Assembly (NCBI GenBank): GCA_000004695.1
Contig: CM000151.3
Span: forward strand, 8,032,001 to 8,096,000
Reading direction: 5' to 3'
Origin: Dictyostelium discoideum
Lineage: Eukaryota
DNA length: 64,000 bases
In this document: piece by piece, positions 1-64,000 of the stretch
Layout: the number at the start of each line of letters is the position of its first letter
Numbering within the stretch: position 1 is the first letter of the stretch
Program-made: the position numbers and the translations under genes
The notes under the pieces: model-generated
Seen by the model: the letters and a program-made list of their open reading frames with translations, nothing else
What the model was told of the DNA's origin: nothing
Database searches by the model: none

Positions 1-216
1 TCCAAAAAATATCATTTTGATTTTATTTTAATTTTATTTTTTTTATTTTTTTTTTATTTTTATTTTTTTTTTTTTTATTTTTTTTATTTTTTTTTTAATC
101 CAAAAGTTTTTTTGAAATTTACAAAAAGTTTTTTTTTTTTTTATTCATTTTTTATTTTTATTTTTATTTTTAAGACGAAAAGATATATAAATATTTAAAC
201 AAAAAAAAAAAACAAT

Positions 217-765
217 ATGGTAAGTTTCTCTTTTTTTTATTTTTATTTCTTTATTTTTTTATTATTTATTTCTTTTTTATTTTATTTTCACGCACACACA
301 CACCTGAAATAAATAAATTAATAATGAAAATTTCTGATAATAAATTATCCCCCCACCATAGTTGTACTTGTTTAATAATAATAAATAAACAATCGATAAA
401 TCAATTATCATAAAATTTAGTACACCTTAATCTTCCAGAATGATTTTTTTTATTTTTTTGTTTTTTTTTTTTTTTTTTTTTTTCCAAATTTTTATTTTTT
501 AATTATTTTTTTTTTATTTTTTTTATTTTTTTTTTTTTTATTATTTTATTTTTTTTTTTGTCGCTTAACAGTACTGAAATTTAAAAGGAAATTTTTTTTT
601 TTTCATTTATTTAATTTTAAACAAAGAGTGGATATTTTCTAAAAAAAATAAAAATAAAAATGGAAATGGTACATATTAAAATTCATTTTGACAAAAAAAG
701 AAAAAAAATAATACACTCACAAAAAATCAATAAGAGTTTTTTTTTTTTTATTTATTTATTTATTT

Positions 766-834
<69 letters not shown>

Positions 835-1990
835 AATTATTACTAATATATTTATTAATATATTTATTATTTATTTTAATATTTTATAGGAAGGATTTGA
901 TCATGTTACATTTTGGGTTGGTAATGCATTACAAGCAGCAACTTATTACATTGCTAGATTTGGATTTCAAAATTTAGCTTATAGTGGTTTAGAAACTGGT
1001 AATCGTCAATTCGCCACTCATGTTATCCATCAAAACAACATTATTATGGCTTTTACATCACCATTAACTGGTGACAACAAAGATTATGCAGACCACATGA
1101 TGAGACATGGTGATGGTGTCAAAGATATTGCTTTCAACGTTAAAGATGTACAACACATTTATGATGAAGCAGTTAAAGCAGGAGCTCAATCAGTTAAAGA
1201 ACCACATCAAATTAAAGACGAACATGGTATTGTTACATTAGCAACTATCATGAGTCCATATGGTGAAACTACACATACTTTTGTTGATAGATCTCAATAT
1301 AAAGGTGCATTCTTACCAGGTTTCACATACAAGGTCGCTTCAGATCCATTATCAAATATCACCGAACCAGTTGGCCTCAACTTAATAGATCATGTCGTTT
1401 CAAATCATGCAGATAAAATGATGGAACCAGTCGTTCAATGGTACGAAAAGGTTTTACAATTCCACCGTTTCTGGTCAGTTGATGACAAAACCATTCATAC
1501 CGAATATTCATCATTAAGATCAGTCGTAGTTGCTGATAAGTCTGAAAAAGTTAAATTACCAATTAATGAACCAGCCAATGGTATTAGAAAGAGTCAAATT
1601 CAAGAATACGTAGATTTCTACAATGGTGCTGGTGTTCAACATATCGCCTTAAAGACTGATAACATCATTGATGCTATCTCAAAATTAAGATCTCGTGGTG
1701 TCTCTTTCCTCACTGTTCCAAAAACATACTATACATCACTCAGAGAGAAATTACAACACTCTTCATTAGAAATTAAAGAAGATTTGGACACTTTAGAGAA
1801 ATTACACATTTTAATCGATTATGATGACAAAGGTTATCTTTTACAAATCTTTACAAATAATGTTGAAGATAAACCAACTGTTTTCTTTGAAATTATCCAA
1901 AGAAACAACCATGATGGTTTCGGTGCTGGTAACTTTAAATCCCTCTTTGAAGCAATCGAAAGACAACAAGAAACTCGTGGAAACTTATAG
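217..1990 (+). CDS. hpd: 4-hydroxyphenylpyruvate dioxygenase. Proposed structure is join(217..219,890..1990), 367 codons. Exon 1 is ATG alone, followed by a GTAAGT intron.
   Basis: The 890..1990 reading frame encodes EGFDHVTFWVGNALQAA...HRFWSVDD...GFGAGNFKSLFEAIE...RGNL. These are the HPPD signature blocks and the C-terminal end. The frame is open from 890, immediately after an AG that is part of a TAG stop, with no in-frame ATG before 1046. ATGgtaagt at 217 has a typical A-rich start context. The inferred intron, 220..889, is unusually long (670 nt). An alternative first exon is ATGGAAATG at 660 with a non-canonical GTACAT donor. Confidence 0.8.
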
Positions 1991-2221
1991 GTGTGTCTCA
2001 ATTACAAATGTTCTTTATTATTAACTAAATAACATTACAATATATCAAAATAAATAATAAATAAATACTCTATTTAAAAAGTAATTTTTTAATAGTAAAC
2101 AAATTAAAAAAAAAAAAAAAAACAAAAAATTATCTCCTTTAAACATTTTAATTTCTTCTTTATTTATAAACAATGTGTTACAAATTATTACAACCCCAAT
2201 TTCAACATATTATTGAATTAT

Positions 2222-2262
2222 AAGTTGGATTGGACACTTTAGAGAAATTACACATTTTAATA
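2222..2262 (+). pseudogene. Short internal hpd fragment, a copy of hpd about 1785-1815, embedded in the hpd 3' flank
   Basis: The string ggattggacactttagagaaattacacattttaat nearly duplicates the hpd coding sequence gatttggacactttagagaaattacacattttaat. Confidence 0.5.
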
Positions 2263-2297
2263 AGTTATAATATTTTATTAATTATTTATTTGTTTAT

Positions 2298-3225
2298 TTA
2301 TAATAATTTAATGAAATCAAATGTTTGAACATCGTTAGTATTGGTTACAGATTTGAAAGTGATAACGATATTACCAGATTCAAATGACCATGACCAATGA
2401 GCGTTCAAGTTAGCATCATGTTTAATGACGATTGTATGATTTGTAGTTGCTTCTTGAACTGCTTCTAAGATCATTTCATCAGCACAACGTTTGGCAAGAT
2501 TAGCAGCGACCTTTTCGACGATACCAGCAAAGATATGACCAAAACTATTCTTTAAATCATCTGCAACTTTTGGATAAACAGTTTCTAATGATGATTCATC
2601 AATTGACCAATCTGATGATGATTTTAATGCTTTTTTAACTGCTGATAAATTATCTTTCATTTTTTGTTCATTTGTTTTAATATTTAAACGAGTCATTAAA
2701 GTATAAACACCTTGAGTTGGAATAATAGTCTCTAATTTGAATGTGTTAACATCATTTGTGTTACAAATCTTTGGACGGAATAAAACTCTACAATCACCAT
2801 TCTCAAATTGATATTTCCAATAGGATTCCAACTTTTCATCAGCACAAACAAAAACGAATTTCTTATTTGGAACAGCTGCTAAAAATGCTTCTTTAATTAA
2901 TGGATCTGCACCGACTTTTACCATATTCTTTGCAAGATTACCAACTACATCTTTGTAAAAGATACTTCCACAACTATTAGTAACCCATGAATCATTACAT
3001 TTAGTAATAATATCTTCAAAATCAAATTCAATTGAAAATGGTTCACCTAATGATTTTTCGATTGATGCTAAATTAGTTTTTAAAGATTCTTCATTATCTT
3101 TTAATGATTTTCTATAAATATTATAAATTTAATTATTAATTAATATTTATATTAATTATTAAATGGAATATAATTATTATTATTTTTATTATTTATATTT
3201 ACCTTGAGGTTAAGGCGAGAGGCAT
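2298..3225 (-). CDS. 278-aa two-domain paralog, copy 1. Structure is complement(join(2298..3111,3203..3225)).
   Basis: Exon 1 is ATGCCTCTCGCCTTAACCTCAAG followed by gt. A 91-nt intron ends in tatag. Exon 2 encodes KSLKDNEESLKTNLASIEKSLGEPFS... through ...FDFIKLL. The ORF track begins later only because TTA replaces the TTG start used in the other copies. Hand translation gives an uninterrupted frame. Confidence 0.75.
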
Positions 3226-3901
3226 TTTAAAAGTTTTTTTTTTATTAATATTGAAATATTATTTAGTTTAAGGTTTTTGTTTTGAATTATTTGGTAATAA
3301 AAAAAAAAAAAAAAAAATATTCACATTTTTATACTTAAAAAATAGAAAAAAATTAGATTAAAAAAATCCAGAAATATTTAAAAATATTAAATAAAAAATA
3401 TAATTATGAATTTTAAGAATGTAATTGGAATAGTTTTTTTTTTTTTTTAAAAAAATATCTTGTTTTTTTGTTTTAAAAAAAAAAAAAATATTTTAATTTG
3501 TATTTTTTTATTTTTTTTTTTTTTTTTTGGATCGGGTATCTTTAAAAAAAAAAAAAATTGATAATAAGATAATTTTTAAATTTTAATTTATTTTGTTACG
3601 AAATGAATTAAATTCATTATATATATAAATGTGTATTTTTTTTTTTTTTATTATTTATTTTAATTATTTGAATATAATGAGTTTAAAATAAACTATGGTT
3701 TGCCATATCGAAGTTTATTAAAAAATAAAAAAAGACTTAAAAAATTAAATTTGAAAAATAATAAAAAATAATAACAATTCCGTCCATTCAATTAAAAAAA
3801 AAAAAAAGATATGAATAGATATAGATAATTTAAAAAACTAAATTAAAATGTGAAATTTTATTTTTAAATGATTAATTTAAATTATTTTCTTTTATCTAGA
3901 A

Positions 3902-4020
3902 ATTGTCCAAAGAAACAATCATGATGGTTTCGGTGGTTGTAACTATAAGTCTCTCTTTGAGAAAATCGAGGAAAGTTATAATAAATTACAATCATGGTCT
4001 CAATTACAAAAGTTCCTTAT
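3902..4020 (+). pseudogene. 3'-terminal hpd fragment, about the last 100 coding nt plus stop, diverged. It marks a segmental duplication breakpoint.
   Basis: aaattgtccaaagaaacaatcatgatggtttcggtggttgtaactataagtctctctttgag... aligns with hpd 1890-1990 (gaaattatccaaagaaacaaccatgatggtttcggtgctggtaactttaaatccctctttgaagc...). The next 160 nt align with the hpd 3'UTR. Confidence 0.7.
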
Positions 4021-4178
4021 TATTGGTTGAATATCAATATAAATTAATACTCTATTTAAAAATAATTTTTTAATAGTAAACTAACAAAAAAAAAATCAAA
4101 AAACAATCACCTTTTTATACTTTTAATTTCTTCTTTATTTTTTAACAATGTGTTTAATAATATTAGTAGCTTTTTTAT

Positions 4179-5106
4179 TTATAATAATTTAATGAAATCA
4201 AATGTTTGAACATCGTTAGTATTGGTTACAGATTTGAAAGTGATAACGATATTACCAGATTCAAATGACCATGACCAATGAGCATTCAAGTTAGCATCAT
4301 GTTTAATTACGATTGTATGATTTGTAGTTGCTTCTTGAACTGCTTCTAAGATCATTTCATCAGCACAACGTTTGGCGAGATTTGCAGCGACCTTTTCGAC
4401 GATACCAGCAAAGATATGACCAAAACTATTCTTTAAGTCGTCAGCAACTTTTGGATAAACAGTTTCTAATGATGATTCATCAATTGACCAATCTGATGAT
4501 GATTTTAATGCTTTTTTAACTGCTGATAAATTATCTTTCATTTTTTGTTCATTTGTTTTAATATTTAAACGAGTCATTAAAGTATAAACACCTTGAGATG
4601 GAATGATTGTTTCTAATTTGAATGTGTTAACATCATTTGTGTTACAAATCTTTGGACGGAATAAAATTCTACAATCACCATTCTCAAATTGATATTTCCA
4701 ATAGGATTCCAACTTTTCATCAGCACAAACAAAAACGAATTTCTTATTTGGAACAGCTGCTAAAAATGCTTCTTTAACTAATGAATCTGCACCGACTTTT
4801 ACCATATTCTTTGCAAGATTACCAACTACATCTTTATAAAAGATACTTCCACAACTATTAGTAACCCATGAATCGTTACATTTAGTAATAATATCTTCAA
4901 AATCAAATTCAATTGAAAATGGTTCACCCAATGATTTTTCGATTGATGCTAAATTAGTTTTTAAAGATTCTTCATTATCTTTTAATGATTTTCTAAAAAT
5001 AAAATAAAATAAATTATTAATTAAAATTTATATTAATTATTAAATGAAGCATTATTATTATTATTTTTATTATTTATATTTACCTTGAGGTTAAGGCGAG
5101 AGGCAT
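4179..5106 (-). CDS. 278-aa two-domain paralog, copy 2. Structure is complement(join(4179..4992,5084..5106)).
   Basis: Same two-exon structure as copy 1: MPLALTSR, intron, KSLKDNEESLK..., with the track ORF 4179..4931. It carries the inner-copy variants SLVKEAF and IIPSQGVY. Confidence 0.8.
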
Positions 5107-5398
5107 TTTAAAAGTTTTTTTTTTATTAATATTAAAATATTATTTATTAGTTTAAGGTTTTTGTTTTGAATTATTTGATAATAAAAAAAAAAAAAAAAAA
5201 ATTTACATTTTTATACTTATGAAATTAGAAAAAAAATAGATTAAAATCCAGAAATATTTAAAAATATCAAAAAAAACAAATAAAATTATTAATTTTAAGA
5301 ATGTAATTGGAATGGTTTTATTTTTTTTTTACACTTATAAATTAGAAAAAAAATAGATTTGAAAATATCTAGATTTTTTTTTTTTTTTTTTTTTTTGG

Positions 5399-5429
<31 letters not shown>

Positions 5430-5542
5430 AATATCTTAATTTGTTTTATTTTTTTTTTTTTTTTTTTTTTTTTTGGGTTGGTGTGCTTTAAAAAAAACAA
5501 AAAATAACAATGAAAAAAATAAACTCTTTTTGGGTTGAGGTG

Positions 5543-5579
<37 letters not shown>

Positions 5580-5640
5580 TGAACAGATAATTTCAAACAC
5601 TAAATTAAAATATGAAATTTTATTTTTTAAATGTTTAATT

Positions 5641-6672
5641 TCAATTATTTCTTTTTTCTAAATTAATTTTAAATTCGTTTGGTTTAAAAGAGAAACCAAA
5701 TATAGGTTTATCACAAATCTTTGAATTTTCAATTAAAGGTAATAGCTTAAAGTTTAAAACAAGGTTTGAAAGTGAAATGTATAATTCATCTTGAGAGAAA
5801 CCCATACCAATACAATTTTTAACACCAATTCCATATGGAAAATAATTATTTGAATGAGAATCTTGATCAAGGAATCTCTCTGGTTTAAATTGGTCAGGTG
5901 AATCCCAATAGTTTTCATCTCTAAATATTGAATAAAGTGATTGAATGATTTGAGTACCTTTTGGAATTTTCAAAGATCCACCATTAATTTCAAATGATTG
6001 ATTTACTTGACGAGGTACACCAAATGGTACAGGTGGATATAATCTCAAAACTTCTTTTAAAGCTGCATTAAATAATGGTGTTTGATTTCTATTTGAAAGT
6101 TTAATCATCGCTGTTGTCGTTTCCAATGTTGATTTTAATTCATTATAAATTTTATCTTGATAATCAAGATTATTTACCATTGTTAAAATGAACCATTCAG
6201 CAGTACTTGAATTTGTTTCTGTGCCAGCTAAAATTAATTCATTTACCATTGGGATGATTGAACTTTGTTCTTCTTTACCACCAACTTTTCTATATTCAAT
6301 AATCAATGAATCCAAAACATCTCTTGCATTATTTAAATCAATTGATTCAGAATGTTCTAAATAATATTTTGTTAAAATCTTTTTCAAAGAATCTGCTGGA
6401 TGACCAAACATTTTTAAATATAAAAAATAGAATGGTTTTGTAAATATTAAATAATTTACAATTAATGTATCTGCTAAATAATCAAATAATTCTCTAATTG
6501 CTAATAAAACTTTTCCTTGTTCTTCATTTACACCTTCATAAATATTTTCAATACGTCTTGAAAATACATAATCAAAAATAATATTTGAATAAAAGTTCAT
6601 AAAATTTGATCTTGGTGAAAACTTTTAAAAAAAAAAAAAAAAAAAATTAATAAACCAAGTAATGTTTTTAAC

Positions 6673-6727
<55 letters not shown>

Positions 6728-7242
6728 GTACTACTTACAGATTGACCAGATTTTTCAATAAATTTCATATATGTAATTAAATCAATTGTTTCTTTTTCTA
6801 TTGAAGATGAAAGTGATTTAACTTTTCTACCAGTAAATGATTTCATTAAAATATCACGATGAAATTGCCAATAATTTTCATCGGCAGTGACAATACCTCT
6901 AAATCTATTTCCTATTACATTTGTTGATGGTGATTTAACTCTTGTATTTAATGATTCTGGATTCTTTAAATAAATTTCTTTCATTGTATTTGTATCATAA
7001 ATTGCCAATGTCAATTGATCACAAAACCAATATTTGATTATTTTACCATTGTTATCACCATCTTTATATAGTTTACTATCATTTTGAAATACTAAATGTG
7101 TATCATCTTTTAAATGTAATAATGAACCTACTAATGGTAATGCCAAGGGTCCTTTAAATTGTCTATTACTAAAATTTTTATATAAAAAATCAAAAATTAA
7201 ATAAAAAATTATTGAAATTATTAAAATAATTAAAATTGACAT
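5641..7242 (-). CDS. Cytochrome P450 monooxygenase. Structure is complement(join(5641..6621,6739..7242)), about 494 aa.
   Basis: N-terminal membrane anchor MSILIILIISIIFYLIF... Exon 1 ends GQS then GTAAGT. The 117-nt intron ends ttttaaaag. Exon 2 carries the I-helix AGTETNSSTAEW, EVLRLYPPVP (ExxR), FKPERF and the heme loop FPYGIGVKNCIGMGF. Confidence 0.8.
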
Positions 7243-7643
7243 TTTAATATGCTTTGGTATCTTATAAAAAATAAAAAAATAAAAAATAAAAAAAAAAAAC
7301 AAAAAAAAAAAAAAAAAAAAAGGTGAAAGAAAAAAAAAAAAAAATATCTAAACTACTGTAAAAAAAAAAAATAAAAAAAAAATAAAAATAAAATAAATCT
7401 TTTTTTGGTTAAAAAACTAATTTTAAACATTGTTATAAATCTAAAATTTTCCATATGGTAAATAAAAAAAAAAAAATAATAATAATTCAAAAAACAAATA
7501 TAAATTATAAAAGATTATAAAATTCTTAAAAATTAAAAATGTTTTTTTTTTTTTTTTTTTTTATTATTATATTATTATTTAAATAAATAGATATATTACA
7601 AATTTTTATTTTTTATATATTATTAATTAATTAATTAATTAAT

Positions 7644-10189
7644 TTATCTAATTAATTCAATTAAAGAATTTTGTTGAAATTTACCAAAATTTCTAGCATA
7701 ATTATCTAATTCTCTAATCAATAATGGTGAATTAATTCTAATTTTTTTTAAAGTTTCATTTTTTGTATTTAAAATTTTAAATAAATCGAAATCGATTTGA
7801 CTAATAGTATCCATACAAATTCTTTTTAATCTTTTAACCATGAAACCATCGGCAACTTGCATTAGAATACAAATATTATCAAATGAAGTTAAAGTTTCTT
7901 CAAAATTTAAAATATCTTCTTTCTTTAATTTTTGTTGATTTCCATCGATGTTATTTGTTGTTTTTGGAACATTTTTTAATAAAATTTCATTATTTGATAA
8001 AACCATTTGTTCCAAATGATATTCACAAAGATATTTTAAATCTTCAATCATGAATCTATCAGCCAAACAAAGTATATCTATAGCATTATCATCATTGATA
8101 ATCTCTTCATTATTACCATAGATATATTGAAGTAATAGTTTGAAAGTTTCTTTGGAAGAGATATCATTTTCATCTTTACCACTTACAATGAATTCCATTT
8201 GATCCTTCTCTTTGAATGAACATTCAAACATTGTTTTAAAATAAAGATTTCTTTGAGTTAAAATGAATTTATGAGCGTAAATTGAAGAGGTATCAGATTC
8301 TTTGATTTTGAATGAAATATCAGCTTTGGTTAATTCATCAACTGCTTGAATTAATTGTTTACTAAATTCTGAAGGTGGTATTTTCTCGGTGAGTCTTAAT
8401 CTATAGGTATAACGTTTACAAATGGCTGATAATCTTTCAATTCCCATCTTTTCAGCATATTTACCCAATTCAATTCTTAAATGTGGTGCAATCACTAAAT
8501 GATCAGTATATAAATATTGTAAAAAACCAATGAAAATTTGATATTTAACTGAATTGCCTAAATCAATAATTTTAATTTCTTCACCATTTTCATTAAATTC
8601 TTTTTCTTCTTCTTTTTCTTCTTCTTTTTCTTCCTTAGCCACAACAACTTGTTTATTATTTGAATATTGATTAATAAATCTTGATGAAAATAAAATTATT
8701 GAATATAATTTTTGGCAACGTGATTTTATAAATAATGAATGAGAATAAATTTTCTTATCTTGAACTTTAAATATTAAATCTGCATACTTCTTTTCATTAA
8801 TTAATGATTTATAATCATAAGCAAATGAAGTTACATCGGAACATCTTACAACGATTGTATGTTTTTCACCGGCTGTGATCGATGCAATTTCTTCACCAGA
8901 TAGAGAAGTGATTAATTGTGGTACCAATTGAAATCTTTTATTACCTAAACCCAATGCACCAGAACTACCCCAACCCCATTGATAAACTTCATTCTCATCA
9001 GTTACAACGATTGTATGTAAATGACCACATGCTACATTTTTAATTTTTTTAGTTTCTAATGATTTAACCACTATTGGTATTGAATATTTGAAATGATTAT
9101 CTCTTCCACCGAAATCCAAATGTTGAGTTTCTTCTGTGCTACCCAATTGACCATATTCTCCATGACCAAATGCATACAATAGACCTTGGACGCTTCTAAC
9201 CATAGTGAAATTGGAACCACATGCAACTTGAGCTATTCTTTCATTTAATTCTACAAACTGTTGAATTTTCTTTGGATGAAGGTAACTCTTTACATTACCA
9301 TGACCCAATTGACCGAAAACACCAAGTCCCCAACTATAAACTTCACCTTGATCGGTGATGGCACAAATATGTTGACGACCACATACAACACTAACAATGT
9401 TCACATCGATTAATGTTTTCACCAATTGTGGTGTAGAATGAAACCAACGATTACCTAAACCCAATTGACCCTTTTCATTGAATCCCCATGTATATAAACG
9501 ACCAGATTTAGTAACGGCTGCACTAAATGCCCAACCACCACTCACATCTACCACTTCCTCTGGTATATCTTGAATTTGCATTGGAATGGTTTGATTTAAA
9601 TCAATGATTTTACCCAAATGCTTACTCTTTGATTGTGCACTATTGGATGCTTCCTTATCTTCATCATCATCCTTTGGTTTTGTACCACCATTGGCATCGT
9701 ATGCCTTCTTTTCACCCGATAGATATTGTGAAACTGATGCCTCTATAATTCTTTGAGATGATAATCTTGGCATTTCAATTAAACCATTGGTTGATTGTAT
9801 ATCCAATGATGATTGTGACTCGTCTAATCGATGTAGTTGACCCCATTCATAAACTTTACCCATATCAGTCAATGCTAAACTATGAAAATTACCACATGCT
9901 ACCTTTATAATTCTTTCATGTTGTAAACTTTTAATCAATGTTGGTTTTGCTACAAACATTACTTTATCACTACCACCATACCCTTGACCAATACCTAATT
10001 GACCTTCTTTTGATCTACCCCATGAATAAACATCTCCAAATCTTGATACAGCCAATGAATGTGCTTCACCTGATACTGTTTGTATAATTCTTTTACCTAA
10101 TAATCCTTCAATAACTGTTGGTTCTAAACATTCTTTAATTGAATCATGTCCTAACTGCCCATTTTTTGATTGTCCAACACTTAAAACTA

Positions 10190-10225
<36 letters not shown>

Positions 10226-10303
10226 ATGATTAATATAATTTATGTTGAACATTCAGAAAATAGTAAAAATAAAAAAAATAAAAATAAAAAAACTTACCTG
10301 ACA
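7644..10303 (-). CDS. RCC1-repeat plus double BTB-domain protein (RCBTB-like). Structure is complement(join(7644..10186,10297..10303)), 849 aa, with a 7-nt first exon ATGTCAG.
   Basis: Repeated YSWG...GQLG RCC1 blades. Two BTB-like blocks (ADLIFKVQDKKIYSHSLFIKSRC and ISFKIKESDTSSIYAHKFIL). The track M at 10055 is a TTG. The frame stays open upstream to an acceptor tttattag at 10187-88. The upstream exon ATGTCAG then gtaagt lies at 10303-10291. Confidence 0.7.
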
Positions 10304-11017
10304 TTTTATTATTTTTATTTTAATATTATATTTATATTTATGTTTATATGTTTTTTATTTGTTTTGATAATTTTTAATAAATTTTTTTTTTTTTTTTTTT
10401 TTAACTTTATTTTTTTTTTTTGTAAAATTAAATTTAAAAAAATAAAATAAATTAAAAATTAAATTTTAGAATTCTATAGAAAGAATTTTTCCTTTTATAG
10501 TAAGTTTTTGTTTTTTTTATTTTTGTTGTTTTTATAAAAAAAAAAAGGTTTTTGTTTTATTATTATTTTTGTTTTTTTATTTTTATTTTTGTTTTTTTTT
10601 ATTATAAAAGAAAAATGGATTTGAAAATAAATATTTTAAAAAAATTAAAATTAATTTTATGAAAAAAAAAAAATATTGAGTATGAGTGAATTAATAATCA
10701 ATAATGAAAATAAAAAAAAAAAAAAAAACTAATTCGTCTTTCTTTTTAAATTAAAAAAAAAAAAATAAAAACCAATTATTTATTATTTTTTATTTTTATC
10801 TTTTTTTTATTATTTTTTTTATATCAAGTAAATTAAATTATTATACCAAGTAAATAAAATAATACCCCAATAAAATGATAAAGTTCTTCTCAATTTCAAA
10901 GAATGTACCTGTTTTTTATTGATAAAATTTGAAAAATTAAAAAAAAAAAAAATAAAATTAGAAAAAAAATATTTTTTTTAATTTTATTTTCATTTTTTTT
11001 TATTTAATTTTTTTTTT

Positions 11018-11058
<41 letters not shown>

Positions 11059-11661
11059 TAATTTTTCAAAAATTGAGATATTTATTTCGCATATGTTTTA
11101 GTAAAAATAAGCCAAAATTAGTTTTTGGGTTTTGTTGGCATTTGTTTGTTTTTTGAGTATTAATTACATTTTTTAGTTTGAATATTTTTTTATTATTATT
11201 ATTATTTTTATTTGTTATTTATTATTATTGTTATTATTATTATTTTTTTTTTTTTTTGAGTTTTTCATTTTTGTGTTGCAAAACACAAATAAAAAAACAT
11301 GTCACACACCCATTCAGTTTATAATAAAAAAAAAAAAAAAAAAAAAGAAAAAAAAAGAAAATAAAAAAAAGTGGGATTTTCATTTTTTTTTTTTTTTTTT
11401 TTTCAATCATTTATTTTTATTTTTGTCATCAACATATTAATATATAATTATTTTTAAATCTCGTTTTAATAATTCCCCACTTTTTTTGTTTTTTTTTTTT
11501 TTTGCATAATTAATTTTAATTTTTATTTTTTTTTTCTGTACATATAATTTATTAAAAAAAATAAAAATAAAAAATAAAAAATAAAAATATAAAATAAAAA
11601 AAAAAAAAAAAAAAAAAATAAAATAATATAAAATAAAAAAAAAAAAAAAAAAAAAAAAAAA

Positions 11662-13683
11662 ATGAAAGATATTTGGAAATCAGCAAGAAAAGGTGATTTA
11701 GCAAAGATTAAAAAGTATATACCAGGCACAAAATTTAAAGTTGATGAATTAGATAAAGAGAATAGATCAATTCTTCATCATGCGATTGATGGTGACCAAT
11801 TACAAATGGTAAATTATTTATTAGAACAAGGTGCAAATATAAATTTAAAAGATCCTAAATCTGGTGATACTGTATGTATTTAATAATTATAAATAAATAA
11901 AATATATTATTATTATTTTTTTTTTTTTCTAATAGAAAAACATATGTTAATTATTAATTATTATTTTTTATTTATAATTTAGCCAATTTTAATGTCATTA
12001 AAAAAAATTAATGCAATTGATAAACAAGAAGATATTGCAATTTTATTAGTTAATAAAGGTGCAGATTTAGATGTTGAATCAAGAGAGAGAAAGAATGTTG
12101 AAAGATATGTTGATGCATGTCCAAAACGTTTTCAAATAAAGTATAAAGATGCAATTACACAAAAGTTTAAAAATAAATATCCACCAAAGGCAATTGCACC
12201 AGCAAGTCCAGCTACTCAAGTTCTTTTAGCGCAAACTGCAGGTTTACCACCACCTTCACCAAAACCAAATCCACCACCACCACAACAGCAAGAAAACACT
12301 GCTACATCATCAATTATATCAACTGTCGAACCAAGACCATATGTAAATTCAAATGGTGAAACAGTTGTAAGATCAACTAATGAAATGGATTTAATTTTAC
12401 AAGAATCATTGTTAGGTGATGATTTTGATAAAGAACAAGATTTGAATATAATTTGGATGGAAGTTGCATTTAGAGCATCAATCGTTTCCATTAGGTCTGA
12501 GAAAGTTAGATATGACGATATCACCAAAGCCACCGATCAATGTGGTAATATTTTAATACATTTGCTATCAATCATTGGTAATTCAGAGACAACATCGTTC
12601 ATGGAGACTGTAAAGAATCAAGAAGCTGTAAACTCAATTCAAGAACGTGTTAAAAACGTTAAGGAGGGTATCAAACTCCGACTGTTCTCTAGAATTGATC
12701 ATTCTGAATTAATTAGATTAGTTGCAGCTTTAATTGGTTCATTACATTGGATTTACAATTGCTGGTCAGAGGTCCCACAAGACGATATCAATAGATCAAT
12801 TGCCGAATGTGCCTTGTCATGTCGTGTTGCAATGAATTCAGTTACAACTCATACACCATTCCAGTTGGGTGTTTTAACAAATATTGCAAAACTTTTAAAA
12901 AATATTTCAACTAAAGTTTTCATTACTCGTACTCCAGAGGATGCAAAGAAGTTATCAGATTCTTGTTTTGTTATCTCTTCAACTTTTAAATCATTAATGG
13001 TTCTATCGGTAGTGAATGATGTCAAACAAAAATCAGCTGAAAATATCATCTCATTAGGTCGTTCAATCGCCGAACAATTATCAATATTAAAATTACAATC
13101 AACTTCAATCTTACCTTCAAGAGTTGGTCAAAATTTATCATCAAAAGAAGAACGTGAGTTAAATGAATCTGCTTCAAATCAATTACGTTCATCAATTGAT
13201 TATTATATTTCAAATAATAAATCTGATACAACTACTACTACTACAACTACAACTACAACTACAAATAGTGAGAATAATAATATTACAGATTTAATTTCAT
13301 CACCAAAAAGATTACCAAAAGAAGATAAAACATTACCATTATTAGCAAATATTGAAAAATCAATTTCAATGTTAATGGGATTTACAACTGAAGATAGAAA
13401 TATTCAAATGGCAATTCCAGTTCATATGATTGCAAAGGATATTCATGAACTTAGAACTATATTATTAGAATACATTAAAGAACAATCTGATAGTTTATCT
13501 GAAGAATTTAAAGATCAAATTACAAATGCTATCAATTGTTCTGCTCATTTTTCAACTCAACAATTATTCTCTGTATCTGCTTTAATTTGTCATAATAGAA
13601 TTACTGATATCTCACAATTAGGTTATTCTTCTCGTAATATTGCTGCTTGTTGTTGTATTTTAATTGATTCATTCTGTTTTTAA
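11662..13683 (+). CDS. Ankyrin-repeat protein with Pro-rich and poly-Thr segments. Structure is join(11662..11871,11983..13683), 636 aa.
   Basis: ANK motifs: SILHHAIDGDQLQMVNYLLEQGANIN and TPILMSLKKINAIDKQEDIAILLVNKGADLD. Exon 1 ends in phase 0 before GTATGT. The 111-nt intron ends at ag (11981-82). Exon 2 is in frame with the 11992 ORF. Confidence 0.7.
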
Positions 13684-13818
13684 AAAATAAATAAATAATA
13701 AATAAATAATAAATAAATAATAAATAAATAAATAAATAAAATTTGTAAAATAAAATATTAATTTATAATAAAATAAATCAATTTATTTTTTCCCTGAAAG
13801 TAAAATAAAATTAATTAA

Positions 13819-13843
13819 TTAATCTCGAAAATGAATTTTTAAG

Positions 13844-13896
<53 letters not shown>

Positions 13897-15222
13897 GAAA
13901 TTATTAAAATTATTAATATTAAAATTATTCTTTAAATTTTTTGATAGTGATAAAAATGTTAATGAAATTGGTAATTTAATTTTTAATAAATTTTCAATTG
14001 AATAATTATTATTTAATATTAAATGAGTTAATGTTGATGGTAATATATTATCTTGATCAAATGGTTGATTAAAATTTATATTTTCTAAAAGGTTAAATAT
14101 TTTTAAACCATTTGGTAATATGTTTGTATCAATTTTTGAATTGAAATAACCAATGATTGAAAATTCAATTAAACTTGTTAAACATTGTAATAATGAACCA
14201 ATATAATAATTTAAATTTAAATTTAATCTTTTACATGTGAATTCAATCAAGTCAAATGCAATTTCAAATTTTTTAATTGAATTACTTGGTGATAGTATAG
14301 ATGGAGTTAATGGTATTTGTAAATCATAAATTTGTAAATTCTCAACTGTTGATGGTATTGAATTTGGTAGAAATTTCATATCTTTTGAATAACATTCTAA
14401 ATTTATTAATGATGGTGGTAGTGATTCATGAGTAATTTCTAATTTATTAGTATTATTATTTTCATTTTCATTTTCATTAATATAATACATCATAGTTAAT
14501 GATTTTACATTTATTGGTATAACATTTTTAACAAGTTTATTACATTTTAAAATCACTTCTAAATTAATTATTGAATTTGGTAATACTGAAATATCAAAAC
14601 CTTCTCTGTAACTATTTAATACTAAATTTTTAATACCATTTGGTATATCACCAATTTTTAAAATTGAATCACCATTATTCCACTCATTTATAAATGTTAT
14701 TGATTCTAATGTACTTGGAAATTTAATTGTATCTTTTGAAATTTTTGGACATTTTAAAAATGTTATTTCTTTAATATTATTTGGAATTAAATAATCATTA
14801 CCTTTACTATAATCAGTTTCATTAATTACAACATTTTTAACTGACTTAATTGTTGATGGTAATAGGAAAAGAGGAGTTGTGGAAACGAGTATGTTATTAT
14901 TAAATGTTAAACTAATTCCAAATTCAATTATTTCAACTCCAAATGGTATTAAACAACTTGCAATATTTGAAATTGATTGTTCTTTAAATACTATTTTATT
15001 TAATACACCATTTTTATTATTTGGTAAAAAACACTTTTCATTTATTGATTCATTACCTTTATATATTAATGTTCTAATATATTCCTTATTTTCATATTCA
15101 ATTAATGATGTTAAATTTAAAAATGTTACAATTTCATTTTTTTCATATAATAATTTAAACTCTAAAATCATTTTTAACAAATAAACATTTCTCCAAACCT
15201 TAAAAAATAATTTATCTTTCAT
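13819..15222 (-). CDS. FNIP-repeat (Dictyostelium-type LRR-like) protein with a poly-Asn tail, 467 aa
   Basis: Tandem roughly 22-aa repeats with the LP(N/P)SL..L.F...FNQP pattern, for example FNINNFNN and FNQPFDQDNILPSTLTHLILNNNYSIENL. N-terminus is MKDKLFFKVWRNVYLLKMI. Confidence 0.65.
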
Positions 15223-15663
15223 TATTTGATTTTTTTTTTTAAGAATTTCAAAAGGAAGAGTTTGAAAAATTCATTATCGATTTCACAAATAATAAAATTT
15301 CAGTCCAATTTTTACAATTAAAATTTTTTATTTATTATTTTTCAATTTTTAGATTAGAGGTAATAAAAATAAAATAAAATAAAATAAAAAAAAAATTAAA
15401 ATTAAAATTAAAAAAAAAAAACAAGATATTTTCATTGGTTAAAAAAAAAAAATATCTTTTTTATTAAAAAAAAAAAAAAAACATTCCAACTACATTCTTA
15501 AAAATAATAATTTTATTTTTTTAAATATTTCCAATTCTAAATCTATTTTATTTCTATTATTATTTTTTTTATTTTATTTTTTATAAGTATAAAATGTAAA
15601 TTTTTTTTTTTTTTTTCCAATCAATTCAACAAACTTTAAACTAATCAATACAATAAATTAAAA

Positions 15664-16590
15664 ATGCCTCTCGCTTTAACTTCAAGGTAAAAAAAAAAAA
15701 AAAAAAAAAATTATAATTCATTTAGTGGTTAATAATTTAAAATTACTAATTTAAATTAAATTTATTTAATTTATAGAAAATCATTAAAAGATAATGAAGA
15801 ATCTTTAAAAACTAATTTAGCATCAATTGAAAAATCATTGGGTGAACCATTTTCAATTGAATTTGATTTTGAAGATATTATTACTAAATGTAATGATTCA
15901 TGGGTTACTAATAGTTGTGGAAGTATCTTTTATAAAGATGTAGTTGGTAATCTTGCAAAGAATATGGTAAAAGTCGGTGCAGATTCATTAATTAAAGAAG
16001 CATTTTTAGCAGCTGTTCCAAATAAGAAATTTGTTTTTGTTTGTGCTGATGAAAAGTTGGAATCCTATTGGAAATATCAATTTGAGAATGGTGATTGTAG
16101 AATTTTATTCCGTCCAAAGATTTGTAACACTAATGATGTTAACACATTCAAATTAGAGACAATCATTCCATCTCAAGGTGTTTATACTTTAATGACTCGT
16201 TTAAATATTAAAACAAATGAACAAAAAATGAAAGATAATTTATCAGCAGTTAAAAAAGCATTAAAATCATCATCAGATTGGTCAATTGATGAATTATCAT
16301 TAGAAACTGTTTATCCAAAAGTTGCCGACGACTTAAAGAATAGCTTTGGTCATATCTTTGCTGGTATCGTCGAAAAGGTCGCTGCAAATCTCGCCAAACG
16401 TTGTGCTGATGAAATGATCTTAGAAGCAGTTCAAGAAGCAACTACAAATCATACAATCGTTATTAAACATGATGCTAACTTGAACGCTCATTGGTCATGG
16501 TCATTTGAATCTGGTAATATCGTTATCACTTTCAAATCTGTAACCAATACTAACGATGTTCAAACATTTGATTTCATTAAATTATTATAA
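15664..16590 (+). CDS. 278-aa two-domain paralog, copy 3. Structure is join(15664..15686,15777..16590).
   Basis: ATGCCTCTCGCTTTAACTTCAAG followed by gtaaaa. The intron ends ttatag at 15776. Exon 2 is in frame with track ORF 15838..16590. It has a unique DELSLETV variant. Confidence 0.8.
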
Positions 16591-17275
16591 ATAAATAAAA
16601 AAAGCTATTAATATTATTAAACACATTGTTAAGAAATAAAAAAGAAATTAAAAAGTATTAAAAGGTGATTGTTTGTTGATTTTTTATTTGTTTATTTATT
16701 GTTTATCATTTAAAAATTAATTTAGTGTTTTAAATTATCAATTTCTATTCATATCTTTTTTTTTTTTCTCATTTAACTGAATGGATGGAATTGTTATTAT
16801 TTTTCAAATTTATTTTTTAAAGTCTTTTTTTATTTTTAATAAACTTCGATATGTTAAACTATTTTTTATTTTAAACCGTTTAATACAAATAATTATAATA
16901 AATAATTGAAATATATAACAAAATAAATTAAAATTAAAGATTAAATTCTATTGTCAATTTTTTAAAAAGAGTGTATAATAATAAAAAAAATAGTATAGAT
17001 AAAATATTAAGTAGATATGTGATTATCTATTTTTTTTTTTTTTTCATTTGGAAATTTAGACAATTCAAACACTATGTTATTCATACATCAAAAATTAAGA
17101 TATTATTTTAGTTTTATTTTTTATTTTTTTTTATTTTTTATTTTTTTTAACGATACCCCTATAAAAAAAAAAAAAAAATAAAAAAAAAAAAAATAAGATA
17201 TTTTTAAAAAAAAAAAAAAAATAAAAAAAAACAAGTCCAGATATTTTTTTTTAAAAAAAAAAAAAAAAAATCATT

Positions 17276-17345
17276 CCAATTACATTCTTGAAATTAATAA
17301 TTTTATTTTTTATCTAATATTTTTAAATATTTCTGGATTTTTAAT
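17276..17345 (+). promoter_or_regulatory. Conserved upstream promoter block CATTCCAATTACATTCTT(A/G)AAATTAAT ... TAAATATTTCTGGATTTTTAATC, about 125-195 nt before the ATG. Shown here for copy 4. Equivalent blocks lie near 15484, 19006, 3361-3433 and 5240-5318.
   Basis: Non-AT-only islands are conserved in sequence and in spacing from the ATG in all five copies. The surrounding spacer is homopolymer-rich and more divergent. Confidence 0.4.
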
Positions 17346-17468
17346 CTATTTTTTTTCTATTTTTATAAGTATAAAAATGTAAATATTTTTTTTTTTATTA
17401 TTATCAAATAATTCAAAACAAAAACCTTAAACTAATAATATTTAAATATTAATAAAAAAACATTTAAA

Positions 17469-17496
17469 ATGCCTCTCGCCTTAACCTCAAGGTAAG

Positions 17497-17527
<31 letters not shown>

Positions 17528-18399
17528 GCTTCATTTAATAATTAATATAAATTTTAATTAATAATTTAATTTATTTTATTTTTAGAAAATCATTAAAAGA
17601 TAATGAAGAATCTTTAAAAACTAATTTAGCATCAATTGAAAAATCATTGGGTGAACCATTTTCAATTGAATTTGATTTTGAAGATATTATTACTAAATGT
17701 AACGATTCATGGGTTACTAATAGTTGTGGAAGTATCTTTTATAAAGATGTAGTTGGTAATCTTGCAAAGAATATGGTAAAAGTCGGTGCAGATTCATTAA
17801 TTAAAGAAGCATTTTTAGCAGCTGTTCCAAATAAGAAATTCGTTTTTGTTTGTGCTGATGAAAAGTTGGAATCCTATTGGAAATATCAATTTGAGAATGG
17901 TGATTGTAGAATTTTATTCCGTCCAAAGATTTGTAACACAAATGATGTTAACACATTCAAATTAGAAACAATCATTCCATCTCAAGGTGTTTATACTTTA
18001 ATGACTCGTTTAAATATTAAAACAAATGAACAAAAAATGAAAGATAATTTATCAGCAGTTAAAAAAGCATTAAAATCATCATCAGATTGGTCAATTGATG
18101 AATCATCATTAGAAACTGTTTATCCAAAAGTTGCTGACGACTTAAAGAATAGTTTTGGTCATATCTTTGCTGGTATCGTCGAAAAGGTCGCTGCAAATCT
18201 CGCCAAACGTTGTGCTGATGAAATGATCTTAGAAGCAGTTCAAGAAGCAACTACAAATCATACAATCGTAATTAAACATGATGCTAACTTGAATGCTCAT
18301 TGGTCATGGTCATTTGAATCTGGTAATATCGTTATCACTTTCAAATCTGTAACCAATACTAACGATGTTCAAACATTTGATTTCATTAAATTATTATAA
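17469..18399 (+). CDS. 278-aa two-domain paralog, copy 4. Structure is join(17469..17491,17586..18399).
   Basis: Same structure as the other copies. The intron runs 17492..17585 (GTAAGA...tttag). Confidence 0.8.
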
Positions 18400-19192
18400 A
18401 TAAACAAAAAAAGCTATTAATAATTAAAACACATTGTTAAAAAATAAAGAATAAATTAAGTATAAAAAGGTGATTGTTTGTTGATTTTTTTTTATTTGTT
18501 TTTTATTGTTCAAAGTCTTTTTTTTTAATAATAATCGATATGTTAAACTATTTTTTATTTTAAACTCCTTTAAATACAAATAATAAAAATAAATAATTTT
18601 ATCCAAAAAAAAAAAAGAAAAAAAAATGAATTATAATTCATTGTGTAACAAAATAAATTAAAATTAAAAATAATATCTTATTATTATATTTTAAAAAAGA
18701 GTGTATAATAGATAAAAAACTAAAAAAAGTATTGATAAAATATTAAGTAGATTATCTTTTTTTTTTTTTTTTTTTTTTTCTTTTTGAAATTAAGATAATT
18801 CAAACACTATTTATTCATTACATCAAGTATTATAAAGAATTAAAAGATATCATTATATTTTTCTTTTTTTTTTTTTTTAACGATACCCCTATCCAAAAAA
18901 AAATAAAAAATAAAAAAAAAAAAACAAAAAAAAATAAAAAATAAAAAAAAAATAATATAAAAACCAAAATCCAGATATTTTTTATAAAAAAAAATCATTC
19001 CAATTACATTCTTAAAATTAATTATTTTATTTGTTATTTAATATTTTTAAATATTTCTGGATTTTTAATCTATTTTTTTTCTATTTTTATAAGTATAAAA
19101 TGGAAATTTTTTTTTTTTTAATTATCAAATAATTCAAAACAAAACAAACTAATAAATAATATTTTAATAATAATAAAAAAAAAACTCTTAAA

Positions 19193-20121
19193 ATGCCTCT
19201 CGCCTTAACCTCAAGGTAAAAATAAATAATAAAAATAAAAATAATAATAATATTTCATATAAAAATTAATAAAAATTTATTAATAAATAAATTTATTTTA
19301 TTTTTAGAAAATCATTAAAAGATAATGAAGAATCTTTAAAAACTAATTTAGCATCAATCGAAAAATCATTGGGTGAACCATTTTCAATTGAATTTGATTT
19401 TGAAGATATTATTACTAAATGTAACGATTCATGGGTTACTAATAGTTGTGGAAGTATCTTTTACAAAGATGTAGTTGGTAATCTTGCAAAGAATATGGTA
19501 AAAGTCGGTGCAGATCCATTAATTAAAGAAGCATTTTTAGCAGCTGTTCCAAATAAGAAATTTGTTTTTGTTTGTGCTGACGAAAAGTTGGAATCCTATT
19601 GGAAATATCAATTTGAGAATGGTGATTGTAGAATTTTATTCCGTCCAAAGATTTGTAACACAAATGATGTTAACACATTCAAATTAGAAACAATCATTCC
19701 AACTCAAGGTGTTTATACTTTAATGACTCGTTTAAATATTAAAACAAACGAACAAAAAATGAAAGATAATTTATCAGCAGTTAAAAAAGCATTAAAATCA
19801 TCATCAGATTGGTCAATTGATGAATCATCATTAGAAACTGTTTATCCAAAAGTTGCAGATGATTTAAAGAATAGTTTTGGTCATATCTTTGCTGGTATCG
19901 TCGAAAAGGTAGCTGCTAATCTCGCCAAACGTTGTGCTGATGAAATGATCTTAGAAGCAGTTCAAGAAGCAACTACAAATCATACAATCGTCATTAAACA
20001 TGATGCTAACTTGAACGCTCATTGGTCATGGTCATTTGAATCTGGTAATATCGTTATCACTTTCAAATCTGTAACCAATACTAACGATGTTCAAACATTT
20101 GATTTCATTAAATTATTATAA
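19193..20121 (+). CDS. 278-aa two-domain paralog, copy 5. Structure is join(19193..19215,19308..20121).
   Basis: Same structure as the other copies. It carries the outer-copy variants ADPLIKEAF and IIPTQGVY, which it shares with copy 1. Confidence 0.8.
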
Positions 20122-20228
20122 ATAAACAAATAAACAATAAAACATTTTAAAAAACGAGTAATAATAAAATATGTTCAAATCTTTCGAAAGATTTTAATTT
20201 TTTTGACATTATTTATTTGGTTTGATTC

Positions 20229-20263
<35 letters not shown>

Positions 20264-20659
20264 TGCACTTTTATCTATAAAAATAAAATTATACATTACA
20301 TAATTTACCTTTTTCTAATCAAAATATAATTTATTTTTTAATTATTGGTCTGTGAAAATAAGCAGATTTTTTTTTTCCCAACTGTAGTGAAAATTTTCAG
20401 CAGTGCAGGGAAAAAAGGGAGTTTAATACCTGATGGCAGTAATGGGTTAATTGGCAATTGTCTATCAATTGTTTCATTTGGAAATTGCAGGACTGATAAA
20501 ATAAAAAAATAAAAATTGTATATTAACTTTAAAACGTAAAGATATTTAATATACAATATAAATATTTTAAAAAATCAATAAAATAAAAATAATTTATTTA
20601 TTTTCTTTTTCTAAATATATATATAAAAGTATTTTTAACTATTGTTATTATTATTATTA

Positions 20660-28701
<8,042 letters not shown>

Positions 28702-29385
28702 TTTTTTTTTTTTTTTTTTTTTTTTTTTATCTATCTCTTCTTTTTATTTTTTTTTTTTTTGTTTTTTATTTTTTTATTTTTTTTTTTTTTTTAATTTTGT
28801 TTTGTTTTGTTTTAATTATTTGTTATGTTGATTATTAATTTAAAAGTTGTGGAAAAAATGTAGTAAATTTAAATTTAAAATAAAAATAAAAAAAATAAAA
28901 AAATTAAAAAAATAAAAAAAATAAAAAAAATTATGTGTAATGTGTGATGTAGAAAAAAAAAAAAAAAAAAAAAAAAAAGTGTAAAAAATTATATATATAT
29001 ATTATTTATCAAATAAAATAAAAAATAAAATAAAATAAAATTAAAATTAAAATAAAAATAAAATAAAAAAAAAAAATAGAAAAAAAAAAAAAAAGTTTTT
29101 CAACAACGTCAAACACAATGAAATTATAAAGTTTTATTAATATTAAAAAAAAAATAGTTATATATGTGCGTGTATGTGTGTGTGAGTGTGAATGTATTTG
29201 TGTGAAAGACGAGAAAAGTATAAAAAAAAAATAAAAAAATAAAAAATAAAAAATAAAAAATAAAAAAAAAATAAAAAAAATATAAAAAAAAACAAAAAAA
29301 AAAAAATTTTTGTTAACTGATAATGTAATTATTTCTTTTTTTTTTTTTTTTTTTTATTATGTGAAATTCCCAGTTCAATTACTCG

Positions 29386-29422
<37 letters not shown>

Positions 29423-29827
29423 ATCCGAAGATATTTATAACATTTGTGGTTTTTCAATAAATACCCAACCAATTCATTGTTTTTTTGTGGAAAGCAAGTT
29501 TAAAAAAAAAAAAAGAATATTCTATAAAAAAAATATAAAAAGATCTTTTTATCTTTTTTTCTGATCAATAATTTTATTTTTAGAATTTAATTATTTACCA
29601 TTCATTTTTTGTGATTGGTTTTTTTTTTTTAATTTTGAAGAATGATGGGTAGTTAATAAATTTTAAATAGATTGGTTTGATCAAATTGTTGTTTATTTAT
29701 ATTCATTTTTTTTTAAAAAAAAAAGATAAATTTGTGAACAGAATAAAAAATTAAAATTAAATAGTTATTACCTTTTTTTTATTTTTATTTTTATATATTT
29801 TTTTTAATTTTTGGGTGATCTGGATTA

Positions 29828-29858
<31 letters not shown>

Positions 29859-30322
29859 GGGATTTATAAGAAAAAATAAAAAAAATATTCCAAAGCAATT
29901 TTTTTTATTTTTTTTAAGAAAACTCAAAAATACACAAAATCATATAAAATATAAAAAATATTAATGTAATTATATATAAAATATGATCTGTTTTTTTTTT
30001 TTTTTTTTTTTTTTTCTAATCAAAAATTTTATTTACATATATATTTTTTTTTATTTTAATGTTTTTATCAATAAAGTTTCAGAAAAGAAATATAACAAAT
30101 TATTTTGACCAAAAAAAAAATAAAAAAAATAAAAAAAATAAAAAATAAAAAAAAATAAAAAAAAAGAAATTCTTAGTAGTAAAAAAATTATATTCCACCA
30201 AAAATAAATTAATTCGGCCTTTAATTAAAAATTAAAAGTTAATTAAAAAAATAGAAAAAAATAATAAAAAACCTTACAAATCACAAGGTTGTGTTAAATC
30301 AAAAACTCGTTTAAAACTGTTT

Positions 30323-30359
<37 letters not shown>

Positions 30360-30562
30360 TTTTATATAAAAAAAATAAAATAAAAAAAAAAAAATTCAAT
30401 TCCTAATTTTAGTTATTTCGAAACTTTACAACTTTGAGTCTCCAAAAAATCAAACAATCATGAAAAGCTATTTATTCATATATGGTAAATTTATTAATAT
30501 GATGTTGGCGGTTATTTTTCAAAGAACATGATTTTTTTTTGTAATATATTATTTTTTTTTTA

Positions 30563-30609
<47 letters not shown>

Positions 30610-31350
30610 GGGCCCACTATTTTTTATAATAAAATTATTGAATACTATCAAAAAAAATTAAATAGATAGGTCAAAAACAAAAAAAATTAAAAAAAAAAAA
30701 ATTAAAAATAATTAAAAATAATAGTATCCAATTTTAGGATATTTTTTATAAAAAAAAGGATATTTCAAAAAAAAAAAAAAAAAAAAATCCTTCAAATTCT
30801 CCCCCATCATTATTGAGATACACGCACCTTTTAATTTTTTTTTTTTATTTTTTTTTTTTTTTTTATTTTTCAAGAATTTAGAATTGTTTTTTTTTTATTC
30901 ATTTTTTTTTATGAAAAAGGTATTCACAAAAGACAATATGAATTGGGAGCGGAGAGAATAATTGTAAGCATTGGAAATGAATCTTAACTGGATGTGAAAA
31001 AAAAAAAAATAAAAGAAAAAAAAAAAAAAATGATCACATTTGAACAAAAACAATTTTCATCATTTTCATTTTCATTTTTTTTTTTTTTTTTTTTTTAATA
31101 TTTTGTATTTCCTAAAGTGTTGTACATTTATAAATTGTTATTTTTTTTTTTATTTTTATTTTTTTTGTTGGCACGTGCGAGAAGTTTTTACCTTTTAATC
31201 TATCTCAACTTTTTTTTTTTTTTTTTTTTTCTTCAAACACTCATATACAATTAATAACCTACAAATTTTTTTTTTATATACTTTTTATAAACAATTACAA
31301 TAAAATCACCAACAGCCATTATTGCCAATTTATCACTTATTGTTTTGTTC

Positions 31351-31384
<34 letters not shown>

Positions 31385-31744
31385 AAAAAAAATAAAAAAA
31401 ATAAAAACCCTTAATCTTTTTTTTTTTTTTTTTTTTTTTTCCAATTTTTTTTTTTTTTTTTATTTTATTTAAATAAAAGAAATTCTATTACATTTACCAC
31501 CCTCATAACCACTCCCCCAACACCACCTTCAAGAAAAAAAAAAATAAAATAAAAAAAATAAATAAATAAAAAAGTGTATTAAAAATTCAAATATTTAAAA
31601 AGAAAGAAAGAAAAAAAAATAAAAAATAAAAAATAAAAAAAAATAACTGTACATTCACATATTAATATTCATTACCCGCCATTTGCTTGTGTTATTGTAA
31701 TTTATTATAAAAACACTATCAACTTAACATTGGCAGTGCCTAAT

Positions 31745-31802
<58 letters not shown>

Positions 31803-33279
31803 AATTTTTAAATATTTTATTAATTGTATGTTTCAAAAAATATTTATTGAAAAAAAAAGGAAAAAACAAATAAAAATAAAATTTAAAAAAATAAAATAAG
31901 TGGGAGAGAAAGAAAAGAGAACAAAAATAAACACCAAAAAAAAAAAAAAAAAAAAAAAAAACCTCTTTTCAATTAATTGGATTTTTATGCATTTCTACAT
32001 ATGTACCCTTTCAAAGTGTAAGTTATTTATAATAATTACCATTAAAAAAAATTTGACTGATAAAAATTAATATATATTTTTTTTTTTTTTGGTTAAATTT
32101 TAATTTTAATTTAATAAATAATAATGGAACATCGAAAATCAAAAGAGTAAATTTTTGAATTTTTGAATTATTTAATATTTATTTTTATTTTTATTTATTT
32201 TTTTTTTTCCTTTAATTTTTTTTCCTTTGTTTTTATGTATATTTACAAAAAAAAAAATATTAATAAAAAAAAAAAAGAAAAAAAAACCATTGATTAAAGA
32301 AATAGATAAATTATTATAATTATTATTTGATTGTATTGTATTATATTGATTATTGTTAAATAAGTACATACAATCACCAACATACACACAAAAAAAAAAA
32401 AAAAAAAAAAAAACCAACTCCACCACTTCAAAGGGGTACTAACCACTAAGCATACTGAGAAATAGAGAGAGAAATAGAGAGAAAAAGAGATACACACACA
32501 AACAACATAGATACTCACTCACACACACACACACGTTGACACACACTCACTCGCTCTCATATTATTTTTTCATTTAATAAAAACAGATACTCTCCCGTAC
32601 ACACGGACACACTCGCACACACACATTTTTATTTTTTAATAAAATTGAAAAAATATACATGTTCTCCTTTTCATTTCATATTTGTAAAAATTATTATTAT
32701 TATCATTATTATCATTATTATCATTATTAATTTTTATTTAAATAAATACATCCACCACCTATATAATTTATATAATTTTAGTATGAAATTATTCCAATAA
32801 TATTTTTTTTTTATTTATAGCTGATTGTAGAAGAGATGATATCAAAAATAGAAACAAACAAACAATAAAAAATAGTAATTTTTTTTTTTTTTTATTTTTG
32901 GTTTTTATTATTTTTTAATTATTATTTAAATTATTATTTTTTTTATTTATTTTTTTCTTTTTTTAATTAAAATAATTTTTTTAATTTTTTTAATCAAATA
33001 CTAATTTATCTATTATATAAACTTTTTTTTTTTTTTTTTTTATTATTTGACATTCATTTAATTTAATCCAGTTTTTTTAAAATCTTGTTATAAATTAAAC
33101 CTTTTTTTTTGAAATAAAAAAAAAATAAAAAAAAAAAAAAGTTAAAATTTGTAAGTAATAGAATTTTTTTCATTTATTTATAATTTTTTTATAATTTTTT
33201 TTTTTTTTTTATTTATTATTAAAAAATAATAAATTTCATGTTCAAAATCTATTTATGTAATTAAAATTATAATTTTCAT

Positions 33280-33316
<37 letters not shown>

Positions 33317-33687
33317 TTTGATTTGTAAGTTAAATTATTGTTGGTAACAAAAATTATATATCCTTATTTTCAAAAAAATTAAAAAAAAAAAAAAAAAAAA
33401 AATTATTATTTTTTCCAATCCCATAAAATAGTGATTTAATATAATATATGATCAATATTTTTTTTCATTATTGATAAAATCTCAAAAAAAAATTAATAAT
33501 TTGTAAAAGATTTAAAGATTAATTTGGCGATACATCAACATCATTAAAATAATAAATCAATAAAAAAAAAAATTAAAAAATCAAAAAAAAAAAAAATTAA
33601 AATAATGATAATTTGGGAACAAAAATTGACAGCCAGAGATCATTTCAAGTGTTGGTTTTTTTTTTATTTTTATTTTTTTGGGTTTAT

Positions 33688-33727
<40 letters not shown>

Positions 33728-34557
33728 TGTTAGCTACATTGAATTTTGGTTTTATGTGCTTTTGGTGGTATTTAAAAAATAAAAAAAAAAAAAAGGATAA
33801 TTTAATATGGTGAGTGTGGTGGTGTGTTAAAGTTGTTTGTGGTAATGTGTGCTTTTTGTGTGTGAGTGTGTGTGTGTGAGATATAGTGTGTATTATTTTT
33901 TTATTTTTATTATTTTTTAATTTATTTTTTTTTTATTTTTTTTTTGAATGTAATTACATATTTGTTTTTTTGTTGTTTCAAAATTGCCTTTTTATTATTT
34001 TTATTATTATTTTTTTAAAAAAAAACCAAAAAAATAACAGCTAAAAAAAAATACCAAAAACATATAATTTTTATTTTTATTTTTATTTTTTTTTTTTTTT
34101 ATTTTCCACTTTTTTATTATTATCATTATTTTTATTATTATAATTATTAAATTTGCAAACTATATTTTCTAAAGTTCACCATAAAAAATAAAATAAAAAA
34201 CATCCAAATCCTTTCAAAATACAACAATTTTCAAAAATTTTTTTCATTATTCCAAAAACATTTTTGATTTAATTATTAATATATTTTTATTTTATTTATT
34301 TTTTTTTTTTTTTAAATTTTATAATTATTTTTTTTTTATTTTTTTTTTAAAAAAAAATAAAAATTGTAAATTTGTAAAACTTAAAGTAGTTTAAAGTAGT
34401 CTCATTTAATTTTATTTTCTTTAAAAAAAAAAAAAAAAAAAAAAATAATTCCTAACTTTTTTTTTTTTATTATTTCTTAAATCCCATTTTTCCAAAAGTA
34501 AAAAAAATTTTCCAATATTTTTTTTTTTAAAATAAATTATACAAAAAAAAAAAAAAA

Positions 34558-36726
<2,169 letters not shown>

Positions 36727-36733
<7 letters not shown>

Positions 36734-36734
36734 G

Positions 36735-36786
<52 letters not shown>

Positions 36787-36790
36787 AAAA
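36727..36790. repeat. Poly(A) tract of about 60 nt between the convergent cyclin-box and nubp1 genes
   Basis: Homopolymer directly after the cyclin-box gene stop. Confidence 0.9.
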
Positions 36791-36927
36791 CTAAACCAAA
36801 CCAAAGACTTTGTAAATAAAAACTTTAAATAAAAGTGATATATAATGAATTTTAATTTTTTTTTAAAATATCTTTTTAATTTTAATTTTTATTTTTATTT
36901 TTTTAAAAATATTTTCTTTTTTTATTT

Positions 36928-38071
36928 TTATTTACTATTATTAACAATTTCCTTAATTTCTATAATTTTTTAATAAAAAAATAAAATAAAAAAGTTTATT
37001 AGTTTATATATATATATATTTTTTGAAAAAAAAAACTTACTATTAAAAATTAAATTATATTGTTTTGTTGCTTCAGAATTTGGATGAGTTATTAAATAAC
37101 TTTTACCTTCATCACAAGAACGTGCAATTAATGGATCAATAGGTATACGACCCAAGAATGGTACATTCATATCTTGTGACATTTTTTCAGCACCACCAGT
37201 TGTTGGAATGAAAATTTGAGATTCTTTATTACATTTTGGACATACGAAACCAGACATATTCTCAACGACACCAATGATTGGAACACCCACTTTTTTACAG
37301 AAATTAATTTCCTTTCTGACATCGATTAATGCTACATCTTGTGGTGAAGTAACGATTACAGCACCTGATAAATTGGAAGTTTTCAAATATTGTACAATTG
37401 ATAAATGTTCGTCAGATGTGCCAGGTGGTGTATCGATGACAAGGTAATCCAAATCATTCCAATAAACATCTTTAAGGAATTGTTTAATTATACCATTCTT
37501 TTTTGGACCTCTCCAAATCACTGCATCCTCTTCTTTCTCCAATAGGAATCCGACTGACATCACTGCTAAATTGTCTTGAACATAAACTGGATCCCAGCCT
37601 TGACCACTGATATGAATGTTTTCACCCTCTAATCCCATTATCTTTGGTATCGATGGTCCACAAATATCAATATCCAATAATCCAACTTCAACTTTTTCAT
37701 CCATTGATAATGCAAAACTAAGTTGTGATGAAAATGTACTCTTTCCAACTCCACCTTTACCTGATAATACTAATATCTTATTTTTAACTGTTTTCATTCT
37801 TTCTTCAATTTCTATAATATCTGGATCTGGTCCTTTTGGTGCTGTTGCACAAATTTGCTTTAAAAAAAAAAAACAAAAAAAAAAAAAAAAACAAAAAATA
37901 AAAATTAAAAAATAAAAAAAATTAATATATTATATATAAATTTATATAATGTATTAATATCTAGAAACTTACTTGGTTTGGACAACCAGCGCATGCAGCT
38001 GATTTACCACTCATTTCACTTTGTGTACCAGGACAATTTTCTGGTGGTGGTGCAACTAATTGATCTGACAT
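36928..38071 (-). CDS. nubp1: Cytosolic Fe-S cluster assembly ATPase NUBP1/Nbp35. Structure is complement(join(36928..36959,37041..37857,37973..38071)), 315 aa.
   Basis: Exon 1 encodes [33 protein letters not shown], the N-terminal Cys cluster, then GTAAGT. Exon 2 encodes [40 protein letters not shown] (P-loop)...CPKC. Exon 3 encodes [10 protein letters not shown], which matches the metazoan IQEFCNLHQSK tail. Confidence 0.85.
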
Positions 38072-38140
38072 TTCTTTTTTATATATTTTTTTATTATTTT
38101 ACAAAAATTATTATTTCTCTATTTATTGGGTAAATAAGAA

Positions 38141-38171
<31 letters not shown>

Positions 38172-38206
38172 GTTGAAAAGATTTTTTAAAATTAAAAAAT
38201 AAAAAA

Positions 38207-38245
<39 letters not shown>

Positions 38246-38249
38246 ATTT

Positions 38250-38283
<34 letters not shown>

Positions 38284-38409
38284 GGTTGTTGGTTTTGATA
38301 CCACATCATTTTTTACTCATCAAAGAATCTACATATTGTACATTATTTTATACATTTATATATTTTTATTCATCAAAGTAATATTATAATAAAAATAAAT
38401 ATATATTAA

Positions 38410-38878
<469 letters not shown>

Positions 38879-39307
38879 AAAACTTATAAATTATAAAAAA
38901 TAAAAATAAAAAATAATAATAATAATATAAAATATCAAGAGTTTAATATTTTTTTTATCAATCTCTTCAATGTACATATTTTCATTTTAAATTTATTGAA
39001 ATTTTAAAATTGGTTTAGATTTAAAAATTATTAAAGATTCATCAATTAAAAAAAAAAAAAAATAAAAAAAAAAAAAATAAAAAATAATATTATTAAAAAA
39101 AAAAAAATAAAAAAAAAATAAAAAAAAAAATAGGATTGATTTTAATCAATGTATTTTTATTTTATTGATTTGTAATTTCCATTAAAAAAGTTTCAACTGG
39201 ACGAGATAATTTACAATAGTCATGACAATAATCAGAGATAATTCTTGGATTTGTTAAAGAGGAATAATTTGAATTATTTGAACTATATTCAACATTTGTA
39301 GTTAAAT

Positions 39308-40669
39308 TTAATTGTTGAATATAGGTTGCACCATTATTTTACTGAATGCATTTCTATTGAAAACATTATCATGTTTTGCACCATTATAAGGTATCCATAA
39401 ACCTTCACAATAGAATTCTATTTGACTATGACAACCACAATCGGATATTGTAAAACCATCATCATCATCGGTATTTTCTAGTTTTCTAAATGATTTCTCA
39501 TGAATACTTCTACCACTAATATAACGAGTTGGTATATTATTATAACGAGTGATTGATGAAAAGAATGTACTAAAACTTCAAATCCGGTTTCCATAGATTT
39601 CAGTGCTTTTTGAGTACCAAATTTTACATTATAAACCATATGTTTCTTTATAAATAATGAAACTCTATAACAAAAACATAAAATTGATTCTTTTGTACCA
39701 TCATCGAATCTAATTGGTTCCAATTGATATTTTCTAATGAATTCTTGAAATTCAACTGAATCATGGTTACATAATTCGTCAGGTTTTGTATAAATAAATA
39801 TTTCTTGTTCTGAAATTGGTGTATATTCAACCTCTTCATCGTCATCATCATCAACTTCTTCCAATGCATTTGAATACATTTCAGCTTCAGTAATATGATA
39901 TACTGAAAAATTAAAACTATCATTATTATTATAATTTGATAAAATTGGTGGATTTGAATAATAAATTTTATAACATGGATATAAATTTGTAAGAATTTCA
40001 TTTGAATCGATTATTCTATTTGTTGATTCACAATGTAAATAAAATTTACTTGATGTAATATGTTGAGTTTGTATTGATTGTGGTTTATGCATATAAATAA
40101 TAAATTTGTTTAGTTGATTTAAATCTGGTTGATGGATGATTTTATTTTTTTTGATGTTTTTGTTTTCAAATGTCCATGTTTTCTTTACAGTATATCTAAT
40201 TGAAAATTTATAATTTCTATTAACTTTAAATCTTCTATTACACATTCTCTTGTGAGTTTCATGGTCATTCATTAATTCATCTATTGTTGGAATTTCTTTT
40301 GGTAATTTATATATCACTCTTTTTATATCTATAATATGAATTAACTGGAAATTGTGATACAATATCTCTTCCAACAATATTTGTAATTTGCATATTATTA
40401 TACATTAATTTTGAATATGTTAAATAAATAGGTTGTTTTTCTTTTTTTTCTTTTTTTTCTTTTTGTTGTTGTTGTTGTTGTGGATGTGGGTGTGGTTGTG
40501 ATGAATAGGTTGCTTTATTTTTTACAGTATATGAATAAGATGGAGGTGGTGAGTAAATTGGTGAGGATGAAACTGATAATGATTTTAATTTTTTAGTTAG
40601 TAATGATGTTTCTTGTTGTCGTTGGTGTTGTGATTGGGTTTCAATATTTGCCAATTGTTTTGGTAGTTT

Positions 40670-40722
<53 letters not shown>

Positions 40723-40807
40723 CTTGTTGTTGTTGTTCTTGTTGTTGTTGTTCTTGTTCACTTTGATAAGATTTTGATAAATTATTTAAAAAACTATTAT
40801 CATCCAA
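39308..40807 (-). pseudogene. Poly-Q-containing gene of unknown function, disrupted by two single-nucleotide homopolymer frameshifts. Either a pseudogene or assembly errors.
   Basis: Three consecutive open frames: 40807-40307 (MDDNSFLNNL...poly-Q...YRYKKSDI*), 40377-39478 (..VIYKLPKEIPTIDELMNDHETHKRM...GTQKALKSMETGFEV...), and a third to 39308 (..SITRYNNIPTRYISGRSIHEKSFRKLENTDDDDGFTISDCGCHSQIEFYCEGLWIPYNGAKHDNVFNRNAFSK..). The frame changes coincide with a T5 run at 40311-40315 and an A4 run at 39558-39561. No GT..AG intron of plausible size explains them. Confidence 0.45.
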
Positions 40808-41989
40808 ATAAATTTCTAAATATAATAATGTTGTTAATTAAGAGGTCTGTCTAACGAAAAAATCATTTAATTTAATTTTATTACAATACCTTTAATCTTG
40901 TCACAATAATTTGAAACTGATTCATTTAATCTTGATGAGTTTTCATATAAATTATTAAACTCTTTTTTTAATAGTACATAATTTGGATCCATTATAAGTT
41001 TTTTTTTTAAAGTGGGTCTGAAAATTGACACATGATTTTTTTTTTCCAATCTTTCTACTATTTTAAAAAAAAAAAAAAAAAAAAAACTTAGAACGATTTT
41101 TATTTTTTATTTATAATTAAAAGATATATTCCCTCTCGTTGTTCCTCAAAATAAAAAAACCAATTACAAAAAATGGATGGTAAATAAAATTTTAAAATTA
41201 AAATTTTTGATAAAAAAAAAAAAAAAAAAAAAGAATGGTTTTAAAAAATTTTTTTTTAATTCTTTTTTTAATTCTTTTATTTTTTTAAAAACTTATATTA
41301 AGGAACATCAAAAAAAAAAAAAAAAAGTTAAAAAACAATTTTAATGCTTTTTTTTTAAAAAAATAAAAAAAAAAAATTAAAAAAAGAATTTTCTTTCTCA
41401 AAATAAATTCTTATTAATTAAATTAGTTATGTTTTTTTTTTTTATTGGATTGTTTGATTAGATTTTTTTTTTTTTTTTTACATTTGAATAATTTGATGCA
41501 TGTGGGTATTTTTTATTTACATTTTCTATTGGGAAATTATTTATTTGATTTGTAATATCATTCAACTGAACATTAAAAAAAAAAAAAAAAAAAAAATGAA
41601 AATAATACTTTAGTTTATCAATAAAAAAAATAAATAAAACTTCAATAAAAATAAAAATAAAAAATAAAAATATAAAATAAAAAAAAACATACTTTTTTTT
41701 TATATCTAATATCACTTTGGCGTCTCTATTTTTGTATACTTAATTCATATTAAAATCATTGTTAAAAAAAAAAAAAAAATCAAAAAAAATCAAGAAAAAT
41801 CAAAAAAATAAAATGAAAAAAAATAATACTTTAGTTTATCAATAAAAAAAATTAATTTATTAAATAATACAACATTAACCAATAAAAACAAAAAAAACAT
41901 ACAATTTTTTTTCTTTAGTTTTATTTTTTTTTATTTTTTTTTTTTTTTATTTTTTTTTTTTTTACTTAAACCTGGGAGATGACCAAAAA

Positions 41990-43570
41990 AGGAAAAAAAC
42001 AATTAATTTAAAAAAAAACCGTATTATGAGCATAGTGCAATATAAAGTTGCAGAATAGCTAAAATTCTATTTGACCAAAAATTTTGGAAACGATATGAGG
42101 TGTTAATTTAATTTTATTATCCCTATTTTTTAATTTTGGAGATTTGTTTTTCTATTTTTTTTAATTAATAAAAAAATAAAAAAAAAATATATAACAAACT
42201 TTTACCCGTAGTAGGCCGCTGACCGCTAGCTGGTGGTAGATGGTCCTTTTCAAACTCATGTTGGGAATTATAAAAATATAAAAAAAAAATATAAAAACCA
42301 AAAAGATTTTTTTTTTTTTTTTTTTTTTAATACAATTAATATGGCCCTTAATTTAATTTTATTTTCCCTATTAGGAGATTTAATTTTTCTAATAAAAAAA
42401 ATTTTAAAAAAAAATATAATAAATCAAACCTATGTTTCGGAATTATAAAAATAAAAAAAAAATAAAAACTAAATTGATTATTTTTTTTTTTTTAACTAAT
42501 TTCTATTTAAAAGGTTTTTTTTTTTTTTATTTTTTGGATTATTATTTATTTTAACTTATATATATATAGAATAAATAATACTTTTAATTAATTAGATGGA
42601 TAAAATTAAAAATAATAATGAAAGTAATAATTTTAAATATTGTAAAGATTATAATATAAAAGAATTATTATTAAAAAGATTAAAATTAGATATCAACACA
42701 AAAATTCAAACTTTGGATGATATCTCAAAAATTCTTATTGTGTTTTCAAGGAAAATACCCTTTGATAGTTCTGATTTATTATTAAATGGATTTAAACCAC
42801 CTTTTTCAGTTGAAAATATTATAAAAAGAGTTTTAATTGATAAATTTGGTAATTATTATTATATAATTATTGTTTTTTAATTGTTTTCTAACTTTTTAAT
42901 TTAAAAAATTTAAAGGTAGTTATTGTATAAATTTAAATATTTTATTTGGATTATTTTTATGTGAAATGGGTATTGATGTTAAATTGATAAAAGGTATTGA
43001 AGGATCAACTTTATTCCAAAATCCATGGTTTCAAAAACATCATAGTAATATTATAAATTGGGAGAATAAATTATATTACCTTGATGTTGGATTTGGTTGT
43101 ATTACACCATTTAAACCACTTGAATTATTAAATGAAGAAACCATTAAAAATTATAATGAAAATGAAAATAAAAATGAAATTACTAATACTGTATATAGAG
43201 TTAGAAAATTAAAAAATGATGATGATAATGATGAATATTTATATGAAGAAAAAATAATTGATAAAACAAAACCTCAAAATCAATTATTTAGTCCAGTTTT
43301 TCATTTTAATTTATCACCTGCGACATATGAAATAATTGAATACAGTATTGAACAATATTCAAAATTTGATGTTGATAAAGTACTTTTATTTAAATTATTT
43401 AAAAAAGGAGGTTACCATTTATTTAAAGATAAACTAATAATTAGTTATTATGATGACAAAAATAACAATCAAATTAAAGAAATTAATGATAATATTACAT
43501 TTAATAATTATTATAAAACATTATTTTATAAAAAAAATAAAAATATTTTTATAAAAATTTATTAATTTAA
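41990..43570. repeat. Tandem duplication unit 1 of the NAT locus. It includes two copies of a roughly 150-nt upstream element.
   Basis: The element ttaatttaattttattttccctattaggagatttgtttttctaat....atgtttcggaattataaa occurs at about 42090-42310 (with a GC-rich 50-nt insert) and at 42340-42480. It occurs once more at 44280-44440 in unit 2. Confidence 0.6.
42596..43565 (+). CDS. Arylamine N-acetyltransferase (NAT) family protein, copy 1. Structure is join(42596..42848,42916..43565), 300 aa.
   Basis: Exon 1 ends DKFG in phase 1 before GTAATT. A 67-nt intron follows. Exon 2 begins GSYCINLNILFGLFLCEMGIDVKL, the NAT catalytic-Cys region (RGG-x-C-x-x-N), and continues with the WENKLYYLDVGFG block. 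Confidence 0.65.
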
Positions 43571-44149
43571 TTAAAATTACAAATATTTATTTTTACTATT
43601 AGAAAAAAAAAATCTAACCAAACTATCTGTTGTGCTCAAAAAAGCGAATTTATATTTCGATATTTTTTGGGATCTAAAATGAAAAAAAAGTATTTTTTTT
43701 TTTTGGTCACCTTGGTTGGAAATAATTTCTCTGGCGGTTTTCGTGTTTTATTTTTATTTTTTTTTTTTTTTTCACACTTAATTTTTTTACTTTCATTTTT
43801 TATTTATTTTCTGTAATTAATTATACATTTTATTTAAAAAAAGAGATTGAAAAAAGATAGAAAAAAAAAAAAAAAAGAGAAATTAAATGTGATCATTTAT
43901 TAGTTAAACATAAAAAGATTTTTCAATTATATTATATAATATATTATAATTAATTAAACCTATAAAGATTTTTGATTATATAATATTATATTTTACAATT
44001 AAAAAAAAAAAATTAAAATATACTTTCATTAACCAATAAAAATAAAAATAAAAAAAACATACTTTTATTTTTTTATTTTTTTTTTTTTATATTTTTTATT
44101 ATATTTTTTTTTATATTTTTTTTTTTATTTTTTTTTTATTAACACACAC

Positions 44150-45560
44150 ATATAAAAGTAAAGGGAACCTGTGACCAAAAAAGAAAATTACATTATTAAG
44201 AGAAAACGACTTGTATTATGAGCATTAAGTATAAGAAAGCTAAAAATTTTATTTTGACCAAAAATTTTTTTTTTAATTCCCAAAAACAATATGGTGTGTT
44301 AATTAAATTTTATTTTCCCTATTAGGAGATTTGTTTTTTCTAATATAAAAAATTTTAAAAAAAATAACAAATCAAACTTATGTTTCGGAATTATAAATAT
44401 AAAAATAAAAAAATAAAAACCAAATTGATTTTTTTTTTTTTTTTTTTTTTAATAACTAATTTCTATTTAGGTTTTTTTTTTTTTTTTTTTTTTTTGGATG
44501 ATTATTTATTTTAACTTATATATATAGAATAAATAATACTTTTAATTAATTAGATGGATAAAATTAAAAATAATAATGAAAGTAATAATTTTAAATATTG
44601 TAAAGATTATAATATAAAAGAATTATTATTAAAAAGATTAAAATTAGATATCAACACAAAAATTCAAACTTTGGATGATATCTCAAAAATTCATATTGTA
44701 TTTTCAAGGAAAATACCCTTTGATAATTCTGATTTATTAATAAATGGATTTAAACCACCTTTTTCAGTTGAAAATATTATAAAAAGAGTTTTAATTGATA
44801 AATTTGGTAATTATTATTATTAAATTACTATTTTTTTAAAAAAGTAAACAATTATTTTCTAAATTTTAATTTAAAAAAAAATAAAAAAATAAAATAAAAT
44901 TAAAAGGTAGTTATTGTACAAATTTAAATATTTTATTTGGATTATTTTTATGTGAAATGGGTATTGATGTTAGATTGATAAAAGGTATTGAAGGATCAAC
45001 ATTATTAAAAAGTCCATGGTTTCACAACCATTTTAGTAATATTATATATTGGGAGAATAAATTATATTACCTTGATGTTGGATTTGGTTGTATTACACCA
45101 TTTAAACCACTTGAATTATTAAATGAAGAAACTATTAAAAATTATAATGAAAATGAAAATAAAAATGAAATTAATAAAACTGTATATAGAGTTAGAAAAT
45201 TAAAAAATGATGATGATGATGATGAATATTTATATGAAGAAAAATTTATTGATAAAATCAAACCTCAAAATCCATTATTTAGTCCAGTTTTTCATTTTAA
45301 TTTATCACCTGTTACATATGAAATAATTGAATATAGAGTTGAACCATATTCAAAATTTGATGTTGATAAAGTAATTTTAATTAAATTATTTAAAAAAGGA
45401 AGTTACCATTTATTTAAAGATAAACTAATAATTGATTATTATGATAATAATAAAAATCAAATTAAAGAAATTAACGATAATATTACATTTAATAATTATT
45501 ATAAAACATTATTTTATAAAAAAAATAAAAGTATTTTTATAAAAATTTATTAATTTAATT
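44150..45560. repeat. Tandem duplication unit 2 of the NAT locus
   Basis: Collinear with unit 1: upstream element, two-exon NAT gene, then the shared 3' flank ttaatttaattaaaattacaaatat. Confidence 0.6.
44554..45553 (+). CDS. Arylamine N-acetyltransferase family protein, copy 2 (tandem paralog). Structure is join(44554..44806,44907..45553), 299 aa.
   Basis: About 90 percent identical to copy 1 at the protein level. Same intron position (44807..44906). Confidence 0.65.
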
Positions 45561-45666
45561 AAAATTACAAATATATATTTTTACTATTATTATTGTTATT
45601 GTTATTATTATTATTATTATTTTTTTTTTTTTTTTTTTTTTTTTTTATTATTATTATTTTTTAAAA

Positions 45667-47208
45667 TTAATTTTGAATTATTTCTTCATCATTATCTTTA
45701 AATGGTTCATAATTATTATTTTCATTATCTTCATTATTAAATTCATTATAATCTGAAGAATTTATACCTTGATTTTCAATTAATGGTTTTAATAAATTTG
45801 AATATTGAGGATTTTCAATAGTTTCTTCACAATCATCAGATTGTTTAAAACTTCTACCAGTGATTTTTGCTAAGATGTTTCTAAAGATTGTACCCCAATT
45901 TTCACGAAGTAATTGATATAAAATGATAGAGACAAAAGTGGAAACACCAATTGCATCAATTTTAATTTTACCCCATTCAACATTTACACTAATCATACCA
46001 GTACCTAAAACAATTGAAATACCGGCAGTTAAAAGATTTCTTGGTTTTGAAAAATCAACTTGAGAATTAATCCAAAGTTTTGCACCAGTTATAGCAGTGA
46101 TACCAAATAAAACAATTGATAAACCACCGAAAATACCTGGAGGTATAGTTTGAACGATTGCGCCGAAAATTGGTAAACATCCCAACACAATTGCGATACA
46201 TGCAGCAAATACGAATGAAAGGGTTGAGAAAATCTTTGTTATACTCATTACACCAATGTTTTCAGCGTAGGTTGTTGTACCAGAACTACCAAAGAATCCG
46301 GCTAAAATACATGCCAATGCATCACCTATAAAAGTTCTACCCAATAAATTATCCATACTATATTCAGTCATTGATGAAACCGCTTTTAAGTGACCAATAT
46401 TCTCTGCAGCTAAAATTACGGCAACAGGTGCAATCATTGAAATGTAAGTTGAATCGAATGATGGTAAATGAGTTTGTGGTAAACCAATCCATTTTGCATC
46501 ACTTACTACACTAAAATCAATACCTGGTCCAACACCTCCCAATCCACATAATAAATAAACTACATATGATACAACCCCACCAATTAAAATGGGTAATCTT
46601 TTCAAAGGGCCAGGTGCATAACATGTAATCATCACTACCAAAAGTATGGTTAATGCAGCCATCCATGCATCAAATCCTGTGGTTGCAGCTTGACCAACTG
46701 CTGAATTTGCTAAATGGAGACCAATGGAAACGATAACGGATCCAGTTACAACGGGTGGTGTTAAAAATTCAATCCATGCATGACCTGCAACCATTACAAG
46801 CAATCCAATGGCTAAATAAATAAATCCACAAACTACAATACCACCTGCTGCTGGAGAAATGTTTGGATTCGTTGTACCAGGTGAATAAATATATCCAGTG
46901 GCTGAATTAACAACTCCAATGAATGCAAAAGATGATCCTAAATATGACGGTACCTTACCTCCAGTGCATACATAGAATATCAATGTACCAACACCAGAGA
47001 AAAATAATGCTGAATTTGTACTAAATCCCATCAATAATGGGCATAAAATATTACCTCCAAACATTGCTAAAATATGTTGAAATGATAAAAAAAATGATGG
47101 TATAATTGGTATTCTTTCATCTGGCATAATAGGTATATCACTAGTATTTTTTAATTTATATTTTGGAAAATAATCCAAAATCATTATTTTTATATTTTCC
47201 CACATCAT
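45667..47208 (-). CDS. Nucleobase:cation symporter-2 (NCS2) family permease of the uracil/xanthine permease type, 513 aa, no intron
   Basis: FQHILAMFGGNILCPLLMG signature (compare UraA QHLFAMFGATVLVP). There are multiple Gly-rich TM segments. The ORF is continuous. Confidence 0.7.
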   Translation of the reverse strand: MMWENIKIMILDYFPKYKLKNTSDIPIMPDERIPIIPSFFLSFQHILAMFGGNILCPLLMGFSTNSALFFSGVGTLIFYVCTGGKVPSYLGSSFAFIGVVNSATGYIYSPGTTNPNISPAAGGIVVCGFIYLAIGLLVMVAGHAWIEFLTPPVVTGSVIVSIGLHLANSAVGQAATTGFDAWMAALTILLVVMITCYAPGPLKRLPILIGGVVSYVVYLLCGLGGVGPGIDFSVVSDAKWIGLPQTHLPSFDSTYISMIAPVAVILAAENIGHLKAVSSMTEYSMDNLLGRTFIGDALACILAGFFGSSGTTTYAENIGVMSITKIFSTLSFVFAACIAIVLGCLPIFGAIVQTIPPGIFGGLSIVLFGITAITGAKLWINSQVDFSKPRNLLTAGISIVLGTGMISVNVEWGKIKIDAIGVSTFVSIILYQLLRENWGTIFRNILAKITGRSFKQSDDCEETIENPQYSNLLKPLIENQGINSSDYNEFNNEDNENNNYEPFKDNDEEIIQN

Positions 47209-47324
47209 TTTTTCTTATTTATAATATATAAAATATAAATATATATATAAAATTTATATTATTTATATTTATTATTTTTTTTTTTTTTTTGATGTTGATA
47301 TCTTTTTAACAGGGTTTTGAAGTG

Positions 47325-47383
<59 letters not shown>

Positions 47384-47827
47384 TATATCTTTTTAACAGG
47401 GTCTTGGAGTGAAAAAAAAAAAAAAAATAATAATAATGCCGATGACGAAAAAAGTTTTATAAGTTTATAAAGCTCGGATAAAAAATCTTTTGACGGGCTT
47501 GTTTTGAAATTAAAATAATAAAAATAAAAACCTGGTATTCATTTTTTTTTATTTTATTTTTAATATTTTTAAATTGTTTTTTTTTTTTTTTTTTTTTTTT
47601 TAAGATATTTGCAAAACACCAAACCTGACAAAAAAAAAAAAAAAATATTTTCATTTTTTTTTTTTAGCAACTGAATAATTTTATTTATTTTTAATGTGGA
47701 TTTAGTTTTCAGAAATAGAGGATTAAAAAAATAAACAAAATGATATAAAATATAAACAAAATTAAAGTATACATTCTGATCTAAATTTTTTTTTTTTTTT
47801 TTTTATAATTATTATTATTATTTTATT

Positions 47828-50800
47828 TTAATTTGCGCTTGAAGAAAATCTTTGAAGTTTTCTTTTTAATGGGGCTTCAACAAATCTTTTTTTGTAAATT
47901 ATGAAAACAATAGCAATAATTGCAGCTAGACCTCCAACTGGAACAGCGATCACAACTGGTAAAAACCATGACTCACGATTATTATCATCACATTCATCAA
48001 TGAATTCAGGACTAATCAATACAGAGAAGTCAGGATCTAATAAACATTTCTTTGTACAATGAGGTAAATTCATACCAACTGTAATTGAATCATTTGATTT
48101 TGATACTAACACAGTTTGCATAAATGTTGATATACCATCACTTTCGATTCTGTCTATAAATCTACCATTTAAAACTTTTGCATCTTTTTTAATAGCTATA
48201 TAATTTAATGAATTATCTTGATTTGGTGTACTATTAATTTCAATTTGATCATCATTACAATCATTTTCATTATTTGTTTGAATTTCATTTACACTTGATT
48301 TCATTTGTAATTGTAATGTATTTAAATTACTTGAATATTGATAATTTTCAATTGATACTGTCATTTTAACTGATCCACTTGTTAATTTAAAATTAATGCC
48401 TGCAAATGATACATCTCTATCTTTATTAATTTCTTCAATTGTATATGTGATATTACATTTATCATTTTGAATTGATTGAATGAATGTGTAAACTGTTTTA
48501 CTAATATTTGAAATTATTGACCATTTATTTAATAATAGATACTCATTGATTTGATTACCATTGAAATCTATCTCTATTAATTTTGTAATTAAAATTTGAT
48601 AATTTGTTTGTTGATTTGTAATATTTGTATTACCAGTATTACCATCTATTGTTGTATTAGATCCTGGTAATCCACCACTATTATCGCCACCACCACTTGG
48701 ATTTGAATATAAACTACAATCATAACCGCTCCATCTTCCAATACAATTACAATATCCAGTTGTTGTATTACAAATACCATTTGATGTCGATGTACAATGA
48801 TTTGGACATTGTTTATCATTTGAATAATATTGATAAATATCTTTTGATGTTACGTTGATTGAATTTTGAATTACACTTACTGATTTTAAACCTGTACCTG
48901 GTGGTGCTTTACAAATAATTTCACTTTCAGATATATTATAAATTGGTATACATTGTTTATTACCAATGAAAACTTGTGGATCAGTATGATTATTACCAAA
49001 CCAACCATAAATTGAAGCGCTACCACCATTGGTATCACTTGGTGAAACTGCTGATATTGTATGTAATGGAATTGAACAATCAATACCAATCCATTCGTAA
49101 GGAGTGATTGGGCATGAACAAATACCAGTCTGATTATTACATTGACCAATATTATTACAATTATTTAAACATTGTTTAAATGGGATTGAGCAATCATCAC
49201 CTTGATGGTTTGAATCACATTTACATTGACCAATATCAGATAAACAGTAACCATTACCATTACAATCATTATAATTTTCAGAACAATTTAAAATTACATT
49301 TATTCCACTTGGATTTAAAGTGAATTGCGTCGTTAAACCTCCAATTGTAATATATGATAAAATATCCTCCAAAGATGGGTCTACCACACTAGAAATTGTA
49401 CAGTATATTTGATAAAATGATGTACTTGAAACTATACAATTATAATTACCAATAGTAATGTTTACAATTGATTGATTAAAAGTAAAGAATGAACCATCGA
49501 AAATTAAACTACTTGAACCCAATACCCAATCTACCATTTCTAATCTTGGTGGTATATCTTGAGTTGACAATGGGAATATATAATTTGGATTGTTACTATA
49601 TATCAAGTAAACAATTGGTGGTGGTTTTATGGTTGTGATTGCACTTATTATTTTATTTGGTTTTATTACTTTGATATCAAATCTGTCTCCATTTTCAGTA
49701 ACTAGAAAGTTTGAGTTAACCCATGAACCACCTATATTTTCACCAAAAATATAATATTCATATTCGACATAATACATTGAATAATTATATATATTTACGA
49801 GTCTAAGATTTGGAATAATAATACCTTTTAAAAAATTTGTTATTATTTTTTGATAATTTATTGTTAAAAATTGTATTTTTAATTATGAAAAAAAAAAAAA
49901 AAAAAAAAAAAAAAGAATTTTTAAACTTACTTGGTGAAGATGGTTGATTCAAATTTGAAAAAGAATTACCAATGAATCTAGATTCTAAATCTATATTAAC
50001 TAATCCAAAGAAACATGTAAAACATGATGGAATTAATCCAGTCATTGAGTTATTACTTACAATTAAATCTAATTCACAATATGAATCATCAATTGTTCCA
50101 GTTATTTGATTAAAACTAATATCGATGCTTGTTAATTTATTATTAATTGTTCTATTGAAAATTGGTAAAGAACCTGACATTACATTATCGACTAAATTTA
50201 ATTTTTTAACATTTGTAAATAATGAAAAATCAAATGTTTCAATATATGCATTTTTGAGGGTGAACTCTTCAAATTTTTCATTTGTTGGTAAAATAAAAGG
50301 AAGTGAACCACCAAATGTAAAACCTCTACCAGTATCTTTAAAAATTAATTCTTTCATTGATTTACCAACTAATGATAAATCAATTAAAGATGGTGGGCTT
50401 AAAAGTAGTGTTCTTTCAAATTCACTTTTTTTTTTTTTTTAGTGTTAGCTATTTTCAATTATCCAATTAATAAATCAATATAAACACAAATAAAACTTAC
50501 ATTCTTGTTAAATTTTCAGCTCTAATTTGTGAAAATTCAATTGATGGGAAATTTATCTCATCATATACCTGAATTGATAAAGTATTTAAACTTTCACACT
50601 GAGTAATATTAATCCATGAAGATTGGTCAAAACCTGGAAGAAGAACAAGTTGGAAATATGCATTTATATATTTAAATGAAGGTACATTTAAGGATACAAC
50701 TTTAATATAAGATGGATTCCATATGAAGGTTCCATCTAGATCATTTTCAAAATAAATTAAATGAGATCCTATTCCAATAATACTTGAAGTTTGTATTGAT

Positions 50801-50838
<38 letters not shown>

Positions 50839-51392
50839 AGGAATTAGTTAAAAATTATAAATAATATTAAATTTTTAAAATATACATACACTTGATCTGC
50901 TTTAGAAAATATTGAAAATTTAATTTGAGTAGGAAAGGTTTGAGTTTTCATTGTTACTGAAAAATATAAAACAGTAGGTGGAAGTGGTAAAAACTGTATA
51001 TTCTCTTGAATAAGATCAAATCTTGTGGTTTTTTGAGGAAGTGAAGAATATAAAATATCACTATCTAAAACAACTGTACTTAGTGAAAGAGATGTCATGT
51101 TTTCATAACATAAAAAATCATCACCCAAAACATATGACATATTTGATTGTCCAAGGTTTAAAGTGGAAATGTAATTTTTATCACAACCAATATATAACAT
51201 TGGTTGAAAAAAAAAATCAGCTTTACAAAAATCATATTTTGATGTTGTGACATTTGGTGTGAGTTTTGAAATTGTACCCAAATTGGTTAATAAAGTTTTT
51301 ATACAATCATATTCTTTTTGGCTTAACTGTTGTTGTGAATTTACACAAATTATTAAAAAAAAAAACAACAATAGTGAATTTAAAGAAAACAT
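47828..51392 (-). CDS. Type I membrane protein with signal peptide, plant-type LRRs, EGF-like Cys-rich repeats and a C-terminal TM segment. Paralog A. Structure is complement(join(47828..49824,49931..50412,50501..50800,50890..51392)), about 1093 aa.
   Basis: Exon 1 encodes the signal peptide MFSLNSLLLFFFLIICVNSQQQ and ends in phase 2 at GTATGT. Exon 2 ends AGAAT then GTAAGT. Exon 3 encodes LRRs (LNLVDNVMSGSLP...ISFNQITGTIDDS) and ends in phase 1 at GTAAGT. Exon 4 encodes CNGNGYCLSDIGQCKCDSNHQGDDCS EGF-like modules and the TM segment VIAVPVGGLAAIIAIVFIIYKKRF. The exon 3 acceptor is ambiguous: 50412 or 50397. Confidence 0.55.
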
Positions 51393-51725
51393 ATTGTTTT
51401 GTGTGATGAGGTTGTGATGGTTCTTTATATTTATTTTTATTTTTTTTTTTTTTTTTTTTTTTGTGCAAAAACCACCATTTCAAAAAAATCTAAAAAAAAT
51501 CTGGAAAAAAAAGAAAATTCAAAAAATTTACTTTTTCCCAAAGATATTTTTTTTTTTTGAAAAAAAAATAATCAAAACCATCGTAAAAATTATTTTATTT
51601 TATTTTTTTTAAAATTTTTTTTTTTTCAAATCAAACAACCATCCTAAAACTTATTTTTTTTTTTATAATTAACAATATGACCGAATGTGCGAATTTTCAT
51701 TTTTTAGATTTTTTTTTTTTTTTTT

Positions 51726-51757
<32 letters not shown>

Positions 51758-52074
51758 GAAATATATTTCAAATAAGAATAAAGATATTTTGTTTAAATAA
51801 AAGTGATAAAAATAGAATACAAAAAGGAATAAAAAAAAAAAAAAAAAATTATAGTCCATTTTTTTAATACACATTTTTTTTTTTTTTTTTATATTTATTT
51901 TTAGATCTATTAAATTTATTTATTTTTAGATCTATTAAATTTATTTAATTTCATTTATTTTATTTTTTTATTTATTATTTTTAAATAGAGACTCTGAAAG
52001 GTTTGATGATCTTAATTTATAATAATAGAATTTTATTTTCATTATTTTGTTGACCAAAATAAGAAATATATCCG

Positions 52075-52079
<5 letters not shown>

Positions 52080-52143
<64 letters not shown>

Positions 52144-52153
52144 TTTATTATTT

Positions 52154-52184
<31 letters not shown>

Positions 52185-52190
52185 GTTTAG
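52080..52190. repeat. (ATT)n microsatellite, about 110 nt
   Basis: Uninterrupted attattatt... run. Confidence 0.9.
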
Positions 52191-52385
52191 TAATCACCAA
52201 TAATATTATTATAAAACTTAAAAAAATAAAGTTGGTTTTAATTCATAATATTCGTTGTTTTTTTTTTTTTTTTTTTTTTTTTACATTAATGAGTAGATCT
52301 ACGAATATTTTGTTTTGCGCTTGGGATGCAGTAATGAATCTTAGCTATTTGAATTTTAATTTCTTTTTTTTTAAAGTTATTACAT

Positions 52386-52398
52386 TTCTAAATGGGAT
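52386..52398 (-). promoter_or_regulatory. External B-box (GGGATCGAATCCC) about 38 nt downstream of tRNA-His. This is a Dictyostelium pol III element.
   Basis: A second B-box-like sequence lies at the spacing typical for Dictyostelium tRNA genes. A second GGGGGATCGAATCCC copy lies at 53347-53361. Confidence 0.5.
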
Positions 52399-52435
52399 TC
52401 GATCCCTTGACCCAAAGTTTTATTTTTAAAAAAAG

Positions 52436-52506
52436 TGCCGCGACCTGGAATCGAACCAGGGTCAACAGAGCCACAATCTGATGTACTACCACTATACTAT
52501 CACGGC
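52436..52506 (-). tRNA. tRNA-His (GTG)
   Basis: The minus-strand sequence is GCCGTGATAGTATAGTGGTAGTACATCAGATTGTGGCTCTGTTGACCCTGGTTCGATTCCAGGTCGCGGCA. Acceptor stem GCCGTGA/TCGCGGC. D-loop AGTGGTAG. Anticodon loop TTGTGGC with CAGA/TCTG stem. B-box GGTTCGATTCC. Confidence 0.85.
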
Positions 52507-52509
52507 GAA

Positions 52510-52555
52510 TTTTGATATTTTTTCAAAAAACTGCTCACACCGATTTTATATTTTT

Positions 52556-52617
<62 letters not shown>

Positions 52618-53250
52618 CCGAAAACATTCTTTCAGGGAATTTCCAGAATTTTAAATTTTTAAAGTCGAATAAAGATTTTAAAGAAAAAAAAAGAAATGAA
52701 TAAATTGGCAAATACAATAATGACAGAATCAACAGAAACATTGGCAGATAAAATCAAGAAATCAAATGAACTCAGAACAAAGTTCAAATATTTAAAAAAT
52801 ACGTACAGAACACTTGATAAAATAAGCGAAGCAATATACCACACTCAAATTGAACTAAAACAATCACAGCAAAGAAAAATGCACCTTTAAAGCAAATTTA
52901 AAGAAAAGTTGATTTAAATTGGATTTAAATTGAATTTAAAGCCGCGTTTAAAAAATTCATTTTTAAGGTAATTTTTAAGGTAATTTTTAAGATATTTAAA
53001 AATGCCTTTAAAATTTGCTTTAAAATAAATTTTTAAGCAATTTTAAAGGTGATTTTAAAGGTGATTTTAAAGGTGATTTTTAAGGTAATTTTTAAGATAA
53101 TTTTTAAGATATTTAAAAATACCTTTAAAATTTATTTTAAATTAATTTTAAATAGGATTTAAAGTAGATTTAAAGTATATTTAAAGTGAATTTAAATTTC
53201 CTTTAAACATAAATTTAAGGTTTTTAATAAAAAAGATCTAATTTTAGAAC
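52510..53250 (+). mobile_element. Retroelement-derived segment upstream of tRNA-His. It consists of a short stub ending in about 50 A (52560-52612), then TRE-like module sequence with a 64-aa ORF and TTTAAAGG/TTTTAAGGTAAT-type degenerate tandem repeats.
   Basis: The poly(A) begins about 48-55 nt upstream of the tRNA 5' end, which is the TRE5-type integration distance. The 52900-53240 repeat words recur in 53440-53600, directly upstream of ORF1. Confidence 0.4.
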
Positions 53251-53296
53251 AAAAAAATGGGGATAAAATATTCTATCATTTTTAAATTTTTCATCA

Positions 53297-53368
53297 AAGC
53301 AATCAAATGGTTTAATGGTTGATGAGACTACCCTTTGATAGAGGGTCGGGGGATCGAATCCCTTTTGG
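53297..53368 (+). other. tRNA-like remnant. It has a canonical anticodon arm (ACCCT-TTGATAG-AGGGT, anticodon GAT) and a T-loop-like GGGGGATCGAATCCC, but the acceptor and T stems do not fold. A second B-box-like GAGTTCGAAGCC lies on the minus strand at 53406-53418.
   Basis: Manual folding only. Not a convincing functional tRNA. Confidence 0.3.
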
Positions 53369-53621
53369 TAATTTTTGAAAAATTAAAAAAAAAATTTTTA
53401 AAAAATTTATCCGTTAAATAACGGCTTCGAACTCAGGACCTCGCTTTTAAAGCCATTAAAAAGGTAATTTTAAAGGTAATTTTAACGGCGTTCTAAAGAC
53501 CCCCTAAAAATTACCTTTAAAATTACCTTTAAAATTTTTTTAATTCAGGACTTTAAAGCAAATTTAAATTTAATTTAAAGCGAATTTAAAGGTGGTTTTT
53601 TCTTCGCTGTGATATAAATTC

Positions 53622-54803
53622 ATGATCAATATCCCAGATGAGATATCCAACAACTTGAAAGCAGAATTGGAAATCCATTTACAAGGAGATGATAAGATAA
53701 TAACAAGTAAGAATAAATTCAAAATCCTCACGGACTGCAGAACTCAAGTAATCAAGTACTCTAACGTTTTCAACGGAGTACTAAAAGGAGTTCACAGAGC
53801 AATAATAAAACCAAAAAAGATCTTCAAAACATTCAACTGGGAAAAATCAATGGACATAGTAGAAAAAACATTGCATGAAGAAGGACTGGAAATAATCAAA
53901 TTAGATAATTTAGGTGAAAACCTGATAATACACTCATTCAACTCAATTATCAGTCCAGAGCACAAAGACCAGCTAATACATTGTAAACACATAACAATAC
54001 TATTCCTCACTACAACAGAAGAAACAAAAAATCAAAGAAAAACAAATAGGGAAATCGAAGACGAAATCTCAGAAAACTCAAAAATCACGGAACTACCAAA
54101 TTCCGAGACAAAGGAAAACACAAGAATAAACATAAAATCAAAAGAAGAATTCAATCATAAAAACACTAGCGAATCAAAAAATAACAACAAAAACAAAATA
54201 GAAAACAAAAAAGAAAATAATAAAGAAATCAATAATGAAAACATCAAAGACAAGAGCAAAAACGAAAAAGTAAAGGAAAAAGAAATTGAAAATAAAAAAC
54301 CCACAACAATTAGAGCAACAACAACAACCACAACGACAGAAACGACAAATACAATAAACAATATTGAAAAGAGAAAAGTACTTCGTATCCCACCAATAAC
54401 AGTAACATATAGTGTTGACAGCAAAGAGAAAAGGAGAATGGAGTTAACTGAAGATGAAGAAGCATTAGAAGTGGTAAGAAAGATGTTCGAAAATGAAGAA
54501 GAGAACAGAATTTTTGAAGAAAAAATAAATAACCAAAAAAAGAAGGAAACCCCAAGGTTAGCCTCAATCAAAAAAAGACAAACAATGTCACCTATCCAAA
54601 ATTCAGAATCTCCAGCAACGCCAGAGATAGTAAAAAGAAAAAGATTCAACTCATCTCCAAACCCAACAACTAATCACCAAGAAATTTTAACACCTTACAA
54701 AACTCCAATTAAAATAACAAAGGAAGAATCAGATTTAATGGAAGCAGCACTAAGAGACAAATTGCCCAAAGTACTCCAAGACGTACTTCCATCTGTCTCA
54801 TTT

Positions 54804-54809
<6 letters not shown>
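53622..54809 (+). CDS. Retrotransposon ORF1 protein, 395 aa, basic and Lys/Asn-rich
   Basis: Continuous ORF directly upstream of the ORF2 endonuclease. Ends 44 nt before the ORF2 ATG. Confidence 0.6.
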
Positions 54810-54853
<44 letters not shown>

Positions 54854-54856
<3 letters not shown>

Positions 54857-57802
54857 ATAAAAATAATGACCTGGAATTGCCAAGGTTGCTCAACAATCAA
54901 AAGCATGAATCAGACAAAAAATACAATTAACCTAATAAAACCTGATATATCAATACTAACAGAAACAAATCTAAAAAAGGATCAAAATCTAGCGCAAATC
55001 AAAAACCATTACTCAACAGGAGGAAAAGGAAAAGAAGCAAGAGGAAAAGGAGTAATGGCAATAAATCACCTAGAACAAATAGAAATTAAAAACTTGGAAG
55101 AAAAAGAAGGCAGAATCTTAAAATTTACTGCAATTCTAAACAATACGGAAATCAACATAATTGGCATCTATGCACCAGCCTCATATGACAGAAGAAAAGG
55201 ATGGTTTTCAAACAATATTTCCCTTGGAGATCTAGAACAGGCAGACATAGTTACTGGTGACTTTAACATCAACAAATATGCAAAAATCAAGTTCAAAGAT
55301 GGATCATCCGATAAGAGAAAATTCACAGAAAATGAAACAATAGAATTCCTAATGATGGAAGTAGGACTCACCGAAATACTACCAAATTCAACAACTAAAA
55401 CAACCTTCAAAGATAAACTAATCGATAGAACATTCTTATCAACAAAGATGCACCAACTCAATCACTCGTACAAGATAATAGATAAAATAAACAAATCAGA
55501 CCATAACATAGTAGTGATGGATTTCAAAATACCAAATTTCACAAAAATATACAAATCACCCCTATGGAAAATGAACTCAATAATAATTAAAGAAGATAAA
55601 ACAATAAAAAAGATAGAAAAAATAATCGACCACTACCAGGAAACCAAAAGAAAAAACCTTAACATAACGGAATACTGGATTAAGTTCAAAAAAAAAATAA
55701 AAAAACAATGCATTACAACAGAAAAGAAAAGAATACTAGAGAGAAAAAAAACGCTATCAAATCTAGCAAATGAACACACAAAAACAAAAAACAAATATGA
55801 AAAAGAAACAATATCGAACGAAATAACAATACTTCAAGAAGAAGAAAGAATAGACAGAATGATCAAAAGCTCAATCAACTACATCAACAATAAAGAAATA
55901 GCATCAAATCTCCTTACATCTATTCTTAAAAAAAGAGACTCGAGCTCCCAGATTCACAGAATAAAGAACCCATCCAATGGAGAAATCGAAACAGAACAAA
56001 AAGAAATAACAGATTGCTTCAGAAAATATTACGAGACACTCTTCAAAGAGAAAGAATGCGACCAAGAAACACATACAGAACTTCTAAGCACCTGGAACCC
56101 ACCAATAGATAAAAAAAAATTAACAGAGATGGAAGACAGAATCGAAGAATATGAGGTTAAGCTAGCAATAGAAAAGATAGCAGAAGGTAAATCACCAGGA
56201 GAAGATGGAATAACATCTTCATTCTATAAAATCCACCAACACAAACTAATTCCAATCCTCACAGAACTATTCAACTTCTTTTTAAACAATGAAATTCCAA
56301 CAGAATTCAAGAACGGTATCCTTACATCAATATACAAAGGTAAAGGGGATGTCTTGGAAATCTCAAACAGAAGACCAATAACGTTACTCAACGTAGACTA
56401 CAAAATCTACTCAAAAATAATCAACAATAGAATACTAAAAATCCTGCCAAACATAATCTCAAAGTACCAGAACGGTTTTATACCAGGAAGGCTACTCCAC
56501 AACAACATTATAGCTTTGGATTTAGCAATGGAAAAGAGTGATAGAAACACGATAATCACCTTTTATGACTTCGAAAAAGCCTTCGATTCAATATCTCATA
56601 AAGCGTTAATAAGGACTCTAAACCATCTAAAGTTCCCTCGGAAAATAACAAACACAATACTAAGCATGTTAACGAACACCAACATAAGGGTCATGGTAAA
56701 TGGACAACTCTCTGAATCCTTCAGAGCAGGAAGAGGTACAAAACAGGGCGACCCAATTTCACCAACTCTCTTCGCTATAGTATGTGAATGCTTATCAACA
56801 TCAATAAGAAAAGACAATACCATAATAGGCATAAAACTCAATCAGAACAATTCGATGAAGATTGGACAATATGCAGACGACACAGTCACACTAGCCAGTA
56901 ACATAGATGACGCAGATAAAATGGATATGAAAGTTATAAAATTTTGCCAAGCCACAGCAGCAAAAATAAACGATAATAAATGTGTGTGCATCACTAAAAA
57001 CCCAAAGATAAAGACCAAATATAAGACAATTGGGGCGAAAGAAGAAGAAAGATATCTTGGCTTTTTCTTCAACCGCAAAGGTGTAATAAGCAAAGTAGAT
57101 GATACGGTGAACAAACTGGAAAACCTCACAAAATGCTATTCGAGCGTGTCATCAACGCTAAAAGGTAGAATCACAATCCTCAAATCATACCTGCTGTCCC
57201 AACTAACATTCCAACTATACATCAACGAAATAAATGACATAAAGAAACTGGAGAACGTTAATGCCAACATGTTATTCAAAGGGGACAGGTGGGCTATCTC
57301 AAAAGAAAGGAGCAGAAGAGACTATGAAATTGGAGGCCTGGAACTCTGGAATATGGCAACCAGATCCAATGCCCAGAAAGCATGGATATACGAACAATAC
57401 CTCAGAGAAAAAGACGACCAGAACTGCCCTCCACATATGGAAGTCTGGAAGTCGGAAAAAGAAAACTCACTATCAAGGATTCACATCAAATGCTGGAAAG
57501 CCTGGAAGTTGTTGCACCACCCAAGAGAGCGAATAACTCTCAAACTAAACCAAGTCAAACCCAAATATGAAAACAAACAAAAATTAAAAGTAATCTATAG
57601 AAACATGATGGATATCAAATACAAGGGATGGAACAAACACCAGCCAACAACAGGTCAAAAACTGATTCAAAAGAACATTAATCACCCAATTCTACCATTT
57701 AGAGAAGCCAGATCAATCACAACTATCAAAGGAAGAGACTTAGCATGGAGGTATCTACTCAAGGCACTTCCAAAACACCATGGGGAGAATTGCCACTTGT
57801 AA
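54854..57802 (+). CDS. Retrotransposon ORF2: apurinic-endonuclease-like domain plus reverse transcriptase
   Basis: MIKIMTWNCQGC...ILTETNL is EEP-nuclease-like. RT motifs KGKGDV..RPITLLN, FYDFEKAFDSISH and QYADD are present. Confidence 0.8.
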
Positions 57803-58281
57803 AGAAGAAGAGTCGTCTATGCACATCTTCTTCGAATGCAAATCAATAAAACAGGATATCGACTCAATCTATCAAAAGGTCTGTAAAGACTCTAACAACA
57901 CTTACCACGGTCCATGGAGCGAAAAAGTTCTCGGAAAACTACTCACACCATTCTCATCAAATCTGATAGGAGCCATTATGGAATCGATATGGTACAGAAG
58001 AAATCAAATAAAATTCAACGATAACACTACAATAATAACAGAGAACCAAATAATTCATAAAATCAAAAAAGCGAGAGATGCCGAATGGGATAGAACAAGA
58101 AAGATAGTAGAAAAGCAACTACGTCAAGAACTAAAATGCACTGATAACCGAGAGTCAATCAATCGGACCGCATCAATAAAAAGAAGACTCGAAAAATTCA
58201 GCCACAACTGGAACTCGAAACTCATGACCATAAACATCCCGGAACACTTCATACCATACTGCTCATATAACACCAACTACT

Positions 58282-58286
<5 letters not shown>
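57780..58286 (+). CDS. ORF2 C-terminal Cys/His (zinc-knuckle-like) domain in a shifted frame relative to the RT. This is either a frameshifted or a programmed-shift tail.
   Basis: C-x8-H-x4-C...C spacing (CKEEESSMHIFFECKSIKQDIDSIYQKVC). It overlaps the ORF2 stop by 23 nt in a different frame. Confidence 0.5.
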
Positions 58287-58318
<32 letters not shown>

Positions 58319-58382
58319 ATAACAATAATAATAATAACAATAATATAATAATAATATAATAATAATAAAAAAAAAAATAAGA

Positions 58383-58416
<34 letters not shown>

Positions 58417-58497
58417 ACAAATAAACTCTCCTAGAACACACTCAAATTGAGTGATGTTATTAAAAAAAAAAAAAAAATTTTATATTTTACCTTTATG

Positions 58498-58676
58498 GAT
58501 AGTAGAAAAGCAACTACGACAAGAACTAAAATGCACTGATAACCGAGAGTCAATCAATCGGACCGCATCAATAAAAAGAAGACTCGAAAAATTCAGTCAC
58601 AACTGGAACTAGAAACTCATGACCATAAACATCCCGGAACACTTCAGACCATACTGCTCATATAACACCAACTACT

Positions 58677-58717
<41 letters not shown>

Positions 58718-58900
58718 ATAACAATAATAATAATAATAATATAATAATAATAATAATATAATAATAATAATAATAAAAAAATAAGAATAAAATAAAAAAA
58801 AAAAAATATATAAAAAAAAAAAAAACTACAAATAAACTCTCCTAGAACACACTCAAATTGAGTGATGTTATTAAAAAAAACAATGACAGCAAAAAAAAAA
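58498..58900 (+). mobile_element. Severely 5'-truncated second TRE copy (last 190 nt of ORF2, A-rich 3'UTR, terminal block ACTACAAATAAACTCTCCTAGAACACACTCAAATTGAGTGATGTTATT, then A-run), inserted in tandem
   Basis: About 97 percent identical to 58095-58475. Point differences include gtcaag/gacaag, cagcca/cagtca and cttcat/cttcag. Confidence 0.65.
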
Positions 58901-58924
58901 AAAGTTTGTTTACAATTATTTTTA

Positions 58925-61032
58925 TTATTTTCTGTTTAATAATTTAATCTGTCTTTTGAAACGGGCCTCAACAAATCTTTTTTTATAAATTACGTATAAT
59001 AGTGCTATAATCAAAGCACATGCAACCACTGGTACGGTAATGGCAACTGGTAAAACCCAAAATTTTTGATCATTTCCACGGCACCCGTCAACGAATTCAG
59101 GACTAACCAATACAGAGAAGTCAGGATCTAATAAACATTTCTTTGTACAATGAGGTAAATTCATACCAACTGTAATTGAATCATTTGATTTTGATATTAA
59201 TACAGTTTTCATAAATGTTGATATTCCATCACTTTCGATTCTGTCTATAAATCTACCATTTAAAACTTTTGCATCTTTTTTAATTGTTATATAATTTAAT
59301 GAATTATCTTGATTTGGTGTATTATTGATTTCAATTTGATCATCGTTACAATCATTTTCATTATTTGTTTGAATTTCATTTACACTTGATTTCATTTGTA
59401 ATTGTAAAGTATTTAAATTACTTGAATATTGATAGTTTTCAATTGATACTGTCATTTTAACTGATCCACTTGTTAATTTAAAATTAATACCTGCAAATGA
59501 TACATCTCTATCTTTATTAACTTCTTCAATTGTATATGTGATATTACATTTATCATTTTGAATTGATTGAATGAATGTGTAAACTGTTTTACTAATATTT
59601 GAAATTATTGACCATTTATTTAATAATAGATACTCATTGATTTGATTACCATTGAAATCTATCTCTATTAATTTTGTAATTAAAATTTGATAATTTGTTT
59701 GTTGATTTGTAATATTTGTATTACCAGTATTACCATCTATTGTTGTATTAGATCCTGGTAATCCACCATTATTACCACCACTACTGCCACCACCACTTGG
59801 ATTTGAATATAAACTACAATCATAACCGCTCCATCTTCCAATACAATTACAATATCCAGTTGTTGTATTACAAATACCATTTGATGCCGATGTACAATGA
59901 TTTGGACATTGTTTATCATTTGAATAATATTGATAAATATCTTTTGATGTTACATTGATTGAATTTTGAATTACGCTAACTGATTTTAAACCTGTACCTG
60001 GTGGTGCTTTACAATTAATTTCACTTTCAGATATATTATAAATTGGTATACATTGTATATTACCAATGAAAACTTGTGGATTAGTATGATTATTACCAAA
60101 CCAACCATAAATTGAAGCATTACCACCATTGATGTCACTTGGTGAAACTGCTGATATTGTATGTAATGGAATTGAGCAATCATTACCAGTCCATCCAAAA
60201 GGAGTGATTTGACATGAGCAAATACCAGTTTGATTATTACATTGACCAACACTATTACAATCATTTAAACATTCTTTTAATGGTAATCCACATGCATCAC
60301 CTTGATGATTTGAATCACATTGACATTTACCAGTTAGAGTTGTACAAATACCATTACCATTACAGTCAAGTGGATTACAATCGATATATGGCAAAGAACA
60401 ATCATCACCTTGATGTGTTGAATCACATTGACATTTACCAATATCAGATAAACAATAACCATTACCATTACAATCATTATAAGCAGAACAGTTTAAAATT
60501 TTATTTATTAAACCTGGATTTAAAGTGAATTGAGTTGTTAAATTACCAATTGTAATATATGATAAAATGTTTTTAAAGGAATCTATACTATTGAAGACTG
60601 TACATGATATTTGATTAAATGATGTACTTGTTACAAAGCAATTATCGCTACCAATTGTAATATTTACAATTGATTTATTATATGTAAAGAATGAACCATC
60701 GAAAACCAAATTCAAAGCACTTGATTGCCAATCAACCTTTTCTAAAAGAGGATTAATATTTCTGGTTGATAATTTAAAAAAATAGTTTGGATCCACTGGG
60801 CTATATTTCATGGAAATAACATCTGGAAGTTTTGAATAAGACACAACCCTTATTAATTTATTAACAATTAAAAATTGACTAGCATAATAACTACCAAAAT
60901 CATCAACAACCAAGTTTGTTGGAATCCAAATACCACCTAAATTTTCACCAAATATAAAGAATTCATACTCTAAATAAGTTGTAAAATTCTTTACATTACC
61001 TGGCATAAAGTTTGGAATAATTATTGCTAAAA

Positions 61033-61086
<54 letters not shown>

Positions 61087-61666
61087 TTGTTAAAATTTAT
61101 GCACAAACTATTATTAATAATATTAAAAAACAAATACTTACATGTAGATGATGGATAGTTATTTGTAAAATTGTTACCAGAGAATTTATAACTAAAACTT
61201 GGTAATCCTAAGAAACATGTAAAACATGATGGTATAGTACCATTCATTAAATTATTTCTTACATATAAATCAACAGAACAGAATGAATCATCAATGGTAC
61301 CTGTTATTTTATTATCCATAATATTAATATATTTCAATTTTCCAAATAATGTTATATTGAAAACTAATGGAAATGAACCAGAGATAACATTATTTTCTAA
61401 TGTTAAAATTTCAACATTATTAAATAATGAGAAATCAAGTGTTTCAATATATCCACCTGAAAATGAAAATGATTTGAAATTCTTGTTTTTTGGTAAAATA
61501 AATGGGAATAAACCGCCGCCATATTGAAAATTTCTACCACATTTTGTAAAACTCATTGATTCAATTGAATTACCAATTGATGAAAAATCAATTATACTTG
61601 GCACACTAGAAATATAAGAATCAATCCAACTATTTCATAAATATATATTTTTAAAATGTTAGACTT

Positions 61667-61758
<92 letters not shown>

Positions 61759-62099
61759 TTATTAGAAAAATAATAAAACCTTACATCAACTTTAAATTAT
61801 CAGATCTAATTTGAGAAAATTCAAATGATGGAAATTGAATAAAATCATTTGAATGAATTGTTAAAGAGGTTATATTTTCGATTGTCGATATATTACTCCA
61901 TGAGGATTGTAAAAAATTGGGAAGTAATACCATATCAAATCGACCCTTAATAAATCTAAGCAATGGTATATTCCTTGTTATAATACTATTATCTGATTCC
62001 CATATTTTAGAACCATCCAAATCATTTTCAAAAAAAATTGAATGTGATATAAATGATAAACTAATCCATGGTGGAATATTTAATGAACTATTATATTGT

Positions 62100-62193
<94 letters not shown>

Positions 62194-62791
62194 TGTTGTT
62201 GTAGTAGTAGTAGTAGAAGTAGTTAGTAATTGTGAAATAAAACGAAATTTATTATATAATAATAATAATAATAATTATACATTACAATTGTATTAAGTTT
62301 TTTAAATATGAAAATTTAATTGTTGTTTCAATTGTTTGGCTAACAATGGATGCGTGAAAGTAATTTAATGATGGTTGTAATTGAGAGAATAGTAAATTAC
62401 TACCATACAAATTTAAAAATTCTAAATTTTGCGGTAATGCCGAATAAAGAGTGCTATTGTAAATTGTTGAATTTAGTGAAAGATCATTTAAATTTTCAAA
62501 ACATAAAAAATCATCACTAATCACATATGAATTTGATTGTCCAAGATTTAAACTATTAATTTGATTTTCATAACAACCTACAGATACAATTGGTTGACTA
62601 GTATTTTGAGTATTACAAAAATCATATTCAAGTGTTGAACTATTTTTAAAATTAACTTTTGAAATTGTACCTAAATTTATTAATAAATTTTCCATACATT
62701 CATTTTCTTTTGGACTTAATATTTGTTGTTGTGAATTTACAAAAACTATTAAAATAAATAATAAAAATAAAATTAGATAAAAGTTGAACAT
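58925..62791 (-). CDS. LRR/EGF-like type I membrane protein, paralog B. Structure is complement(join(58925..61026,61142..61629,61785..62087,62286..62791)), about 1132 aa.
   Basis: Exon phases (2, 2, 1) and boundaries match paralog A. Signal peptide MFNFYLILFLLFILIVFVNSQQQ. The EGF-like array is one module longer. TM segment VAITVPVVACALIIALLYVIYKKRF. Introns 1 and 3 contain (TAC)n and (ATT)n microsatellites. Confidence 0.55.
62098..62220. repeat. (TAC/GTA)n microsatellite, about 120 nt, with a short (GTT)n, inside intron 1 of paralog B
   Basis: agtagtagtag... run. It translates as the spurious poly-V ORF 62096..62296. Confidence 0.9.
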
Positions 62792-63762
62792 ATTATAAAA
62801 ATAATGATAATAATTATTTTTTTTTTTTGATGACTTTTTATATTGTTGGGAAAATCTTTAAAATTTGATATTTTTTTTTTTTTATTAAGATATTTTGGGG
62901 GATTACATATAATTTGAAAAAAAAAAAAAAAATATTAAAAAAAATAATATTAAAAAAAAAAAAAAAATATCTAAAGAACCTTTGATTTGAAATTAGATTT
63001 CGATTGGTGGTTTATTTCTTTATTTTTTTTGTTTTTTTTTTTTGAAGAATTTAAATGATATTTTTCATTTATTTTGAATTACTATAAAAAATATATTACC
63101 AGTTCAATTTTGTTTTTTTTTTTTTTTTTTTTTTTTGTTTTTAGAAAACTCAAAGACTTTTTTTTAAAGAATGATGATATAATTGAAGAAGCTCCTACAA
63201 TCACCACCACCTGAGAGAAATAAGGTCTAATGAAACATTTCTTTTGCATTTTAACAGATCCTCAGATAACTTATTAATTTGAAATCAATACCAGGAAATA
63301 TTGTAAGTTTAGATAATATCATTACTTTTTGTTATTTTTATCAATTGATAAAAATTCTTCCATTGAAAATAAAAATAAAATAAAATGTAAAAAAAAAGTG
63401 AAAATAATAAAAATAAAAACAAACACAAAAGCACGAAAAACGGAGGGTTTTGTGGATTTATTTTTATTTTTATTTTTATTTTAATTTTTATTTTTTTATT
63501 TTTATTTTATTTTGTTTTTTTTTTTTGTTTAATTATTTTTTTTTTTTGGATGTTTTTACAAAATTTTCTTTGTCTTTTTTTTTTTTTTTTTTTACAAACA
63601 ATCATTTTTTACTAAAACTTTAAAAAGCCATGACCTATAAGTCTTAAAAAGAATTTTTGTTTTTCTGAAAGTTTGAAAATTATCGTTTGCAGTAACATGA
63701 TGTTTTTTTTTAATTTAATTTAATTTAATTTTTTTTTTTTTTTTTTTTTTTTTTTTGGATTT

Positions 63763-63805
<43 letters not shown>

Positions 63806-63939
63806 AATTTTTGAAAAAAAAACAAACAAACAACTTTATTTATTTATTTATAATGTAAGTATCTTTTTTTAAAATCCGTCAATAAAAATAAATCTGAATT
63901 GAAAAAATAAAACAAATTAAAGAAAACAGAAATAAGATT

Positions 63940-63974
<35 letters not shown>

Positions 63975-64000
63975 GAATTAAAATTATTTGAAAATTTTGC

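What the first reader, a model, noticed from the sequence alone, without database searches (positions are those of the whole stretch)
2100..20130. Palindromic five-copy amplification of a novel two-domain gene, bracketing a 10-kb four-gene core
Five intact copies of a 278-aa gene, about 97-99 percent identical, are arranged as two minus-strand copies (2.3-5.1 kb) and three plus-strand copies (15.7-20.1 kb). This is an inverted duplication of a tandem array. Mirror symmetry is visible at the substitution level. The outermost copies (1 and 5) share ADPLIKEAF and IIPTQGVY. The inner copies (2, 3 and 4) share ADSL(I/V)KEAF and IIPSQGVY. This implies either duplication of an array that had already diverged or inter-arm gene conversion. 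The arms enclose the P450, RCC1-BTB, ankyrin and FNIP genes. Large near-perfect palindromes are recombinogenic and prone to collapse in assemblies.
Basis: seen in the sequence. Interest (0 to 1): 0.8.

Follow-up and report, generated by a model that had tools for sequence, protein, structure and literature searches.

The report
Inverted gene arrays flanking an invertible core
Five intact copies of an uncharacterised amoeba gene sit as two opposed arrays around four other genes on Dictyostelium discoideum chromosome 2; the layout is real, the copies keep exchanging sequence, and the four-gene core is flipped in other wild strains, which is ordinary repeat-driven genome dynamics, not a new kind of system.

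Summary
The window is D. discoideum AX4 chromosome 2. It holds five intact 278-aa genes, 2 on the minus and 3 on the plus strand, all transcribed away from a 10.6-kb core of P450, RCC1-BTB, ankyrin and FNIP genes. They are already annotated as hypothetical proteins (DDB_G0277415, 417, 421, 423, 425).

The layout is not an assembly artefact. An independent long-read contig matches window 768-26596 in one alignment at 99.7%.

The same architecture occurs in a cryptic sister lineage, and in part in D. citrinum and D. dimigraforme. Copy numbers differ: 2+3, 3+1, 4+2.

In two wild D. discoideum assemblies the core is inverted relative to the HPPD and ATG2 flanks. The breakpoints lie inside the arrays, which is the signature of recombination between inverted repeats.

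Exon 2 groups by genome, whereas the 5' flanks group by position. Synonymous divergence is lower within a genome (0.07-0.10) than between genomes (0.14-0.39). Both results indicate gene conversion.

The protein is an internal two-repeat member of an uncharacterised protist family with no Pfam match and no convincing structural neighbour. Its function is unknown.

The parts
1046..1990 (+). Last exon of the 4-hydroxyphenylpyruvate dioxygenase (HPPD) gene. It is the unique left flank, convergent with c1.
   Evidence: Pfam Glyoxalase and HPPD N-terminal hits. The gene is called as a 369-aa Glyoxalase protein in the other assemblies.
2298..3225 (-). Copy c1 (DDB_G0277417), the outermost copy of the left arm. 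It retains ancestral P78 and T140.
3794..3898 (+). Duplicated piece of the P450 3' flank inside the c2-c1 spacer. It is one half of a tandem-duplication junction.
   Evidence: 85% identical to 5554-5660.
3899..4165 (+). Duplicated HPPD 3' end and its downstream flank. It is the other half of the junction and includes a pseudo-coding fragment at 3893-3970.
   Evidence: 72% identical to 1889-2190. tblastn gives [26 protein letters not shown], 73% identical to the HPPD C-terminus. The fragment is also present in the AX2-like contig.
4179..5106 (-). Copy c2 (DDB_G0277415), the copy of the left arm next to the core.
   Evidence: Its coding sequence differs from c4 by 2 nt.
4171..5081 (.). Near-identical tract shared with 17497-18407 (c4). 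It is a probable recent inter-arm conversion tract running from the start of the intron to 8 nt past the stop codon.
   Evidence: 911 nt, 99% complementary. The flanks fall to 81-89%.
5107..5640 (-). Spacer and promoter between the P450 stop codon and the c2 ATG. This is the core-side edge of the left arm.
   Evidence: Orthologous to the P450-adjacent spacer of strain FIR (90.8% against 62-67% in cross controls).
5641..15222 (.). The four-gene core: P450 (-), RCC1-BTB (-), ankyrin (+) and FNIP (-).
   Evidence: Pfam hits. Called genes in six other assemblies. AX4 and FIR are 96.4% identical over the core.
15223..15663 (+). Spacer and promoter between the FNIP ATG and the c3 ATG (head-to-head). 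This is the core-side edge of the right arm.
   Evidence: Orthologous to the FNIP-adjacent spacers of FIR and FIW (88-90%). It is a distinct, old type of 5' region.
15664..16590 (+). Copy c3 (DDB_G0277425), the copy of the right arm next to the core. It is the most divergent copy.
17469..18399 (+). Copy c4 (DDB_G0277423), the middle copy of the right arm.
19193..20121 (+). Copy c5 (DDB_G0277421), the outermost copy of the right arm. It retains ancestral P78 and T140.
20660..28024 (-). ATG2 (autophagy-related protein 2) gene. It is the unique right flank, convergent with c5.
   Evidence: Pfam ATG2_CAD, E = 2.4e-136. The gene is called as a 2599-2640-aa product in other assemblies.

Best explanation
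This is a local gene-family cluster on D. discoideum chromosome 2 that has grown into two opposed tandem arrays around a 10.6-kb four-gene core. It behaves as inverted low-copy repeats do elsewhere.

**Shown.**
1. The repeat unit arose by tandem duplication when the gene lay between HPPD and P450. The c2-c1 spacer holds a junction made of the P450 3' flank joined to the HPPD 3' end, and remnants of both pieces occur in the spacers of both arms.
2. The two-arm layout is real and conserved. It is seen in full in AX4, the AX2-like assembly, FIR and FIY, and in part in FIW, D. citrinum and D. dimigraforme. Copy number varies.
3. Exon 2 is homogenised within each genome and across the two arms, whereas the 5' flanks keep positional orthology between strains.
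4. The core is inverted relative to the HPPD and ATG2 flanks in two wild D. discoideum assemblies, and the breakpoints lie inside the arrays.

**Inferred.**
- The homogenisation comes from gene conversion and unequal crossing-over between copies.
- The inversion arose by crossing-over between oppositely oriented copies, probably the ones next to the core. Such events also move inner copies from one arm to the other.
- The two outermost copies take part least, so they keep older alleles.
- The AX4 orientation is ancestral, because FIY and D. citrinum share it.
- All 25 copies examined are intact and dN/dS is about 0.05, so the protein is functional and copy number probably matters for dosage.

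The biochemical role of the protein is unknown. My best guess is a soluble cytosolic protein built from two alpha/beta repeats, because it has no signal peptide or transmembrane segment visible by eye and no catalytic motif was recognised.
For: **Gene structure and identity.** All five copies are intact with the same exon-intron structure. They match AX4 gene models exactly.

**Independent assembly.** Window 768-26596 aligns in one HSP at 99.70% to a 4.9-Mb contig, JBTAPE010000033. That assembly was made from Nanopore and Illumina reads (PMC12745789).

**Gene order in other genomes.**
- FIR: ATG2, c x4, P450..FNIP, c x2, HPPD.
- FIW: P450..FNIP, c x4, HPPD.
- FIY: HPPD, c x3, P450..FNIP, c, ATG2.
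- D. citrinum: FNIP, c, ..., ATG2.
- D. dimigraforme: copies flank the core in inverted orientation.

**Edge spacers.** They are orthologous according to their unique neighbour: 82-95% identity against 59-67% in cross controls.

**Trees.**
- Exon 2 groups by genome. Bootstrap support is 99% for c2+c4, 94% for c1+c5, 89% for FIR3+FIR5 (a cross-arm pair) and 100% for all D. dimigraforme copies. A positional clade has 0%.
- The 5' region groups by position. Support is 100% for the P450-adjacent copies of AX4 and FIR, and 0% for genome clades.

**Substitution rates.** Synonymous divergence is 0.07-0.10 within a genome, 0.14 between AX4 and FIR, and 0.37-0.39 against D. citrinum and D. dimigraforme. 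dN/dS is about 0.05.

**Conversion tract.** c2 and c4 share a 911-nt tract at 99% identity, with divergent flanks.

**Duplication junction.**

**Ancestral alleles in c1 and c5.**
Against: - Only one inversion event is needed to explain the sampled genomes. FIR and FIW are close relatives (98.4% over the core), so recurrent flipping is not shown.
- Bootstrap support for the whole-genome clades in exon 2 is moderate: AX4 61%, FIR 45%, FIW 79%.
- The HPPD coding fragment occurs only in the AX4/AX2 lineage among the genomes sampled, yet it is 28% diverged from its parent. This requires it to have been lost elsewhere.
- The outer flanks in D. dimigraforme are neither HPPD nor ATG2. Its orientation cannot be scored, and an independent origin of its arms is not strictly excluded.
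- The ATG2-side arm of FIW is missing because of a contig break.
- No expression or functional data for the gene were found.
Confidence: 0.85

Rival explanations
1. Assembly artefact. The inverted 2+3 layout was created by mis-assembly of a single tandem array in the Sanger-era AX4 reference.
For: Repeat arrays are hard to assemble. One long-read assembly (FIW) breaks a contig 237 nt from the P450 stop codon, exactly where an array should start.
Against: - An independent Nanopore and Illumina contig of 4.9 Mb is collinear with window 768-26596 at 99.70%, with only 13 mismatches.
- The two-arm layout recurs inside multi-megabase contigs of FIR, FIY and D. dimigraforme.
- Each arm has its own unique edge sequences and its own variant sites.
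Confidence: 0.02
2. One-off inverted duplication of an array that had already diverged (c1, c2 copied to c5, c4), with no later exchange. The coding similarity would be maintained by purifying selection alone.
For: - c1 pairs with c5 and c2 pairs with c4 in the exon-2 tree, with 94% and 99% support.
- dN/dS is about 0.05, which shows strong constraint.
Against: - Six of the eight sites that unite c1 and c5 are ancestral states.
- The spacers c2>c1 and c4>c5 are no more alike (81% identity over 52-58% of their length) than non-mirror pairs.
- Synonymous divergence within a genome is half or less of that between genomes, although the two-arm layout is shared across species.
- The positional signal is present in the 5' flanks but absent from exon 2.
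- c2 and c4 have dS of 0.006, against 0.06-0.10 for the other pairs.
Confidence: 0.06
3. The copies are cargo of a mobile element that inserted repeatedly on both sides of the core.
For: - The family also occurs at other loci: DDB_G0271254, DDB_G0281617, and a four-copy cluster in FIW contig 74.
- Unit lengths are fairly uniform at 1.7-1.9 kb.
Against: - The units are bounded by fragments of the neighbouring host genes (HPPD 3' end, P450 3' flank), as expected for segmental duplication.
- The units contain no ORF of 100 aa or more besides the family gene, and I saw no terminal repeats.
- The protein has no Pfam match to any transposition function.
Confidence: 0.02
4. A regulated, recurrent flip-flop switch. 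The arms exist to invert the core frequently, possibly during vegetative growth, and so change expression of the core or of the array genes.
For: - Both orientations exist among strains that are reported to form macrocysts with each other.
- Copies with the P450-type 5' region sit on the ATG2 side in AX4, which suggests more than one exchange between arms.
Against: - The orientation is the same in AX4 and in the AX2-like assembly.
- A single event on the FIR/FIW branch explains the distribution.
- No recombinase gene or specific recombination site was seen.
- An inversion with breakpoints inside the arrays leaves every core gene and each core-adjacent copy with its own core-side promoter spacer. 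No obvious regulatory consequence follows.
Confidence: 0.05

Closest known systems
Inversion polymorphisms mediated by inverted low-copy repeats. The example, cited from my own knowledge, is the human Xq28 FLNA-EMD segment flanked by inverted repeats of about 11 kb.
   Same: - A unique multi-gene segment is bracketed by inverted repeats.
- Both orientations are found in natural genomes.
- The breakpoints lie inside the repeats.
- The repeats are homogenised by exchange between them.
   Different: - Here each repeat is a tandem array of 1-4 gene units with variable copy number, not a single block.
- High identity is confined to about 0.9 kb per unit.
- Recurrence has not been demonstrated.
Mammalian sex-chromosome palindromes with arm-to-arm gene conversion (reviewed in PMC6790999, listed; the rest is from my own knowledge).
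   Same: - Inverted arms carry multi-copy genes around a unique spacer.
- The arms evolve in concert.
- The structure varies through ectopic recombination.
   Different: - Those palindromes have arms of tens to hundreds of kb at more than 99.9% identity.
- Here the arms are 3-4.5 kb, 88-95% identical overall, and unequal (2 against 3 copies).
Tandem gene arrays under concerted evolution, in which the edge copies are the most divergent. This is the classical unequal crossing-over and gene conversion model, cited from my own knowledge.
   Same: - Copies are head-to-tail.
- Copy number varies between strains.
- Similarity within a genome exceeds similarity between genomes.
- The outermost copies retain older alleles.
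   Different: Homogenisation also crosses between two oppositely oriented arrays that are 10.6 kb apart.
The tgrB/C locus dynamics described in the same set of Dictyostelium assemblies (PMC12745789).
   Same: Local duplication, recombination and inversion of a gene family occur in D. discoideum and its sister species.
   Different: - The tgr locus shows large unalignable swaps and diversifying evolution.
- This locus is compact, syntenic and homogenising, with strong purifying selection.
- Term searches of that paper's main text turned up no mention of this locus. I did not read the paper in full.

Membership tests
Invertible segment flanked by inverted low-copy repeats (non-allelic homologous recombination) | Homologous sequences in inverted orientation at both ends of the segment | tested here: met
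   Six inverted pairs of 850-946 nt at 94-99% identity. There are 2 copies on the minus strand and 3 on the plus strand.
Invertible segment flanked by inverted low-copy repeats (non-allelic homologous recombination) | Both orientations observed in independent genomes | tested here: met
   - In AX4, the AX2-like assembly and FIY, HPPD lies on the P450 side.
- In D. citrinum the FNIP side faces ATG2, which is the same state.
- In FIR and FIW, HPPD lies on the FNIP side.

Invertible segment flanked by inverted low-copy repeats (non-allelic homologous recombination) | Breakpoints map inside the repeats | tested here: met
   All four edge spacers stay orthologous to their unique neighbour: 82-95% identity against 59-67% in controls. 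The AX4 spacer c3>c4 best matches the FIR spacer 4>3 at 87%, which hints at a crossover in the copies next to the core.
Invertible segment flanked by inverted low-copy repeats (non-allelic homologous recombination) | Recurrent inversion (more than one independent event) | tested here: inconclusive
   One event on the FIR/FIW branch is enough. The mix of unit types on the ATG2 side of AX4 hints at earlier exchanges.
Palindrome with arm-to-arm gene conversion (sex-chromosome type) | Arms nearly identical (above 99%) along their whole length | tested here: not met
   Only exon 2 reaches 98-100%. The intron is 68-94% identical, the promoter 61-90% and the 3' flank 44-82%. The arms have 2 and 3 units.
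Palindrome with arm-to-arm gene conversion (sex-chromosome type) | Evidence of sequence exchange between the arms | tested here: met
   - c2 and c4 differ by 2 nt, and they share a 911-nt tract at 99% identity.
- The cross-arm pairs have 89-99% bootstrap support.
- Derived alleles are shared by the inner copies of both arms.
Tandem array under concerted evolution | Paralogues within a genome are more alike than positional orthologues between genomes | tested here: met
   Synonymous divergence is 0.07-0.10 within genomes and 0.14-0.39 between them. The exon-2 tree groups by genome.
Tandem array under concerted evolution | Copy-number variation between genomes | tested here: met
   Copy numbers, given as HPPD-side arm + ATG2-side arm:
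- AX4: 2+3
- FIY: 3+1
- FIR: 2+4
- FIW: 4 + unknown

Any curated protein domain family (Pfam-A) | Score above the family's gathering threshold | tested here: not met
   The best hit is iSTAND at 17 bits, against a cut-off of 24. None of 34 family members shares a Pfam family with another.
[not shown]
   - Foldseek finds nothing at E <= 0.001.
- No cysteine is among the nearly invariant columns of the family alignment.
Transposable element carrying a passenger gene | Transposase or terminal repeats, with unit ends independent of the host genes | tested here: not met
   The unit ends contain fragments of the HPPD and P450 flanks. The units contain no ORF of 100 aa or more besides the family gene.

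The most novel reading that the evidence does not exclude
Probability: 0.2. Interest if true: 0.55.

Novelty: new member of a known kind. Interest (0 to 1): 0.35.

Why it matters
- **Assembly quality.** The result shows that a suspicious-looking inverted gene amplification in the AX4 reference is genuine.
- **A small natural example.** Tandem duplication, exchange between arms and repeat-mediated inversion are all visible within 18 kb. The organism is a haploid model in which CRISPR and long-read genotyping are routine.
- **Structural polymorphism.** The inversion distinguishes lab strains from wild strains that the source paper reports as forming macrocysts with AX2. It is therefore probably a structural polymorphism within the species and could locally suppress recombination.
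- **An uncharacterised protein family.** The gene belongs to a structurally confident but unnamed family, with 132 clusters at 50% identity and members in Amoebozoa and Heterolobosea.
- **What it does not show.** None of this reveals a new kind of biological system.

Tried and rejected
- **Function by sequence.** Pfam on one copy and on 34 family members gave nothing above threshold. A sequence search of PDB returned only calmodulin, at E = 0.25.
- **Literature.** No paper's main text mentions the five gene IDs or their UniProt accessions. One proteomics table lists the paralogue DDB_G0290465 with an uninformative label.
- **Scoring the D. dimigraforme orientation.** Its outer flanks have no ATG2 or HPPD homology and no other match in the 64-kb window apart from FNIP-like genes. 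I dropped an initial reading of it as "B orientation".
- **One-to-one orthology of the internal spacers across strains.** Most pairs are 72-83% identical and ambiguous. Only AX4 c3>c4 against FIR 4>3 stands out, at 87%.
- **A possible promoter motif.** AAAGCAC..CAACCCAAAAA occurs twice upstream of c2 but not upstream of the other copies.
- **Failed look-up.** The exact-sequence look-up for c5 found no record. A look-up with c3 covered the same region instead.


Full report
**1. What is there**

The window is Dictyostelium discoideum AX4 chromosome 2. The five predicted proteins match DDB_G0277417 (c1), DDB_G0277415 (c2), DDB_G0277425 (c3), DDB_G0277423 (c4) and DDB_G0277421 (c5) exactly. All five are annotated as hypothetical proteins.

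The copies lie at these coordinates:
- c1: 3225-2298 (-)
- c2: 5106-4179 (-)
- c3: 15664-16590 (+)
- c4: 17469-18399 (+)
- c5: 19193-20121 (+)

Each copy consists of a 23-nt exon 1 (MPLALTSR), a 90-94-nt intron and an 814-nt exon 2. Each encodes 278 aa with no defect. The first ORF list showed a shorter ORF for c1 only because a TTG upstream of the listed start is TTA in that copy.

The coding sequences differ at 27 sites, of which 22 are synonymous. Pairwise differences range from 2 (c2/c4) to 20 (c1/c3).

Both arms are transcribed away from the core. The core holds P450, RCC1-BTB, ankyrin and FNIP genes. The unique flanks are HPPD on the left and ATG2 on the right. No further copy exists in the 64-kb window.

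Outside exon 2 the identity between copies drops to 68-94% in the intron, 61-90% in the 200 nt upstream and 44-82% in the 100 nt downstream.

**2. The structure is not an artefact**

Holland et al. (PNAS 2025, PMC12745789) produced Nanopore and Illumina assemblies of AX2-214, of wild D. discoideum strains and of sister species.

A 4.9-Mb contig from one of these, JBTAPE010000033, encodes proteins identical to those of AX4. I take it to be AX2-214, which is an inference. It carries RICTOR, HPPD, c, c, P450, RCC1, Ank, FNIP, c, c, c, ATG2 in that order. It aligns to window 768-26596 in a single alignment at 99.70%, with 13 mismatches.

**3. How the arrays arose**

The c2-c1 spacer contains a copy of the P450 3' flank (3794-3898, 85% identical to 5554-5660). 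Directly next to it lies a copy of the HPPD 3' end and its downstream flank (3899-4165, 72% identical to 1889-2190). The second piece includes a recognisable HPPD C-terminal pseudo-peptide.

This is the junction expected from a tandem duplication of a unit reaching from inside HPPD to the end of P450. It implies that the gene once sat alone between those two genes.

Spacers of the right arm carry the same two pieces in the same order, with the HPPD coding part deleted. Both arms therefore descend from that duplicated unit rather than from independent duplications.

The HPPD coding fragment is found only in AX4 and the AX2-like contig among the genomes sampled. Yet it is 28% diverged from its parent, so it is old and must have been lost from the other arrays.

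**4. The layout in other genomes**

In what follows, c stands for one copy of the gene.

| Genome | Gene order |
|---|---|
| FIY (JBTAPH..40, "D. cf. discoideum") | HPPD, c x3, P450..FNIP, c, ATG2 |
| D. citrinum | FNIP, c, a 630-aa gene, ATG2 |
| D. dimigraforme | copies on both sides of the core in the same inverted arrangement |
| FIR (JBTAPF..17, 4.9-Mb contig, probably CR116C) | ATG2, c x4, P450, RCC1, Ank, FNIP, c x2, HPPD |
| FIW (JBTAPG..54, probably OT3A) | P450..FNIP, c x4, HPPD, RICTOR |

- In D. citrinum, promoter-like sequence just past the P450 gene suggests a copy on that side too.
- In D. dimigraforme the outer flanks are not HPPD or ATG2, so its orientation cannot be scored.
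- The FIW contig starts 237 nt from the P450 stop codon.

In FIR and FIW the core is thus inverted relative to the flanks.

All four edge spacers remain orthologous to their unique neighbours. They are 82-95% identical, against 59-67% in cross controls. The breakpoints therefore lie inside the arrays, as expected for crossing-over between inverted copies.

Divergence between AX4 and FIR is about 4% in the core and also in the HPPD-RICTOR flank. The region is not unusually diverged. FIR and FIW are close to each other (98.4%), so one event suffices.

FIY and D. citrinum share the AX4 orientation, so that orientation is probably ancestral.

The source paper reports that AX2 forms macrocysts with CR116C and OT3A. 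If my assignment of assemblies to strains is right, the inversion is a polymorphism within the species.

**5. Concerted evolution**

An exon-2 tree groups copies by genome, not by arm or position. Bootstrap support is:

| Group in the exon-2 tree | Support |
|---|---|
| all D. dimigraforme copies | 100% |
| all FIW copies | 79% |
| all AX4 copies | 61% |
| all FIR copies | 45% |
| c2+c4 (cross-arm pair) | 99% |
| c1+c5 (cross-arm pair) | 94% |
| FIR3+FIR5 (cross-arm pair) | 89% |
| FNIP-adjacent copies of AX4, FIR and FIW (positional clade) | 0% |

A tree of the 5' part (250 nt upstream, exon 1 and the intron) does the opposite:

| Group in the 5' tree | Support |
|---|---|
| P450-adjacent copies of AX4 and FIR | 100% |
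| FNIP-adjacent copies of FIR and FIW | 100% |
| split between the non-FNIP D. discoideum copies and all the rest | 98% |
| genome clades (tested for AX4 and FIR) | 0% |

Synonymous divergence is 0.07-0.10 within a genome. It is 0.14 between AX4 and FIR and 0.37-0.39 against D. citrinum and D. dimigraforme.

c2 and c4 share a 911-nt tract at 99% identity. It runs from the start of the intron to 8 nt past the stop codon, and its flanks are 81-89% identical. It looks like a recent conversion tract between the arms.

dN/dS is about 0.05, and all 25 copies examined in seven assemblies are intact. The gene is therefore under purifying selection.

**6. The "mirror symmetry"**

c1 and c5 do share P78 and T140 and agree with each other at eight sites where they differ from c2, c3 and c4. 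At six of those eight sites their state is the one found in D. citrinum, D. dimigraforme and a second family locus.

The two outermost copies therefore retain ancestral alleles. The inner copies of both arms share derived alleles, which also dominate in FIR and FIW.

This fits exchange that involves mainly the inner copies. Crossovers between inverted copies would carry inner copies to the other arm, and the end copies of an array take part least in unequal exchange. It does not fit a mirror-image duplication of a pre-diverged array. The spacers argue against that too: c2>c1 and c4>c5 are no more alike than other pairs.

c4 and c5 carry the P450-type 5' region although they sit on the ATG2 side. 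This is consistent either with earlier transfers between arms or with an inverted duplication of a multi-copy array.

**7. The protein**

The two halves are 37% identical (E = 1e-20).

An exhaustive HMMER search finds 132 clusters at 50% identity, with one to about five repeats per protein. Named members come from dictyostelids, Physarum and Percolomonas, and none has a functional name.

No Pfam family matches.

AlphaFold2 with a 34-sequence alignment gives a mean pLDDT of 95.5. Each repeat is a helical bundle followed by a three-stranded sheet.

The sequence shows no obvious signal peptide or transmembrane segment. This is from my inspection, not from a tool.

**8. Verdict**

The finding is real and has been dissected, but it is of a familiar kind. 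It is an already annotated gene cluster that behaves as inverted low-copy repeats do elsewhere. The added value lies in four results:
- the duplication junction;
- the demonstration of conversion between the arms;
- the reinterpretation of the c1/c5 similarity as retained ancestral alleles;
- an inversion of the core between lineages, which the term searches of the source paper's main text did not turn up.

Noticed in passing
window 3893-3970 (+): A pseudogene fragment of the HPPD C-terminus ([26 protein letters not shown]) sits between c1 and c2. It is present in AX4 and in the AX2-like contig but not in FIR, FIW or FIY, although it is 28% diverged from the parent gene.
   Followed up: yes
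L004 5966-13793 (FIW contig JBTAPG010000074, at the contig end): A second cluster of the same family lies next to Gaa1 and a phosphodiesterase gene. It has one minus-strand copy head-to-head with three plus-strand copies, and the contig ends inside the array. These copies form a separate clade, about 88% identical to c4. The locus may be another small inverted array.
   Followed up: partly
DIM (L007 10001-13181 = merged 25452-28632): In D. dimigraforme the P450-side copy is followed by a second copy in the opposite orientation (tail-to-tail), which forms a local palindrome. The outer flanks of the whole locus are not HPPD or ATG2 but unrelated genes, including extra FNIP-like genes.
   Followed up: partly
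window 5470-5489 and 5527-5546 (-): The motif AAAGCAC(N5)CCCAAAAA, embedded between long T and A runs, occurs twice in the P450-c2 spacer, with looser variants near 5400 and 3540. Four matches were found in the window against 0.34 expected by chance. It is not present upstream of the other copies.
   Followed up: partly
window 2190-2297: c1 has about 100 nt of unique sequence directly after its stop codon. c2, c3 and c4 lack it. Their shared 3' flank resumes in c1 only at 2190.
   Followed up: partly
L006 8741-11009 (FIY): The FNIP-adjacent copy of FIY has a 172-nt intron, against 68-103 nt in all other copies. A 126-aa ORF is called just upstream of it.
   Followed up: no
L009 11066-12958 (D. 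citrinum): A 630-aa gene with no Pfam hit on record lies between the family copy and ATG2 in D. citrinum. It is absent from that position in the D. discoideum genomes.
   Followed up: no
L001, start of contig JBTAPG010000054: The long-read assembly of FIW breaks 237 nt downstream of the P450 stop codon, exactly where the ATG2-side array should begin. The arrays evidently still defeat some long-read assemblies.
   Followed up: partly
[not shown]
   Followed up: partly

Follow-up and report, generated by a model that had tools for sequence, protein, structure and literature searches.

A putative tandem-duplication scar derived from hpd and a cytochrome P450 gene in a structurally polymorphic cluster of Dictyostelium discoideum

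On chromosome 2 of Dictyostelium discoideum, sequence resembling the 3' end of hpd recurs downstream of hpd itself, among copies of another gene. How did these fragments arise, and do they record the order in which the locus was assembled? The original prediction was that they mark the breakpoints of a tandem duplication with a boundary inside hpd, and that their absence from a second, oppositely oriented group of gene copies dates an inversion relative to that duplication. The answer developed here keeps the duplication and abandons the dating.

We analyzed a 64 kb window of AX4 chromosome 2, with a G+C content of ~22%; 'the window' refers to this whole stretch of DNA. Genes within it are ordered hpd(+), X-L1(-), X-L2(-), P450(-), RCC1-BTB(-), a 563-aa ORF(+), FNIP(-), X-R1/R2/R3(+), and ATG2(-), where 'X' is an orphan 278-aa gene with two exons that is present in five copies. 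The following features (window coordinates) define the locus:

217 to 219, plus strand: hpd exon 1, which is the ATG; the hpd intron follows at 220 to 889
890 to 1989, plus strand: hpd (4-hydroxyphenylpyruvate dioxygenase) exon 2, with a Pfam Glyoxalase/HPPD match and a protein that clusters with AX4 Q76NV5
1889 to 2190, plus strand: parent segment of the diverged hpd copy, comprising the last 33 hpd codons, the stop, and ~200 nt of 3' flank
2297 to 3225, minus strand: X copy L1, DDB_G0277417-type, 278 aa, two exons
4178 to 5106, minus strand: X copy L2, DDB_G0277415-type
5641 to 7302, minus strand: cytochrome P450 gene, the last six codons and stop of which (5641 to 5660) correspond to the other end of the putative duplicated unit
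5641 to 15222: central P450 / RCC1-BTB / Ank-like / FNIP block, inverted together with X copies in the assemblies ACTFIR, ACTFIW, and ACTFIZ
15664 to 20121, plus strand: right-arm array of R1 (15664 to 16590), R2 (17469 to 18399), and R3 (19193 to 20121), with 'short' spacers

To our knowledge, X is a Dictyostelid orphan that lacks a recognisable fold, and no Pfam family matched it. Its proteins cluster with those of AX4 chromosome 2 genes DDB_G0277415/417, which adjoin hpd, and DDB_G0277421/423/425. X copies across the two AX4 arms are 94–99% identical, the closest pair being L2 and R2 (99%). A tblastn impression that R1 is intronless was rejected, as a reading of the sequence gives a normal exon 1 and intron. 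X also occurs at loci unrelated to this one: beside calreticulin (L001) and in a second D. discoideum cluster (L004).

Our literature search found no papers naming DDB_G0277415, 17, 21, 23, or 25. The study that produced the wild-strain assemblies focuses on the tgr locus, where it treats rearrangements; the present locus is not mentioned in those of its passages that were searched (PMC12745789). The locus has apparently not been described before, though this kind of feature is well understood and all of the mechanisms discussed below are well known.

The hpd-derived sequence between L1 and L2

The L1–L2 spacer (3226–4177) consists of two parts: an X 5' flank on the left and a diverged hpd copy, which we term psi-hpd, on the right. 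Its features are as follows:

3226 to 3898: L1 5' flank (the 'C' part of the spacer), the far end of which (3794 to 3898) is a copy of 5554 to 5660, where the 3' flank and last codons of P450 lie
3898/3899: junction between the P450-end copy (psi-P450) and the start of psi-hpd, with ~16 nt of imperfect T-rich microhomology in a three-way comparison
3899 to 3991, plus strand: psi-hpd coding remnant, 84% identical to hpd over 77 aligned bases, with a 9-nt deletion and no start codon
3992 to 4165, plus strand: psi-hpd 3'-flank remnant, 85% identical to 1990 to 2190 at aligned positions

Local alignment pairs 1881–2190 with 3890–4165, and a blastn search of the first 22 kb matched 1889–2190 to 3899–4165 with 72% identity over 303 columns (E 1.85e-43). 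To allow for the AT-rich composition, we established an empirical null, in which hpd 1881–1989 was scored against each 300-nt window across the whole 64 kb and in both strands. The hpd coding end scored 52 at psi-hpd, as compared to 17 at the next-best window and a median of 10. The alignment of 3902–4020 to hpd 1890–1990, on which the original prediction hinged, is therefore highly significant, and the diverged hpd 3' end that it had placed at 3902–4178 is real, with edges that were right to within a few bases. That prediction also had the copy retaining its stop. The last codons and 3' flank are indeed present, but the stop has been lost through a change of TAG to CAA at 3989–3991. Judged by its sequence, psi-hpd appears to be an inert, truncated, and decaying scar that is non-functional.

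Two trivial sources of such fragments were set aside. Chance likeness in AT-rich DNA was rejected by the empirical null for psi-hpd and by shuffled sequences for a second, 32-nt piece of hpd described in the following section. An assembly artefact was rejected for both fragments, as each is reproduced at 100% identity in an independent AX4-type long-read assembly (L013, GCA_054883475.1).

Consistent with a tandem-duplication junction, each side of the boundary between 3898 and 3899 matches a native flank. On the left, 3794–3898 is 85% identical to 5554–5660 over 108 columns (E 3e-26), a target that abuts P450 and includes its last six codons and stop. The same left-hand sequence also has counterparts in ACTFIR (L010, 5998–6067) and ACTFIY (L011, 16140–16759), again in the flank next to P450 and in its terminal codons. 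On the right, homology switches at 3899 to hpd codon 335 (base 1889) and is then colinear through the hpd 3' flank into X-L2. The expectation that the boundary of the tandem unit would fall inside hpd exon 2 is borne out by this switch; hpd homology begins exactly where P450-flank homology stops. An imperfect T-rich stretch is common to both parents at the crossover (TTTTCTTTGAAATTAT in hpd and TTTTTTCTAAATTAAT on the P450 side).

The two copies of the unit are also colinear in head-to-tail order: 1889–2190 corresponds to 3899–4165, 2290–3557 to 4171–5420, and 3794–3898 to 5554–5660. Each runs from hpd codon 335 to the P450 end and contains one X, and the unit of about 2.0 kb is 2010 nt long in the first copy and 1762 nt long in the second.

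These observations suggest the following origin. An ancestor would have carried the genes in the order hpd(+) – X(-) – P450(-), and illegitimate recombination at the short T-rich microhomology would have tandemly duplicated a segment of ~2.0 kb. This segment would have extended from hpd codon 335 to a point among the final six codons of P450, equivalent to base 5660. At the new 3898|3899 junction, the copied end of P450 would have met the copied 3' end of hpd, and the truncated hpd copy, which lacked a start codon, would then have decayed.

Could psi-hpd instead be a 5'-truncated processed retrocopy of the hpd mRNA that inserted into an existing spacer? A coding 3' end followed by 3' UTR is the part that such a retrocopy keeps. 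However, homology extends ~200 nt past the stop and does not end with psi-hpd but takes in the shared 3' flank and then X, arranged as in the genomic hpd–L1 interval, which points to a duplication at the DNA level. Furthermore, the A-run at 4086–4095 is templated by a genomic A-run at 2104–2121 and is no poly(A) tail, target-site duplications are absent, and the left edge of psi-hpd is the end of the P450-flank homology. A retrocopy is thus extremely improbable.

A second possibility is a larger duplication, with a whole second hpd (or more) later deleted down to its 3' end. Deletions are known in these spacers – ACTFIY has an internal deletion in psi-hpd, and a shorter spacer type occurs in both arms – but no other hpd-like sequence was found in the spacer or elsewhere in the window. 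Moreover, the start of hpd homology at the end of P450-flank homology, with parental microhomology, has the look of a primary junction, and a secondary deletion landing at that very point would be a coincidence. We consider this larger event very unlikely and retain the direct junction of codon 335 to the P450 end as the preferred reading.

A separate hpd-derived patch 3' of L1

The second fragment of hpd has a different character. Its features are as follows:

1784 to 1815, plus strand: source of the patch in the hpd coding sequence
2226 to 2263, plus strand: hpd-derived patch, with an exact match at 2230 to 2261, replacing ~15 nt present in other strains

All 32 nucleotides of 2230–2261 are identical to 1784–1815 by blastn. 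A 30-mer from the patch has exactly two occurrences in the window, as compared to 0 expected from 100 dinucleotide shuffles with three mismatches allowed. The orthologous site lacks the patch in four assemblies of D. discoideum or D. cf. discoideum (L008, L009, L011, and L012), while L013 contains it; the source 32-mer is single-copy in L008 and L009. Where other strains read ...TATAAGTT TATAACAATTTAAAA TTTAATAA..., AX4 reads ...TATAAGTT GGATTGGACACTTTAGAGAAATTACACA TTTTAATAA.... Microhomology with the source is found at both edges (TTTAAT on the right and AAG/TT, in the form AAG..TT, on the left), which is short, AT-rich, and weak evidence when taken alone.

The patch lies inside the duplicated unit, is 100% identical to its source (as compared to 72–85% for psi-hpd), and is missing from four other assemblies, which argues that it is recent and separate from the duplication. 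The fragment predicted at 2222–2262 is therefore real, as an exact match of 32 nt, but marks no duplication breakpoint. Its assignment to the hpd 3' UTR also needs amendment. Although the patch does lie 3' of hpd, it is 36 nt beyond the stop of L1 on the opposite strand and past several AATAAA motifs, and is thus more likely to be in or just past the L1 3' UTR.

The patch is best read as a templated insertion confined to the AX4 lineage and recent in origin, which would have arisen through break-repair fill-in or a replication template switch, apart from the duplication junction. A break 3' of L1 may have been repaired with 29–34 nt of filler from hpd coding sequence 446 nt upstream, with ~15 nt replaced. 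If transcribed with L1, the patch would be antisense to the hpd mRNA; we rate any function as unlikely.

Spacers, inversions, and copy number in the two arms

Both right-arm spacers match the left spacer over 3475/3634–3846 and again from 4028/4072 to 4177, with a gap of ~200 nt that removes psi-hpd. Such short spacers occur twice in the AX4 right arm, three times in L008, once in L009, and three times in L010, with homology stopping at ~3846–3875 and resuming at ~4039–4083. In a gap-tolerant alignment the short type equals the long spacer minus 3876–4076, as illustrated by the region of the R1–R2 spacer that corresponds to the junction:

16609 to 16925, minus strand: junction region of the R1–R2 spacer, homologous to 3634 to 3875 and 4077 to 4177 and without 3876 to 4076 (the psi-P450 end and psi-hpd)

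The 201 nt missing from the short type are flanked by TTTTTAAATGAT (3864–3875) and TTTTTTAATAGT (4065–4076). The short spacer may thus have formed by a ~201 nt deletion between these imperfect direct repeats, though it counts against this step that the proposed repeat is short, imperfect, and AT-rich. The long spacer is not derivable from the short one in a single step, because the extra sequence is native to both parental flanks, while the reverse change takes one deletion. One ACTFIY spacer, between copies 1 and 2, matches neither type, which also counts against the proposed derivation.

The claim that the right arm lacks the hpd fragments is correct in part. Neither the hpd coding remnant nor the 32-mer was found there, but the distal ~95–115 nt of the same intergenic segment are present: hpd–X intergenic sequence 2078–2190 recurs 3' of R1 (16723–16609, 77% identity, E 1.7e-18) and 2106–2190 recurs 3' of R2 (18500–18418, 79%). 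The outer flanks of the right array lack such flank-derived parts, with homology stopping ~340 nt out upstream of R1 (15324) and ~20 nt past the stop 3' of R3 (20141). Since the P450- and hpd-flank parts are missing from its outer ends, we infer by parsimony that the right-arm units formed in the hpd/P450 context and then moved.

The orientation of the locus differs among strains. In ACTFIR the order is hpd, two X copies, FNIP(+), Ank(-), RCC1-BTB(+), P450(+), four X copies, and ATG2. Window segments 6704–13769 and 13877–18429 align to this assembly in reverse, the hpd and ATG2 flanks align forward, and the breakpoints fall within X copies. In three of six assemblies (ACTFIR, ACTFIW, and ACTFIZ), the segment enclosed by the hpd and ATG2 flanks, which holds the X arrays and the P450–FNIP block, is inverted, and gene order in L008, L012, and L014 agrees with the inversion. 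The AX4 reference, L013, and ACTFIY have the other orientation, as do D. firmibasis and D. citrinum. These orientation calls are drawn from assemblies, among them those of PRJNA1300491.

Copy number varies as well, with one to four X copies per arm. Left-to-right counts are 2:3 in AX4, 2:4 in ACTFIR, and 1:2 in ACTFIZ, where the right pair is convergent; the left arm has four copies in ACTFIW and three in ACTFIY. Short spacers without psi-hpd also occur in left arms (L008 and L009), and in ACTFIZ, where the locus is inverted, a search for psi-hpd on the side nearest P450 (the right) returned only low-complexity matches.

The simplest reading of these patterns is recombination between inverted X copies together with unequal crossing-over. 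Oppositely oriented X copies would have recombined, repeatedly flipping the intervening segment and carrying short-spacer units to both arms, and unequal crossing-over within the arrays would have altered copy number. The difference in orientation between two D. cf. discoideum strains, ACTFIY and ACTFIZ, suggests more than one flip.

As arms exchange units, the absence of psi-hpd from the AX4 right arm says nothing about the order of events. The dating of the inversion relative to the tandem step accordingly fails: arms are swapped in half of the assemblies, copy number changes from arm to arm, and short spacers are found on the left too. The fuller chronology in which that dating was embedded holds that the right arm arose first as an inverted copy, that the left-arm tandem followed with its hpd boundary, and that the right array formed independently. 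It draws support from the right arm's lack of the hpd coding remnant and 32-mer, and from D. dimigraforme, in which an inverted single X pair around the P450...FNIP block indicates that some inverted arrangement probably predates the tandem step. Against it, the right-arm spacers carry sequence like 3634–3846/3875 and 4077–4177, which outside spacers is found only beside P450 and hpd. Because the outer flanks of the right array lack these parts, an independent duplication would need them to have been present and then lost at both ends. In addition, arms have been swapped between strains and both arms share the deletion junction. This chronology is therefore improbable. We favor an account that combines the duplication scar and the spacer deletion with inversions, unequal crossing-over, and a separate AX4 patch, and regard it as a whole as likely to be right.

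A more speculative extension casts the hpd–ATG2 interval as a flip-flop hotspot, in which inverted X arrays flip a four-gene block of ~10 kb and trade units. This might have phenotypic effects by changing the dosage of X or the regulatory surroundings of P450 and hpd, and the AX4 patch, by placing in the L1 3' UTR a sequence perfectly antisense to hpd mRNA, might feed RNAi. While the structural polymorphism itself is well supported, its functional consequence is pure conjecture, and we rate the proposal as a whole as very unlikely.

Probable age of the proposed duplication and comparison with known systems

Related species constrain the age of the scar. In D. firmibasis, hpd and P450 converge across a gap of 167 nt that contains no X, which implies that the relative orientation of the two genes in AX4 is ancestral and that X came between them later. 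D. citrinum has hpd, an FNIP gene, one X, and P450, and no psi-hpd was found there. X is absent at this locus in D. purpureum. In D. dimigraforme (L002/L003), the P450...FNIP block is flanked on either side by one or a few X copies in inverted orientation, and hpd is absent from the surrounding 10 kb.

Within the discoideum group, psi-hpd was found in two of six assemblies, AX4 and ACTFIY (D. cf. discoideum); reading the whole ACTFIR locus revealed none. The ACTFIY copy lies 3' of the P450-proximal X copy, has an internal deletion, and has derived states in common with the AX4 copy (ATGGTCTC; TCCTTATTATTGG). Non-coding identity is 85% between psi-hpd and its parent, as compared to 95–96% between AX4 and D. 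cf. discoideum and 79% between AX4 and D. citrinum. Taken with the species distribution, these values place the duplication, on sequence grounds, between two splits, that from D. citrinum and the later one between AX4 and 'D. cf. discoideum'. Several points count against the favored account. Only two of the six assemblies retain psi-hpd. The AX4 and ACTFIY psi-hpd copies share just 85% identity, as compared to 96% for the real 3' flanks; such low identity implies relaxed constraint, deep paralogy, or a noisy alignment of AT-rich sequence. The assignment of 2097–2190 to native hpd flank or to X flank is also weakly resolved, with a D. citrinum alignment score of 59 as compared to a null maximum of 49.

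The scar serves as a polarity marker for a small, fast-changing cluster. It indicates that the tandem unit arose in the interval from hpd to P450, oriented as in AX4, and that the units on the far side originated there too. The locus provides a clean example, from a compact protist genome, of microhomology-associated duplication, short-repeat deletion, and inverted-repeat inversion with copy-number change. It also carries a warning that 'arm-specific' features cannot order events where arms recombine. These results are ordinary genome archaeology; they bear neither on what hpd does nor on open questions in the field.

Each component has known counterparts. Like the truncated-gene relics at junctions of tandem segmental duplications, psi-hpd is a decaying, start-less fragment at a head-to-tail junction that joins a distal flank to a proximal one at microhomology. 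It differs from typical relics in that the breakpoints lie in the last codons of two convergent neighbours and most units have since lost the junction by deletion; it is otherwise of the same kind. The patch resembles templated insertions at repaired breaks, with filler identical to nearby same-strand sequence (446 nt away), edge microhomology, and a small deletion in the recipient. Its sequence signature suggests microhomology-mediated end joining or replication template switching.

The inversions have a parallel in humans, where recurrent polymorphic inversions mediated by inverted repeats have been genotyped (PMC3961182). As in those cases, inverted repeats bracket the segment, both orientations occur in natural isolates, breakpoints fall in the repeats, and the arms are highly similar (94–99% identical here). 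In contrast to the human inversions, the Dictyostelium repeats are short tandem arrays, with one to four units of ~1.8 kb that each carry an orphan gene, so that flips redistribute units and spacers, and recurrence is suggested by the distribution of orientations among strains, ACTFIY as compared to ACTFIZ.

Breakpoints of the tandem unit

The segment that carries copies of gene X, a 278-aa orphan gene, is flanked on the left by the 4-hydroxyphenylpyruvate dioxygenase gene hpd. At the end of the spacer between the two left-arm X copies, L1 and L2 (3874-3898), we also found a copy of the final six P450 codons with their stop (5641-5660). Each breakpoint of the tandem unit therefore lies in the 3' end of a neighbouring gene.

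The unit also contains a 32-nt patch (2230-2261) identical to hpd coding sequence. The - strand of this patch would provide a perfect antisense match to the hpd mRNA if the L1 transcript ran 36-70 nt beyond its stop codon. Several AATAAA motifs lie ahead of the patch.

Other repeats were observed in the window:
42559-43204 and 44517-45195: a further tandem pair, period ~1.96-1.99 kb, identity 95-99%
48017-48973 and 59108-60073: a direct repeat spaced 11.1 kb, identity ~97%
26195-26440 and 35241-35416: two simple-repeat tracts of 9- or 12-nt periodicity with long inverted matches to each other, probably coding low-complexity repeats

The gene X protein

The protein (2297-3225 and paralogues; DDB_G0277415-425 family) is restricted to dictyostelids. 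Its structure is confidently predicted to comprise two domains, and comparison with solved structures and Pfam returned no significant match in either.

Inversion and X arrangement across genomes

Of the six discoideum-group assemblies, three (ACTFIR, L009+L010; ACTFIW, L008; ACTFIZ, L012+L014) have the P450/RCC1-BTB/Ank/FNIP block and X copies (5641-20121) in inverted orientation, and each arm carries one to four X copies in this group. In ACTFIY, the spacer between copies 1 and 2 (L011 12500-13212) is neither the long type, which carries the hpd-derived remnant, nor the short; on the side next to X it is similar to the L1/outer-copy flank.

An FNIP-repeat gene sits between hpd and the single X of D. 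citrinum (L005 11884-13239); tblastn against the AX4 FNIP gene (13819-15222) gave no match at E <= 1e-20 with aligned length > 150 aa. In ACTFIZ (L014 10001-12467) and D. dimigraforme (L002 10001-13181), a second, convergent X follows the P450-side X, an arrangement unlike the tandem arrays of AX4.

Follow-up and report, generated by a model that had tools for sequence, protein, structure and literature searches.

The spacer between DDB_G0277419 and cycD

The window analysed comprises 64 kb of chromosome 2 of Dictyostelium discoideum AX4 (chr2:8,032,001–8,096,000). The spacer at 28702–34557 (chr2 8060702–8066557) separates two divergent genes: DDB_G0277419, which encodes an ATG2/VPS13-like protein on the minus strand with its ATG at 28701, and cycD (DDB_G0277439), on the plus strand with its ATG at 34558. 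Published AX4 coordinates agree to the base for the spacer (5,856 nt) and the cycD gene (2,176 nt), and two more genes support the same coordinate offset. Intergenic DNA in Dictyostelium is short and extremely rich in A/T, and is usually taken as unalignable. No non-coding gap in the window is longer than the spacer, which is about eight times as long as the average intergenic region (published mean ~700 bp; PMC5295588); the runner-up measures ~2.7 kb under a crude open reading frame (ORF) mask. The longest ORF of the spacer spans 84 aa, species differ by indels whose lengths are not multiples of three, and conservation is lowest in the island that carries the ORF. The gene-free spacer of 5.8 kb described in the original prediction was confirmed, with all the features quoted there in place; it contains no conserved ORF and lacks coding potential in the sense used for long non-coding RNAs (lncRNAs).

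The cycD gene (34558–36733, plus strand; exons 34558–36397 and 36489–36733) encodes 694 aa with a Cyclin_N domain. The solved structures nearest to its product are chains of cyclins B1 and A2, which is uninformative as to cyclin subtype; the name cycD comes from the literature. Annotated as 'mid + late devel' and 'cold-activated', the gene is nearly silent in growing cells and is turned on in mid-development, where its expression peaks (PMC3386910) before a burst of cell-cycle gene expression. Alternative transcription starts are not documented for cycD, and the only transcript models in the spacer run the opposite way.

A 40-nt composition scan of the 64 kb detected CA- and GT-rich islands outside the spacer only within coding repeats, so that all non-coding islands of this kind in the window lie in the spacer. 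The distal GT-rich island with its conserved flank TATTTGTGTGAAAGACGAGAAAAGTATAAAA (29161–29295, plus strand) has a four-species identity of 0.57 and two heptamers of the GBF type described below; the previously given extent of the island itself, 29161–29210, was borne out. The block at 31490–31530 (ACCACCCTCATAACCACTCCCCCAACACCACC, plus strand) is C-rich in all species. The CA/GA-rich island at 32380–32640 was also present as predicted. Its part A (32380–32560, plus strand; GC 0.36) holds eight GBF-type heptamers and has kept its composition and position but not its sequence (four-species identity 0.16). Part B, together with a conserved AT-rich block (AAAACAGATACTCTCCCGTACACACGGACACACTCGCAC ... 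AATAAAATTGAAAATATACATGTTCTCCTTTTCATTTCATATTTGTAAAAATT; 32561–32720, plus strand), can be followed in the four-species alignment, with an identity of 0.75 over 32561–32640. The proximal GT-rich island (33806–33900, plus strand) opens with ATGgtgagtgtggtg at 33808 and carries five GBF-type heptamers; GTGAGTTTGGTGGTGTGT and TGTGAGATATAGTGTGTA are conserved, but its middle is not. TRF found no CA/GT dinucleotide (period-2) array at a score of at least 40, and the sole tandem repeat in the islands was GAGAAATAGAGA (2.8 copies, 32457–32490). The islands are not plain CA/GT microsatellites, which are head-to-tail dinucleotide arrays.

The GBF response element is the heptamer (T/G)G(T/G)G(T/G)G(T/G) (PMC2257962). 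The whole window contains 46 matches, compared with 27.4 ± 6.3 expected, and 17 of the 46 lie in the spacer, which makes up 9% of the window; this test is partly circular, because the heptamer is short and any CA/GT-rich island fits it. Within the spacer, the heptamers form clusters of 2, 7, 2 and 5 sites within 60 nt, plus a lone site at 32384. In both element match and close spacing, the islands have the sequence characteristics of candidate GBF sites. Equivalent clusters occur in three other species at the same position and polarity: a GT-type cluster lies 544–737 nt upstream of the cycD ATG in all four species, and, for the C-rich block, CA-type clusters lie 2,580–2,743 nt upstream in D. 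citrinum, D. dimigraforme and D. firmibasis. Island position, polarity and composition are common to the four species; the sequence mostly is not. Fixed position and polarity with internal sequence turnover, as in part A, is typical of binding-site clusters. A shared CA/GT polarity is not required of an orientation-free DNA site; the species are close relatives and may have inherited it.

Conservation across Dictyostelium species

Orthologous loci were located through cycD and NUBP1, because a protein search with the ATG2-like N-terminus yielded nothing. The spacer is 4.7–5.9 kb long in D. firmibasis, D. citrinum, D. dimigraforme and D. cf. discoideum, and the corresponding spacer of Cavenderia fasciculata measures just 196 bp. 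Tieghemostelium lacteum has no cyclin gene beside NUBP1. In D. purpureum, the scaffold stops 805 nt upstream of the cyclin gene and gave only low-complexity alignments to the spacer; its islands, ~650–800 nt upstream of the cycD ATG, are CA-type and not GT-type on the cycD-sense strand, and their homology is putative.

The right-hand 3.4 kb of the spacer is conserved in D. firmibasis and the three other genomes. Against D. citrinum, D. dimigraforme and D. firmibasis, it aligns about as well as the cycD coding sequence, whereas the left 2.4 kb gives no comparable alignment. Four-species identity is 0.44–0.52 over 31431–34380, compared with 0.50 for cycD exon 1, 0.33 for the cycD intron and 0.27 for the left spacer (28702–31150), a stretch of fast-evolving A/T filler. 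The left spacer looks near-neutral, with the exception of the distal GT island.

Single blocks in the right part reach 83–96% identity to D. firmibasis. The four-species alignment shows a conserved block at 31165–31330 (TGTGCGAG.AGTTTTTACCTTTTAATCTATCTCAAC ... CATACAATTAATAACCTACAA ... CAACAGCCAT). The CACGTG at 31173–31178, inside the block predicted at 31170–31200, occurs in D. discoideum only, the other species having CATGTG or AATGTG. A strongly conserved block at 32741–32935, at the 5′ end of lncRNA model 1, is 88% identical to D. firmibasis over 189 columns, and three-way identity is 0.87 at 32816–32915. The sequence TTTTTTTAATCAAATACTAATTTATCTATTATAT (32985–33015, minus strand) is nearly invariant in four species. 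Its minus-strand reading contains the TATA-like TATATAATAGATAAATTAG, ~50–80 nt upstream of the modelled 5′ end of lncRNA 1, and we infer that this is the promoter of that transcript. Between the lncRNA models, conserved blocks at 33443–33660 (91% identity over 117 columns) hold the GATC sites at 33450 and 33638, the only ones shared by all four species. Conserved AT-rich blocks, for example ATTATTAAATTTGCAAACTATATTTTCTAAAGTTCACCATAAAAAA, follow at 33940–34280 (83–96% identity to D. firmibasis).

Transcript models and RNA structure

Two lncRNA models, out of 621 built from strand-specific RNA-seq (Rosengarten et al., 2017, PMC5295588), map precisely onto the islands, in agreement with the non-coding transcript originally suggested. 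Model 1 (CUFF_1892_1, DDB_G3974233; PMC5295588, Files S4 and S6) lies on the minus strand at 31431–32935 (chr2 8063431–8064935; 1,504 nt) and spans the C-rich block, a mini-ORF and the CA islands, with a four-species identity of 0.44. Model 2 (CUFF_1893_1, DDB_G3970775; PMC5295588), also on the minus strand, covers the GT island at 33756–34380 (chr2 8065756–8066380; 624 nt) with an identity of 0.52. It is divergent to cycD, its 5′ end being 178 nt away from the ATG of that gene; the start of model 1 is 1.6 kb away. The 820 nt between the two models are conserved equally with the models themselves.

Both models are transcribed, intergenic and above the 200-nt minimum for intergenic lncRNAs, at a low threshold of evidence: only two raw reads were required for a model, and maximal lncRNA levels had a median of 1.0 RPKM (PMC5295588). 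The authors discarded models with a tiling path to a neighbouring gene (PMC5295588), which, like the conserved TATA-like element upstream of model 1, speaks for independent transcription units; both models nonetheless lie on the DDB_G0277419 strand, and A/T-rich gaps could hide continuity. They also rejected bidirectional promoters as a general source of Dictyostelium lncRNAs (PMC5295588). Correlation with cycD mRNA is weak (−0.30 for model 1, 0.31 for model 2), and there is none with DDB_G0277419 (Spearman 0.03 and 0.08).

No Rfam family was matched in the spacer at gathering thresholds or at E-values up to 10, the only hit being a tRNA-His at 52435–52506, and the spacer contains no tRNA. A four-species RNAalifold scan of both strands detected no conserved structure: no window combined z below −2 with SCI above 0.5 (best mean z −2.1 with SCI 0.43; best SCI 0.70 with z −1.3). 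A 120-nt fold scan and an inverted-repeat search were dominated by poly(A):poly(T) pairing and uninformative. A DUSE-like TCCCATAA at 33417, considered as a sign of a Class I RNA (such genes have a conserved DUSE ~60 nt upstream), is not conserved. These results give no support for a structured small ncRNA of the kinds sought (Rfam family, Class I RNA, tRNA, miRNA hairpin).

A long-range hairpin between the CA islands and the GT islands had also been proposed and is considered here within a single transcript. In D. discoideum, the duplex between 32380–32640 and 33806–33900 reaches −78.7 kcal/mol (z −4.1 against dinucleotide shuffles), but shuffled islands alone reach −62 kcal/mol; of the excess, D. 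citrinum retains little (z −1.9) and D. firmibasis none (z −1.0). Pairing is mostly an effect of composition, the islands lie in two separate transcript models, and their sequence turns over without visible compensation; a hairpin is very improbable.

Nor did the proposed mini-exon encoding MHFYICTLSK (31987–32026, plus strand) hold up. D. firmibasis lacks the segment with its ATG, and D. citrinum has lost part of that segment; TTTCAAAGTGTAAGTT, with GTAAGT at 32018–32023, is conserved. The lncRNA models run on the strand opposite to both features. A long 5′UTR or upstream exon of cycD, likewise suggested, does not fit the sole transcript models, which run away from cycD on the minus strand; a small possibility is left to it by two features, a TATA/T-run at 32760–32830 and the GTAAGT at 32018, which is conserved.

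A candidate control region of cycD

With 3.4 kb of conserved DNA, clusters matching a known transcription factor site and two published low-level transcript models, this is a real yet fairly ordinary regulatory and lncRNA locus within known categories. We favour, at about an even chance, the reading that the spacer controls cycD in development through an extended set of modules and is, besides, transcribed at a low level. Selection would act only on the cycD-proximal 3.4 kb (about 31150–34557), the remaining spacer being filler. The islands may be clusters of G-box or CA-rich elements for GBF, read on either strand of double-stranded DNA, and the adjoining well-conserved AT-rich blocks would be sites of other factors; two of these blocks have conserved GATC cores of the type preferred by the GATA factor GtaC. 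Low-level minus-strand transcription of the region would yield both lncRNA models, as by-products or helpers of active regulatory DNA and not as structured RNAs. GBF or GtaC would presumably act at the spacer, with cycD rather than DDB_G0277419 as the regulated gene. Both genes appear in one sheet of a file holding 'genes bound by GtaC and putative targets', a description of the file as a whole, and the listing is at gene level. For both genes, the region at issue is the spacer.

The closest parallels are GBF-dependent G-box/CAE promoters (cprB, cotC/SP60, pspA and the sigN genes), which share G/T- or C/A-rich islands amid A/T-rich intergenic DNA, closely spaced heptamer matches in either orientation beside conserved AT-rich elements, and a downstream gene induced in mid-development. 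The spacer, however, is ~8 times the usual length, its islands lie 0.7, 2.0, 3.0 and 5.4 kb from the ATG and not within a few hundred bases, and its link to GBF comes from the motif. Long or multi-promoter regions (acaA, carA, pdsA, srfA) likewise comprise several kb of upstream DNA with separable conserved modules, and acaA and carA are bound by GtaC (PMC4506546), in the same study whose gene lists include cycD. Unlike these genes, cycD has no documented alternative starts, and the spacer models run in the opposite direction. Like other Dictyostelium intergenic lncRNAs, the two spacer models are single-exon, lack a conserved ORF and have a GC content above the intergenic background, but conservation here reaches beyond both; the published account (Rosengarten et al., 2017, PMC5295588) gives their coordinates and correlations alone and does not describe cross-species conservation, the islands or the relation to cycD. 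The start of model 2, close to cycD and in the opposite direction, recalls the promoter-upstream or divergent ncRNAs of other eukaryotes. Against this comparison stand its mere 0.31 correlation with cycD, the rejection of bidirectional promoters as a general origin in the Dictyostelium study (PMC5295588), and the distant start of model 1 with its own conserved TATA-like element.

The control-region reading has to be weighed against several others. Even conservation between and under the lncRNA models suits a functional transcript equally, and the lncRNAs correlate weakly with cycD and not at all with DDB_G0277419. It is possible, if rather doubtful, that conservation is due to the minus-strand lncRNAs acting as RNAs, either as two units or as a single one of ~3 kb interrupted by an A/T stretch to which reads cannot be mapped. 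They might, for instance, tune cycD or DDB_G0277419 in cis, in which case protein binding or mutual pairing would fall to GU-rich modules transcribed from the CA islands and to a CA-rich module transcribed from the GT island. The overlap of the models with islands and conserved blocks, conservation equal to that of the neighbouring coding exon, the conserved TATA-like element just upstream of model 1 and the island polarity shared by four species all fit such a function. Against it count the two-read filter and low lncRNA levels, the lack of conserved secondary structure, the equally conserved 820 nt between the models, CA:GU pairing that stays within composition in D. firmibasis and D. citrinum, and the putatively homologous CA-type islands of D. 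purpureum. A specific version, which we consider unlikely, is that both models form one conserved functional lncRNA locus of ~3 kb (34380 to 31431), specific to the D. discoideum clade, whose GU- and CA-rich modules time cycD induction, through the RNA or the act of transcription, and with it the mid-development cell-cycle burst. If true, social amoebae would have their first long non-coding RNA with both a conserved sequence and an assigned function.

It is quite improbable that the spacer belongs mostly to DDB_G0277419, with the minus-strand transcripts as a long 5′ leader of this gene or as 5′ exons from a distal promoter. Both models lie on its strand (pattern +:-:-), A/T-rich gaps could interrupt read tiling, and the conserved 31186–31200 reads AAAAG|GTAAAAAC on the minus strand, a possible splice donor; but expression is uncorrelated, neighbour-tiled models had already been removed, and the adjoining 2.4 kb are the least conserved part. 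Neutral drift, in which the islands are functionless, decayed CA/GT microsatellites in an overlong junk spacer, is largely refuted by conservation and has very little probability left. The poor conservation of part A and the neutral-looking left 2.4 kb are what it explains; it does not account for islands identical in place and polarity in four species, non-repetitive flanking blocks of 83–96% identity, the lack of dinucleotide arrays or the absence of other such non-coding islands in the 64 kb. The refuting case set out beforehand, in which the spacer is neither transcribed nor conserved and the islands are microsatellite drift, is rejected: transcript models exist, the right-hand 3.4 kb is conserved in four other genomes, and the islands are not tandem arrays.

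More than 3 kb of non-coding DNA is conserved here as well as the adjacent, rapidly evolving cyclin gene. The locus supplies defined candidate control modules for cycD and a concrete case for asking whether Dictyostelium lncRNA models mean function or just active regulatory DNA. For D. discoideum, phylogenetic footprinting can draw on the new genomes of its close relatives D. citrinum, D. dimigraforme and D. firmibasis.

The spacer upstream of cycD

The interval that the original prediction had described as free of genes is bounded by a minus-strand ATG at 28701, belonging to a gene with an ATG2/VPS13-like N-terminus, and by a plus-strand ATG at 34558, belonging to a gene with a Cyclin_N domain. 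The longest ORF within its 5,856 nt encodes 84 aa. File S6 of Rosengarten et al. 2017 (PMC5295588) places cycD (DDB_G0277439) on the plus strand at chr2 8066558-8068733 (window 34558-36733) and DDB_G0277419 on the minus strand at chr2 8052660-8060701. The length of DDB_G0277439, 2,176 nt, is the exact span of the cyclin gene, and the gap between the two genes in AX4 is, to the nucleotide, the length of the spacer. With chr2 positions lowered by 8,032,000 to give window positions, DDB_G0277513 (39478-40272) and DDB_G0277515 (45667-47208) also match ORFs of the window to the base, and the NUBP1 gene lies directly downstream of the cyclin gene. The spacer is indeed unusually long: it is the longest non-coding gap of the window, about eight times the D. 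discoideum mean intergenic length of ~700 bp (PMC5295588). All sequences quoted in the original prediction were found in place.

The supplement of Strasser et al. 2012 tags cycD as 'mid + late devel' and 'cold-activated'. Its expression shows a sharp developmental peak shortly ahead of the RblA-repressed cell-cycle genes, and cold shock induces it 7.5-fold (Strasser et al. 2012; PMC3386910). The cycD peak falls at 8-12 h.

Elsewhere in the window, a two-exon gene is tandemly duplicated (42480-43550 and 44425-45530), with ORFs at 42596-42880 and 42966-43565 in one copy and at 44554-44823 and 44957-45553 in the other. In D. citrinum, the two copies have a single matching region.

Conservation of the spacer and its islands

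A scan of base composition across the window bore out the proposed CA- and GT-rich islands. The non-coding CA- or GT-rich 40-mers (29165-29204, 31496-31548, 32490-32535 and 33808-33894) all lie inside the spacer, and those outside it are confined to coding repeats. None of the islands is a tandem dinucleotide array. The GBF (G-box binding factor) response element is (T/G)G(T/G)G(T/G)G(T/G), usually in pairs set close together (PMC2257962). This heptamer has 46 matches in the window, compared with 27.4 +/- 6.3 in shuffles; 17 of them fall in the spacer, all but one in clusters (16/17). By sequence, the islands are compatible with GBF sites, which is not proof, as any CA/GT-rich island matches the heptamer. 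Five more clustered GBF-type heptamers (ACACACACACC ... CCCCCCACC) occur at 294-357, in A/T-rich DNA at the window start.

Orthologous loci were reached via the cyclin protein and NUBP1. Gene order is the same in D. firmibasis, D. citrinum, D. dimigraforme and D. cf. discoideum, where the orthologous spacers measure 4,783, 5,175, 4,745 and 5,885 nt, respectively. The D. firmibasis spacer occupies CM069768.1 4,059,834-4,064,616. The spacers of D. discoideum, D. firmibasis, D. citrinum and D. dimigraforme, the four that were aligned, are colinear. We expressed four-species identity as the share of D. discoideum bases that agree across these four. It is 0.27 in the left part of the spacer (28702-31150) and 0.33 in the cycD intron, and rises to 0.44 and 0.52 in two published lncRNA models within the spacer (model 1, 31431-32935; model 2, 33756-34380) and 0.48 in the stretch separating them. 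cycD exon 1 scores 0.50, its cyclin-box part 0.61, and the cyclin proteins of D. discoideum and D. firmibasis are just 58% identical. Non-repetitive blocks at 32574-32709, 32741-32928, 33443-33558 and 34117-34190 share 83-96% identity with D. firmibasis. A comparison spacer of 1.7 kb from the same locus, between the Ank and RCC1 genes, is alignable only over the ~0.7 kb closest to one gene. From these identities, block matches and the comparison spacer, the constrained portion as read from the alignments is the cycD-proximal 3.4 kb together with one distal island at 29161-29295.

Island position, composition and strand polarity are retained in 4/4 close species. A GT-type cluster lies 544-737 nt upstream of the cycD ATG and CA-type clusters about 1,800-2,170 nt upstream; D. 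citrinum, D. dimigraforme and D. firmibasis have a C-rich block at about 2,580-2,743 nt, and three of the four species share a distal cluster of GT type at about 4,300-5,400 nt. Within the islands, most of the sequence turns over (identity 0.16 across 32380-32560), with the exception of 32561-32640 (AAAACAGATACTCTCCCGTACACACGGACACACTCGCAC; identity 0.75).

In D. purpureum, only low-complexity matches to the spacer were found, on a scaffold that carries only 805 nt of sequence ahead of the cyclin gene; two CA-type islands lie within those 805 nt. In Cavenderia fasciculata, the cyclin gene still adjoins NUBP1, with an upstream spacer of 196 bp. The long spacer thus seems to be a trait of the D. 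discoideum clade.

Rapid microsatellite change is seen in the left, unconstrained portion of the spacer, where an (AAT)12 array at 30563-30598 has as its counterpart a (TAA)n array of roughly 200 nt at 5905-6110 of the D. firmibasis locus (L001). The palindrome AACCTTACAAATCACAAGGTT at 30271-30291, with a 6-bp stem, is kept in D. citrinum and not in D. firmibasis, and the CACGTG at 31173, within a conserved block, is a D. discoideum-specific feature. The D. purpureum scaffold terminates within the upstream region, at the CA-rich islands. There (L003 12554-13358), a GTAAGT sits ~190 nt ahead of the cyclin ATG; an A-rich stretch comes next and ends in AG immediately before that ATG, a signal pair that may mark a 5'-UTR intron. 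D. firmibasis synteny ends just past the DPM3 gene, which adjoins NUBP1 (window 7552-13761 versus L001 14769-21303); the Ank and RCC1 genes, next in D. firmibasis, are ~25 kb off and inverted in D. discoideum.

Published transcripts and GtaC targets

The suggestion of an unannotated non-coding transcript held as far as transcription itself is documented; the strand is opposite to the one considered there. Both published models are single-exon and on the minus strand (PMC5295588). Model 1 (CUFF_1892_1 / DDB_G3974233; chr2 8063431-8064935; 1,504 nt) spans the C-rich block, the proposed mini-exon, both CA islands and a strongly conserved block. Model 2 (CUFF_1893_1 / DDB_G3970775; chr2 8065756-8066380; 624 nt) spans the GT island and the conserved blocks on its right, and its 5' end lies 178 nt from the cycD ATG, directed away from cycD. 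Such models were called at a low bar of >=200 nt and >=2 raw reads at any time point, and the median maximal lncRNA level is 1.0 RPKM (PMC5295588). Spearman correlations are weak, at -0.30 with cycD and 0.03 with DDB_G0277419 for model 1, and 0.31 and 0.08 for model 2 (PMC5295588). Transcription of the spacer is thus documented, at a level that is probably low.

CUFF names differ between Files S4 and S6 of PMC5295588 at identical coordinates; 8063431-8064935, for example, is called CUFF_3487_1 in S4 and CUFF_1892_1 in S6. The names in File S4 appear to be scrambled, making coordinates and DDB_G ids the safer reference. A third published 'lncRNA' model, at 40440-40795 (chr2 8072440-8072795, minus strand), lies inside a minus-strand ORF (40307-40807; 166 aa) and is spanned by a D. 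citrinum gene model (899 aa, Transglut_core; equivalent of about 39150-41000). It is probably no lncRNA but a coding exon that was missed in DDB_G0277513.

In Supplementary Data 2 of Santhanam et al. (PMC4506546), the file that holds 'genes bound by GtaC and putative targets', cycD and DDB_G0277419 share one two-column sheet and are thus likely GtaC-bound genes; the region concerned is, for both, the spacer. The DNA-binding domain of GtaC, a GATA factor, prefers GATC. The spacer has nine GATC sites, and two of them, at 33450 and 33638, are kept in all four species, within strongly conserved blocks between models 1 and 2. A longer spacer, of 10.9 kb, separates DDB_G0267636 and DDB_G0267638 (chr1 454103-464991) and holds two lncRNA models, of 3,058 and 1,263 nt, on the plus strand; DDB_G0267638 is likewise in the GtaC gene list. 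Long spacers with lncRNA models may form a recurring class.

Control region or functional RNA

cycD, flanking the spacer, is a developmentally induced gene whose long upstream region is conserved in primary sequence only; the compositional islands keep a fixed place while their sequence turns over, and the spacer combines likely transcription-factor occupancy with low-level non-coding transcription. Together these features resemble a modular promoter/enhancer region, the best explanation and one we hold with middling confidence.

That function resides in the lncRNAs themselves is a more doubtful proposal. Conserved island polarity, a conserved minus-strand TATA-like element at 32985-33015 just upstream of model 1, and a level of conservation equal to that of the coding exon all speak for it. 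On the side of RNA structure, an Rfam search returned nothing in the spacer, even at E up to 10, and RNAalifold, run on the four-species alignment along both strands of 31151-34557, found no window both stable and structurally conserved (best mean z -2.1, with SCI 0.43; best SCI 0.70, with z -1.3). Local folds were rejected as structured RNA, their z-scores being accounted for by poly(A):poly(T) pairing, as was a DUSE-like motif at 33417, which is not conserved. The transcripts could instead be a distal leader of DDB_G0277419, which is possible but less likely, and we give it little weight.

A long-range CA:GT hairpin, as originally suggested, is very improbable. The duplex reaches -78.7 kcal/mol in D. 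discoideum versus -62 for dinucleotide shuffles (z -4.1), an excess that stems from uninterrupted (CA)n and (GT)n runs; D. firmibasis lacks it (z -1.0) and D. citrinum shows hardly any (z -1.9). Neutral drift, for a spacer with a constrained portion, is hardly more credible. The mini-exon candidate (ATG at 31987) also found no support: D. firmibasis lacks the segment with its ATG and D. citrinum has lost part of it, and what is conserved is TTTCAAAGTGTAAGT beside it.

The lncRNA models and likely GtaC binding are already published as supplementary data, and G-box/CAE clusters are classic elements of Dictyostelium promoters; the locus is well delimited and fits known kinds. What our analysis adds is the link of the lncRNA and GtaC data sets to cycD, a conserved island layout, and ~3.4 kb of non-coding DNA conserved as well as the adjacent coding sequence in four other genomes, three of them aligned.

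Follow-up and report, generated by a model that had tools for sequence, protein, structure and literature searches.

A tandem pair of arylamine N-acetyltransferase genes with a repeated promoter module and a GC-rich insert in Dictyostelium discoideum AX4

Described relatives and the layout of the locus

The locus analyzed here has already been annotated (DDB_G0277549 / (DICDI)NAT6; UniProt D8FSX1 and Q54ZL1), as a gene for a single fused protein of 487 amino acids (aa); the 90%-identity protein cluster of D8FSX1 includes the DDB_G0277549 product, from chromosome 2 of Dictyostelium discoideum AX4. Orthologues of the arylamine N-acetyltransferase (NAT) encoded there are present in D. citrinum (KAN0036436.1), D. 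dimigraforme (KAN0035... / P0003), and D. firmibasis and, like the AX4 genes, adjoin a xanthine/uracil permease gene. Outside the dictyostelids, (BACCR)NAT3 (PDB 4dmo) and the NAT of Bacillus anthracis (PDB 3lnb) belong to the same fold family as the amoeba proteins (PF00797). The catalytic Cys and His of 4dmo fall in the same alignment columns as those of the amoeba NATs, while 4dmo has EVGFG where the amoeba proteins carry the canonical Asp in DVGFG. The Bacillus cereus-group NATs differ from the amoeba pair in being intronless bacterial genes, with identities of only about 25 to 30%.

The window (i.e., the whole stretch of 64,000 nt that was analyzed) is part of D. discoideum AX4 chromosome 2 and contains two intact NAT genes, NAT-a (300 aa) and NAT-b (299 aa). 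A sequence-only reading of the window had described them as tandem paralogs with about 90% identity and an identical intron position. Both points were confirmed: 270 of 300 residues (90%) are identical between the two proteins, and both introns split the same Gly codon in phase 1, just N-terminal of the catalytic Cys. The orthologues of D. citrinum and D. dimigraforme, which are 66 to 70% identical to NAT-a in BLASTP local alignments, have an intron at this same position. Against the Pfam profile PF00797 (Acetyltransf_2; curated cut-off, 22.8 bits), NAT-a and NAT-b scored 62.7 and 67.3 bits, respectively, with coverage of profile positions 1 to 220/221 of 240 in each copy. The catalytic triad (Cys88, His126, and Asp141) is invariant in NAT-a, NAT-b, and their orthologues, and the His-to-Asp spacing is 15 residues, as usual. 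Given that the open frame and the Cys-His-Asp triad have been kept in both copies, both probably encode enzymes, predicted to be acetyl-CoA-dependent arylamine N-acetyltransferases.

Each gene lies with its flanks in one unit of a head-to-tail repeat that is 90% identical across 1.3 kb (Table 1). Self-BLAST paired positions 41823-42332 with 43980-44454 and positions 42319-43601 with 44265-45589 (90.3% identity), and the homology between the units stops at 43601/45589. Neither unit 1 nor the related loci showed a counterpart of the spacer between the units, and searches for this spacer in other genomes returned low-complexity noise. The distal upstream block of copy a has its copy-b counterpart at about 44165-44274, and it is also found 5' of the single NAT gene of strain ACTFIR.

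Table 1. Features of the NAT locus (positions are numbered from the first nucleotide of the window).
Feature	Positions	Strand	Remarks
Duplicated unit 1	41823-43601	+	Upstream block, two promoter modules, and NAT-a; delimited by self-BLAST
Distal upstream block, copy a	41975-42085	+	GATGACCAAAAAAGG ... GTATTATGAGCAT ... GCTAAAATTCTATTTGACCAAAAATTTT
Promoter module a	42086-42306	+	221 nt (170 nt without the insert); followed by T-run 42307-42328
Insertion in module a relative to modules b and c	42199-42249	+	51 nt; GC-rich core 42205-42246 (CCCGTAGTAGGCCGCTGACCGCTAGCTGGTGGTAGATGGTCC)
Promoter module b	42329-42478	+	150 nt; followed by T-run 42479-42493
NAT-a exon 1	42596-42848	+	Codons 1-84 plus 1 nt; GT donor next, at 42849
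NAT-a intron	42849-42915	+	67 nt; GT..AG; phase 1
NAT-a exon 2	42916-43565	+	Includes the stop codon; holds Cys88, His126, and Asp141
Inter-unit spacer	43602-43979	.	378 nt between units 1 and 2
Duplicated unit 2	43980-45589	+	Upstream block, one promoter module, and NAT-b; delimited by self-BLAST
Promoter module c	44275-44428	+	154 nt, before NAT-b; T-runs at 44265-44274 and 44429-44450
NAT-b exon 1	44554-44806	+	99% identical to NAT-a exon 1
NAT-b intron	44807-44906	+	100 nt; position and phase as in the NAT-a intron
NAT-b exon 2	44907-45553	+	Includes the stop codon

One fused gene or two separate genes

Where the databases give (DICDI)NAT6 as one protein of 487 aa, the sequence and the orthologues favor two genes. 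Residues 1 to 239 of D8FSX1 are 100% identical to NAT-a, and residues 240 to 478 correspond to NAT-b except for one residue at a splice junction. The fused model is the current one in GenBank and UniProt (EAL68737.1 and CBL43361.1), and an independent annotation of strain ACTFIT also joins the two units, into a protein of 538 aa. If this model were right, the stretch between the copies would be a long intron of one gene, whose product would have two NAT domains. We consider this very unlikely. The 1,174-nt "intron" that the model requires (43380-44553) holds a copy of the duplicated promoter block, and a second "intron" of only 28 nt (45371-45398) is also needed. The model further drops the C-terminal 61 residues of copy a, a segment conserved in the single-copy orthologues, and it truncates the best-matching NAT domain of the fused protein, that of the copy-b half, at profile position 155 of 240. 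In contrast, each unit taken alone yields a full NAT domain (Pfam positions 1 to 220 of 240) and can be aligned from one end to the other with orthologues encoded by single genes (295 and 285 aa). In every related species with an intact gene, that gene stands alone and encodes 285 to 381 aa with one NAT domain. On the basis of these comparisons, we judge the fused 487-aa model to be wrong, i.e., an artefact of gene prediction. A search for the gene identifiers in papers and their supplements found nothing.

With two genes at this locus, the NAT family of D. discoideum probably numbers seven genes instead of six, and expression or knockout work on "NAT6" must allow for two near-identical copies.

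Duplication, divergence, and the question of bacterial origin

A single NAT gene lies beside the permease gene in D. citrinum, D. dimigraforme, D. firmibasis, and strains ACTFIZ and ACTFIR, and strain ACTFIY has only a NAT remnant at the syntenic site. Among the genomes examined, two copies were found only in AX4 and strain ACTFIT. Given that five relatives are single copy and that a sixth has a remnant, the duplication appears to be recent and specific to the AX4 lineage. We therefore regard it as likely that the locus arose by a recent, AX4-lineage-specific tandem duplication in which one NAT gene already resident in Dictyostelium was copied along with its promoter. The related loci indicate that the ancestral state would have been one NAT gene, interrupted by one intron and encoding about 290 aa, arranged tail to tail with the xanthine/uracil permease gene. 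The repeat structure and the synteny suggest that a segment of about 1.6 to 1.8 kb was then copied head to tail in the AX4 lineage. Copying in this orientation would have supplied both copies with a promoter, a start codon, an intron, and a stop codon of their own. These findings leave the understanding of NATs and of gene duplication unchanged, and the three points that they add are modest.

The p-distance between copies a and b was 5.3%, and each copy differed from the ACTFIR gene by 4.3 to 4.6%. Because the three genes are about equidistant, the duplication could also predate the split from ACTFIR, with a subsequent loss in that strain. Between NAT-a and NAT-b, dS was 0.057 and dN/dS was 0.77, whereas dN/dS between the D. 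citrinum and D. dimigraforme orthologues was 0.20; the orthologues are thus under stronger purifying selection than the AX4 pair. Judged from these ratios, NAT-a and NAT-b are evolving under relaxed constraint, and the value of 0.77 would also be compatible with one copy drifting toward loss of function. In NAT-b exon 2, three clustered differences separate AX4 from ACTFIT, and the ACTFIT base is the NAT-a base at each of them; from this pattern, gene conversion between NAT-a and NAT-b seems to be occurring. Across the species complex, the NAT locus has been duplicated (AX4), frameshifted (one lineage), and nearly deleted (another). Inside one species complex, a gene of xenobiotic metabolism has thus been gained and lost rapidly.

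Bacterial acquisition had also been raised for these genes. The relatives nearest to them outside the dictyostelids are indeed NATs of the Bacillus cereus group, with profile E values near 1e-56 among the best 120 matches, and no eukaryote outside Dictyostelia was among these 120. Among solved structures, the best matches were likewise Bacillus NATs (1.5e-19 and 2e-15), compared with 2e-5 for human NAT1. The exhaustive search agreed on the Bacillus affinity with a rough tree, which was built without support values and without other eukaryotic NATs. As a recent transfer, the proposal does not stand, and we hold it to be extremely improbable. NAT multigene families occur in Dictyostelium, Polysphondylium, Heterostelium, Cavenderia, and Tieghemostelium (i.e., every dictyostelid group sampled), and their identity to the Bacillus proteins is low. 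The genes themselves are AT-rich and host-like (about 17% GC), they contain a conserved spliceosomal intron, and the pair was made by local duplication. For these reasons, any transfer would have been an ancient one, no younger than the root of Dictyostelia. An ancient bacterial transfer of the dictyostelid NATs fits the Bacillus affinity, which lends that part of the proposal some support. That dictyostelid NATs resemble Bacillus NATs more closely than they do other eukaryotic NATs makes a proper phylogeny worthwhile.

The upstream module and the GC-rich insert

The sequence-only reading had noted an upstream module of roughly 150 nt, present twice before the first gene and once before the second, and all three copies (modules a, b, and c) were located as described. 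They share about 89% pairwise identity, are all about equally diverged, and each have a T-run on the 3' side. Given this equal divergence, the gene duplication and the module duplication could have occurred in either order. The segment that was doubled is flanked by similar ACCAAA..T-run stretches. We suppose that the promoter already held the module between these stretches and that the module was doubled before copy a, for which unequal crossing-over or replication slippage between these T-runs would be the simplest route.

The AT-rich promoters of AX4 and ACTFIR were compared by a custom affine-gap alignment. The ACTFIR promoter lacks the module and is otherwise alignable with that of AX4, and the single-copy loci of D. 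citrinum, D. dimigraforme, and D. firmibasis have neither the module nor the GC-rich insert. The absence in ACTFIR would be expected if the module were not ordinary promoter DNA but a small mobile or retroposed element inserted into a T/A-run; bracketed by T-runs, it reads on the opposite strand as an element plus an A-tail within an A-run. A deletion in ACTFIR would also account for the absence, and T-runs are found everywhere in this genome, so that the flanks of the module weigh little as evidence. In addition, no terminal inverted repeats were seen, and neither the 64-kb window nor about 130 kb of related loci contained a further copy. Searches for the module in other genomes returned nothing but low-complexity noise. 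We consider a mobile origin unlikely and treat the module as part of the promoter.

Module a differs from modules b and c by an insertion with a GC-rich core. A GC-rich insert had been placed at 42205-42255 and called wholly atypical for this genome. The insert itself is real, since it is identical in an independent assembly (L003), and its composition is as unusual as claimed: 27 of the 42 nucleotides of the core (64%) are G or C, and the flanks have about 15 to 16% GC. Only its end had been set a few bases too far, as the core ends at 42246. In about 194 kb of Dictyostelium DNA, the only non-coding DNA at this GC level was a tRNA-His gene, and tRNA-like sequences beside a retrotransposon approached it. 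Within the window and the fetched loci, the insert occurs only once. No further copy was found in the window when three mismatches were allowed, and short-word BLAST against the window (including its retrotransposon) and eight loci gave no match. It was absent from every other species and lineage examined and thus shows no conservation. By inspection, neither the insert nor the module has inverted termini or a clear target duplication, and other copies of either were lacking in the window and the eight loci.

In the AT-rich Dictyostelium genome, intergenic GC-rich islands are typical of non-coding RNA genes (PMC7919456). Class I RNA genes and other DUSE-dependent non-coding RNA genes resemble the insert in being short GC-rich islands (about 40 to 65 nt) within strongly AT-rich DNA between genes, and a T-run often follows them (PMC7919456, PMC3188802). 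The insert, which is as GC-rich as the tRNA-His gene and lies in flanks of 15% GC, is likewise followed by TTTT (42247-42250) and might be a small non-coding RNA gene, e.g., an RNA polymerase III transcript ending at that TTTT. The sequence features expected of such a gene were missing. Unlike those genes, it has no exact DUSE ([AT]CCCA[AT]AA) about 63 nt upstream on either strand, no terminal stem, and no conservation; the conserved motif of Class I RNAs (CCTTACAG/CTTACAGC) does not occur in its sequence. The exact DUSE matches closest to the insert were at 43665-43672(-) and 44278-44285(+), with none near 42140 or 42310, and the window as a whole contained 13 such matches, compared with 21 expected by chance. 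Rfam reported no family at gathering thresholds, nor at E values up to 10 when the 86-nt island was searched alone. Folding of both strands was no better than that of shuffled controls (z, -0.49 to +1.8), and ARAGORN found no tRNA at the insert. The suggestion that the insert derives from a small RNA or a transposon end thus gained no support in any test run (Rfam, ARAGORN, folding, DUSE, and copy searches), and we consider a small RNA gene very doubtful.

Other RNA candidates were set aside as well. A tRNA gene or tRNA-derived element was rejected because no tool reports a tRNA there (the only tRNA called in the window by ARAGORN and Rfam was the tRNA-His at 52435-52506), and a resemblance to a tRNA D-arm (TAGCTGGTGGTAGA) was supported by no tool. 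As a box C/D snoRNA, the insert has a CUGA but is missing the C box.

The composition of the insert is foreign to the locus, and one reverse-strand frame is open, in which 10 of the 13 third-codon positions are G or C (TIYHQLAVSGLLR), like the coding DNA of a GC-richer organism. These features would suit a fragment captured at a break, whether of foreign DNA (e.g., that of bacterial prey or of a symbiont) or of a GC-richer part of the Dictyostelium genome (e.g., rDNA or a transposon). The collections searched gave no match that would point to such a source. No exact 20- to 26-mer of the insert occurred in 185,579 bacterial and archaeal genomes, JGI metagenomes, or viral contigs, and a codon-wobble-tolerant pattern for the open reverse frame retrieved nothing from the metagenomes or viral contigs. 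BLASTN gave no match in E. coli genomes and only chance-level matches in plasmids. The retrotransposon of the window and the fetched loci gave no match, and a full-text search of the literature for this sequence was negative. We regard capture from one of these sources as possible but not probable.

Our best guess, held with low confidence, is that the insert is filler DNA captured during break repair. This reading rests on negative results, with no donor found, and neither a target-site duplication nor microhomology was present to tell by which mechanism the break was repaired. In the order of events that we propose, one of the two modules before copy a would have gained its 51 nt of foreign-looking, GC-rich DNA after the module had been doubled. 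No evidence suggests a function for the insert. We see a slim chance that the core is not inert, i.e., that with it the promoter of one NAT paralog has gained a newborn regulatory element or gene for a small RNA, or else that it is a tiny bacterial fragment from prey or a symbiont that became fixed in the nuclear genome. In the case of a prey or symbiont fragment, the insert would be a rarely seen trace left by a bacterivore that still captures DNA on a micro scale.

Gene structure of the NAT6 locus

The window is extremely AT-rich (per-kb GC, 14 to 39%). A protein search assigned it to D. discoideum: the first NAT copy matched the N-terminal part of D8FSX1 (UniProt; "Arylamine N-acetyltransferase 6") at 100% identity, and the product of DDB_G0277549 (AX4 chromosome 2) belongs to the same protein cluster. 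D. discoideum NAT1 to NAT6 are already included in NAT nomenclature surveys (PMC11213898). Reading of 41500-46200 with splicing at canonical GT..AG sites yielded two genes, NAT-a (upstream) and NAT-b (downstream), the proteins of which share 270 of 300 positions (90%). Each gene has a single intron, which splits the same Gly codon just 5' of the catalytic Cys; the sequence-only reading, which had described paralogs of about 90% identity with a common intron position, was accurate in this respect. Both proteins matched Pfam PF00797 (63 to 67 bits; cut-off, 22.8) over profile positions 1 to 220 of 240. Cys88, His126, and Asp141 showed no variation between the copies or among the orthologues, and His and Asp are the usual 15 residues apart.

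In the databases (GenBank and UniProt), the locus is modeled as one protein of 487 aa, and the automated annotation of the ACTFIT genome gives 538 aa. In the 487-aa model, NAT-a residue 239 (..FDVDK) is followed directly by the start codon of NAT-b, and nine out-of-frame residues are appended after NAT-b residue 239; these joins require two "introns," and an entire promoter-block copy lies within the first. The model also omits about 60 residues at the C terminus (KLFKKGxYHLFKDKLII...NITFNNY...), though they are conserved in orthologues, and the best-matching NAT domain of the fused protein (the copy-b half) ends at profile position 155 of 240. Furthermore, a separate, single-domain NAT gene occupies the equivalent position in each related species (D. 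citrinum, 295 aa; D. dimigraforme, 285 aa; D. firmibasis, 310 aa), and the intron position recurs in the D. citrinum and D. dimigraforme genes. On the basis of the required introns, the lost C terminus, the cut domain, and the single-domain genes of relatives, we conclude that the locus most probably contains two genes, not one. The fusion of two genes in the reference model is a point beyond the existing annotation.

The adjacent xanthine/uracil permease ORF encodes 513 aa from the first ATG, in agreement with the AX4 annotation. Newer strain annotations place the start 8 codons later (505 aa), and an exact look-up matched the 505-aa form only.

Features of the NAT6 locus, its surroundings, and related loci (window coordinates unless a locus is named)
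Feature	Position	Strand	Remarks
GC-rich island	32583-32625		ACAGATACTCTCCCGTACACACGGACACACTCGCACACACACA
Duplicated unit 1	about 41823-43601		self-comparison
Duplicated unit 2	about 43980-45589		self-comparison
Module a	42086-42306		alignment, motif search
Extra bases in module a	42199-42249		51 nt
Core of insert	42205-42246		CCCGTAGTAGGCCGCTGACCGCTAGCTGGTGGTAGATGGTCC
Module b	42329-42478		alignment, motif search
Module c	44275-44428		alignment, motif search
NAT-a exons	42596-42848, 42916-43565		300 aa, GT..AG
NAT-b exons	44554-44806, 44907-45553		299 aa, GT..AG
"Intron" 1 of 487-aa model	43380-44553		1,174 nt
"Intron" 2 of 487-aa model	45371-45398		28 nt
DUSE-like octamer	43665-43672	-	in spacer
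DUSE-like octamer	44278-44285	+	in copy-b promoter
AX4/ACTFIT patch	44151-44305		155 nt, 5' of NAT-b
Permease ORF	45667-47208	-
tRNA-His (GTG)	52435-52506	-	syntenic position conserved in related genomes
GC islands	53317-53450		GGATCGAATCC, GAGTTCGAAGC
Non-LTR retrotransposon	53622-58286	+	ORF1, 53622-54809; ORF2, 54854-57802
ACTFIR NAT gene	L004 7621-8585
ACTFIY NAT remnant	L006 9600-9888		residues 201-300
D. dimigraforme DNA with called gene	L002 8871-9693		209 aa

Tandem duplication, decay in sister lineages, and the upstream module

The two duplicated units are 90% identical across the gene-containing 1.3 kb; searching did not trace the source of the 378-nt spacer between them. The syntenic region was fetched from seven other genomes by means of NAT6-cluster and neighboring permease-cluster proteins. 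Beside the permease gene, one NAT copy was present in D. citrinum, D. dimigraforme, D. firmibasis, and "D. cf. discoideum" ACTFIZ, and two were present in D. discoideum ACTFIT, as in AX4 itself. The single copy of the divergent "D. discoideum" ACTFIR has a frame broken by 1-nt and 7-nt deletions, while only a remnant (the last third of the gene) is left in "D. cf. discoideum" ACTFIY. These two sister lineages show a NAT gene in decay at this locus. The ACTFIY remnant adjoins unrelated genes, one with a transglutaminase-core domain, and a called gene just 5' of the D. dimigraforme NAT gene has unusually GC-rich, transposon-like coding sequence.

The nucleotide p-distance between NAT-a and NAT-b (5.3%) is close to that between each copy and the ACTFIR gene (4.3 to 4.6%), which dates the duplication to about the time when those lineages split. 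The dN/dS ratio was 0.77 for NAT-a versus NAT-b (dS, 0.057) and 0.20 for the D. citrinum and D. dimigraforme orthologues, indicating relaxed constraint in the AX4 lineage; such relaxation fits the decay in the sister lineages.

AX4 and ACTFIT (GCA_054883475.1) were 99.6% identical over 8.3 kb. Within 41300-45700 they differed at 31 sites, 20 of which fell in one patch 5' of NAT-b. Three more clustered in NAT-b exon 2 (45247, 45273, and 45345), and at all three the ACTFIT base is the NAT-a base. This distribution suggests that the repeats have undergone gene conversion.

Alignment of the three upstream stretches, together with motif searches, delimited a module of about 150 nt (start, AAACAATATGG..TTAATTTAATTTTATTTTCCCTATTAGGAGATTT; end, ATGTTTCGGAATTATAAA..AAAACCAAATTGA). 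As the sequence-only reading had it, two copies (a and b) precede NAT-a and one (c) precedes NAT-b; motif searches found no others in the window. The copies are about 89% identical pairwise, with a T-run directly 3' of each. Similar "ACCAAA..T-run" stretches flank them; for example, GACCAAAAATTTT precedes modules a and c, while every module is followed by AACCAAA(TT/AA)GA plus the T-run. Two modules before NAT-a would be produced most simply by slippage or unequal crossing-over between such stretches. The distal block and the copy-a proximal promoter both align with the ACTFIR promoter, from which the module is missing altogether; hence, the module either arose in the AX4 lineage ahead of the gene duplication or disappeared from ACTFIR. 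Overall, both the recent tandem duplication and the small promoter duplication are unremarkable, and the gene family and the locus were already known.

Ancestry of the NAT family

Bacterial acquisition had been suspected for these genes. The tandem pair is a local duplication, not an acquisition; for the family, the suspicion may hold. In an exhaustive HMMER search with a NAT6-orthologue profile, run on 1.84 billion cluster representatives, the seventeen best matches were all dictyostelid (Dictyostelium, Polysphondylium, Cavenderia, and Heterostelium), a Tieghemostelium protein ranked a little lower, and the first named match outside the dictyostelids was a Bacillus thuringiensis NAT (8e-13). 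A broader dictyostelid profile matched Bacillus cereus-group NATs at about 1e-56, with no nondictyostelid eukaryote among its 120 best matches. Among solved structures, Bacillus NATs (4dmo, 1.5e-19; 3lnb, 2e-15) preceded mycobacterial NATs (about 1e-6) and human NAT1 (about 2e-5). Phylogeny agrees to the extent that a rough neighbor-joining tree, built without other eukaryotic NATs and without support values, grouped dictyostelid with Bacillales NATs. Given these search, structure, and tree results, all members of the family may trace back to an ancient Bacillales-like transfer. Such a transfer would have been followed by residence in Dictyostelia long enough for spread to all groups, expansion, intron gain, and adoption of host composition.

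The GC-rich insert and the tRNA neighborhood

The core of the insert in module a has 27 of 42 G+C, compared with 15 to 16% GC in its flanks. In a scan of about 194 kb of Dictyostelium DNA (the window and seven related loci), 40-nt windows with at least 55% GC fell into four classes: coding sequence, the tRNA-His gene, tRNA-like sequences adjacent to a retrotransposon, and the insert. Because the insert is base-for-base identical in the independent ACTFIT assembly (L003), it is not an assembly artefact, and the earlier observation of an atypical GC-rich insert in one NAT-a module is confirmed. Elsewhere in the window, an isolated CA/GC-rich island lies amid AT-rich DNA.

A small-RNA or transposon-end origin, also raised from the sequence, gained no support from any search. 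Rfam gave no match at gathering thresholds, at E values up to 10 over 3.1 kb, or with 86 nt alone; ARAGORN called no tRNA there; and the fold of either strand was no better than that of shuffled controls. DUSE ([AT]CCCA[AT]AA), a Dictyostelium noncoding-RNA promoter element, is normally located about 63 nt 5' of the RNA (PMC3188802; PMC7919456). It was absent from both strands at the right distance from the insert, the insert lacked the Class I RNA motif, and its termini had no inverted repeats or clear target-site duplication. Exact DUSE-like octamers (TCCCAAAA) do occur in the spacer and the copy-b promoter, with no GC-rich RNA-like sequence found about 63 nt beyond either; such octamers are fewer in the whole window than predicted by chance.

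No other match to the insert was found in the fetched loci or in the window, its retrotransposon (53.6-58.3 kb) included. Exact 20- to 26-mer scans of one genome per bacterial or archaeal species, JGI metagenomes, and viral contigs returned nothing, and BLASTN gave no match in E. coli genomes and only chance-level matches in plasmids. One reverse frame is open and G/C-rich at third-codon positions, and a wobble-tolerant pattern for it had no match. An internal donor (rDNA, another transposon, or another chromosome) is possible, since the D. discoideum DNA searched was that of the window and fetched loci. Our working explanation, held with low confidence, is that the insert would be filler DNA captured in break repair, with no demonstrated function. 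This unique 42-nt GC-rich insert without traceable origin is likewise an addition to the existing annotation.

Apart from the tRNA-His gene, no RNA gene was found in the window. About 0.8 kb from it lies the retrotransposon, which has a strongly A-rich coding strand and a reverse-transcriptase domain in ORF2. A pair of short GC islands whose sequence resembles the tRNA B box, called by neither ARAGORN nor Rfam, stands just before it. The retrotransposon looks like one of Dictyostelium's tRNA-targeting elements.

Follow-up and report, generated by a model that had tools for sequence, protein, structure and literature searches.

A 64,000-nucleotide window of Dictyostelium discoideum AX4 chromosome 2 contains two four-exon, receptor-like ComC-family genes, A and B, both on the minus strand and separated by a tRNA-His gene and a TRE retrotransposon. 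The history that we propose as very probable combines an ancient B–A pair, a tRNA-His gene already resident between its members, a late TRE insertion, recurrent gene conversion and, in the genome ACTFIR, a deletion. The mechanisms proposed for the A/B locus are all ordinary ones.

Two ComC-family genes with a shared structure

The gene models, and the repeats found in the introns of gene B, are as follows.

47828 to 51392, minus strand: gene A (DDB_G0277431), ComC-family type-I membrane protein, 1097 aa (spliced model and Pfam)
51392-50890, 50800-50501, 50424-49931 and 49824-47828, minus strand: exons of gene A (spliced model)
58925 to 62791, minus strand: gene B (DDB_G0277525), ComC-family paralog, 1132 aa in our model (spliced model and Pfam)
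62791-62286, 62087-61785, 61629-61142 and 61026-58925, minus strand: exons of gene B (spliced model)
61033-61086, (AAT)18; 61668-61776, (TAA)36; 62100-62228, (TAG)43; no strand assigned: microsatellites in the introns of gene B (repeat analysis)
60288 to 60395, minus strand: extra 36-aa EGF-like module of gene B, missing from AX4 gene A (108-nt gap in A)

Our model of gene A is 100% identical to the annotated DDB_G0277431 over 1097 aa. The AX4 annotation of gene B (1100 aa) starts at an internal methionine, Met33, and so lacks a signal peptide; read from the ATG at 62791, the N terminus aligns with the gene A signal peptide (..VNSQQQ..). All introns of both genes are GT..AG, with a GC content of 6 to 25%.

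An earlier note on this DNA had described two four-exon genes in the same orientation with shared intron phases, each encoding a signal peptide, an LRR, an EGF array and a TM segment. Our models bear this out, with phases 2/2/1 in both genes. It had also placed the genes 7.5 kb apart around a tRNA-His gene and retrotransposon sequence, and the spacer (51393-58924; 7,532 bp) indeed holds the tRNA gene at 52435-52506 and an open reading frame for reverse transcriptase (RT). The extra EGF module and the microsatellite-filled introns that it ascribed to gene B are likewise real. Its ambiguous exon-3 acceptor in gene A stands in part: the AGs at 50414 and 50399 exist and are in phase, but the conserved site is a third one. 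Of the three in-phase AGs (50426/25, 50414/13 and 50399/98), 50426/50425 is chosen by the annotation, is conserved in four species and is followed by an indel-free in-frame stretch; on these grounds, it is the conserved intron-2 acceptor of gene A. The A counterpart in D. dimigraforme has no alternative AG at its intron-2 acceptor. The exon-3 acceptor of gene B is ambiguous in the same way (61631/30 versus 61607/06).

Both proteins match the entire profile of ComC_SSD (PF22933; positions 1-222/222; 334 bits in A and 333.8 bits in B, cutoff 24; E about 1e-100), the best-conserved domain of the ComC family, and both match LRR_ComC (PF24141; 62.5 and 54.2 bits, cutoff 27). Beta-sand_ComC_2nd (PF24143) scores 30.6 bits in A, above the cutoff of 27, and 24.9 bits in B, slightly under it. 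EGF_2 reaches 38 bits in A and 61.3 bits in B (cutoff 22.1), and TIG matches are present in both. The translations also show a hydrophobic N terminus and a single C-terminal TM segment followed by a KKR stop-transfer motif. As in the ComC family, a signal peptide, ComC-type LRR, beta-sandwich (a candidate one in B), EGF, TIG, supersandwich and one TM segment follow in that order. Unlike comC itself, A and B are uncharacterised paralogs annotated as "hypothetical protein" or "EGF-like domain-containing protein." comC encodes an EGF-domain protein with a signal peptide and TM segment that is confined to group-4 dictyostelids (PMC4931340), and aggregation is aberrant in its mutant (PMC2873529).

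The extra EGF module is also present in the A ortholog of ACTFIY and is therefore not confined to B. In that genome, A and B are 100% identical over the EGF region, this module included.

Age of the pair and gene order

The tRNA gene between A and B serves as a marker of gene order.

52435 to 52506, minus strand: tRNA-His(GTG), anticodon GUG, a Pol III gene (ARAGORN; Rfam tRNA, 65 bits)

In ACTFIY (D. cf. discoideum), B, the tRNA-His gene and A are all there and the TRE is absent. ACTFIZ (D. cf. discoideum) carries B, a different TRE5-like element, tRNA-His and A. In D. dimigraforme, a B-like gene, tRNA-His and an A-like gene are found, and in D. citrinum, an A-like gene, tRNA-His and, beside the tRNA, a 446-bp remnant of a second exon-4 tract. 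D. dimigraforme thus has an ortholog of each gene and D. citrinum one of A, and gene A is nearer to its counterparts in these two species than to gene B. Outside the exon-4 tract described below, dS between A and B is 0.65 in exons 1 to 3, 0.87 in the 5' part of exon 4 and 1.15 in the tail; dS between gene A and its D. dimigraforme ortholog is 0.47. By these measures, A and B are ancient tandem paralogs, and the ancestral order, as reconstructed from the genomes compared, is TerD – B – tRNA-His – A – permease. tRNA-His already separated the two genes in their common ancestor, so A and B were at no time immediate neighbours in any of the genomes examined. The tRNA gene occupies the equivalent position in ACTFIY, ACTFIZ, D. 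citrinum and D. dimigraforme. Its orientation relative to the genes is reversed in the last two, so that regarding it as the same resident tRNA assumes an inversion or a replacement by another tRNA-His gene.

A near-identical tract in exon 4

48005 to 49363, minus strand: homogenised tract in exon 4 of gene A, comprising EGF, TIG, EGF and ComC supersandwich, 1.36 kb (identity and dS)
59096 to 60568, minus strand: matching homogenised tract in exon 4 of gene B (identity and dS)

Within this tract, A and B are 95.4% identical, compared with 66.1% in the remainder of exon 4 (LLR 142), a similarity far above chance. The tract dS of 0.071 compares with 0.65 to 1.15 in the flanks (Fisher p = 3e-26), and it is also lower than the dS of 0.148 between the tracts of A and its ACTFIY ortholog. 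In pairwise identity matrices, from which the grouping was judged, tract identities sort by genome and N-terminal identities sort by ortholog. In the tract, the two paralogs of D. dimigraforme share 95% identity and are 85 to 88% identical to AX4; those of ACTFIZ share 98%. This pattern indicates concerted evolution of the tract by interlocus gene conversion. Such conversion, independent of the TRE, would repeatedly homogenise the EGF–TIG–EGF–ComC supersandwich region among family members of each genome, and the LRR-bearing N-terminal region and the TM/cytoplasmic tail would retain the old ortholog-specific divergence.

A near-identical 1.36-kb conversion tract makes the A/B pair look young. 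A fairly recent tandem duplication, later split by tRNA-targeted insertions and with 5' halves that merely diverged fast, would agree with the shared orientation, exon count and intron phases and with the 95 to 100% identity of the exon-4 stretch. We regard it as very improbable: the synonymous divergence outside the tract exceeds that of orthologs compared between D. discoideum and D. dimigraforme (dS, 0.47 to 0.50), A and B have separate orthologs in other species, and the tract, with its abrupt 3' edge and its grouping by genome, fits conversion, not uneven divergence.

We assign a similarly small chance to very strong purifying selection acting on the supersandwich alone, with no gene conversion. 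The low dN/dS of the tract (0.08 to 0.36) and the family-wide conservation of ComC_SSD are in keeping with it. However, synonymous sites are nearly identical too (14/206 sites differ in the tract versus 183/392 elsewhere), perfect-identity runs extend to 247 bp (the longest) and 101 bp, and paralogs within a genome are closer than orthologs between genomes. Even strong codon bias, or selection at synonymous positions, which may act in the tract, would leave that grouping by genome unexplained.

A chimeric gene in ACTFIR

At the same locus, ACTFIR has one gene (P0005), no tRNA and no TRE. This gene is B-type at its 5' end and A-type at its 3' end: the N terminus is 85% identical to B at the amino acid level, the tail is 96% identical to A, and the 3' flank of A lies downstream. 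The head has a dS of 0.076 to B and 0.665 to A, and the tail a dS of 0.054 to A and 1.22 to B. Besides being converted, the homogenised tract could have served as a substrate for unequal recombination, by which ACTFIR would have lost the 3' part of B, tRNA-His and the 5' part of A and kept one chimeric gene. The chimera would be the expected product of such recombination within the tract, presumably NAHR.

The earlier note had proposed to ask whether other strains have a single gene and no TRE, and in ACTFIR and D. citrinum only one gene does lie between TerD and the permease. That the single gene is ancestral and the two-gene arrangement derived nevertheless seems very unlikely. The ACTFIR gene is a mosaic with a B-type head and an A-type tail, in D. 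citrinum the gene is of the A type and a residual piece of the tract persists next to the tRNA, and both types occur in D. dimigraforme, ACTFIZ and ACTFIY, the last having two genes without a TRE.

Interlocus gene conversion and deletion by unequal crossover are classically known from human alpha-globin, RHD/RHCE, CYP21A2/CYP21A1P and opsin arrays. A and B resemble such tandem paralogs in the sharply bounded near-identity, synonymous sites included, within otherwise old genes, in the greater closeness of paralogs within a genome than of orthologs between genomes, and in the fusion gene with loss of the interval in one lineage. Unlike in the classic cases, homogenisation is limited to the membrane-proximal ectodomain, in a family of at least six ortholog groups, and spares the cytoplasmic tail and the LRR head, the putative ligand-binding part. 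A literature search found no published account of such conversion in the ComC family.

A probably late TRE insertion beside tRNA-His

52557 to 58880, plus strand: degenerate TRE5-type non-LTR retrotransposon, 6.3 kb (Pfam RVT_1, ORF identity and comparison with copy L002)
52696 to 52863, plus strand: first 56 codons of TRE ORF1 (residues 1-56 of P0028, an ORF1 of 454 aa, matched at 100% identity)
52865 to 53611, plus strand: non-autonomous TIR element of 747 bp inside TRE ORF1 (termini CACAGC...GCTGTG, 2-bp TSD AT)
53613 to 54809, plus strand: rest of TRE ORF1, aa 57-454 (DDB_G0277519; annotated start codon, ATG at 53622)
54854 to 58286, plus strand: TRE ORF2 (DDB_G0277521), putative APE-like endonuclease and RT, frameshift about 57795 (tblastn and Pfam)
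58103 to 58880, plus strand: tandem duplication of the TRE 3' end, 395 bp, 1.9 copies (repeat analysis)
52395 to 52405, minus strand: external B-box-like motif GGATCGAATCC, 30 to 40 nt downstream of the tRNA-His 3' end (motif search)

The TRE begins in an A58 run at 52557, leaving a 50-bp gap to the 5' end of tRNA-His at 52506, upstream of the tRNA gene and head-to-head with it, and its A8 tail ends 44 bp short of the gene B stop codon. TRE5 elements integrate 47±3 bp upstream of tRNA genes (PMC5391098), with the element's 5' end always towards the tRNA 5' end (PMC3159450). The spacer TRE resembles TRE5-A (formerly DRE) and TRE5-B/C in this placement, about 50 bp upstream with the 5' ends facing (PMC3159450, PMC5391098), and in its two ORFs, the second with an RT domain and a putative APE-like one. 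It also shares with them the oligo(A) tail, the 3' terminal hairpin-forming module and the multiple near-identical genomic copies. In ORF2, RVT_1 scores 128 bits (cutoff 29.6), and Exo_endo_phos scores 19.1 bits, under its cutoff of 24.5, yet aligns over the whole profile (1-225/225).

We considered and rejected an assignment to TRE5-A.1, whose AB-ORF1/ORF2-BC structure is missing here. Unlike TRE5-A.1, the element has neither an A-module-like 5' end nor a 3' B-module copy: in both the spacer TRE and the full copy L002, no B-module repeat is present in the 3' UTR, and the 5' ORF1-start region and the 3' UTR are dissimilar. We therefore assign it only to the TRE5 type.

After insertion, the element would have decayed in several steps. 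Compared with L002, it is missing a 5' module of about 240 bp. ORF1 is split by the 747-bp TIR element; six more copies of that element are flanked by 2-bp TSDs, and two of its target sites occur in intact, empty form. Query with an intact 1144-aa ORF2 (P0045) places aa 1-981 at 54854-57796 and aa 982-1144 at 57795-58283. The 395-bp repeat unit at the 3' end, which contains the ORF2 end, an A-rich spacer and the terminal hairpin module, is single in L002. With ORF1 split and ORF2 frameshifted, the spacer copy is, to judge from its reading frames, dead. No target-site duplication of the expected 10 to 16 bp is recognisable at the spacer copy, whose 5' junction lies within the A58 run; L002 has one of about 11 bp, and the ACTFIY empty site is too diverged to align with the TRE junctions.

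The TRE-free two-gene locus of ACTFIY and the different element of ACTFIZ, whose ORF2 is only 40% identical to that of the spacer TRE at the amino acid level, mark the TRE as a late arrival and not the mediator of the duplication. In the AX4 lineage, the Pol III transcription complex of tRNA-His may have drawn in the element, presumably by TFIIIB-directed, target-primed integration, and the insertion would have widened the spacer from about 1.2 kb to 7.5 kb. A further nested insertion, of 9.8 kb, brings it to 17.4 kb in ACTFIT. The earlier note's tandem duplication "later pried apart" thus keeps its tandem paralogs and its later TRE, which makes up 6,324 of the 7,532 bp of spacing, but the duplication is ancient and tRNA-His was already between the genes. 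The outcome that the note had named as its refutation, ancient paralogs with a TRE island unrelated to their spacing, is right as to age; the spacing is nonetheless largely due to the TRE. Repeats can in general drive segmental duplication, and the TRE occupies precisely the interval that separates A and B. Yet that the TRE or the tRNA island mediated the duplication, as that note also suggested, for instance through TRE copies recombining with one another or through transduction associated with a retrotransposon, is extremely improbable given ACTFIY and ACTFIZ, the 98.4% identity of the AX4 TRE to another genomic copy, which makes the TRE far younger than the paralogs, and the outer sides of the pair, which are free of TRE sequence within the window.

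Residue 10 of the spacer TRE ORF1 is Thr, where the TRE5-A.1 paper mutates "Ile-10." The B-box-like motif has two matches in the window, compared with 0 expected by chance: the one downstream of tRNA-His and one within the 747-bp TIR element (53351-53361).

Gene models and ComC-family membership

Exact protein look-ups in D. discoideum AX4 chromosome 2 identify the product of gene A as DDB_G0277431 and that of gene B as DDB_G0277525. The earlier note had described two receptor-like genes in the same orientation, each with four exons, identical intron phases, leucine-rich repeats (LRR), EGF modules, and a transmembrane segment (TM), and this account holds for the minus-strand models.

Gene A exons: 51392-50890, 50800-50501, 50424-49931, 49824-47828, minus strand, spliced model
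Gene B exons: 62791-62286, 62087-61785, 61629-61142, 61026-58925, minus strand, spliced model
60288-60395, minus strand: additional 36-aa EGF module in B, from the A-B comparison

The six introns all run from GT to AG, contain 6 to 25% GC, and in each gene interrupt the reading frame in phases 2/2/1. Once spliced, model A agrees with the annotated 1097-aa protein at 100% identity. Pfam finds ComC_SSD (~334 bits), LRR_ComC, EGF_2, and TIG in both products, and Beta-sand_ComC_2nd above the cutoff in A and slightly below it in B; these matches place both genes in the ComC family, and A and B fit the ComC architecture as Pfam defines it. Each translation, read by eye, has a hydrophobic N terminus and a single C-terminal TM. 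The extra EGF module and microsatellite-filled introns ascribed to B are indeed there, the repeats being (TAG)43, (TAA)36, and (AAT)18. We know of no previous work on A and B themselves, and the sole match in a PDB sequence search is an LRR-like antifreeze protein. The family namesake comC encodes an EGF protein with a signal peptide and TM that is specific to group 4, and aggregation is aberrant in the comC mutant (PMC4931340, PMC2873529).

Two points of the gene models warrant correction: where translation of DDB_G0277525 starts, and which acceptor intron 2 uses. In the AX4 annotation DDB_G0277525 has 1100 aa and begins at an internal methionine, Met33 (MENLL...); translation from the upstream ATG (62791) gives 32 more residues (window 62696-62791), a signal peptide homologous to that of A. 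The exon 3 acceptor of A had been considered ambiguous between in-phase AGs at 50414 and 50399. Both exist, but the annotation uses a third in-phase AG, 50426/25, upstream of 50414/13 and 50399/98. AX4, D. cf. discoideum, D. citrinum, and D. dimigraforme all conserve this third AG, and in each of the four genomes the next 27 nt are in frame and free of indels; the preceding intron is highly variable in length, and D. dimigraforme A has no alternative AG. The B acceptor follows the same pattern (61631/30 versus 61607/06), and a TCT-to-AGT Ser-to-Ser double change there in one strain argues for coding sequence.

Old paralogs with a probably converted membrane-proximal region

At the nucleotide level A and B are 60 to 73% identical in the first 2.7 kb, 87 to 91% in the EGF modules, and 95 to 100% for ~1 kb, before an abrupt fall to 65 to 73% in the TM and tail. 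A likelihood scan delimits a tract (A 49363-48005, B 60568-59096) of 95.4% identity versus 66.1% in the remainder of exon 4, with perfect-match runs of up to 247 bp. Inside the tract 14 of 206 synonymous sites differ; outside it the count is 183 of 392 (Fisher p = 3e-26).

Synonymous divergence (dS, Nei-Gojobori) between A and B by segment
Exons 1-3: 0.65
Exon 4, 5' part: 0.87
EGF modules: 0.27
Tract: 0.071
Tail: 1.15

Against the A ortholog of the assembly ACTFIY (D. cf. discoideum), dS of A is ~0.14 in all segments, and against that of D. dimigraforme it is 0.47 in the N-terminal part. The comparison of A-B with ortholog dS therefore indicates that the duplication predates the D. discoideum–D. 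dimigraforme split and that coalescence of the tract is more recent than the AX4–ACTFIY split. Among 19 family members, N-terminal identities sort into ortholog sets, namely A-type, B-type, and at least four more, and tract identities sort by genome and not by ortholog set. In the tract, the paralogs of D. dimigraforme share 95% identity with one another and 85 to 88% with AX4; ACTFIZ paralogs (D. cf. discoideum) are 98% identical. In ACTFIY the EGF regions of A and B are 100% identical, and therefore the "extra" module is present in its A ortholog.

These comparisons argue that the membrane-proximal ectodomain, and only this part of the protein, evolves in concert by gene conversion, a topic on which our literature searches for the ComC family returned nothing relevant. 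Old paralogs can thus look young through conversion, and local identity is unreliable for dating duplications. We do not claim that the retrotransposon between the genes (TRE) lowers A-B conversion, as tract identity is ~97% both in AX4, with its 7.5-kb spacer, and in ACTFIY, with a 2.3-kb spacer.

The duplication is independent of the retrotransposon

We took the orthologous locus from six related assemblies, in which it is flanked as TerD – (ComC genes) – xanthine/uracil permease. The permease keeps its position in all six and serves as the synteny anchor.

45667-47208, minus strand: single-exon xanthine/uracil permease gene, adjoining A downstream

Content of the locus in related genomes
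D. cf. discoideum ACTFIY: B ortholog, tRNA-His, small Arf-like gene, A ortholog; TRE absent; 2.3-kb spacer
D. cf. discoideum ACTFIZ (GCA_054859235.1): B, a different TRE5-like element in the same orientation, tRNA-His, A
D. dimigraforme: B-like gene, tRNA-His, A-like gene, one additional paralog
D. citrinum: A-like gene, tRNA-His, 446-bp tract fragment of a second gene
D. discoideum ACTFIT (GCA_054883475.1): 99.2% identical to AX4; same TRE with a nested 9,849-bp insertion; B-A distance 17.4 kb
"D. discoideum" ACTFIR (GCA_054859385.1, 10001-14230 of the extracted locus L007): single gene; tRNA-His and TRE absent

From this comparison it follows that the ancestral locus already had tRNA-His between B and A, that the arrival of TREs was late, lineage-specific, and recurrent, and that the A/B duplication was independent of them. 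A duplication mediated by the insertions, one of two histories proposed earlier, is refuted by ACTFIY, which has B, tRNA-His, and A without a TRE. The other, a tandem duplication later pried apart, is right as to the order of events and the filling of the spacer; the paralogs, however, are ancient, the tRNA already lay between them, and their near-identity is secondary. The ACTFIZ element differs from the AX4 type, with 40% aa identity in ORF2 and 37% in ORF1 (tblastn). The ACTFIT insertion lies in TRE ORF2 (window 56608-56613; L001 15311-23009 and L008 2641-4790 in the ACTFIT loci), with ~6 bp duplicated at the junction, and encodes integrase/rve-type proteins.

The ACTFIY Arf-like gene, between tRNA-His and the A ortholog, is an intact 188-aa Arf-family GTPase gene (L004 8578-9144); no counterpart is found in the window, the AX4 spacer at 51393-52434 included. 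With respect to the ComC genes, tRNA-His in D. citrinum (L005 9330-9401) and D. dimigraforme (L006 6770-6842) has the reverse of its orientation in AX4, ACTFIY, and ACTFIZ, suggesting that the region was inverted locally long ago or that the tRNA gene was replaced.

A fusion gene and divergent heads and tails

The earlier note had asked for a locus with one gene and no TRE. ACTFIR has this arrangement, but its gene joins a B 5' part to an A 3' part, and ACTFIY is TRE-free with both genes. The head of the ACTFIR product (P0005) matches B at 85% aa (dS 0.076 to B versus 0.665 to A), and its tail matches A at 96% aa (dS 0.054 to A versus 1.22 to B). The switch from B to A falls inside the tract, where the two are indistinguishable, and A's 3' flank and then the permease gene lie downstream. 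P0005 is the product expected from unequal B-A recombination, which would have removed the B 3' part, tRNA-His, and the A 5' part. Conversion together with fusion by unequal crossover is a classic pattern among tandem paralogs. The ACTFIR assembly is labelled D. discoideum; its divergence from AX4 (dS ~0.05-0.13) is about that of the "cf. discoideum" assemblies.

In the N-terminal 600 codons of B, dN/dS is 0.88 to 0.94 versus ACTFIY and ACTFIR and 0.55 versus ACTFIZ; in the matching region of A it is 0.39 to 0.45. These ratios hint at relaxed or diversifying selection on the LRR head of B. One could imagine, though we think it improbable, that the ComC-like cluster encodes modular recognition receptors, with a TIG–EGF–supersandwich stalk kept uniform by conversion inside each genome and a freely diversifying LRR head and cytoplasmic tail. 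If so, a constant stalk with variable head and tail would be the architecture expected for partner or kin recognition, and structural polymorphism would also come from the tRNA-His/TRE landing pad within the array. Close strains differ in A-B spacing (2.3, 7.5, or 17.4 kb), and one has the fusion gene; such polymorphism of the ComC-like array among close Dictyostelium strains could matter if these surface proteins act in cell-cell recognition.

The mechanisms are all of known kinds, and the locus is already annotated. Apparently new, as examples, are the family-wide constant stalk with variable head and tail, the fusion allele, and a single tRNA-His used repeatedly and independently as a landing pad. 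The locus offers a worked example of three known processes combined in a compact genome: besides the conversion of old paralogs, a Pol III gene serves as a safe harbour struck repeatedly and independently by retrotransposons, and a converted tract becomes a deletion breakpoint through unequal recombination.

The spacer, tRNA-His, and the TRE

The 7.5-kb separation by tRNA-His and retrotransposon sequence is as described: the spacer (51393-58924) measures 7,532 bp and holds both, the TRE accounting for 6,324 bp.

52435-52506, minus strand: tRNA-His(GTG)
52557-58880, plus strand: TRE, opening with an A58 run at 52557 and closing with an A8 tail whose last position is 58880
52395-52405, minus strand: B-box-like motif GGATCGAATCC, 30 to 40 nt downstream of tRNA-His, at the position of an external B box
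53351-53361, plus strand: B-box-like motif GGATCGAATCC, inside a 747-bp element with terminal inverted repeats (TIRs)

Exact look-ups assign DDB_G0277519 to TRE ORF1 and DDB_G0277521 to ORF2. The 5' ends of the TRE and tRNA-His face each other 50 bp apart. Relative to a full copy adjoining tRNA-Asp (L002), ~240 bp of 5' sequence is missing, and a frameshift at ~57795 disrupts ORF2, whose intact form has 1144 aa. The 3' end (58103-58880) holds a 395-bp unit in tandem duplicate, 93% identical and including the terminal hairpin-forming module; this duplication is present in ACTFIT and absent from the L002 copy. The element ends 44 bp past the B stop codon and, as read from the sequence, preserves the AATAAA overlapping that stop. 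We found no target-site duplication at the AX4 locus, and the ACTFIY empty site is not alignable.

The TRE behaves as published TRE5 elements do. Assignment to TRE5-A, -B, or -C was not decided by "Ile-10" and C-module mutation positions (PMC3159450) or by primer sequences (PMC9012585, PMC4559204). TRE5-A.1 is said to be defined by a B-module repeat at the 3' end, which the AX4 element lacks. The ACTFIZ element (L009 14443-19642), by contrast, carries the ORF1 N-terminal region a second time at its 3' end (tblastn 14718-14443) in the manner of a B-module-like repeat. Perfect homopolymers stand at the TRE 5' end (A58, 52557-52614; A37 in L002) and between ORF1 and ORF2 (A47, 54808-54854), and their lengths differ among copies.

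The 747-bp TIR element

52865-53611: non-autonomous 747-bp TIR element, termini CACAGC...GCTGTG, interrupting TRE ORF1 after codon 56

Isolated A/B-box motifs can serve as TRE5-A targets, as published work shows. GGATCGAATCC occurs only twice in the 64-kb window, where zero matches are expected, and the TIR element, carrying one of the two, might itself draw in TREs. Reading 52865-53611 as a TRE 5' UTR or LTR was ruled out by the intact 454-aa ORF1 (P0028), which reveals an insertion with TIRs and 2-bp target-site duplications. The duplicated target is non-specific, and the element contains internal 12-bp tandem repeats and tRNA-like fragments; its 2-bp duplication and CAC.. ends recall CACTA/Mirage-type elements. 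Its ends are confirmed by six further copies and two empty sites, one of the other copies lying in another TRE's ORF2 (L002 11592-12351) and four within the ACTFIT 9.8-kb insertion.

Follow-up and report, generated by a model that had tools for sequence, protein, structure and literature searches.

A probable tandem of two TRE5-type (most likely TRE5-B) retroelement insertions at a tRNA-His gene of Dictyostelium discoideum

Background

A tRNA-His gene in the window (the 64,000-nt stretch of D. discoideum DNA analysed here) is followed by retroelement sequence containing long adenine runs, repeats, a tRNA-like stretch and a change of reading frame, which raises the question of how many insertions the locus has received and which of its peculiarities belong to the element. 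Comparison with other genomic copies (L numbers) indicates, with a probability of roughly 0.85, a tandem of two insertions of one TRE5-type non-LTR family, most likely TRE5-B, upstream of tRNA-His(GUG) (Table 1). The sequence-only reading, which saw a tRNA-targeted (TRE) locus with more than one insertion beside a tRNA-His gene with its external B box, is upheld by the two copies and by an 11-bp target-site duplication (TSD). The window belongs to D. discoideum AX4 chromosome 2: DDB_G0277431 is the host gene on the left, and ORF2 is DDB_G0277521 (982/982 identity, sequence P0043).

Table 1. Features of the tRNA-His locus and its insertions (positions in the window)
Feature	Position	Strand	Remarks
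External B box	52395-52411	-	24 nt downstream of tRNA 3' end, after T7 terminator
tRNA-His, anticodon GTG, integration target	52435-52506	-	ARAGORN; Rfam tRNA 65 bits
Native spacer upstream of tRNA (earlier "stub")	52507-52554		last 11 nt are the left TSD
Left TSD copy, ttttatatttt	52544-52554		same 11-mer directly after poly(A) tail
Younger copy, 5' end: 2 extra nt (tc) and 58-A 5'-UTR run	52555-52614	+	A-run 52557-52614; ~199-bp monomers absent
Leader, 81 nt, A-run to ORF1 start	52615-52695	+	98% identical to L001 5488-5568
ORF1 codons 1-56	52696-52864	+	collinear with intact 451-454-aa ORF1 of L001, L003, L008, L009
Non-autonomous TIR element (MITE-like), 747 bp	52865-53611	+	termini CACAGC...GCTGTG
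tRNA-like core: degenerate cloverleaf	53301-53371	+	anticodon-loop GAU, then T4; Rfam tRNA 20.2 bits
B-box-like motif GTCggggGATCGAaTCC, inside TIR element	53345-53361	+	one mismatch to published consensus
Second B-box-like motif GTCctgaGTTCGAaGC	53423-53439	-	convergent with first; one mismatch to consensus
Rest of ORF1	53612-54809	+	ATG at 53622 is internal Met60; stop TAA 54807-54809
Inter-ORF spacer, 44 pure A	54810-54853	+	ORF2 AUG directly after; A-rich spacer in other copies
ORF2 to premature stop: AP-endonuclease-like N-terminus, reverse transcriptase	54854-57802	+	Pfam RVT_1 3.8e-37
2-nt deletion site	57797-57798	+	tgccact then tgt in window, tgccactCAtgt elsewhere; between first two Cys of CX2C...H...C motif
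ORF2 C-terminal Cys/His region, +1 frame	57798-58286	+	single frame in intact homologues
3' UTR: A30, (AAT)n-like tract, second A-run, 47-nt terminal module	58287-58461	+	conserved in all copies
Terminal module, 47 nt	58415-58461	+	holds hairpin CACTCAaatTGAGTG (58439-58453)
Poly(A) tail (16 A), then right TSD ttttatatttt (58478-58488)	58462-58488	+	identical junction at orthologous locus (L011rc)
Older 5'-truncated copy: last ~190 nt of ORF2, 3' UTR, A8 tail	58498-58880	+	same family; 383 bp

Target gene and family assignment

The external B box (GTCaaggGATCGAaTCC) has one mismatch to the published consensus GTCnnnnGTTCRAnYC (PMC3159450). A pure A-run does start upstream of the tRNA, 51 nt from its 5' end, but it is 58 nt long and not 50 as had been reported, and the supposed 50-nt element stub before it is the tRNA's own spacer, the A-run being the internal 5'-UTR A-run of the element. 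TSDs of comparable size (10-11 bp) border the copies at L001, L002 and L003.

A TRE5 type is indicated by the layout of ORF2, in which an endonuclease-like N-terminus is joined by RVT_1 and a CX2C...H...C motif. A minus-strand tRNA gene lies head to head with the element, 32-50 nt from its 5' end, in eight of the nine copies examined, a position and orientation that agree with descriptions of TRE5 (PMC3159450, PMC5391098). TRE5-A was ruled out: TRE5-A.1 is described as having ORFs that overlap, a second B-module and a C-module of 134 bp at the 3' end, whereas the ORFs here do not overlap, with A44-76 between them, and the 3' terminus consists of the 47-nt module with one hairpin (CACTCAaatTGAGTG, in which L002 and L005 carry a T:A to C:G double change). 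Neither Rep-190 nor Rep-109Q, the endogenous TRE5-A primers, has a match even with 4 mismatches allowed, and a C-module test of four positions only (T15/C26/A35/C38) failed at every offset of the element 3' end; this test was passed by the L010 element and by the older element neighbouring the L001 copy. Since the element is not TRE5-A and is without a C-module, TRE5-B, the sole TRE5 family said in the literature to lack that module, is the most likely subfamily, by elimination and by statements in papers.

By published descriptions, the element resembles TRE5-B in its location ~50 bp upstream of tRNA genes, the 5' end pointing at the tRNA, in having two ORFs with an APE-RT-zinc finger ORF2, and in its 3' end without C-module; the copy here differs in being 5'-truncated, interrupted and frame-shifted. 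With TRE5-A (formerly DRE) it shares targeting position, orientation and ORF2 domain order, and the L010 element, which has a TRE5-A-type C-module, shows a related 5' monomer of ~200 bp and then an A-run. Its ORF1 and the ORF1 of the C-module family are only distant relatives.

Adenine runs and translation of ORF2

Full-length copies have GAGTAAGAG..., followed by 1.4-5.4 monomers of ~199 bp, A33-47 and cctccgaaaac, and the 5'-UTR A-run is found in all eight copies with a retained 5' UTR. The pure run between ORF1 and ORF2, reported earlier as 44 nt and found to be exactly that, corresponds to a spacer of 40-76 nt that is at least 96% A in L001, L003, L005, L006, L008 and L009; the spacer of L002 is 43 nt (88% A) and that of L004 about A22. 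Of the two origins that had been proposed, element feature or decay, the comparison with other genomic copies shows it to be the former, the spacer being A-rich in two diverged lineages. The 5'-UTR, inter-ORF and post-ORF2 A-runs are conserved architecture of the family.

At slightly under even odds, these A-runs are functionless, that is, unconstrained spacers in an A-rich element and a very AT-rich genome, maintained and resized through replication slippage. Near-identical copies vary widely in length (44, 57, 71, 75, 76 and 76), some with interruptions; the sense strand of the element is 49% A; and the related C-module family (L010) is without an inter-ORF A-run. However, an A-rich spacer with the ORF2 AUG immediately after it is still present at a divergence of 20% (L002) and of about 44% at the protein level (L004), and the 5'-UTR A-run is retained even in the L010 family, a persistence that is suggestive of function. 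Because ORF2 has its own AUG right after the A-run, it would most likely be reached, once translation has ended at the ORF1 UAA, through re-initiation or internal entry on the unstructured A leader, rather than through frameshifting or ORF fusion.

The element is like mammalian LINE-1, a bicistronic non-LTR element with two non-overlapping ORFs and a short spacer, whose ORF2 is thought to be made by unconventional termination and re-initiation, and which shows 5' truncation, a poly(A) tail, variable TSDs and, in mouse L1, tandem promoter monomers. The likeness extends to the non-overlapping ORFs with short spacer, the likely route to ORF2 translation, the 5' truncation, the poly(A) tail, the variable TSDs and the tandem promoter monomers; in contrast, L1 has a spacer that is no homopolymer, does not target tRNA genes, and has an unrelated ORF1.

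Frame change in ORF2

ORF2, which also gives a weak Pfam match to Exo_endo_phos, does have its Cys/His domain in a different frame (+1, in an ORF spanning 57780-58286 whose ATG at 57780 is fortuitous). Comparison with other copies identifies this as decay, one of the alternatives offered, and not as frameshifting: the 2-nt deletion is private to this sequence, CHSC is in a single frame in all seven other copies, the ortholog from an independent assembly among them, and there is single-frame read-through in the intact 1144-aa ORF2 of P0045 and in homologues P0001-P0006.

It is unlikely that this copy truly and recently lost the 2 nt in the sequenced AX4 clone, as opposed to a mistake in the reference. 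A locus-specific G (gaagaagaG), common only to the window and the orthologous copy, stands 18 nt from the deletion, so the reference stretch there derives from this locus; but the independent assembly, which is of the same lineage and has 0 substitutions across about 9.8 kb of flanking host DNA, contains both bases, and a 13-nt deletion with clustered changes in a palindromic part of the nested element (see below), private to the reference and absent from the ortholog and all other copies, points to local reference errors. Within the element, the independent assembly also carries 30 private substitutions (55292-57445), where the window matches the family consensus, and a 9.85-kb DNA-transposon insertion at 56608. 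Since the two same-lineage assemblies disagree inside the element, the exact sequence of the younger copy and its interruption by the 9.85-kb transposon are uncertain.

Origin of the second 3' end

A 5'-truncated copy of the 3' end is indeed present downstream, but it is not nested as had been supposed: it lies outside the 11-bp TSD and is an older, separate insertion, in a TRE-TRE tandem. It is 91-93% identical to the younger copy, which is 98-99% identical to other full-length copies, and it contains an in-frame stop; a TSD was sought around it and none was found. Its original position is about 58 nt upstream of the tRNA. Tandem TRE insertions are typical according to the literature, and at L001 two successive insertions are surrounded by three occurrences of the same 10-mer. 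That one element was instead duplicated internally in tandem is very improbable: Tandem Repeats Finder reports a period of 395 bp (1.9 copies, 93% matches, 58103-58880), but a complete poly(A) tail and 21 nt of non-element DNA stand between the units, the first 11 nt of this linker repeat the target sequence at the element 5' junction, the distal unit is less like the proximal one than the latter is like other genomic copies, and at another locus the distal partner is of a different family.

Interruption of ORF1 by a nested element

The window is collinear with L001 save for the segment occupied by the TIR element, whose site is empty in L001, L003, L008 and L009. The element shows 75% complementarity across its terminal 51 nt, subterminal arrays of 11-12-nt TTTAAAGGTRAT-type repeats in both orientations, and a 2-bp TSD, here AT (52863-64, 53612-13). 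It occurs also in the L001 3' UTR (inverted), in L003 ORF2, at another ORF1 position in L002 and four times in L011, each time with a 2-bp TSD of varying sequence (AT, AA, TA, GA), and all eight insertions seen lie within other transposons. Its tRNA-like core falls below the Rfam tRNA gathering score of 29 and received no ARAGORN call; in the 80%-diverged L002 copy, each B-box-like motif has a single change, which falls on an "n" position. The "module repeats" and "tRNA-like remnant" described earlier are thus present, but as parts of one TIR element with a TSD and not as separate TRE pieces, and the 64-aa ORF that accompanied them (52696-52890) is likewise no separate piece but the N-terminus of ORF1, codons 1-56, read on into the inserted element.

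It is scarcely credible, then, that the locus consists of several independent stacked TRE pieces (a stub of 50 nt carrying an A50 tail of its own, module repeats that hold a 64-aa ORF, and what is left of a second tRNA gene), with an A-run and frame change that might reflect programmed frameshifting or translational coupling. The A-run to the right of the 50-nt segment resembles a poly(A) tail, the tRNA-like stretch reaches 20 bits against Rfam tRNA, and TRE loci are known in the literature to collect multiple insertions; yet in every copy keeping its 5' UTR the A-run precedes the leader cctccgaaaac (or a diverged counterpart in L002, L005 and L010), element monomers and not target DNA come before it in full-length copies, the intact ORF1 of other copies is collinear with the 64-aa ORF, the repeats and tRNA-like core move as a single TIR-bounded unit with its own 2-bp TSD, and ORF2 is in one frame in all other copies. 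Least credible of all is a TRE3 sited ~100 bp or more downstream of a degenerate tRNA gene at 53301-53371, with 52557-53300 as unrelated material, for although this stretch is on the same strand, ~250 nt upstream of a 395-aa ORF, and TRE3 elements are described as lying ~100 bp downstream of tRNA genes, it sits in a TIR element interrupting a continuous ORF1, copies without the insertion (L008, L009, L005) have no tRNA-like sequence at that point, eight of nine copies face a real tRNA gene head to head from its upstream side, and collinearity with L001, L008 and L009 already contradicts it.

The nested element is like CACTA/Mirage/Chapaev-type non-autonomous DNA transposons in its 5'-CAC...GTG-3' termini, 2-bp TSD and subterminal ~12-nt arrays; it differs in that no transposase partner was found for it, its TSD sequence is not fixed, and it bears a tRNA-like core and two B-box-like motifs. 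The D. discoideum elements thug and DDT-S, which reportedly figure as putative DNA transposons of small size among the repeats catalogued for the species by Glockner et al. 2001, may be associated with other transposons, a possible likeness to the placement of the TIR element.

Probable history of the locus

The tandem of two TRE5-type insertions would have arisen when a heavily 5'-truncated copy (now 58498-58880) integrated ~58 nt upstream of the tRNA and a second copy then entered between the two, 48-50 nt upstream, duplicating 11 bp of target. The 5' end of the second copy stops at the internal 5'-UTR A-run, which would have left it without the promoter-type ~199-bp monomers. The 747-bp TIR element would next have entered ORF1 at codon 57 with its 2-bp TSD, giving rise to the apparent "64-aa ORF", "module repeats" and "tRNA-like remnant", and the 2-nt deletion within the ORF2 CCHC motif, carried by the reference sequence, may have come last. 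The retroelement is of a known, already catalogued kind and the copy is dead, by this history three times over, through 5' truncation, TIR insertion in ORF1 and the ORF2 deletion. By analogy with the TRE5-A literature, this family would integrate by target-primed reverse transcription, guided to tRNA genes via bound TFIIIB/TFIIIC, with the element 5' end facing the tRNA 5' end, and TRE-TRE tandems may arise from repeated hits at one tRNA.

The target tRNA gene and the element at it

Two retrotransposon insertions lie in tandem at this tRNA gene, an older fragment and a dead TRE5-type copy, probably TRE5-B, which a small DNA transposon has interrupted. The single tRNA gene found in the 64 kb by ARAGORN encodes tRNA-His(GTG) (Rfam, 65 bits) and is followed by a T7 terminator and, 24 nt downstream on the same strand, by GTCaaggGATCGAaTCC, which departs at one position from the B-box consensus GTCnnnnGTTCRAnYC (PMC3159450), so that the external B box noticed in the sequence-only reading is real. 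The tRNA/TRE locus lies between two paralogous genes for ComC/EGF-like membrane proteins, a large Dictyostelium family (DDB_G0277431 on the left and a gene resembling the homologue P0051 on the right).

The repaired ORF2 was used as a protein query to retrieve D. discoideum paralogues and homologues in D. cf. discoideum and D. citrinum. Nine family copies were compared (the window copy; L001, L003, L006-L009 and L011/L013 from GCA_054883475.1; L002 and L005 from GCA_054859355.1), as were the more distant relatives L004 and L010. L011 and L013 together give the ortholog, the same tRNA-His locus in an independently assembled genome of this lineage.

An ORF search reproduced the layout described from sequence, including the exact A44 between ORFs and the +1-frame tail. 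ORF2 is identical at 982/982 residues to DDB_G0277521 of D. discoideum AX4, which together with the left-hand host gene DDB_G0277431 places the window in the AX4 chromosome 2 reference, and matches Pfam RVT_1 (3.8e-37) and, weakly, Exo_endo_phos; a CX2C-X8-H-X4-C motif is present in intact ORF2 homologues, and Pfam returned no meaningful domains for ORF1, the 64-aa ORF or the 168-aa tail. ORF1 is one unbroken frame of 451-454 aa in L001, L003, L008 and L009; the window's 64-aa ORF represents its first 56 codons, and the 395-aa ORF begins at internal Met60. Two ORFs, an endonuclease - reverse transcriptase - zinc finger ORF2 and a poly(A) tail (A8-16 in the copies compared) constitute a non-LTR architecture.

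Features of the tRNA-His locus and of the loci compared with it (window positions are counted within the window)
Feature	Sequence	Position	Remark
tRNA-His(GTG)	window	52435-52506	minus strand
Younger (proximal) copy	window	52555-58477	
5' A-run	window	52557-52614	58 nt, pure A
Older (distal) copy	window	58498-58880	
TSD	window	52544-52554; 58478-58488	ttttatatttt
64-aa ORF	window	52696-52890	
395-aa ORF	window	53622-54809	
982-aa ORF2	window	54854-57802	
168-aa ORF	window	57780-58286	+1 frame
ComC/EGF-like genes	window	47828-51392; 58925-61604	
3'-terminal hairpin	window	58439-58453	CACTCAaatTGAGTG
3'-terminal hairpin	L002	about 9600	CACCCAaatTGGGTG
3'-terminal hairpin	L005	about 10140	CACCCAaatTGGGTG
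Nested element	window	52865-53611	in ORF1, TSD AT
Nested element	L001	10467-11224	3' UTR, TSD AA
Nested element	L003	10156-10915	inside ORF2, TSD AA
Nested element	L002	4626-5378	elsewhere in ORF1, TSD GA
Nested element, four copies	L011	16456-17215; 18647-19404; 20456-21215; 22326-end	in Tdd-like DNA transposon
tRNA-like centre of nested element	window	53301-53371	
Deletion in nested element	window	53486-53504	13 nt, clustered substitutions
BLAST match	window / L001	52550-52864 / 5420-5737	98%, same orientation
BLAST match	window / L001	53612-58308 / 5736-10457	98%, same orientation
BLAST match	window / L001	52864-53611 / 11225-10467	96%, reversed, inside L001 3' UTR
Inter-ORF spacer	window		44 nt, pure A, between 395-aa and 982-aa ORFs
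Inter-ORF spacer	L001		76 nt, 3 non-A
Inter-ORF spacer	L003		71 nt, 1 non-A
Inter-ORF spacer	L008		76 nt, 1 non-A
Inter-ORF spacer	L009		75 nt, pure A
Inter-ORF spacer	L006		57 nt, pure A
Inter-ORF spacer	L005		40 nt, pure A
Inter-ORF spacer	L002		43 nt, 88% A; about 20% nucleotide divergence
Inter-ORF spacer	L004		about A22; 56% protein identity
Monomer array	L008	2092-2988	
Monomer array	L001	5174-5443	
Monomer array	L010	4900-5470	
Target 10-mer	L001	5164-5173; 11421-11430	caatattaat
Target 10-mer, partial	L001	11773-11780	caatatta
ORF2 endonuclease start	L010	6890-6960	IKIGIWNVQG, no AUG
Substituted sites, 30	window	55292-57445	ortholog base private
Substituted sites, 4	window	54646-54735	window base private
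Substituted sites, 2	window	55943; 57193	neither base private
Site of 9,849-bp insertion	window	56608-56613	TSD aataag
Ortholog segment compared	L011 through L013	L011 15311 to L013 4790	

Family assignment

In 8/9 copies the element 5' end is 32-50 nt away from a tRNA gene in head-to-head orientation (48-50 nt in the window copy, 32-46 nt in the others, which adjoin genes for tRNA-Ala, Asp, Thr, Ser, Cys, Phe and Arg); only L006 has no tRNA nearby. Each of the eight copies with a tRNA neighbour is plus-strand, and the tRNA, found on its 5' side, is minus-strand. Position and orientation fit exactly the TRE5 rule that the element 5' end faces the tRNA 5' end (PMC3159450), with integration sites some 50 bp upstream of the tRNA gene, and the proposed tRNA-targeted TRE locus is confirmed. 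Of the three TRE5 families only TRE5-B has no C-module (PMC3159450), and the copies compared have neither a C-module nor a 3' B-module; therefore TRE5-B, set apart from the other TRE5 families by these published features, is the best assignment (probability roughly three in four). TRE5-B ORF1 has been reported to be only about 25% identical to TRE5-A ORF1. The supplementary alignments of Spaller 2016 contain no TRE5-B or TRE5-C sequences.

The 3' 54 nt fold at -12.8 kcal/mol (22 C), the published TRE5-C value being -12.5. TRE5-C was nevertheless rejected on the lack of C-module likeness by eye, on one predicted hairpin versus three stems, and on a test of the C-module positions that have been mutated (T15, C26, A35 and C38, numbered from the 3' end; PMC3159450), with which the present 3' module agrees at none of the offsets, while D. 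citrinum L010 and the older neighbour of L001 match all four. The failed four-position test also rules out TRE5-A, as do the ORFs, which overlap in TRE5-A.1 (PMC5633606) and are 40-76 nt apart here, and the endogenous TRE5-A primers Rep-190 and Rep-109Q, which are absent at up to 4 mismatches from the window and L001-L009. TRE5-A further differs in its 3' end (a second B-module plus a 134-bp C-module, versus a 47-nt 3' module here) and at ORF1 residue 10 (Ile, versus Thr here). The C-module-bearing L010, a proxy and not TRE5-A itself, has overlapping ORFs, and its ORF1 is 36% identical to the present one over 179 aa, the rest being unalignable. TRE3, which integrates about 100 bp downstream of tRNA genes, is rejected because all copies are upstream and the only "tRNA" 5' of the window ORF1 sits inside the nested element.

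The 3'-terminal hairpin carries a compensatory T:A to C:G change in L002 and L005. This change, found in two diverged subfamilies, suggests a conserved 3' stem-loop, as has been reported for the TRE5-A C-module.

A DNA transposon within ORF1

The module repeats and tRNA-like remnant previously counted as separate TRE pieces form one nested element, and the 64-aa ORF listed with them is the start of ORF1. The same 747 bp recurs elsewhere as one TIR-bounded unit, and therefore represents neither TRE modules nor a second tRNA gene. Its inverted termini are CACAGCAAAGAAAAA.../...TTTTTTCTTCGCTGTG (CACAGC...GCTGTG in copies of ~750 bp), it is flanked by a 2-bp TSD without fixed sequence, and TTTAAAGGTRAT-type motifs of 11-12 nt, arrayed in both orientations, make up its arms. 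The 5'-CAC TIRs, short TSD (2-3 bp in such elements) and subterminal arrays are those of CACTA-like (CMC) elements, and by sequence this is classed as a putative small non-autonomous CACTA-like DNA transposon. Literature on thug yielded no account of thug-T or thug element structure, and literature on MITEs yielded nothing on Dictyostelium.

All 8/8 independent insertions of the nested element are inside other transposons, with 0 in host DNA (~295 kb sampled). Specific targeting of this TRE family is weakened by the four further copies inside a Tdd-like DNA transposon.

The supposed tRNA remnant is the centre of the element (Rfam tRNA, 20.2 bits, under the gathering score) and contains two convergent near-consensus B-box-like motifs, which in the 80%-diverged L002 copy are changed solely at consensus "n" positions. 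If the two B boxes are selectively maintained, the element could seed or mark transposon clusters.

The 13-nt deletion with clustered substitutions in the window copy falls at the centre of a ~70-nt palindrome, where the ortholog and all other nested-element copies keep the full sequence; it has the appearance of a hairpin-related sequencing artefact.

Two insertions in tandem

Full-length copies start with GAGTAAGAG... and continue with tandem ~199-bp monomers (from 1.4 in L001, L003 and L009 to 5.4 in L008), an A-run of 33-47 nt and the leader cctccgaaaac.... The monomer, shared with the L010 family, resembles both the ~200-bp TRE5-A A-module and the promoter monomers of mouse L1. In the window copy just two extra nucleotides (tc) precede the A-run; the copy is therefore 5'-truncated at the internal A-run and has no monomers. 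This run, which begins 51 nt from the tRNA 5' end, has 58 and not 50 A, and the 48 nt between the younger copy and the tRNA, formerly taken for an element stub, are native target DNA.

The last 11 nt of that spacer recur directly after the A16 tail, and TSDs of 10-11 bp also bracket L001 (caatattaat), L002 (gcaatttttta) and L003 (ttttaataaaa). A second copy is indeed present at the 3' end, as had been noticed, in tandem instead of nested since it lies outside the TSD, beyond 10 nt more of target DNA. The distal unit is 91-93% identical to the proximal one, which is 98-99% identical to other full-length copies, and bears its own stop mutation. A single element with an internal tandem repeat is rejected because of the TSD position, the divergence, the separate stop and a parallel at L001, where the same tandem logic involves a partner of a different family and the target 10-mer occurs three times. 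The distal unit is, as judged from these sequence features, an older, independent, 5'-truncated insertion, for which no TSD was found by eye. The older copy would have landed first, ~58 nt from the tRNA, and the younger copy would then have inserted between it and the tRNA.

At L001 the 10-mers flank insertions from two different TRE5 families, made one after the other, and cleanly document that the same position upstream of tRNA-Ala was hit repeatedly.

A-rich spacers

The A-run between ORF1 and ORF2, for which element feature and decay had both been considered, is an element feature and not decay, since an A-rich spacer is present in all copies compared. The ORF2 AUG directly follows the spacer in every copy; A-runs also occur after the ORF2 stop (9-58 nt) and before the 47-nt 3' module in all copies, and even L010 has retained the 5'-UTR A-run. 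That ORF2 has its own AUG argues for independent initiation, whether by re-initiation after the ORF1 UAA or by entry on an unstructured A leader. Equally compatible is a neutral, slippage-prone spacer: A-run length varies between copies, and the sense strand is 49% A. If functional, the A-run could be an unstructured re-initiation or cap-independent landing pad with the ORF2 AUG directly behind it, a strategy distinct from the overlapping ORFs of the TRE5-A/C lineage. Taken jointly, the proposals that the A spacers are functional TRE5-B-lineage cis-elements or that the nested element is a portable TFIIIC site appear improbable.

In L010 the ORF2 endonuclease start has no AUG, and the ORF2 frame, which is +1, becomes open just a few codons ahead of the ORF1 stop. 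Compared with an AUG after an A-run, this points to a different putative ORF2 translation strategy.

The frame change and the reference assembly

The frame change in the ORF2 tail, which had been ascribed to either decay or frameshifting, is decay. The window has gagaattgccact-tgtaaa where L001, L003, L006, L007, L008 and L009 have gagaattgccactCAtgtaaa, encoding C-H-S-C. ORF2 is in one frame in 7/7 other copies and in homologues from three further lineages; the intact homologues P0045 (1144 aa), P0003, P0004 and P0006 read through, and in the ortholog a 562-aa ORF spans the CCHC motif uninterrupted. Because both bases are present in all other copies including the ortholog, the 2-nt deletion is private to the reference and no frameshift signal; it stems from either an error in the reference or a mutation that is very recent. 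Programmed ribosomal frameshifting is rejected, the frame change not being conserved.

The ortholog has the tRNA-His gene and TSD of the window locus as well as its nested element in ORF1 and its older copy, and the host flanks differ by 0 substitutions over about 9.8 kb, versus 36 substituted sites inside the element. At 30/36 the ortholog base is private and that of the window agrees with the family consensus, at 4/36 the reverse is true, and at 2/36 L001 has the ortholog base and L003, L008 and L009 the window base. The ortholog also has a 9,849-bp insertion in ORF2 with a 6-bp TSD, a Tdd-like element (TGTCCC...GGGACA termini, rve-integrase ORFs) that contains four copies of the nested element. 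These differences are most simply explained by a Sanger-era reference that is probably partly collapsed, consensus-filled or chimeric inside the repeat.

Implications

The raw observations of the sequence-only reading largely stand, as does decay of the frame, while its division into a stub, modules, a remnant and a nested copy does not. The feature is of an ordinary, already known kind, a textbook TRE-TRE tandem of little import for genome biology. A catalogue of D. discoideum repeats was reportedly published by Glockner et al. in 2001. Practical value lies in the annotation of the locus: DDB_G0277521 and the small ORFs adjoining it are not genes but pieces of one dead retrotransposon; the "64-aa ORF" and "tRNA-like remnant" stem from the nested DNA transposon; and the AX4 reference appears unreliable in the repeat (2-nt indel, consensus-like stretch, missing 9.85-kb transposon). 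Should the A-runs be functional, they would be a simple system in which to study how bicistronic non-LTR elements translate ORF2.
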